A stretch of 64,000 nt of DNA from Macrostomum lignano (lineage: Eukaryota): positions 62,001-126,000 of the forward strand of contig NIVC01002089.1 in NCBI GenBank assembly GCA_002269645.1, given 5' to 3'. The translations under genes and the position numbers were made by a program. Every line of letters starts with the position of its first letter. Positions within the stretch are counted from its first letter, which is position 1. The notes beneath the pieces are model-generated. The model saw only the letters and a program-made list of their open reading frames with translations. It searched no databases and had not been told where the DNA came from. Of the stretch, positions 1 through 64,000 are shown piece by piece.

Positions 1-215
1 GCTGACGGCGGCATACTCACGGGCGTAGGCCTCGGCGATGTCCTTCAACTGGACGAGCGTCTTCTGGCCGTGTGTTGGGTCTCTTGCAGACACGCCACGT
101 CGACGCGCAGGTCCAGCAGCAGCCTGCACAGGTCGGGCATCTTAAAGGCGACGCCCCCTGCGTCGTTGCAGTTGCAGGAGGTGCAGGCCACTGGGCGTTG
201 GCCGTTGAGGCTCGG
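1..215 (-). mobile_element. Degraded non-LTR retrotransposon (LINE) APE-endonuclease N-terminal fragment
   Basis: Minus strand reads VACTSCNCNDAGGVAFKMPDLCRLLLDLRVDVACLQETQH, matching the xSxNxNG...K...L..LL....DVxxLQET start of APE endonucleases (DVACLQET at 78-101). A stop follows within 10 codons, so it is frameshifted or decayed. Confidence 0.6.
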
Positions 216-220
216 CGGGC

Positions 221-328
221 TGGTTCAGGCGTCGGCTAGGCATTTTATCGGCGGGGTGGTTCAGGCGTCGGCTAGGCATTTTATCGGCGGGCTGGTTCAG
301 GCGTCGGCTAGGCATTTTATCGGCGGGG
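221..328. repeat. 36-bp tandem repeat x3
   Basis: TGGTTCAGGCGTCGGCTAGGCATTTTATCGGCGGG(G/C) starting at 221, 257, 293. Confidence 0.9.
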
Positions 329-597
329 TGGCCGCCAGATGCCGATTGGGCGGCGAAGAGACTGCGTTGCGGCGCTGGGCATCGGGAAGGGCCCTTTTCT
401 GGCCTACATTTCGTGGGCCTTGCGGTCCCCGGAGGGCACCTCGGGGAGGCGCAGGCCGTTGCTCTCCAAATATAGCTTCCTCGGAACTCTACATCGATTG
501 CCCAGATACTTTTATAGTACTTGTATCGATTTGGGGATAACCTTAAAAATTTTCACAATAATTAGAAAGCTTCCTCACAATTTTCTACCCCATAAAG

Positions 598-11720
<11,123 letters not shown>

Positions 11721-11812
11721 CATCCCACTGGCTGCTTTTTTATACAAGCTTATTGCTGCTTGACATGGTGGAAACTTTTACAGACCCCATTGGACACCTT
11801 TAGAGACGAAAG

Positions 11813-14800
11813 TGGAGACACGGTGGACACAATTAGAGACGCAGTGGACAGTATTAGGGACACGGTGGACACTATTAGAGATGCAGTGGACACTATTAGA
11901 GACACGGTGGACATAATTAAGAGACATGGTGGACACTATTAGAGACACGTTGGACCAATTCTAGACACGGTGGACACTATTAGAGACACGGTGGACACTA
12001 TTAGAGACACGGTGGACACTATTAGAGACACGGTGGACATAATTAGAGACACGGTGGACATAATTAAGAGACACGATGGACACTATTAGAGACACGTTGG
12101 ACACAATTCTAGACACGGTGGACACTATTAGAGACACGGTGGACACTATTGGAGACACGGTGGACACTATTGGAGACACGGTGGACACTATTAGAGACAC
12201 GGTGGACACTATTAGAGACACGGTGGACACTATTAGAGACACGGTGGACACTATTAGAGACACGGTGGAAATAATTAGAGACACGGTGGACACTATTAGA
12301 GACACGGTGGACATAATTAGAGACACGGTGGACACTATTAGAGACACGGTGGACATAATTAGAGACACGGTGGACACTATTAGAGACACGATGGACACTA
12401 TTAGAGACACGTTGGACATAATTAGAGACACGGTGGACACTATTAGAGACACGGTGGACATAATTAGAGACACGGTGGACACTATTAGAGACACGGTGGA
12501 CACTATTAGAGACACGGTGGACACTATTAGAGACACGGTGGACACTATTAGAGACACGGTGGACATAATTAGAGACACGGTGGACACTATTAGAGACACG
12601 GTGGACATAATTAGAGACACGGTGGACACTATTAGAGACACGATGGACACTATTAGAGACACGTTGGACACTATTAGAGACACGGTGGACATAATTAGAG
12701 ACACGGTGGACACTATTGGAGACACGGTGGACACTATTAGAGACACGGTGGACACTATTGGAGACACGGTGGACACTATTGGAGACACGGTGGACACTAT
12801 TGGAGACACGGTGGACACTATTAGAGACACGGTGGACACTATTAGAGACACGGTGGAAATAATTAGAGACACGGTGGACACTATTAGAGACACGGTGGAC
12901 ACTATTAGAGACACGGTGGACACTATTAGAGACACGGTGGACATAATTAGAGACACGGTGGACACTATTAGAGACACGGTGGACATAATTAGAGACACGG
13001 TGGACACTATTAGAGACACGATGGACACTATTAGAGACACGTTGGACACTATTAGAGACACGGTGGACATAATTAGAGACACGGTGGACACTATTAGAGA
13101 CACGGTGGACATAATTAGAGACACGGTGGACACTATTAGAGACACGGTGGACACTATTAGAAACACGGTGGACACTATTAGAGACACGGTGGACATAATT
13201 AGAGACACGGTGGACATAATTAAGAGACACGATGGACACTATTAGAGACACGTTGGACACAATTCTAGACACGGTGGACACTATTAGAGACACGGTGGAC
13301 ACTATTGGAGACACGGTGGACACTATTAGAGACACGGTGGACACTATTAGAGACACGTTGGACCAATTCTAGACACGGTGGACACTATTAGAGACACGGT
13401 GGACACTATTAGAGACACGGTGGACACTATTAGAGACACGGTGGACATAATTAGAGACACGGTGGACATAATTAAGAGACACGATGGACACTATTAGAGA
13501 CACGTTGGACACAATTCTAGACACGGTGGACACTATTAGAGACACGTTGGACACTATTAGAGACACGGTGGACATAATTAGAGACACGGTGGACACTATT
13601 AGAGACACGGTGGACACTATTAGAGACACGGTGGACACTATTAGAGACACGGTGGACACTATTAGAGACACGATGGACACTATTAGAGACACGTTGGACA
13701 CTATTAGAGACACGGTGGAAATAATTAAGAGACACGGTGGACACTATTAGAGACACGGTGGAAATAATTAGAGACACGGTGGACACTATTAGAGACACGG
13801 TGGACATAATTAGAGACACGGTGGACATAATTAGAGACACGGTGGACACTATTAGAGACACGGTGGACATAATTAGAGACACGGTGGACACTATTAGAGA
13901 CACGTTGGACACTATTAGAGGCACGGTGGACATAATTAGAGACACGGTGGACACTATTAGAGACACGGTGGACATAATTAGAGACACGGTGGACACTATT
14001 AGAGACACGGTGGACACTATTAGAGACACGGTGGACACTATTAGAGACCCGGTGGACACTATTAGAGACACGGTGGACATAATTAGAGACACGGTGGACA
14101 CTATTAGAGACACGGTGGACATAATTAGAGACACGGTGGACACTATTAGAGACACGATGGACACTATTAGAGACACGTTGGACACTATTAGAGACACGGT
14201 GGACATAATTAGAGACACGGTGGACACTATTGGAGACACGGTGGACACTATTAGAGACACGGTGGACACTATTGGAGACACGGTGGACACTATTGGAGAC
14301 ACGGTGGACACTATTGGAGACACGGTGGACACTATTAGAGACACGGTGGACACTATTAGAGACACGGTGGAAATAATTAGAGACACGGTGGACACTATTA
14401 GAGACACGGTGGACACTATTAGAGACACGGTGGACACTATTAGAGACACGGTGGACATAATTAGAGACACGGTGGACACTATTAGAGACACGGTGGACAT
14501 AATTAGAGACACGGTGGACACTATTAGAGACACGATGGACACTATTAGAGACACGTTGGACACTATTAGAGACACGGTGGACATAATTAGAGACACGGTG
14601 GACACTATTAGAGACACGGTGGACATAATTAGAGACACGGTGGACACTATTAGAGACACGGTGGACACTATTAGAAACACGGTGGACACTATTAGAGACA
14701 CGGTGGACATAATTAGAGACACAGTGGACATAATTAAGAGACACGATGGACACTATTAGAGACACGTTGGACACAATTCTAGACACGGTGGACACTATTA

Positions 14801-15290
14801 GAGACACGGTGGACACTATTGGAGTCACGGTGGACACTATTAGAGACACGGTGGACACTATTAGAGACACGTTGGACCAATTCTAGACACGGTGGACACT
14901 ATTAGAGACACGGTGGACACTATTAGAGACACGGTGGACACTATTAGAGACACGGTGGACATAATTAGAGACACGGTGGACATAATTAAGAGACACGATG
15001 GACACTATTAGAGACACGTTGGACACAATTCTAGACACGGTGGACACTATTAGAGACACGTTGGACACTATTAGAGACACGGTGGACATAATTAGAGACA
15101 CGGTGGACACTATTAGAGACACGGTGGACACTATTAGAGACACGGTGGACACTATTAGAGACACGGTGGACACTATTAGAGACACGATGGACACTATTAG
15201 AGACACGTTGGACACTATTAGAGACACGGTGGAAATAATTAAGAGACACGGTGGACACTATTAGAGACACGTTGGACACTATTAGACACA
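11813..15290. repeat. 21-bp satellite GACACGGTGGACACTATTAGA with ~1.4-1.5-kb higher-order repeats
   Basis: Direct reading; identical ORF translations offset by 1514 bp (13484 vs 14998; 13369 vs 14883). Confidence 0.97.
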
Positions 15291-16503
15291 ATTAGGTACT
15301 GTCTCTTTGCGCTGTTCCTAAAGCGCGAATTTGTACGAGAAGATTTGCCTCTGAAAGTTTTAGGATGTCAGCGGTTTATCCGCTAACTGCTGTCTCCTCA
15401 CCCATCGGCTTCCATGAAATGTACAAATCTCCTCCTACACTGTTTAATTTTACTCTGCTAACTACTTTAAGTATAACGTTTTAGAATTAGTTAGAGTAGA
15501 TTTTTTCTGATTTTGTAGTGCCACAAAAGTTGATTATTTGTGCATGTTCATCGATCAGTATTATCATTCAGAAAATTACGAGACCCTTTATAATATATTG
15601 TAGCCAAACTATGCCTTGTTAATTTAATTTCAAACCACCAACTGTAGAACATTACCCGGCATGCCTAACACATAGCAAAATTCGTTTCGTTTGTGACCGT
15701 ACTGAACCTTCAAGTTCAGATAATAAAATTCGAGCAGTGGAGACCCTCTTTTGTTTAAAGTTTAGGCTGAGTTTGAACAAGCCAAATAGATAAAAAGCGA
15801 CTTAAATAAACAGATCTCGACACTTTTAAATGTACACCATACGAGTATGGTCTTTCTAACCGTCTAGCGCCCAACCCCCCACACCCCTGATGTACTTTCT
15901 AACCATCCAACACCCACCCTCACACCCCAGATGTACTTTCTAACCCTTTAACACCCAACCCCAAACCCCGAATGTACTTTTAAATATAAATAAGACCCTC
16001 TAGTGCCCACCTCAGCCCAAAAATACTTTATTTTACCCCTACAACACCCTACTCACCCCCAATGTACTTTCTAACCTCACCTTGGTTGTGCATTCAAATT
16101 TCTCTTTGCCTGCATTTCGTGACCAGTAATTCGACCTTGCCTTGAACTTTTTCGATTTTAAACACTGATCATGCGGTCAATCTCTGGCACGAGTCGTTAG
16201 TTTTATACGTCGTACTTGGAAAAACTTCCAACAATAAAAGTGCTTTAGTCAATATTATAAAATGCTGAACCGGTCATAAATAGACAGTTTTTTATAGAGG
16301 AAAAGCTGGCAAGTTTCTCAATCACGTGACCCGATAACAGGGCGTGAGTGATTTCCCAAGCGCTCTGTGTTTAATTTCGCGATCGCTTCCCGGAAATGGG
16401 CTGGGCTGAAAATCCACTGATGGTAAGGGCCGGTATCCATGCTTTTTTATGGCAATTTAGTAATTACTTTCGTTAGTACAGGTATAACGTTAATTTTTTT
16501 ATA

Positions 16504-19500
16504 TCCTATATACTAAAAATGAGTTGTCTGTGGGTATGCGATAGATTTCAGAAAAATTGGCTCAACCGATTTTCTTCAAACTTGCACCATTCGATCAGAA
16601 ATTTTCCTGGGACGGTACATGCATCTTGGCTAAGAAATTGCTCAATGTTAAAGGGATTAAATATTCGAAAAACATGCTTTTTTGCAAAGGTCAAGCCAAA
16701 TTTTCCACTTGAAATGCATTGTAAGAATGCTAGAGAAAAAAACTGACTGGCTGAATTCCGATTGTGATAAAGATTGCATCACAACAAGTTGAAAACAGTG
16801 TCAAAGAAACGCACACACGACTTGAATTGAAATTGCGTAACCATATTGCCAACTTAAATTGAGACTGATACTGGCTGACTGAGAAATTGATTATGTCATA
16901 ACTTTTTGCTCCAATTGACTTGCTGTAAGAATTGAATTATAAGGGCCACAATTCATGTTCTCCAATTGAAAAAAGATAGCCCTGATGCGAACAGACTGGA
17001 ATGCTAATGTAGCGACCTGGGTTCGAATCTTAGTAGTGCAAAATAGATTTTTTTTATTAAAACACCTTAAAAACAAAAAACTGCTAAACATAAAAGAAGT
17101 GCAATGTCAAACATAGAAGAGCCACCATGTCGAACATTAAAGAGCCAACATATCGAACATAAAAGAGTTACCTGGTCAAACATAAAAGAGCCACCATGTC
17201 AAACCTAAATGAGCCACCATGTCTAATATTTAAGAGGCACCATGTAAAACATATAAGTGACTTTATGTCAAACATAAAAGAGCCACCATTTCGAACATTA
17301 AACAGCCACCATTTCGAACATTAAAGAGCCACCATGTTGAACATAAAAGAGTCACTATTTCGAACATCAAAGAGCCACCATTTCGAACATTAAAGAGCCA
17401 CCATGTCGAACAATAAAGAGCCACCATGTCAAAAATTAAACAGCCACCATGTTTAACAATAAAGAGCCACCATGTCAAACATTAAAGAGGCACCATGTCG
17501 AACATTAAAGAGCCATCATTACAGACATTAAGGTGCCACCAGGTCAAACATAAAAGAGCCACCATGTCTAACATTAACGAGTCACCATGTCAAACATTAA
17601 AGAGCCACCATGTCAAACATTAAAGAGCCACCATGTCAAACATTAAAGAGCCACCATGTCAAACATATACATGACTCCATGTCAAACATTAAAGAGCCAC
17701 CATGTCGAACATAAATGAGCTACCATGTCAAACATAAAAGAAAAACCATGTCAAACATTAAAGAGCCACCATGTCGAACATAAAAGAGCCACCATGTCGA
17801 ACATTAAAGAGCCACCATGTAAAACATTAAGAGCCACATTGTCAAACACTAAAGAGCCACTATGTCGAACCTAAAAGAGCCACCATGTCGAACAATAAAG
17901 AGCCACCATTTCAAACATTAAAGAGCCACCATGTCAAACATTAAAAAGGCCACCATGTCAAACATTAAAGAGCCACCATGTCAAACATTAAAGAGCCACC
18001 ATGTCAAACATAAAAGAGCCACCATGTCAAACATTAAAGAGCCATCATGTCAAACATTAAAGAGCCACCATGTCAAACATTAAAGAGCCACCATGTCAAA
18101 CATTAAAGAGCCACCATGTCAAACATTAAAGAGCCACCATATCAAACATTAAAGAGCTACCATGTCAAACATTAAAGAGCCACCATGTCAAACATTAATG
18201 AGCCACCATGTCAAACATTTAACATTTAACATTAAAGAGCCACCATGTCAAACATTAAAGCGCCACCATGTCAAACATAAAAGAGCCACCATTTCGAACA
18301 CTAAAGAGCCACTATGCCGAACCTAAAAGAGCCACCATGTCGAACAATAAAGAGCCACCATTTCAAACATTAAAGAGCCACCATGTCAAACATTAAAGAG
18401 CCACCATGTCAAACATAAAAGAGCCACCATTTCGAACACTAAAGAGCCACTATGTCGAACCTAAAAGAGCCACCATGTCGAACAATAAAGAGCCACCATT
18501 TCAAACATTAAAGAGCCACCATGTCAAACATTAAAGAGCCACCATGTCAAACATTAAAGAGCCACCATGTCAAACATTAAAGAGCCACCATGTCAAACAT
18601 AAAAGAGCCACCATGTCAAACATTAAAGAGCCATCATGTCAAACATTAAAGAGCCACCATGTCAAACATTAAAGAGCCACCATGTCAAACATTAAAGAGC
18701 CACCATGTCAAACATTAAAGAGCCACCATATCAAACATTAAAGAGCTACCATGTCAAACATTAAAGAGCCACCATGTCAAACATTAATGAGCCACCATGT
18801 CAAACATTTAACATTTAACATTAAAGAGCAACCATGTCAAACATTAAAGAGCCACCATGTCAAACATAAAAGAGCCACCACTTCGAACATAAAAGAGCCA
18901 CCATGTCGAACATTAAAGAGCCACCATGTCGAAAAAAGAGCCACCATGTTAAACATTAAAGAGCCACCATGTCAAACATTAAAGAGCCACAATGTCAAAC
19001 ATTAAAGAGCCACCATGTCAAACATTAAAGAGCCACCATGTCAAACATTAAAGAGCCACCATGTCAAACATTAAAGAGCTACCATGTCAAACATTAAAGA
19101 GCCACCATGTCAAACATTAAAGTGCCACCATGTCAAACATAAAAGAGCACCATGTCGAACATAAAAGAGCCACCATGGGGAACATTAAAGAGCCACTATG
19201 TCAAACATAAAAGAGCCACCATGTCAAACATATACGTGACTCCATGTCAAACATTAAAGAGCCACCATGTCAAACAACTGAGCCACCATGTCAAACATAA
19301 CAGAGCCACCATGCCAAACATAAAAGAGCACCATGTCGAACATAAAAGAGCCACCATGTCAAACATATACGTGACTCCATGTCAAACATTAAAGCGCCAC
19401 CATGTGAAACATATATGTGACTCCATGTCAAACATAAGAGGGCCAACATTGCGAACATTAAAGAGCCATTTCGTCAAACATATACGTGACTCCGTGTCAA

Positions 19501-21053
19501 ACATAAAAGAGCAACATGTCGAATATAAAATAGCCATCATGTCAAATATAAAAGAGCCACTATGCCAAACATAAAAGTGCCACCATGTCGAACATAAAAG
19601 AGCCACCATGTCAAACATATACGTAACTCCATGTCAAACAACTGAGCCACCATGTCAAACAACTGAGCCACCATGTCAAACAACTGAGCCACCATGTCAA
19701 ACAACTGAGCCACCATGTCAAACAACTGAGCCACCATGTCAAACAACTGAGCCACCATGTCAAACAACTGAGCCACCATGTCAAACAACTGAGCCACCAT
19801 GTCAAACAACTGAGCCACCATGTCAAACAACTGAGCCACCATGTCAAACATAACAGAGACACCATTTTAAACGTAAAAGGGCCGCCATGGCAAACATAGA
19901 AGAGCCATCATGTCGAACATTAAAGAGCCACCATGTCAAACATAGAAGAGACGTCATGTCAAACATAGAAGAGCCACAATTTCAAGCATAAAAGAGCCAC
20001 CGTTTCAAACATAAAAGAGACACCGTTTCAAACATAAAAAGTGTCATGCCAAACAAAACGGAGCCACTATAAAGCTAAGGAAATTGTTGCACTAGCTACT
20101 TGTTCTCTGTTGGATGATTGCTATTTAAGGATAGATACTTGCTATCAGGGGATGCTTGCTATCTGATGGATGCTTGCTATCTGAGGGATGCTTGCTATTG
20201 GTGGATGCTTGCTACCGGAAGGATGCTTGCTACTGGGGTTACTTGCTATTGGGAGATGCTTGCTCTTGGGGGGTGGAGGGTACTTGCTATCTTGAGAGGG
20301 GGTTGCTAGATATCTATAAGGTCTCTTTGTATCCAGGTTATGCTTGCTATCTGGGGTTGCTTGCGGTCTGGGGATGCTTGCTATCTTGGGGATGCTTGCT
20401 ATCTGGGGGATGCTTGCTATCTGGGGGATGCTTGCTATCTGGGGGATGTTTGCTATCTGGCGGATGCTTGCTATCTGGGGGATGCTTGCTATCTGGCGGA
20501 TGCTTGCTATCTGGGGTCTGGGGGATGCTTGCTATCTGGGGATGCTTGCTATCTGGGGTTTCTTGTTATCGGTGGATGCTTGCTATCTGGGGTTGCTTGC
20601 TATCTGGGGGATGCTTGCTATCTTGGGGATGCTTGCTATCTGGGGGATGCTTGCTATCTGGGGGATGCTTGCTATCTGGGGGATGCTTGCTATCTGGCGG
20701 ATGCTTGCTATCTGGGGGATGCTTGCTATCTGGCGGATGCTTGCTATCTGGGGTCTGGGGGATGCTTGCTATCTGGGGGATGCTTGCTATCTGGGGTTTC
20801 TTGCTATCGGGTGGATGCTTGCTATCTATGGGATGCTTGAAGTCTGGGTGATGTTTGCTATTTAGGTATCGATGCTTGAATGCTGTCTGGGGATGCTTGC
20901 TGTCTTGGGATGTTTTGTTTTTAGAGGAAATGTCTGTTGCTTTTTCATGAAGGCTTTATGACCCTGTCTATTTGTTATTTCTCTTGGAGTCTTTATTTGT
21001 AAAGAACAAGGATTCTATCCAGATGTCCCCCATCGGGGGGCGAAGATTGCTAG
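16504..21053 (+). mobile_element. Non-autonomous Helitron, copy 1
   Basis: Starts A|TCCTATATACTAAAAATG; ends CCCCCATCGGGGGG hairpin + CGAAGATTG + CTAG. Contains a conserved ~600-bp 5' region, a 23-bp satellite (GAGCCACCATGTCAAACATTAAA) and a 17-18-bp satellite (GGATGCTTGCTATCTGG). No Rep/helicase ORF. Confidence 0.85.
16970..17055 (+). pseudogene. tRNA-derived Pol III-type cassette inside the Helitron (also ~21520-21602, 24755-24835, 28322-28400)
   Basis: A-box-like TAGCCCTGATG at 16977; anticodon-arm-like CTGGA-ATGCTAA-TGTAG; T-arm CTGGG-TTCGAAT-CTTAG (B box 17020-17029); T-run at 17048-17055. Confidence 0.6.
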
Positions 21054-24000
21054 TCCTATATACTAAAAATGAAATGTGTGTCTCTGTGAGATAGATTTCA
21101 GAAAAAACGGCTTAACCGATTTTCTTCAAACTTGCACCATTCGATCAGAAATTTTCCTGGGACGGTACATGCATCTTGGCTAAGAAATTGCTCAATTTTA
21201 AAGGGATTAAATATTCGAAAAACATGCTTTTTTGCAAAGGTCAAGCAGCTCTTTCGACCTGAAATGCATTGTAAGAATGCTAGAGAAAAAACTGACTGAC
21301 TGAATTCTGATTCTGACAAAGATTGCATCACAACAAGTTGAAAACAGTGCCGAAGAAATGCACACACGACTTGAATGAAATTGCGTAACCATATTGGCAA
21401 CTTAAATTGAGACTGATTCTGGCTGACTGAGAAATTGATTATGTCATAACTTTTTACTCCAATTGACTTGCTGTAAGAATTGAATTATAAGGGCCACAAT
21501 TTATGTTCTCCAATTGAAAAAGATAGCCCAGATGCGAACAGACTGGAATGCTAATGTAGCGACTTGGGTTCGAATCTTAGTAGGGCAAAAAAGATTTTTT
21601 TTATTAAAACACCTTAAAAACACAAAACTTCTAAACATAAAAGAAGCGCAATGTCAAACATAGAAGAGCCACCATGTCGAACATAAAAGAGCTAACATAT
21701 CGAATATTAAAGAGCCACCATGTCAAACCTAAACGAGCCACCATGTCTAATATTTAAGAGGCACCATATAAAACATATAAGTGACTTTATGTCAAACATA
21801 AAAGAGCCACCATTTCTAACATTAAACAGCCACCATTTCGAACATTAAAGAGCCACCATGTCGAAAATAAAAGAGTCACTATTTCGAACATCAAAGAGCC
21901 ACTATGTCAAACATTTAGGAGCCACTTTTTCGAACATTAAAGAGCCACCATGTCAAACATAAAAGAGCCAACATGTCAAACATAAAAGAGCCAACATGTC
22001 AAACATAAAGAGCCACCATGTCAAACATTTAAGAGCCACCATGTCAAACATATATGTGACTTTGTGTTAAACATTAAAGAGCCACCATTTCGAACATTAA
22101 AGAGCCACCATGTCAAACATGAAAGAGCTATAACATGAAGAATATTAAAGAGCCACCATGTCGAACATAAAAGAGCTGCCATGTAAAATAACAAAGAGCT
22201 ACCAAGTTAAACATAAAAGAGCCACCATGTAAAACATTAAAGAGCCACCATGTGAAACATTAAAGAGCCACATTGTCAAACCTAGAAGAGCCACCATGTC
22301 GAACATAACAGAGCTACCATGTCAAACATTAAAGAGCCACCATGTCAAACATTCAAAAGCCACATTGTCAAACATTGAAGAGCCACTATGTCAAACATTT
22401 AGGAGCCACTTTGTCGAACATTAAAGAGCCAACATGTCAGACATTAAAAAAGTTACCGTATCAAATAAAAAGAGTTAACATGTAGAACAAAAAATAGCCA
22501 CCATTTCGAACATAAAAGAGCCAACATGTCAAACATAAAGAGCCACCATGTCAAACATTTAAGAGCCACCATGTCAAACATATATGTGACTTTATGTCAA
22601 ACATTAAAGAGCCACCATTTCGGACATAACAGAGCTACCATGTAAAACATTAAAGAGCCACCATGTCAAACATTAAAGAGCCACCATGTCGAACATTAAA
22701 GAGCCACCATGTCAAACCTAAAAGAGCCACCATGTCGAAAATAAAAGAGCCACTATTTCGAACATTAAAGAGCCACCATTTCGAACATTAAAGAGCCACC
22801 ATGTCGACCATAAAAGAGCCACTATTTCGAACATTAAATATCCACCATGTCAAACATAAAAGAGCCAACATGTCAAACATAAAAGAGCCAACATGTCAAA
22901 CATAAAGAGCCACCATGTCGAAAATGAAAGAGCCACTATTTCGAACATTAAAGAGCCACCATTTCGAACATTAAAGAGCCACCATGTCGACCATAAAAGA
23001 GCCACCATGTCAAACATGAAAGAGCTATAACATAAGAATATTAAAGAGCCACCATGTCGAACATTAAAGAGCCACCATGTCGAACATAAAAGAGCCACCA
23101 TGTCAAACCTAAAAGAGCCACCATGTCGAACATAAAAGAGCTATATCATGAAAAAAATTAAAGAGCCACTATCTCGAACATTAAAGAGCCACCATGTCAA
23201 ACATTTAAGAGCCACCATGTCAAACATTTAAGAGCCACCATGTCAAACCTAAAAGAGCCACCATGTCAAACCTAAAAGAGCCACCATGTCAAACCTAAAA
23301 GAGCCACCATGTCGAACATAAAAGAGCTATACCATGAAAAACATTAAAGAGCCACTTTCTCGAACATTAAGGAGCCACCATGTCAAACATTTAAAAGCCA
23401 CCTTGTCAAACATTAAATAGCCACTTTGTCGAACATTAAAGAGTCACTGTGTCAAACATAAAAGAGCCACTGTTTCAAACATAAAAGAGCCACCAGGTTA
23501 AACATTAAAGAGCCACCATGTCAAACAATAAAGAGGCACCATGTCAAACATAAAAGAGCCACCATGTCTGACATTAAAAAGCCATCGTTTCAAACATAAA
23601 ACAGTTGCCATGTAGAACTTAAAACAGCCACCATGTCAAACATAAAATTTACACAATTTCAAACATAAAAGTAAGCGAATTTTAAAGGAGCCACTATAAT
23701 GCTAAGGAAATTATCGCACTAGCTACTTATTGTCTGGTGGATGCTTGCTATTTGGGATGCTATCTATGTAGGGGATGCTTGCTATCTGGCGGATGCTTGC
23801 TATCTGGGGATGCTTGCTATCTGGGGATGCTTGCTATCTGGGGGTTGCTTGTAATCTGGAAGATGCCTGCTATCTGGCGGATGCTTGCTATCTGGGGGAT
23901 GCTTGCTATCTGGGGGATGCTTGCTATCTGGGGATGCTTGCTATCTGGGGTTGCTTGTAATCTGGAAGATGCTTGCTATCTGGCGGATGCTTGCTATCTG

Positions 24001-24278
24001 GAAGATGCTTGCTATCTGGCGGATGCTTGCTATCTGGGGATGCTTGCTATCTGGCGGATGCTTGCTATCTGGGGATGCTTGCTATCTGGGGGATGCTTGC
24101 TATCTGGGGGATGCTTGCTATCTGGGGGATGCTTGCTGTCTTGGGATGATTTCTTTTTGCTTCCTTTGAGTATTTTGTCTGTTTTTTTTGTGAAGGCCTT
24201 TTTTGGCTATCTTTTTGTTACTTGTAGAGAACAGAGGTTCTATACAGATGTCCCCCAACGGGGGGCGAAGATTGCTAG
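21054..24278 (+). mobile_element. Non-autonomous Helitron, copy 2
   Basis: CTAG|TCCTATATAC junction at 21053/21054; same architecture; ends CCCCCAACGGGGGG-CGAAGATTG-CTAG. Confidence 0.85.
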
Positions 24279-27200
24279 TCCTATATACTAAAAATGAGTT
24301 GTCTGTATGTGGGTAGGTATGCGATAGATTTCAGAAAAAATGGCTCAACCGATTTTCTTCAAACTTGCACCATTTGATCAGAAATTTTCCTGGGACGGTA
24401 CATGCATCTTAGCTAAGAAATTTATCAATTTTAAAGGGATTAAATATTCGAAAAACATGCTTTTTTGCAAAGGTCAAGCCAAATTTTCGACTTGAAATGC
24501 ATTGTAAGAATGCTAGAGAAAAAACTGACTGACTGAATTCCTATTCTGATAAAGATTGCATCACAACAAGTTGAAAACAGTGCCGAAAAAATGCACACAC
24601 GACATGATTTAAATTGCGTAACCATATTGCTAACTTAAATTGAGACTGATACTGGCTGACTGAGAAATTGATTATGTCATAACTTTTTACTCCAATTGAC
24701 TTGCTGAAAGAATTGAATTATAAGGGCCACAATTCATGTTCTCCAATTAAAAAGAGATAGCCCTGATGCAAACAGACTAGAATGCTAATGTAGCGACCTG
24801 GGTTCGAATCTTAGTAGTGCAAAAAGATTTTTTTTATTAAAACACCTTAAAAACACAACAAAACTGCTAAACATCAAAGAAGCGCAATGTCAAACATAGA
24901 AGAGCCAACATATCGAACATAAAAGAGTTACCATGTCAAACATAGAAGAGCCACCATGTCAAACATAAAAGACCCACCATGTCAAACATAAAAGACCCAC
25001 TATGTCAAACATAAAAGAGCCACCATTTCCAACATTAAAGAGCCACCATTTCGAACATTAAAGAGCCACCATTTTGAACATTAAAGAGCCACTATGTCAA
25101 ACAATTAGGAGCCAACATGTCAAACATTAAAGAGCCACCATGTCGAACATAAAAGAGCCACCATTTTGAACATTAAAGAGCCACCATGTCGAACATTAAA
25201 GAGCCACCATGTCGAACATTAAAGAGCCAACATGTCAGACATAAAAAAGCCACCGTATCAAACATAAGAGTTACCATGTAGAACAAAAAAGATCCACCAT
25301 GTTGAACATTCAAGAGGCACCATGTCAAACATATATGTGACTTTAAGTCAAACATTAAAGAGCCAACATGTCAGACATAAAAAAGCCACCGTATCAAACA
25401 TAAGAGTTACCATGTAGAACAAAAAAGATCCACCATGTTGAACATTCAAGAGGCACCATGTCAAACATATATGTGACTTTATGTCAAACATTAAAGAGCC
25501 ACCATTTCGAACATTTAAGAGCCACCATGTCGAACATAAAAGAGCCACCATGTCAAACATTTAAGAGCCACCATGTCAAACATTTAAGAGCCACCATGTC
25601 AAACATTTAAGAGCCACCATGTCAAACATTTAAGAGCCACCATGTCAAACATATATGTGACTTTATGTCAAACATTAAAGAGCCACCATTTCGAACATTT
25701 AAGAGCCACCATTTCGAAAATTTAAGAGCCACCATGTCGAACATAAAAGAGCCACCATGTCAAACATTTAAGAGCCACCATGTCAAACATTTAAGAGCCA
25801 CCATGTCAAACATTTAAGAGCCACCATGTCAAACATTTAAGAGCCACCATGTCAAACATTTAAGAGCCACCATGTCAAACATATATGTGACTTTATGTCA
25901 AACATTTAAATGTTTGACATGGTGGCTCTTTAATGTTTCACATGGTGGCTCTTTAATGTTTAACATGGTGGCTCTTTAATGTTCTTCATGATGTAGCTCT
26001 TTTATGTTACACATAGTGGCACTTTAACGTTCGACATGGTGGCTCTTTAATGTTTGACATAAAGTCACATATATGTTTGACATGGTGGCTCTTAAATGTT
26101 TGACATGGTGGCTCTTAAATGTTTGACATGCTGGCTCTTTTATGTTTGACATCGTGGCTCTTTAATGTTCTTCATGGTATAGCTCTTTTATGGTAGACAT
26201 AGTGGCTCTTTAATGTTTGACAATGTGGCTCTTTAATGTTTGACATGGTGGCTCTTTTATGTCTTACTTGGTAGCATTTTTATGTTTGAAATGGTGGCTC
26301 TTTTATGTTTGATATGGTGCCTCTTTTCTGTTTAATGTTTAATGTTTGACATGGTGGCTCGTTTGACATGGTGGCTCTTTAAGATTCAAACATAAAAGAG
26401 ACACCATGTCAAACATAGAAGAGCCACCGTGTCAACATAGAAGAGACACCATGTAAAAAATAGAAGAGCCACCATGTCAAACATTAAAGAGCCACCATTT
26501 CAAACATAAAAGAGCCACCGTTTCAAACATAAAATGAAGTGTCATGCCAAACAAAATGGAGCCACTATAAAGCTATGGAAATTTTTGCACTAGCTACTTG
26601 TTCTCTGGTGGATGCTTGCTATTTAAGGATAGATACTTGCTATCAGGTGGATGCTTGCTTTCTGAGGGATGCTTGCTATTCGAGGGATGCTTGCTACTGG
26701 GGTTACCTGCTATTGGGAGATGCTTGCTATTGGGGGGTGGAGGGTACTTGCTATCTGAGAGCGGGTTGCTAGATATCTATATGGTCTCTTTTTATCCAGG
26801 TTATGCTTGCTATCTTGGGTTGCTTGCGGTCTAGAGGATGCTTGCTATCTGGGGGATGCTTGCTATTCGGGGGGATGCTTGCTATTCGGGGGATGCTTGC
26901 TATCTGGGGATGCTTGCTATCTGGGGGATGCTTGCTATCTGGGGATGCTTGCTATCTGGGGGATGCTTGCCATCTGGGGGATGCTTGCTATCTGGGGGAT
27001 GCTTGCCATCTGGGGGATGCTTGCTATCTGGGGTCTGGGGGATGTCTGCTATCTGGGGTCTGGGATGCTTGCTATCTGAGGGATGCTTGCTATCTGGGTT
27101 GCTTGCTATCTGGGGGATGCTTGCAGTCTGGGGATGCTTGCAGTCTGGGGGATGCTTGCAGTCTGGGGGATGCTTGCTATTTGGGGATCAATGCTTGAAT

Positions 27201-27835
27201 GCTCTCTGGGGATGCTTGCTGTCTTGGGATGTTTTGCTTTTAGAGGGAATGTCTGTTGTTTTTCGAACATAAAAGAGCCACCATGTAGAATATTAAAGAG
27301 CAACCATGTCAAACATTTAAGAGCCACCATTTCAAACATAAAAGAGCCACCATGTCAAACAATAAAGAGCCACCATTTCGAACATAAAAGATGCACAATT
27401 TCAAACGTAAAAGTAAGCGAATTTTAAAGGAGCCACTATAATGCTAAGGAAATTGTCGCACTAGCTACATATTGTCTGGTGGATGCTTGCTATTTGGGGA
27501 TGCTATCTATCTGGGGGATGCTTGCTATCTGGAGGATGCTTGCTATCTGGGGGATGCTTGCTATCTGGGGGATGCTTACTATTTGGGGGATGCTTGCTAT
27601 CTGGGGGATGCTTGCTATTTGGGGATGCTATCTATCTGGGGGATGCTTACTATTTGGGGGATGCTTGGTATCTGGGGGATGCTTGTCGTCTTGGGATGAT
27701 TTCGTTTTGCATTGCACTTCATTTGAGTATTTTGTCTGTTTTCTTTGTGAAGGCTTTATTTGGCTATCTTTTTGTTACTGGTAGAGAACAGAGATTCTAT
27801 ACAGATGACCCCCAACGGGGGGCGAAGATTGCTAG
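24279..27835 (+). mobile_element. Non-autonomous Helitron, copy 3 (internal inversion, chimeric 3' half)
   Basis: Same termini; satellite inverted at 25908-26381; two successive 17-bp-satellite tails. Confidence 0.85.
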
Positions 27836-30800
27836 TCCTATATACTAAAAATGGTCTGTCTGTGTCTATGTGATCGATTAGAGAAAAAATGGCTGGACCG
27901 ATTTTTTTCAAACTTGCACTGTTCGATCAGAAATTTTCCCGTGACTGTACATGCATCGTGGCTAAGAAATTGTTCGATGCTAAAGGCATTAAATATTCGA
28001 AAAACATGCTTTTTTGCAAAGGTCAAGCAAACTTTTCGACTTGAAATGCATTGTAAGAATGCTAGAGAAAAAACTGACTGGTTGAATTCTGATTCTGAAA
28101 TAGATTGCATCATAACTGAATTGTAACTCCGACTTGAATTGAAAATGCAGTGTGGAAGCGTAGCACCAGACTTGATTTAAATTGCGTAACCATATTGTTA
28201 ACTGATACTGACTGACTGAGAAACTGATTATGTCATAACTGCTTCGTGTGATTTACTCTATGCTTGGATTTTAGAGTGTTGAATTATATAAGTGCAAAAT
28301 TTGATGTTATCAAAATGATGAGAGCTAGCCTAGAGGTGAACAAACTGAACTGCTAAATGCAGCGACGATGGTTCGAATTTTCATAGTGTATAATTTTTTT
28401 AATTAAAGCTTTTCAACGTCAGGAAAACTAAAAGACTTTTTAAAAAGAATCGTCATGAAAAAATCATAGAAGCGTCATGTAAAAAAATCATAGAAGCGTC
28501 ATGTAAACAATCATAGAAGCGTCATTTAAAAAATCATAGAAGCGTCATTTAAAAAATCGTAGAAGCGTCATGTAAACAATCATAGAAGCGTCATGTAAAA
28601 AATCATAGAAGCGTCATATAAACAATCATAGAAGCGTCATTTAAAAAATCATAGAAGCGTCATGTAAACAATCATAGAAGCGTCATTTAAAAAATCATAG
28701 AAGCGTCATGTAAACAATCATAGAAGCGTCATGTAAAAAATCATAGAAGCGTCATGTAAACAATCATAGAAGCGTCATTTAAACAATCATAGAAGCGTCA
28801 TTAAAAAATAATAGAAGCGTCATTTAAAAAATCATAAAAGCGTCATTTAAAAATCATAGAAGCGTCATATAAAAATCGTAGAAGCGTCATGTAAACAATC
28901 ATAGAAGCGTCATGTAAAAAATCATAGAAGCGTCATATAAAAATCATAGAAGCGTCATTCAAAAAATCATAGAAGCGTCATGTAAACAATCATAGAAGCG
29001 TCATGTAAACAATCATAGAAGCGTCATGTAAACAATCATAAAAGCGTCATGTAAACAATCATAGAAGCGTCATGTAAACAATCATAGAAGCGTCATTTAA
29101 ACAATCATAGAAGCGTCATGTAAACAATCATAGAAGCGTCATTTAAACAATCATAGAAGCGTCATTAAAAAATAATAGAAGCGTCATTTAAAAAATCATA
29201 GAAGAGTCATGTAAAAAATCATAGAAGCGTCATGTAAACAATCATAGAAGTGTCATGTAAAAAATCATAGAAGCGTCATTTAAAAAATCATAGAAGCGTC
29301 ATGTAAACAATCATAGAAGCGTCATGTAAACAATTATAGAAGCGTCATGTAAACAATCATAGAAGCGTCATGTAAACAATCATAGAAGCGTCATGTAAAC
29401 AATCATAGAAGCGTCATGTAAACAATCATAGAAGCGTCATGTAAACAATCATAGAAGCGTCATGTAAACAATCATAGAAGCGTCATGTAAACAATCATAG
29501 AAGCGTCATGTAAACAATCATAGAAGCGTCATGTAAAAAATCATAGAAGCGTCATGTAAAAAATCATAGAAGCGTCATTAAAAAATCATTGAAGCGCCAT
29601 TTAAAAAATCATAGAAGCGTCATATAAAAATCGTAGAAGCGTCATGTAAACAATCATAGAAGCGTCATGTAAAAAATCATAGAAGCGTCATATAAAAATC
29701 ATAGAAGCGTCATTCAAAAAATCATAGAAGCGTCATGTAAACAATCATAGAAGCGTCATGTAAAAAATCGTAGAAGCGTCATGTAAAAAATCTTAGAAGC
29801 GTCATGTAAACAATCATAGAAGCGTCATGTAAACAATCATAGAAGCGTCATGTAAACAATCATAAAAGCGTCTTGTAAACAATCATAGAAGCGTCATGTA
29901 AACAATCATAGAAGCGTCATTTAAACAATCATAGAAGCGTCATTAAAAAATAATAGAAGCGTCATTTAAAAAATCATAGAAGAGTCATGTAAAAAATCAT
30001 AGAAGCGTCATGTAAACAATCATAGAAGCGTCATATAAAAATCATAGAAGCGTCATGTAAAAAATCATAGAAGCGTCATGTAAACAATCATAGAAGCGTC
30101 ATGTAAACAATTATAGAAGCGTCATGTAAACAATCATAGAAGCGTCATGTAAACAATCATAGAAGCGTCATGTAAACAATCATAGAAGCGTCATGTAAAC
30201 AATCATAGAAGCGTCATGTAAACAATCATAGAAGCGTCATGTAAACAATCATAGAAGCGTCATGTAAACAATCATAGAAGCGTCATGTAAACAATCATAG
30301 AAGCGTCATGTAAAAAATCATAGAAGCGTCATGTAAAAAATCATAGAAGCGTCATTAAAAAATCATTGAAGCGCCATTTAAAAAATCATAGAAGCGTCAT
30401 ATAAAAATCGTAGAAGCGTCATGTAAACAATCATAGAAGCGTCATGTAAACAATCATAGAAGCGTCATGTAAACAATCATAGAAGCGCCATGTAAAAAAT
30501 CATAGAAGCGTCATGTAAACAATCATAGAAGTGTCATGTAAAAAATCGTAGAAGCGTCATGTAAACAATCATAGAAGCGTCATGTAAACAATCATAGAAG
30601 CGTCATGTAAACAATCATAGAAGCGTCATATAAAAATCATAGAAGCGTCATGTAAAAATCATAGAAGCGTCAAGAAAAAATCATAGAAGCCTCATTTAAA
30701 AACTAATGAAAGTGTCATTTAAAAAATTAAGAAGCGTCACGGTAGAATAAAAAAACGTCATGTCAGACATGAAGGGTTCATGTAAAAATTAAATGCAATT

Positions 30801-31833
30801 ATAATGCTGTGCTGGGGAGAAAAACTGAGACGTAAAGGCTCTCAGAGAATAACTGAGATTACGGGGGGGGGTTTCTGAGATGTCAAAGCAAAAGTCAGAA
30901 GCTACTTCAAAGTTCATGTCACGGGGGGGGGCGCTGATAGAAGAAGAGTCATGTAAAAAATAAAAGTAGCACTATGTATACATAAAATAAAAGTCATGTC
31001 GAAGTTGAAAGATTCATTTGGGAATTGCTACGATGTCAAAGCTTGGTGGAAATCGTTATAGTGCTGTTATTCTTAAAGAAGGAATCACTAAAATGTCAAG
31101 GCTTAGGGGAGAAGAATTGCTGAGATTTCAAGGCTTTAGGTTGGGTTAAAGTTAGGTTTAGGTCAGGTGTGGGTTGAGGGTTATATTTTATCGGGTTTCA
31201 AGGTTAACAGGGGATTTTTTAGATTTCAAGGTTTATGGGGCCATTGCTGACATGTCAAGGCTTACGGGGGGAATAGCTGAGATGTCAAGGCTCACGGGGG
31301 TATAAATGAGATTTCAAGGCTAAAGTCAGAAGCTACATGTAGTTTATTGAAAACTTTTTATTACATTATTTGATGCCTCCTCAGGGGAGGGATCGCTGAT
31401 AAAAAAGCGTAATGTAAAAAATAAAATAAGCTTCATGTCGAAGTTAAGAGATTCATTTGGGAATCCCTACGATGTTGAGGCTTGCAGGGAATCGCTATAA
31501 TGCTGTAGTAGTGCTATAATGACTCTTAGAGAGAATTACTGAAATTTCAATGCTTTAGGGTTAGGTTAGGGTTAGGGTTAGGGTTAGGGTTAGGCTAGGG
31601 TTAGGGTTAGAAGGTTGACAGATATTTTTAGATTTCCAAGGCTTATTGGGGGCATTGCTGAGATGTCAAGGGGGGAAGTTGATATGTTAAAGCTTGTGGG
31701 GGGGGATAACTGACATGTCAAGGCTTACAAGGTTTGACAGAAGATTTTTTAGGATTTCAAGGATACATGTAGCTTATTAAAAAAACGTGTATTGCATTTC
31801 TTTGGCTCCCCAACGGGGGGCGTAGATTGCTAG
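27836..31833 (+). mobile_element. Non-autonomous Helitron, copy 4 (most diverged; different internal satellite)
   Basis: TCCTATATACTAAAAATG start; ends CCCCAACGGGGGG-CGTAGATTG-CTAG|T. Internal 23-bp satellite AATCATAGAAGCGTCATGTAAAC (~28450-30730). Confidence 0.82.
31555..31610 (+). repeat. Interstitial telomere-like (TTAGGG)n, ~9 units, inside Helitron copy 4
   Basis: Direct reading; degenerate homolog at ~31134-31175. Confidence 0.85.
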
Positions 31834-32018
31834 TTTGAACTAATTCTTTAACACAACTCTGAGGATTTCAGGCTATTGACACAAGATGCCAATGGGGCCG
31901 ATATGCCAATTTTAGCAATCCTGTCATCAATTTTGGCACGCCTGCTATCGCGCCATCCATTTTGGCACTCCATTTTGTTTACTCCAAAAATAATAATTTT
32001 GAACCTGCTCCAACGCAG

Positions 32019-33273
32019 GATCGCCCTACACTGACCTGCTCACTCAGAAGATTCTGGAGTTCAGAGATCGGCAAATTTTAGAGCGGCTGAAGCTGTACTA
32101 TTGGGCAGTTGATCGTAGCGCCGTGGACTATTTGATTGACTTTGGTCGCACTGGAAAGTCACGTGATAAATCAAATAATAGCCGAAAATGCGCCTTAAAT
32201 GAAAGGGTGAGTTTCTGCCCGGTTAAACTCGCCGGCCAATCGGCAGAGAGAAGAAGACAGAATAGGACAGGGGACAGGGGAGGAGGGTGCACTCGTAAGC
32301 CAATCAGCGAAGAGGAGAGGACAGAAAATCTAAAGAGAGGGTGGACTCGTCAGCCAATCAACGAAGAGGAGAGGACAGAATATAGGAAAGAGAGGGTGGT
32401 CTCGTCAGCCAATCAACGAAGAGGAGAGGACAGAAAATCTAAAGAGAGGGTGGACTCGTCAGCCAATCAACAAAGAGGAGAGGACAGAATATAGGAAAAA
32501 GAGGGTGGACTCGTCAGCCAATCAACAAAGAGGAGAGGACAGAATATAGGAAAAAGAGGGTGGACTCGTCAGTCAATTGAAGAAGCGAAGAGGGCATAAT
32601 AGATACGAGCTAGGATAGAGAGGAGAGGGTGAACTCGTCAGCCAATCAACAAAGAGTATAGTGCCGCTATGCTAAAAATGGTCATCAAAAAATTTTGCTT
32701 TTAAAATCATCAGACTTGCAGACGCAAGCAAGCAAGTAACAGTTGGCCGAACAAAAGAAAACGTTCTAAACGACGCTGTCCCCTTCGTAACAAGCCGTCG
32801 CGCTATAGCGAACTAACATTGGATCACGTGATGGGCACGTTTGTACTTTTGGCCGCCGCCATGCTGCTGGGGCCAATCGCCACCGTTGCAGAAATTATCT
32901 GGCACTGCTGCTTTAAAGCAGACTCGCTTAAAACAAAGGTTAGCAAGATTCTACGCTGCAGTTTTTCTTGGAGGATTGATATAGATAGATATGCGTCTAT
33001 TTTTGCATGTCATTCGAACTTTTAACGCGAGACAAAATTTTACCGAAATAACAGGACCAACGGCGGGGCTCGCGGTGCTCTCGGCTGTGCAGGGTCAACG
33101 CCAGACATGTTTCGAAACATAAAGCCAGGCATCACAGCGGCGCCGATCAAAGACTGGAGACGGAGCCGCAAATCTATACGGTCGGAGGCTCAGCGGAACA
33201 GCGGCTGCGATCAGCCCAGATGCGGGGGATGAGACAGCACTGGCGGAGTCGGCGGAATGAAGCCTGGGACTGA
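32019..33273 (+). CDS. Second iGluR 3' module (end of S2, M4, C-tail); putative alternative 3' exons of the 598-11720 gene
   Basis: Exons 32019-32206 (phase 1, (G)SPYTDLLTQKILEFRDRQILERLKLYYW...KCALNER|GTGAGT), 32714-32938 (...LTLDHVMGTFVLLAAAMLLGPIATVAEIIWHCC...KTK|GTTAGC) and 33055-33273 (DQRRG...RRNEAWD*). All have AG/GT boundaries and open frames, and are paralogous to exons 9764-10032 and 11310-11720. Confidence 0.75.
32283..32655. repeat. 54/55-bp tandem repeat carrying CGTCA-GCCAATCA motifs
   Basis: CCAAT at 32300, 32354, 32409, 32463, 32518 and 32642 (variant at ~32573). Confidence 0.9.
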
Positions 33274-33286
33274 TCGAGAGGATTGC

Positions 33287-33700
33287 TAGACTGGCGCACC
33301 AGTGTAGGATTAGCACGGATTGCTAGACTGGCCAATCGGTGTAGGATTAGACTGGATTGCTAGACTGGCCATTCGGTGTAGTATTAGAATGGATTGCTAG
33401 TCTGGCCAATCGGTGTAGGATTAGAATGGATTGCTAGACTGGCCCATCGGTGTAGGATTAGAATGGATTGCTAGACTGGCCAATCGGTGTAGGATTAGAA
33501 TGGATTGCTAGACTGGCCCATCGGTGTAGGATTAGAATTGATTGCTAGACTGGCCCATCGGTGTAGGATTAGAATGGATTGCTAGACTGGCCAATCGGTG
33601 AATGATTAGACTGGATTGCTAGACTGGCCAATCGGTGTGGATTAGAATGGATTGCTAGACTGGCCAATCGGTGTGGATTAGAATGGATTGCTAGACTGAC
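33287..33700. repeat. 37-bp minisatellite GGATTGCTAGACTGGCCAATCGGTGTAGGATTAGAAT
   Basis: Direct reading; starts just after stop 33273. Confidence 0.93.
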
Positions 33701-34334
33701 CTGTTAATGTAATTTGAATAATGCGCACACTGAAAACATGAAACAAATGCTGTGTACGTAAGCAAAAATACAAAAAATGATAAAAATTTATAAATGTATA
33801 AACAGCTGTCAAAGGCATATCATATTTTGTGCATCTGAAAGTCATTTTTATCGATGTTTTACCTACATAGAGATTAGTTGATAAGCCCCTCCTATCTCCG
33901 TTCCAAATCCAGTGCAGAAAATTCCCCTGGGCAAGAATGCAGCGAGTTTTGCTCATCATCTGTTTGCTGGAGTCTGGATCAGGTCTGAGAGCGGGCCCTG
34001 TGACTGACAGCTCGCCGCAGTTCGGGAACACGAAGGCGCGCCCTATGGGGGTGGCCAGTGACCGTTTATCTTCTGAGCCCCTGAGCCGCGCGAGCAAATC
34101 CCCCTAACCTCCCCCTGACCCAGAGGGGGCTGTAGGTGTGAAATTAGCGAAAATCGGCTTCCTTTGAGGAAAGCTCTCTTTGGCTTTAATCCTCGTAGAT
34201 TTGATAGATCGAATGTCGCTGACTGCCCGATCCCTTGTCCTAGGGTTGCCTGTGCTCCCGGTGTGCTGTCCGAAATTCAGTGCATCATCACCGCCTGATG
34301 CTGGGCTCTTCTGCCACTACTCAGTCCCTTCTTC

Positions 34335-34790
34335 ATCTATCTTCCCTGTATCTCCAATCTCCCATTCCCTTCCCCCATTTCCCCTAAACTATCTCCCCTC
34401 TCCCATCTCCCCTCTGCCCTCTCCCACCCCCCTCTCCCATCTCCCCTCTGCCCTCTCCCATCTCCCCTCTCCCCTCTTCCCCCTCCCCTCTCCCATCTCC
34501 CCTCTCCCATCTCTAATCTCCATCTCCCCTCTCTTCTCTCCCCTCTCTCATCTCCCGTCTCCCATCTCCCCTCTCCTACCTCACCTCTTCCCCCTCCCCT
34601 CTCCCATCTCCCCTCTCCCATCTCTAATCTCCCAGCTTCCCTCTCCCTTATCCCCTCTCTCTCTCCCTTCTCCCATCTCCCATCACCCCTCTCCCATCTC
34701 TCTTATCCCCTCTCCCCTCTCCCATCTCTAATCTCCCATCTTCCCTCTCCCCTCCCCTCTCCCATCTCCCTTCTCCGGTCCCCTAACCCC
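34335..34790. repeat. C/T-rich low-complexity repeat
   Basis: CCCTCTCCCATCT-type units. Confidence 0.85.
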
Positions 34791-36005
34791 CTACTGAGAG
34801 CCGAGCCCCGCAGCAGCAGCCGCATCAGCTGCACAGCGGAAAAGTATTGTGGCGCAAAGTGAGCAGCAGACAAAGGCAGCATGCACCCGTACAGCGATCG
34901 AGTCCCAGTTCCTACTTGCCAATCCTCATCTGAAGTGGGGATAAATTCTCGGCAGGTTCGGCTCCATCGCTCACACCTCGCGCTCAGGTGTGCGACTCTC
35001 TGTCCTTGGGGGAGCTGGTGACAGCATTTGCTATATCCGTCTGAGCCGGCAACACGGGGGGGGGGTGGTTACGCGCCGGCCAAAGAAGAGGAGATTCTGG
35101 GACGAAAAAGGAGATTTCTACTTGAAAATCTTCTCGAGCTTCATCTGTGTCTCAAGTCCGCTGCGCCTCTCTGAGAGGAATTCAATTAGGCTCGGGCCGC
35201 GGGGGTCAACCTCCCGGCTCCGCCTGGCCCTCCCTCCGCCTTTCCTAACTTTCAACATTTCTTTCTCGCAAAGAAAAACGCGGAGCCTGGGAGGATCTGC
35301 TGATAAGGGAAATGCTTTGAGTCAAAGAGATTTCTGAGAGGGCGAAGTCCCGGCACAGCGAATTGAGTTCCGCCTCGGCCCGAGAGGGTTGAGCAAATCT
35401 CAGAAAAATTCCGTCATCATCTTTTGCTGGGGTCCTCCGATTGATAGACAGATACGCGTCTCTTCTCGCACTTTGCCAGCGCTCTCAACTTCCCCTTGGA
35501 TCCCTTGGGGAAATCGTTTCAGAGGCCGCCGGGAGACCCGGGAGTCTGTCGGCAGACATGCAGCGGGGAGAGAGGGGGGCACAGACTTGGCAAACAGCCG
35601 CCAGCTTCTGCTTGGGCGGCAACAAAGCGCCAGCTCGATATCCTTTGTTGCACACTCGGATGGGCAGCCTGTGCCTGAGCTAAAAGGGGATTTTTAGCGA
35701 CCCTGCCGGGGGATCTGGCCTGGTTGAGGATAATTGCTACGAGATGCTTCCCGGCTGTCCATTGAGGAGTCACGCAGCTTGGGGACAATGCTGCGATAAT
35801 CAGGCTCGCGCTAACAGCTTCCTCTGTGCGAGAGGCAGGGGGCGGTGGGGGGCCTGCGGAAATCAGGTGCGCTCTGCTGCTCACAGCTTTCTGAGCAAAC
35901 AATTGGCAAAAGAAGGGCTCAGAGCTAACAGTGCGCAGCGCTGTGCAGACTGCCACGGTATTGAGTCATGTTGTAATTGACGCGCAACTCATGTGTCAGC
36001 GAAAC

Positions 36006-36288
36006 TTGACTGTCAGCGGCACCTGACTGTCAGCGGCACCTGACTGCCAGCGGCACCTGACTGTCAGCGGCACCTGACTGCCAGCGGCACCTGACTGCCA
36101 GCGGCACCTGACTGTCAGCGGCACCTGACTGCCAGCGGCACCTGACTGCCAGCGGCACCTGACTGTCAGCGGCACCTGACTGCCAGCGGCACCTGACTGT
36201 CAGCGGCACCTGACTGCCAGCGGCACCTGACTGTCAGCGGCACCTGACTGCCAGCGGCACCTGACTGTCAGCGGCACCTGACTGTCAG
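36006..36288. repeat. 17-bp minisatellite CTGACTG(T/C)CAGCGGCAC x~16
   Basis: Direct reading. Confidence 0.95.
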
Positions 36289-36744
36289 AAAACACCTTGC
36301 TATCACGGCGAAGCCATAAGCCTGTGCTCACCAAGCTAGATAGGAATGAACGCTCTGCATGATTCTGAGTGCAGTGAAGGATTTCGAGTCTTTTCATTGC
36401 AGCCTCAATTATTTCTTGAGCAGCTTTTCGACTTTGGCTACATCAGTGCCTCAGCATGTTGCAAGCTCAGCTAACTTTGAAACCAAAGCTGCTAATCAGG
36501 AGAAGTGGCCTGGGCTGATGCCTCGCCCTCAATACCCCCACGGTGGCGGCTGTGTGCGCCAGTGGGTTCTTGCTGAACAAGCAAATGCAGATTAGTCCTG
36601 GCCGGGAGGGAAGTTCAGCTCGCCTCACATCCTGCATTCGTGCCTGCAGGTTTCTGTAAGAAGCTGGCTGCGGCAGAGCTGCGGATGAGAGGATGTGGAA
36701 GGGCTGGAATATTTAGGAAATATGGGAGCGAATAGGGGTAGGAA

Positions 36745-37460
36745 ACAGTGACATGGGGATTCTAAAAAACTTGGGATCAGAGAAGAGAGTGGGGAAAATG
36801 GGATTCTAACAAACTGGGATCAGAGAAGAGAGAGTGGGAAAATGGGATTCTGACAAACTGGGATCAGAGAAGAGAGAGTGGGAAAATGGGATTCTGACAA
36901 ACTGGGGATCAGTGAAGAGAGAGTGGGAAAATGGGATTCTGACAAACTGGGATCAGGGAAGAGAGAGTGGGGAAAATGGGATTCTAACAAACTGGGATCA
37001 GAGAAGAGAGAGTGGGGAAAATGGGATTCTAACAAACTGGGATCAGGGAAGAGAGAGTGGGAAAATCGGATTCTGACAAACTGGGATCAGGGAAGAGAGA
37101 GTGGGGAAAATGGGATTCTAACAAACTGGGGATCAGGGAAGAGAGAGTGGGTAAAATGGGATTCTAACAAACTAGGGATCAGGGAAGAGCGAGAGTGGGA
37201 AAAATGGGATTCTAACAAACTTGGTATCAGGGAAGAGAGAGTGGGGAAAATGGGATTCTGACAAACTGGGGATCAGTGAAGAGAGAGTGGGAAAATGGGA
37301 TTCTGATAAACTCGGGATCAGGGAAGAGAGAGTGGGGAAAATGGGATTCTGACAAACTGGGATCAGGGAAGAGAGAGTGGGGAAAATGGGATTCTGACAA
37401 ACTGGGGATCAGGGAAGAGAGAGTGGGGAAAATGGGATTCTGACAAACTGGAAATCACGG
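36745..37460. repeat. ~42-45-bp minisatellite GGGAAAATGGGATTCTGACAAACTGGGATCAGGGAAGAGAGAGTG
   Basis: Direct reading; downstream of the GPCR stop. Confidence 0.93.
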
Positions 37461-37654
37461 AAGAGCGCAAAAATCAAAAATGTCAAACCTGAATTCAGCC
37501 AAAAGTAAAAAAAATGTTCGCTTATAAATTGAGTAGCAACTCTCTTTCAAAACAGTTTCATTCCGACAAAATATTAGTACACGACATGACATGGGGATTA
37601 GCACAGTGCACTGACAGGGCCGTCATCAGTCAGGGATCAATCCGAAGTCACGCA

Positions 37655-39406
37655 TCAGCAGTCGCTTTTCAGGTTCAGAGACGGCTCGCCCAGCAGGCGG
37701 CCGCCGCAGCCGTGGTCCGACTCGCTGCTGACGAAGATCCGCACCGCCGATGCCGCCGCGCCCGTCGCAGCGCTGGCCGAGGAGCTGCCGCCGGTGCCCG
37801 AACCTCCGGCGCCCGGCGGAGTCTTCGAGTTGCACTTGCCGCCCGCTGCCGTCCTGCCGCCGGGCTGCTGACTGGCGACGCCGCCGCCGCCACCGCCGCC
37901 GCCGACTCCAATCGCTGCGCTGCCGTTCCGGCGCTGCCGACCTCGGCAGAGCAGCTGGCGGAAGGCGCAGCGGAAGTCCCTGGACAGCAGGGCGTAGATG
38001 CAGGGGTTCAGCGCGCTGTTGAAGTAGCCCATCCAGAAGAACACGTCGAACACCGAGCCGTGCACGCAGTTGGTGCAGAAGGCGCCGGCCAGGTAGACTG
38101 AGAAGAACGGCAGCCAGCAGACCGTGAAGGCGAGGCCGATGATCGCCAGCATTCGGGCGGCCTTGGTCTCGTTGTAGATGTTCTTCAGCTGCTGGTTGGC
38201 CGAGGCGCGCTTCCGCAGGCCCGGCAGGATGCTGTGCGACGGCCGGCGCTCGTCCGCCGCTGCCGCCGTTGCTGCTCCGGCCTGGTGCGTCGTTGAAGAT
38301 CCCGACGTCGAAGCGCCTCCACTGCCGCCGCCGCTGCCGCTGCCGCCGGGGACATAGTTCGGCGAGAGAAAGTTGGTGGTCTCCTGTGGCGAGGTCTGCT
38401 GCTGCCGGGCGGCTCCTGTTGCTGACGCTGTCGACGCCCGCCTTGTAATGGAGCCCGACCGTCGGGATGCTGTCGTTGACGCGGCCGCGGTGGCTGCCAC
38501 GGCGGCGACAGCGGCGGCCACAGACAGGCCGCTGGCCGACATGGCTCGGGGCCGCTGGCCGCCGCCGCCGTAGTGCACCCGCAGGCTGCACACCTCGCCG
38601 CCGCCGCCGCCGCTTGTCGCTCTCGATGACGACGAGGTCTTCGCCGACTTCAGCACCATCTCGCCGCGCCGGATGTTGCGAATGGTGCGCCTGACAGTGC
38701 GGTAGATCTCCAGGTAGAAGTACAGCATCACTAGCGACGGCAGGAAGAAGGAGCCGCTGGCCGAGTAGATGATGTAGGCGGTGGACGAGCCCGCGATGGT
38801 GCACTCCATGTACTTCCTGTCCGTGCAGTTGCCCGCCGGCTCCAGCCTGGTGTCAGCCGTCGCGGCCGCCCCGCCCTCCTGCCCGCCGCCGCCTGCCGGC
38901 ATGAACTGCAGCAGCGGCGGGAAGCTGATGGCGAAGGCCAGAAGCCACACGGCTGCCACCAGAATCCTGGCGTGCTTGGCTGTCATGAGCTTCGGGTAGC
39001 GCATCGGGTACTTGATGGCGAAGAACCTGTCGAAGGCGATGACCACCAGATTGAGAATGCTGGCCGTGCAGCAGAGAACGTCCACCACCAGCCAGAACTG
39101 GCAGAGCGCGGTGCCCATGAACCAGTTCTTCAGCATCACCTGGTTGGCGATGGACAGTGGCAGCACCGCGGTGGCCAGCAGAAGGTCGCTGAGGGCCAGG
39201 CTCGTGATGAGCACATTCGTGACGCCTTTCTTCTTGAACTTCTCGTAGGTGAGAATGGCCGCGATGACCAGGCAGTTGCCGGCCAGCACGGAGAGGTTGA
39301 TGAGGCACAGGCAGATGGCCAGCAGGATGCTGCCGGGGCTGCGGAGGATGCCAGCGACGTCAAGGCCGGCTGAGCAGTTGCTGCTGCTGTCGCTGCCGCT
39401 CTGCAT
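37655..39406 (-). CDS. Class A biogenic-amine GPCR, octopamine (OAMB/Octalpha1)/alpha-adrenergic/Dop1R2-like, intronless, 583 aa
   Basis: Seven TM segments: TM1 GNCLVI; TM2 SLALSDLL; TM3 WLVVDVLCCTASILNL with Asp3.32 and DRF; TM5 YSASGSFFLP (two Ser); TM6 ETKAARMLAII...FTVCWLPFF; TM7 WMGYFNSALNPCIY. Long Ala/Ser/Gly-rich ICL3. Confidence 0.93.
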   Translation of the reverse strand: MQSGSDSSSNCSAGLDVAGILRSPGSILLAICLCLINLSVLAGNCLVIAAILTYEKFKKKGVTNVLITSLALSDLLLATAVLPLSIANQVMLKNWFMGTALCQFWLVVDVLCCTASILNLVVIAFDRFFAIKYPMRYPKLMTAKHARILVAAVWLLAFAISFPPLLQFMPAGGGGQEGGAAATADTRLEPAGNCTDRKYMECTIAGSSTAYIIYSASGSFFLPSLVMLYFYLEIYRTVRRTIRNIRRGEMVLKSAKTSSSSRATSGGGGGEVCSLRVHYGGGGQRPRAMSASGLSVAAAVAAVAATAAASTTASRRSGSITRRASTASATGAARQQQTSPQETTNFLSPNYVPGGSGSGGGSGGASTSGSSTTHQAGAATAAAADERRPSHSILPGLRKRASANQQLKNIYNETKAARMLAIIGLAFTVCWLPFFSVYLAGAFCTNCVHGSVFDVFFWMGYFNSALNPCIYALLSRDFRCAFRQLLCRGRQRRNGSAAIGVGGGGGGGGVASQQPGGRTAAGGKCNSKTPPGAGGSGTGGSSSASAATGAAASAVRIFVSSESDHGCGGRLLGEPSLNLKSDC

Positions 39407-40282
39407 GGTGAGACGCTGCGGACCTTCGCGAAGGAATCCACGGGCTTCGATGCACGCGGATCAGCGCGGATCTTATTGCTGCTCTGCTACTAGAAGCAGC
39501 AGAAATTCCCCAATTGGCGGAGCTGGGAGAGAGGGAAAGGGAGACACTTCGTGCGGCTTCTTCGCTAAAGGGGGAGCAGCAAGCTAATCCCGCAGCAAGC
39601 TAAATCCCCATCCTAATCCGTGCGCAGTTTTTCTCCCAGAACGGGAGTAGCAGAATCCCAGCTTCCCGCTGCCTCATCCGCCAGTCAGTCTAATCCCCAA
39701 TGGGAGCGCGCGCCCCCATTGTCCCGCTGCCCCGCCTGAGTAAACTCTGGATTGCCAAGGAGATAAGGAGAATTATTAATTATTAATAGCAACATTTAAT
39801 AATTATCCTGCTCGAATTCACTACCGGTGTCTCCAAGCTGGAACTGGATAGTTGCGCATATTCATCACTCCAGGCATTAAGGCATTAAATGTTTTAAAGC
39901 ATCTTAATGAAATCGCGAACCCCCAGTAACAAAAACAATCTCTAAGAGGATGCAAAACAAAGGGGGTTTAGGGAATCGGGATCTGACAGAGGGAAAGCAG
40001 CTCAGAGTAAACACGGAGCTCTAATCAACTTAGCGATGCGATTTTTCTCCCGCCGAATTTGTTCTATTCCCAAAGGAGACTGGGATGAAGGATGGAGTGA
40101 AAGCAGGTTCCAATTCCATGTGTGTGATCCCCGGGAGTCTGCAGAGCTGGAGAACACACTTGAGCTGCAGTTCGGCTTTTCTGCTTCACTGGGCGCGAAT
40201 TATTTATCCTGTTTATCTCAAATAGGTGCAGCAGGTGCAGTTGCGAACTGCTGGACCCGTCTCCTCAGTCTTATGAGATCAA

Positions 40283-40437
40283 TGATCCCCATTCCAGTGT
40301 CTGAAATGATCCCCAATCCAGTGTCTGAATGATGCCCATTCCAGTTTCTGAAATGATGCCCATTCCAGCCCTGTCTGAATGATCCCCATTCCAGTTTCTG
40401 AAATGATCCTCATTCCAGTGTCTGAATGATCCCCATT
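40283..40437. repeat. 24-bp tandem repeat ATGATCCCCATTCCAGTGTCTGAA
   Basis: Direct reading, ~6 units. Confidence 0.85.
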
Positions 40438-41692
40438 TTATCTTTTATATCCCTAGTCTAAAATGGCCCTTTAAATATGCAAATGAGAGTCTATTTATAA
40501 CAAAACTATTCCGACACATGCGTGGCAGCTCGGGCATGTGTGTACAAGCATCGGTGCACAACCCCCCCCCTCACTAAAACCAGCTATCAATATTGATCCC
40601 CTCCGGTCCGCAAAGCTCCGCGCTTGCGTGACTGCCGAACGGCTCCAGTCCATAAGAGGGCCGGGTTTAATAAACGGCATAAAAATAAGAGCCCAACGGC
40701 CGACCAGATGGCCGGCAAAGGAGACATCTGGTGCAACCAAGCACTTCATCGAGTATAGTAATTAACCTACTTTCGATTAAAAAACTATGTATCTCAATTG
40801 AAAAAATAATTTATGTTCGATTTGTAAGATCGCTCCCATTCTTGAGGACATCAAAACCGGCTAAGCTAGCAATCCACTACCTCCTTCTTACACCTGTGGT
40901 TAAAACCATAAACGGTGACAGGACCTTATCTGGCTTGCCCCTGGTGCTGGCGCTCCTGGGGTGGCGTCCCTGGGGTGGCGTACCTGATGCTGGCGCCCCT
41001 GGTGCTGACGCCCCCAGTAAAAAATCCAGACCAAGCCCGTGAACGGTGGTGGCAGGCCAGCATGTACTCAATAATGAACGCAGGCTCAAGCCAGAGTTGG
41101 TTTCCACAATCCAGATTCTGGTTCAATCGGATCTCCTTGGCATAGCTAAAAATGCTGGGCTGCACAGACGGCAGATGGCCGCGAGCCGCAAGTTGTTCGA
41201 GCGGCACTCGAGGCTCCATCCACCTCATCCGACATCCTTCCTGCCTGCGCTCCACTTGAGCCGAATTTTAGTTGCCAAGGAGATACGAGATAATCAAGAG
41301 GCCTCTGCTTTGTTTCGGAATTTTTCAGAGAAATCAAAGTTTAAAAAAACTCTATTAAGCTTAAATCACTCGAGATCAGCCAGGAGCAGCTGATGGGGCC
41401 GCTAAATGGTCTAAGCAGCAACAGACAAGCGGGCGGTTGGTTGCTGGCAGGCTTTATTTCAATCAGTTTATAAGCGGCCGCAGCTGCCAGGGAGCGGGGC
41501 TATGCGCGTCATTGGGAATGCACTTTTACATAGAAATACTAAAATAAATAAAAATAAACAATAAAAGCAAACAGGCAGCGAACACCAAATTAGGAAAGTT
41601 TGATCGACACAGCCGTAAAATAATAATCGCAACAGGTAACTGGCTTTTAGTTAGTGATTGACGACCGTCAGGGGATAAAAGGGCGTGCTGAG

Positions 41693-41972
<280 letters not shown>

Positions 41973-42359
41973 GCAGGTATACTCAGAAGACACAGGTAGA
42001 GCTGAATCAGTGAAATGTTTGAGTAGGAATCAAAACAGCAAAAGTAAAACTATACAAAAAATCAAATACTAGACAAATCAAGATGACATGTACAGGAGTG
42101 AAGAACAGATTTAGTTTTGAAAAATCCATGCAGGTCATGCAAAAAAGCAGCAACGCATTCAGACAGGAAGTTGCAGTAATCTGAAAAAACAAAAATCCAA
42201 CTAGAGAATTTATTTCATACAAATCAAATCCTGAATCAAAGGCGGAGAGGTGCAAGTGAAATACTGCTGCACAGGAATAGTCAGTAATAAATATTTTCTG
42301 TTTTGCCACTCGACGACTAAGGGAACAAGAGATATTGCAGTCTGGATTATTTTAGTGGG

Positions 42360-43560
42360 TGATTTTTCTAATCCTGATTTCTAATAGGCGATTTGTCTAA
42401 TCTAGATTTCTAATCGCCGATTTGTCTAATCTAGATTTCTAATAGGCGATTTGTCTAATCTAGATTTCTAATAGGCGATTTGTCTAATCTAGATTTCTAA
42501 TAGCCGATTTGTCTAATCTAGATTTCTAATAGGCGATTTTCTAATCTAGATTTCTAATAGGCGATTTTTCTAATCTAGATTTCTAATAGGCGATTTGTCT
42601 AATCTAGATTTCTAATAGGCGATTTTTCTAATCTAGATTTCTAATCGCCGATTTGTCTAATCTAGATTTCTAATAGGCGATTTGTCTAATCTAGATTTCT
42701 AATAGGCGATTTGTCTAATCTAGATTTCTAATAGGCGATTTTTCTAATCTAGATTTCTAATCGCCGATTTGTCTAATCTAGATTTCTAATCGCCGATTTG
42801 TCTAATCTAGATTTCTAATAGGCGATTTGTCTAATCTAGATTTCTAATAGCCGATTTGTCTAATCTAGATTTCTAATCGCCGATTTGTCTAATCTAGATT
42901 TCTAATAGGCGATTTGTCTAATCTAGATTTCTAATAGCCGATTTGTCTAATCTAGATTTCTAATAGGCGATTTGTCTAATCTAGATTTCTAATAGGCGAT
43001 TTTTCTAATCTAGATTTCTAATCGCCGATTTGTCTAATCTAGATTTCTAATAGGCGATTTGTCTAATCTAGATTTCTAATCGCCGATTTGTCTAATCTAG
43101 ATTTCTAATAGGCGATTTTTCTAATCCAGATTTCTAATCGCCGATTTTTCTAATCTAGATTTCTAATAGGCGATTTTTCTAATCTAGATTTCTAATCGCC
43201 GATTTGTCTAATCTAGATTTCTAATAGGCGATTTGTCTAATCTAGATTTCTAATAGCCGATTTGTCTAATCTAGATTTCTAATAGGCGATTTGTCTAATC
43301 TAGATTTCTAATAGGCGATTTGTCTAATCTAGATTTCTAATCGCCGATTTGTCTAATCTAGATTTCTAATAGGCGATTTGTCTAATCTAGATTTCTAATA
43401 GCCGATTTGTCTAATCTCGATTTCTAATAGGCGATTTGTCTAATCTAGATTTCTAATAGGCGATTTTTATAATCTAGATTTCTAATAGCCGATTTGTCTA
43501 ATCTAGATTTCTAATAGGCGATTTTTATAATCTAGATTTCTAATAGGCGATTTTTCCCAT
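42360..43560. repeat. 29-bp minisatellite GATTTGTCTAATCTAGATTTCTAATAGGC x~41
   Basis: Direct reading; each unit holds the palindrome AATCTAGATT. Confidence 0.95.
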
Positions 43561-43689
43561 CTGGATTTCTAAAAGAAGATTTTCTATACTTTTGGGCAAT
43601 TTTAGCTACAACAGACAATAAACAGAATCACTTGAGCAACATGAGATGGGATCTGTTCTGCTCTGCAAGCCAGATGCTACTCAATCGGG

Positions 43690-61415
<17,726 letters not shown>

Positions 61416-62870
61416 TGAATAGCTGGCCTCAAAGTCAAAGTCAAAGTTTTACTAAATAGGACTACTAAGATTAGGCTTTTAATTTTTTAGTTGCTTTACT
61501 TAGCCTATAGGCCCAAATGATTTAAAATCGAGTAAAAAAGCTAATTATGAGAAATTATTTACACTATTATAAAATAACTCTTTTGTATCGAACATTGGTT
61601 AAAAAATTGAAATATGAACACAGTGTTTCACTTTTTTAGTCAGGCAGGACACGGCCCTATATCTATTATCCTAAGAATAAAAATACAAACGAAGTTATTA
61701 GGCCTAAAATATCCTATACACTAAAAAGATGTTCATAAGGTAGACTTCTGTTGCTTATCTTGTAGGATGACGAAATTATTTTCTACAGGCAATTAAAGGC
61801 AAAGCCACACGACACAAGTAAGCTAGTCGATTCAGTTGTCTTAAACAAGTTGTCTTAACTGTAAAATATTTTGGTTTCGTGTAAAACCTGCAAAATGAAA
61901 AAAACAACAATGTATAACAAACTGTCAACTTAAGTAAACAAAATATTGCCAAAGTAGTTATTTTTTATATGATAATTTAAAACTCTATAAAACTCTATAT
62001 AATAATTAATCATATAGAGTCTATTTAAAACTAAACAAACATCAAAGTGCGTTTTTTTGAAGCAAGATGATGAATTGTTAAAAATTTAGTAGTCAGTCTT
62101 AGCTTTAAGTGTAATTTACTGTATTTATCAACTCTCGATGCTAAGTACCACTACTCCCTCCATGTTTATGTATTTTTGATTTTTTGATCAACTTTGTGTT
62201 CATTATGTTTTATATTTTCATGATTTTTGGTGAGCAGTGAGCACCTAAGGCCATTTGCCATATACACTGGACTGCTGCAGCTGCAGTTTTCAACTCAAGG
62301 CAAAACTTTTTAGAAATGCATCACGCCATCAGACACTGGTCCTAAAGCCACAAGCCAGCTAGCCCCAATAGGTATGCCAGCATACCAATAGGTATGACAC
62401 TTAATTTTTTTGTAGTGTAGTCTACACAGACACAGTAGGGTAGGCCTCGCCTATAGTGCAGAAACTTATTTCTAGCACACAATGCAAGCAAACTTGCTTG
62501 TTTGGGTGCAAGCATTCTGCTATGATCTTGACTATGGAACTACACCAATGTGCCAGATTGCACTTGCATTGTCACAAGCCAATCTGGACCAGACATTGCC
62601 CATAATAATGGCCTAGCCCTAGGTTTCTATGCTTTTCAGTGCCCATGCTTTTATCTGCCCAAAAATCTGCCCAGTATTTCAGTAGGAGCCTAGGCCTATC
62701 CAAAATTGATTTTTAATGCCCTAGGGCCTAGTTTAGGCCTGGTTTATAATGTCTAAAAAGGCCTAATAAAATATTAATATAGGCCTAGGCCTTAATAATA
62801 TAATAAATGCTCTAAAAAACTTTTTTCCTAATGAAAGCACTTAGCCTATTCATTTTGTTACACTAGGCCC

Positions 62871-62920
<50 letters not shown>
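62871..62920. repeat. (TAG)n microsatellite
   Basis: Direct reading, ~16 units. Confidence 0.95.
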
Positions 62921-64000
62921 AGATGGCTCAGGCAAGAAGCCTGTTTGGCCAATATATTTCTGTGTATTTTAAGATTACTTCAGGAACAGAAGGCAATATT
63001 TTAGCATTAGTTATTTACTACAATTACAAAGTACAAGTTTTGCAATATGGTATTTGAAATAATGTGTAAATTTTGTTAACAAAACTTTGGACAACTAACG
63101 AGGTGAAAGAAAAAGCAGGGAGTTAAAAAGTATTGCATGAAATTTATGTATGTAGTTGGCGATATTGTGCAAAACAGTTTAGCACATAGGTTATAAAAAT
63201 AAGTTATATAGATATTAATCAGGTGATAACAAAATTGTATAAAATATAATATTTGAAAAAACATATAGGATTTTTTTGCGGTTTTTATTAAAAAAATATT
63301 GAGTAAAAGGATTGCTCATAATATTTAGCTATAATTGTATATGTGTAATAAATATACTGTTTGGAGGCCTAAAAAGGGACAAAAAATCAGCAACTTTTGA
63401 CATCTAACAACTTATAGTCTAATGCTCATTAAATATAATTTTTTTCTATAGAAATAGAGACTTTTCTGCAGAAATGTGCCAAAAACCTGTACCAAAGATA
63501 TGAAACATGATGGTGGGAATGGGAATAAGAAGCGGACTCAGTACTTTACTGCTATACCTGTATATAAACATGTTATATATTTCAGGTAAATAAATTTAAC
63601 TGTACATGACATCGTAAATTTTAGCTACTCTGGAGAGCTTTTTTCTGACTTTTTTCATTTGTGGCATACCCTATTTTATGCATGTGTGTGGCATCTAGAA
63701 GGTATTGAGAAAAGTATTTTTTCCTAATTTCTAGTGTTTGTGGGCACTCACTTAGGTAGTGAAGAATATCGGCTCCGTTTCTTGCTCCACAGAGTCCACA
63801 AGCTTCCTGAGAGAATGCCTTGGGCGTGAGCTCACATTTCAGTTTTAGAAGGGTTGTTAGGTATTTTTTGTTTCTAAATAGACTTGAAAAGTAATTTGAG
63901 AGAACAGGTCTGCATGTTTTTTTGAATAGGTAAGCGCTTTTGTAGTATTTAATATGGTGCTGGTTGTCTAGCTTTTGGCTTAGATCTCTTTCTCTATACA

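What the first reader, a model, noticed from the sequence alone, without database searches (positions are those of the whole stretch)
32019..33273. Orphan duplicate iGluR 3' module: a flip/flop-like swap of S2 end, M4 and C-tail, 23 kb downstream across a Helitron stack
Seen: three exons not captured as one ORF in the track. Exon 32019-32206 starts in phase 1, so the donor at 9060 (…GIGLPS-G|) gives G-S-P-Y exactly as with exon 9764. Ungapped alignment [28 protein letters not shown] vs SPYTDLLTQKILEFRDRQILERLKLYYW gives 12/28 identities, including the shared ILxF and Q.LE.L pattern. M4 aligns at 9/27, the post-M4 phase-0 intron is conserved, and the tails end EAFA* and EAWD*. I found no ATD/S1/M1-M3 exons in the unique DNA at 15296-16503 or 31834-32018. 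Established: vertebrate AMPA flip/flop exons swap this same S2 region to tune desensitisation, but leave M4 and the tail unchanged. Inference: this gene has independently evolved mutually exclusive terminal modules that change gating segment, M4 and cytoplasmic tail together. About 60% amino-acid divergence with intact frames and splice sites argues for selection.
Basis: partly seen in the sequence, partly recalled or inferred. Interest (0 to 1): 0.82.

Follow-up and report, generated by a model that had tools for sequence, protein, structure and literature searches.

The report
Orphan glutamate-receptor end piece, probably a relic
About 22 kb downstream of a flatworm kainate-type glutamate receptor gene lies a real but very diverged second copy of the receptor's last ligand-binding and membrane segment, more likely a leftover of a lost neighbouring gene than an alternative ending of the first one.

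Summary
The window is Macrostomum lignano-type DNA. Gene A, on the + strand, is a kainate-type iGluR. Its S2-end plus M4 unit is one exon (9764-10032), followed by a conserved tail exon (11310-11720).

A profile built from 56 outside iGluRs ranks the two B reading frames second and third among 2199 window ORFs (E 3.9e-5 and 0.0018; next best 0.58).

- B is one ancestral exon split by a 642-nt lineage-specific insertion. With the insertion removed, B aligns end to end at 45 bits.
- The third "exon" (33055-33273) has no tail homology.
- B is no closer to A (33-36% identity) than to iGluRs of other phyla, so it is not a recent copy of A's module.

Points in B's favour: no stop or frameshift, coding-like GC3, and an internal GT..AG pair stronger than in 99.9% of shuffles. 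So B was part of a spliced gene until recently.

No other iGluR exon lies near it. The Helitron-like stack is confirmed.

Best reading: truncated remnant of a tandem paralogue (confidence about 0.5). An alternative 3' module of gene A is not excluded (about 0.2). Only transcript data or orthologous loci can decide.

The parts
8835..9060 (+).
   Evidence: 100% identical to the M. lignano UniRef protein P0001; S2 profile E=1e-37
9764..10032 (+). Gene A's own S2-end + linker + M4 unit, a single exon (phase-1 acceptor, phase-0 donor AAG|gtcagt)
   Evidence: Profile HMM 78-79 bits; PDB GluK2/3/5 at E about 1e-12; exon end corrected to 10032
11310..11720 (+). Gene A tail exon with the conserved MxELxxELxLALRC..RKRP motif; stop at 11718-11720 (…REAFA*)
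   Evidence: Tail profile E=1.7e-4; translation
11815..15290 (.). 21-bp satellite starting 95 nt after gene A's stop codon
   Evidence: TRF, 165 copies
15296..16503 (.). Unique DNA that was contiguous with 31834-32018 before the Helitron insertion; no iGluR exon remains; holds the first AATAAA motifs after gene A's stop (15722, 15805, 16233)
16504..31833 (+). Four head-to-tail non-autonomous Helitron-like elements (16504-21053, 21054-24278, 24279-27835, 27836-31833) filled with 23-bp and 18-bp satellites; host A(16503)|T(31834)
   Evidence: 5' TCCTATATAC… found four times; 3' CCCCCAACGGGGGG hairpin plus …GATTGCTAG found four times; 5' 600 nt are 92-93% identical among H1-H3 and 76% to H4
32019..32104 (+). 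B, S2-end core: (G)SPYTDLLTQKILEFRDRQILERLKLYYW, behind a cag|G phase-1 acceptor
   Evidence: HMM positions 1-33, E=0.0026 for this stretch; GluD-like P0136 52% identical, E=1.4e-4; GC3 0.68
32105..32206 (+). 34 open codons with no counterpart in any iGluR (AVDRS…CALNER); left part of the 642-nt insertion; coding only if the 32207 donor is used
   Evidence: GC3 0.35, like non-coding DNA; absent from A, P0122 and all aligned iGluRs
32207..32713 (+). 507-nt intron-like segment (AGG|gtgagt … tcatcag|A) holding a 55-bp tandem array (32283-32577) and in-frame stops
   Evidence: TRF and repeat finder; it is the only frame-preserving, stop-free strong splice pair, matched or beaten by 0.07% of 3000 shuffles
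32714..32746 (+). 11 codons (TCRRKQASNSW); right part of the insertion
32747..32938 (+). B, linker Cys + M4 + post-M4: PNKRKRSKRRCPLRNKPSRYSELTLDHVMGTFVLLAAAMLLGPIATVAEIIWHCCFKADSLKTK, with donor AAG|gttagc at the same phase-0 position as in A
   Evidence: HMM E=5.6e-5 for this stretch; joined to the S2 core it gives one 44.9-bit end-to-end match; GC3 0.60
33055..33273 (+).
   Evidence: No hit with the tail profile; weak acceptor, -3.1; little codon-position contrast in GC
33280..33698 (.). 37-bp satellite starting 7 nt after the putative B stop; each unit carries the Helitron-end 9-mer GATTGCTAG

Best explanation
Positions 32019-32938 are the surviving last coding unit of a second, strongly diverged iGluR paralogue. 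The unit covers the end of ligand-binding lobe S2, the S2-M4 linker with its disulfide cysteine, and helix M4. This paralogue (gene B) once lay in tandem downstream of the kainate-type gene A.

Shown:
- It is homologous to iGluRs.
- The unit is a single exon in A and in the nearest outside relative.
- In B it is split by a 642-nt lineage-specific insertion whose central 507 nt has strong, frame-preserving splice sites.
- Every other iGluR exon is missing between gene A's stop and B.
- Before the 21-bp satellite and the Helitron-like stack arrived, B lay only about 1.5 kb downstream of A's stop.

Inferred:
- Gene B was a working, spliced gene after it acquired that intron.
- It then lost its 5' body (ATD to S2 start) in the remodelling of the A-B interval. 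The loss was recent enough that no stop, frameshift or splice-site lesion has accumulated in the 93 homologous codons.
- On its own the fragment cannot make a receptor. At most it is a silent pseudo-exon pair, or it is occasionally picked up by read-through transcripts of gene A.
For: - Homology.
- Single-exon ancestry and the extent of the insertion.
- Orphan status: no second M3 or S2 exon, and no further tblastn hit with three full-length or long iGluRs.
- B is not derived from A. Identity is 33-36% to A, 39-41% to P0122 and 52% to a GluD-like protein in the S2 helix; P0122 is the nearest neighbour in 68% of resamplings.
- B has the lowest profile score of all full-length modules compared: 45 bits, against 62-133 for the others. 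It also has a proline in mid-M4 and YW in place of WW, which fits relaxed constraint.
- B has no conserved tail exon.
- Gene A has its own intact, conserved M4 exon and tail.
- The A-B interval is satellite plus Helitron DNA. The M. lignano genome is known to be rich in tandem repeats and duplicated blocks (PMC5730564).
- The genes downstream are on the other strand: a GPCR at 37655-39406 and syndetin from 43.7 kb. B therefore has no + strand partner downstream.
Against: - B shows no disabling lesion.
- GC3 of the two homologous parts (0.68 and 0.60) is still coding-like, against 0.35-0.47 in the flanks.
- The acceptor at 32019 and the 32207/32713 pair score as well as or better than gene A's own sites.
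- The relic model needs an extra, recent deletion of the whole 5' gene body. The alternative-module model needs no such event.
- The Helitron copies differ by 7-24%, so the interval is not very young. A fragment dead for that long would be expected to carry lesions.
Confidence: 0.5

Rival explanations
1. Alternative 3' module. Transcripts of gene A that skip A's own M4 and tail exons and its poly(A) site splice 9060 to 32019, then 32206 to 32714. The result would be a subunit with a different S2 end, a 55-residue W-to-Cys linker and a different M4, ending shortly after M4.
For: - B is on the same strand, downstream, with a compatible phase.
- It is intact, with coding-like GC3.
- Its splice sites are strong; the internal pair is matched or beaten by only 0.07% of shuffles.
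- It is orphan, so gene A's exons are the only possible partners in the window.
- It lay only about 1.5 kb beyond A's stop before the repeat insertions.
- A's own M4-exon acceptor is weak on a generic matrix, at -8.3.
- No extra deletion event is needed.
Against: - No transcript or protein with this junction exists in 5.8 billion clustered proteins. M. lignano is barely represented there, so this is weak evidence.
- B is no closer to A than to iGluRs of other phyla. The arrangement would then have to be ancient, yet no conserved example is known.
- The linker would be far longer than in A, P0122 or any other aligned iGluR.
- No homologous tail exists.
- It would require a 23-kb intron, where M. 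lignano introns average 1.1-1.4 kb (PMC5730564).
- No docking/selector complementarity above chance was found.
- Phase match is a family trait, not evidence of use.
Confidence: 0.22
2. B is the 3' end of an intact second iGluR gene whose upstream exons are missing from this sequence. The cause would be a collapse or misjoin of the assembly inside the satellite and Helitron arrays, or a structural variant in the sequenced haplotype.
For: - B is intact and has strong splice sites.
- The 20 kb between A and B is almost entirely arrays that are hard to assemble.
- M. lignano assemblies are known to be difficult for this reason (PMC5730564).
Against: - The window has no N runs.
- The Helitron stack has a clean A|T host junction at both outer ends, so 16503 and 31834 were adjacent before insertion.
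- The unique 1.4 kb upstream of B holds no exon remnant.
Confidence: 0.1
3. B is a gene fragment moved here by Helitron 3' read-through (transduction). On this view 31834-33279 is captured DNA between the terminus at 31833 and the terminus-like GATTGCTAG array at 33280-33698.
For: - B starts 185 nt after a canonical Helitron 3' end.
- B is followed by 12 copies of the same terminal 9-mer, which is expected 0.73 times in the whole window.
- Helitron read-through capture is experimentally documented (PMC4778049).
Against: - A captured iGluR fragment landing by chance on the same strand just downstream of another iGluR gene is very unlikely (my estimate, below 1e-3).
- No parent gene or other copy appears in the protein searches or elsewhere in the window.
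- The other three elements carry no such cargo.
Confidence: 0.05
4. Chance similarity: the region is non-coding DNA that happens to resemble an iGluR.
For: Pfam finds nothing in B. The word-indexed search of 5.8 billion proteins found nothing at E<=10.
Against: - There are two independent, colinear, same-frame profile hits, ranked second and third of 2199 ORFs.
- They merge into a single 45-bit end-to-end match once the insertion is removed.
- Seventeen proteins reach E<=0.001 among 1.84 billion representatives; all nine fetched carry this iGluR segment.
- The match starts exactly at an AG acceptor and ends exactly at a GT donor, at the family's exon borders.
Confidence: 0.01

Closest known systems
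Truncated gene remnant (unprocessed partial pseudogene) next to a tandem paralogue
   Same: It is an isolated run of 3' coding sequence. It keeps the parental exon borders and intron. It sits on the same strand next to a family member. Repeat insertions lie in between.
   Different: It carries no stop, frameshift or splice-site lesion, and its codon-position GC bias is still coding-like. It is therefore either very young as a relic or not a relic.
AMPA-receptor flip/flop mutually exclusive exons
   Same: Both concern the S2 stretch just before M4. Flip/flop are two 115-nt exons encoding 38 residues in the extracellular loop before the fourth membrane segment, and they change desensitisation (PMC3592400).
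   Different: Flip and flop are adjacent, equal in length and highly similar, lie between shared flanking exons, and leave M4 untouched. B lies beyond gene A's stop codon and tail exon. It is 33-36% identical to A, is split by an insertion that adds 45 codons, and includes M4. No transcript evidence exists for B.
Alternative last exons (alternative 3'-terminal modules selected by splicing versus proximal polyadenylation)
   Different: B has no poly(A) signal motif (AATAAA or ATTAAA) after it up to 33760. It has no transcript support. The distal module is a diverged paralogous copy that includes a membrane helix, which I do not know to have been described for iGluRs (own knowledge, not searched exhaustively).
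Helitron gene-fragment capture by 3' read-through
   Same: B is bracketed by a canonical Helitron 3' end and a terminus-like repeat, in the same orientation (PMC4778049).
   Different: B lies outside the canonical elements, next to a gene of its own family. No second copy is known.

Membership tests
Ionotropic glutamate receptor (S2-end / M4 segment) | Significant match to a family profile of the S2 end, linker and M4 | tested here: met
   The two B ORFs score E=3.9e-5 and 0.0018 among 2199 window ORFs. With the insertion removed, B gives 44.9 bits end to end. iGluRs dominate the PDB hits and the hits among 1.84 billion representatives.
Ionotropic glutamate receptor (S2-end / M4 segment) | Pfam Lig_chan (PF00060) at the gathering score | tested here: not met
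   No Pfam hit for B. Gene A's single exon alone is also below the cut-off (18.9 against 30.8 bits), so the test is weak for a fragment of this size.
Ionotropic glutamate receptor (complete subunit gene) | ATD, S1, M1-M3 pore region and S2 start encoded upstream of the S2-end/M4 unit | tested here: not met
   M3 and S2 profiles, and tblastn with P0001, P0125, P0131 and P0136, find only gene A's exons.
Ionotropic glutamate receptor (S2-end / M4 segment) | Conserved residues: GSPY start, W before the linker, linker Cys, V.G.F and the Glu of M4 | tested here: met
   All are present in B. WW is YW, as in P0122. One proline sits in mid-M4.
Mutually exclusive exon pair (flip/flop type) | Two homologous exons lying between the same flanking constitutive exons | tested here: not met
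   B lies 20 kb beyond gene A's tail exon and stop codon.
Mutually exclusive exon pair (flip/flop type) | Equal length and phase, so that either exon keeps the frame | tested here: inconclusive
   The phase-1 entry is compatible. But B is two exons, has 45 more codons than its core, and has no shared downstream exon.
Mutually exclusive exon pair (flip/flop type) | Transcripts that contain one or the other, never both | not testable with these tools
   No M. lignano transcript data are reachable. Protein searches found no junction product, but the species is barely represented in those collections.
Mutually exclusive exon pair (flip/flop type) | The alternative exon is a close copy of its partner | tested here: not met
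   B is 33-36% identical to A, and A is not among B's nine nearest sequences.
Processed (retrotransposed) pseudogene | Loss of introns and splice borders; poly(A) tract | tested here: not met
   B begins at an AG and ends at a GT at the family's exon borders, and it contains an intron.
Helitron (the 16504-31833 stack) | 5'-TC and CTRR-3' ends, a short palindrome upstream of the 3' end, and insertion between host A and T (PMC4778049) | tested here: met
   TCCTATATAC… occurs four times. CCCCCAACGGGGGG plus …CTAG occurs four times. The host junction is A16503|T31834.
Helitron (the 16504-31833 stack) | RepHel transposase gene (autonomous element) | tested here: not met
   There is no long non-repetitive ORF in 16.5-31.8 kb. 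The elements are filled with 23-bp and 18-bp satellites, so they are non-autonomous.

The most novel reading that the evidence does not exclude
A flatworm kainate-type receptor gene uses a distal, anciently diverged terminal module. By skipping its own M4 and tail exons it would swap the S2 end (the flip/flop region), the S2-M4 linker and the M4 helix together. One gene would then produce two subunits with different gating and assembly surfaces. To my knowledge no iGluR is known to exchange M4 by splicing.
Probability: 0.2. Interest if true: 0.7.

Novelty: new member of a known kind. Interest (0 to 1): 0.33.

Why it matters
If B is a relic, it is an ordinary by-product of tandem gene duplication and repeat-driven remodelling in a very repeat-rich genome. 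It would be useful mainly for annotation, so that B is not merged into gene A's model.

If the minority reading holds, it would be the first case of an iGluR exchanging its M4 helix and pre-M4 gating segment by alternative splicing. M4 and the flip/flop region govern tetramer assembly and desensitisation, so this would give a natural experiment on how those parts co-evolve. The question can be settled cheaply with existing M. lignano RNA-seq.

Tried and rejected
- Two further calls failed technically.
- The last allowed search, with P0122, returned only itself. No larger B-type family could be assembled.
- Pfam on B gave nothing.
- The look-up of the neighbouring GPCR, meant to fetch a duplicate locus containing B, was not on record.
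- The contig of the nearest relative (L001, 1570 nt, run DRR639838) is too short to show its gene context. The run is not mentioned in any searchable paper.
- The first attempt at an RNA duplex test for docking/selector pairing timed out. The simpler longest-complement test showed nothing above chance.
- Rfam and tRNA scans of the window were empty.
- Helitron capture was rejected on the argument of positional coincidence.
- SL trans-splicing onto 32019 was considered and set aside. An AUG donated directly before 32019 would read a different frame that stops after 21 codons (frame B 1). That the M. lignano leader ends in AUG is from memory and was not checked.
Full report
**Source and setting**

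The window is Macrostomum lignano DNA or something nearly identical. The UniRef protein A0A1I8JQ94 (P0001) matches window exons 7649-7870, 8835-9060 and the start of 11310 at 98-100%. The window has no N runs.

Tandem arrays fill most non-coding space. This fits the published description of this genome: more than half is repetitive, 15% is simple and tandem repeats, introns average 1.1-1.4 kb, and there are large duplicated blocks (PMC5730564).

**Gene A**

Gene A is a kainate-type iGluR on the + strand. Its exons are detectable from about 4.7 kb onwards:
- S1: 5832-5990 and 6253-6417
- M1: 7105-7287
- M3: 7634-7870
- S2: 8835-9060
- S2 end + linker + M4, as one exon: 9764-10032 (78-79 bits against an outside profile; GluK2/3/5 at about 1e-12 in the PDB)
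- Tail: 11310-11720, with the conserved MxELxxELxLALRC…RKRP motif (tail profile E=1.7e-4)

Yes for the first two intervals.
The counts 12/28 and 9/27 are correct.
- I built a profile of the S2-end/M4 unit from 56 iGluRs, none from this window, and searched all 2199 six-frame ORFs of at least 15 codons. A's exon came first (5e-23). The two B ORFs came second and third (32705-33022 at E=3.9e-5; 32003-32491 at E=0.0018). The fourth ORF was at 0.58.
- In the PDB, 13 of the 15 sequences with E<10 are iGluRs (GluD1 best, 0.023). They align at GSPY…WW and at RC…M4.
- A full HMMER scan of 1.84 billion representatives gave 17 proteins at E<=0.001. All nine that I fetched carry this iGluR segment.

Chance is excluded.

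1. *B is one ancestral exon, not two.*
   - The part in between has no counterpart in any iGluR. It consists of 34 codons after YYW, the 507-nt 'intron' and 11 codons before PNK.
   - Removing 32105-32746 (642 nt, a multiple of three) gives GSPY…LKLYYW|PNKRKRSKRRC…M4…KTK. This aligns end to end as a single 44.9-bit match with a normal W-to-Cys spacing.
   - Gene A has this unit as one exon. So does the closest outside relative, P0122, on a 30%-GC Logan contig. That contig shows the same phase-1 acceptor (cag|GC TCT CCA TAT) and the same phase-0 donor (AAG|gtaata).
2. *The third 'exon' (33055-33273) is unsupported.* It does not match the tail profile, which does find A's tail. Its acceptor is poor and its GC shows little codon-position contrast.
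3. *B is not a copy of A's module.*
   - Identity is 33-36% to A and 39-41% to P0122.
   - In the S2 helix, identity to a GluD-like protein is 52%, against 37.5% for that protein's match to A.
   - A is not among B's nine nearest sequences.
   - P0122 is the nearest neighbour in 68% of 1000 column resamplings.

**What speaks for B having been, or being, functional**

- There is no stop or frameshift in the 93 homologous codons.
- Family-conserved positions are kept.
- GC3 is 0.68 in the S2 core and 0.60 in M4, like gene A's exons (0.52-0.85). It is 0.35 in the 34-codon extension, 0.31 in the read-through after M4, and overall GC is 0.35-0.47 in the flanks.
- The insertion is not a plain wreck.
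  - The pair AGG|gtgagt (32207) and tcatcag|A (32713) is the only strong GT..AG combination that keeps the frame without stops.
  - With fixed thresholds, such a pair arises in 0.05-0.6% of dinucleotide shuffles of the insert.
  - With a threshold-free generic log-odds score, 0.07% of 3000 shuffles reach the real value.
  - The matrices were written from memory of general metazoan consensus and are not species-specific. The direction of the result is robust to that; the exact p-value is not.
- I conclude that B belonged to a spliced, translated gene after the insertion happened.

**What speaks against present use**

- B is the lowest-scoring full-length module in the comparison: 45 bits, against 62-72 for other flatworm-type modules and GluD1, and 79 for A.
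- It has a proline in the middle of M4.
The same stretch is 8 residues in A and 5 in P0122, and short in the other aligned receptors.
- It has no homologous tail, and no AATAAA or ATTAAA up to 33760.
- Nothing downstream could continue it. The next genes are on the minus strand: a rhodopsin-family GPCR at 37655-39406 (7tm_1, 8e-66) and syndetin/VPS50 from 43.7 kb.

**Orphan status and the interval between A and B**

- Profiles of the M3 and S2 exons find no second set of upstream exons anywhere in the window. Nor does tblastn with P0001, with the full-length kainate-type and delta-like proteins P0125 and P0131, or with the GluD-like fragment P0136.
- The interval consists of:
  - 95 nt after A's stop
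  - a 21-bp satellite (11815-15290)
  - 1.2 kb of unique DNA (15296-16503)
  - four head-to-tail elements (16504-31833)
  - 185 nt of unique DNA
- The four elements meet the Helitron end definition:
  - Each begins TCCTATATAC….
  - Each ends with a CCCCCAACGGGGGG palindrome, about 12 nt of spacer, and CTAG.
  - The host bases are A16503 and T31834.

  This matches the definition quoted from PMC4778049.
- None of the four has a transposase ORF.
- So 16503 and 31834 were once adjacent, and B lay about 1.5 kb beyond A's stop.
- The copies differ by 7% (H1-H3) to 24% (H4) in their 5' 600 nt.

**Weighing the explanations**

B must have evolved for a long time inside a working iGluR. That was either a separate downstream paralogue or a distal module of gene A.

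*Relic.* This fits B's lack of special relation to A, the missing tail, the odd linker and the low profile score. It also fits the high general frequency of gene fragments in repeat-rich, duplicated genomes. Its cost is one recent deletion of a whole gene body that happened to spare B.

*Alternative module.* This needs no deletion and explains why B is intact. Its costs are:
- an ancient, otherwise unknown architecture;
- skipping of a good proximal terminal module;
- an intron that is now 23 kb long;
- a linker far outside the family range.

Phase compatibility with the 9060 donor is a family trait and carries no weight. A search for docking/selector complementarity between intron 9061-9763 and the DNA upstream of B gave 10 nt, against 9.3 in shuffles.

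My estimates are:

| Explanation | Confidence |
|---|---|
| Relic of a tandem paralogue | 0.5 |
| Alternative 3' module of gene A | 0.2 |
| Assembly loss of a second gene body | 0.1 |
| Helitron transduction | 0.05 |
| Unassigned remainder | about 0.15 |

Helitron transduction is suggested by the GATTGCTAG array at 33280-33698. It is made unlikely by the coincidence of landing beside a gene of the same family.

**Comparison with what is known**

Flip/flop exons are two adjacent, equal-sized (115 nt, 38 aa), highly similar exons placed before M4. They change desensitisation kinetics (PMC3592400). But B fails the structural criteria of such a pair (position, similarity, length), and its use is untested.

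The best-fitting known category is an unprocessed, truncated paralogue remnant.

**Verdict**

The homology is real and well above chance. The three-exon 'module with its own tail' is not real. The flip/flop-like splicing claim is unproven and, on balance, less likely than a recent relic. It stays cheaply testable with existing RNA-seq, and it would be notable if true.

Noticed in passing
window 9060-11420 versus protein P0001 (UniRef A0A1I8JQ94): The public M. lignano gene model skips gene A's M4 exon. It reads two codons into the intron (…LPSG-T, donor at 9066) and joins straight to the tail exon at 11310. It also has frame errors in the M1 exon and after LALRC, where the window's frame fits the family consensus (C.GS.K/R.P). 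This looks like an annotation or assembly artefact of the older assembly. The public protein lacks M4.
   Followed up: partly
window 37655-39406 (-): An intact single-exon rhodopsin-family GPCR of 583 aa (Pfam 7tm_1, 8e-66). It has DRF and NPxxY motifs and a long glycine/alanine-rich third loop, and looks aminergic. GC3 is about 0.9-0.98. No identical gene product is on record in the contig collection.
   Followed up: partly
window 43693-53326 (-): A syndetin/VPS50 gene (Syndetin_C, 3.9e-68, at 43693-44592; a weak Vps54_N match at 52460-53326). One intron holds a 4-kb (TCTG)n microsatellite at 47487-51555.
   Followed up: partly
window 31556-31610: About nine units of telomere-type TTAGGG repeat lie inside the last Helitron-like element, 220 nt before its 3' end.
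   Followed up: no
window 33280-33698: Each unit of the 37-bp satellite contains GATTGCTAG, the same 9-mer that ends the four Helitron-like elements. There are 17 occurrences in the window against 0.73 expected. The array may derive from a Helitron 3' end.
   Followed up: partly
window 7912-8707, 10052-11273, 11815-15290: At least two of gene A's introns (7871-8834 and 10033-11309) are largely filled by a single tandem array that starts a few dozen bases after the donor. A 3.5-kb 21-bp satellite starts 95 nt after the stop codon. No AATAAA or ATTAAA occurs between the stop and the satellite; the first motifs in the intervals scanned are at 15722, 15805 and 16233. Gene A's 3' end is therefore unclear.
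   Followed up: partly
window 9744-9763: The acceptor of gene A's own M4 exon (aaaatggcaaaatcgcacag|G) is purine-rich and scores -8.3 on a generic acceptor matrix. This is far below the other sites, including B's acceptor at 32019 (-0.1). The matrix is not species-specific.
   Followed up: no
locus L001 (Logan DRR639838 contig, 1570 nt), 772-1173: This is the closest relative of B found anywhere: P0122, 39-41% identical, sharing KILEFxDRQI…YW. It is a single exon in a 30%-GC genomic contig of unknown organism. No other member of this subgroup could be retrieved.
   Followed up: partly
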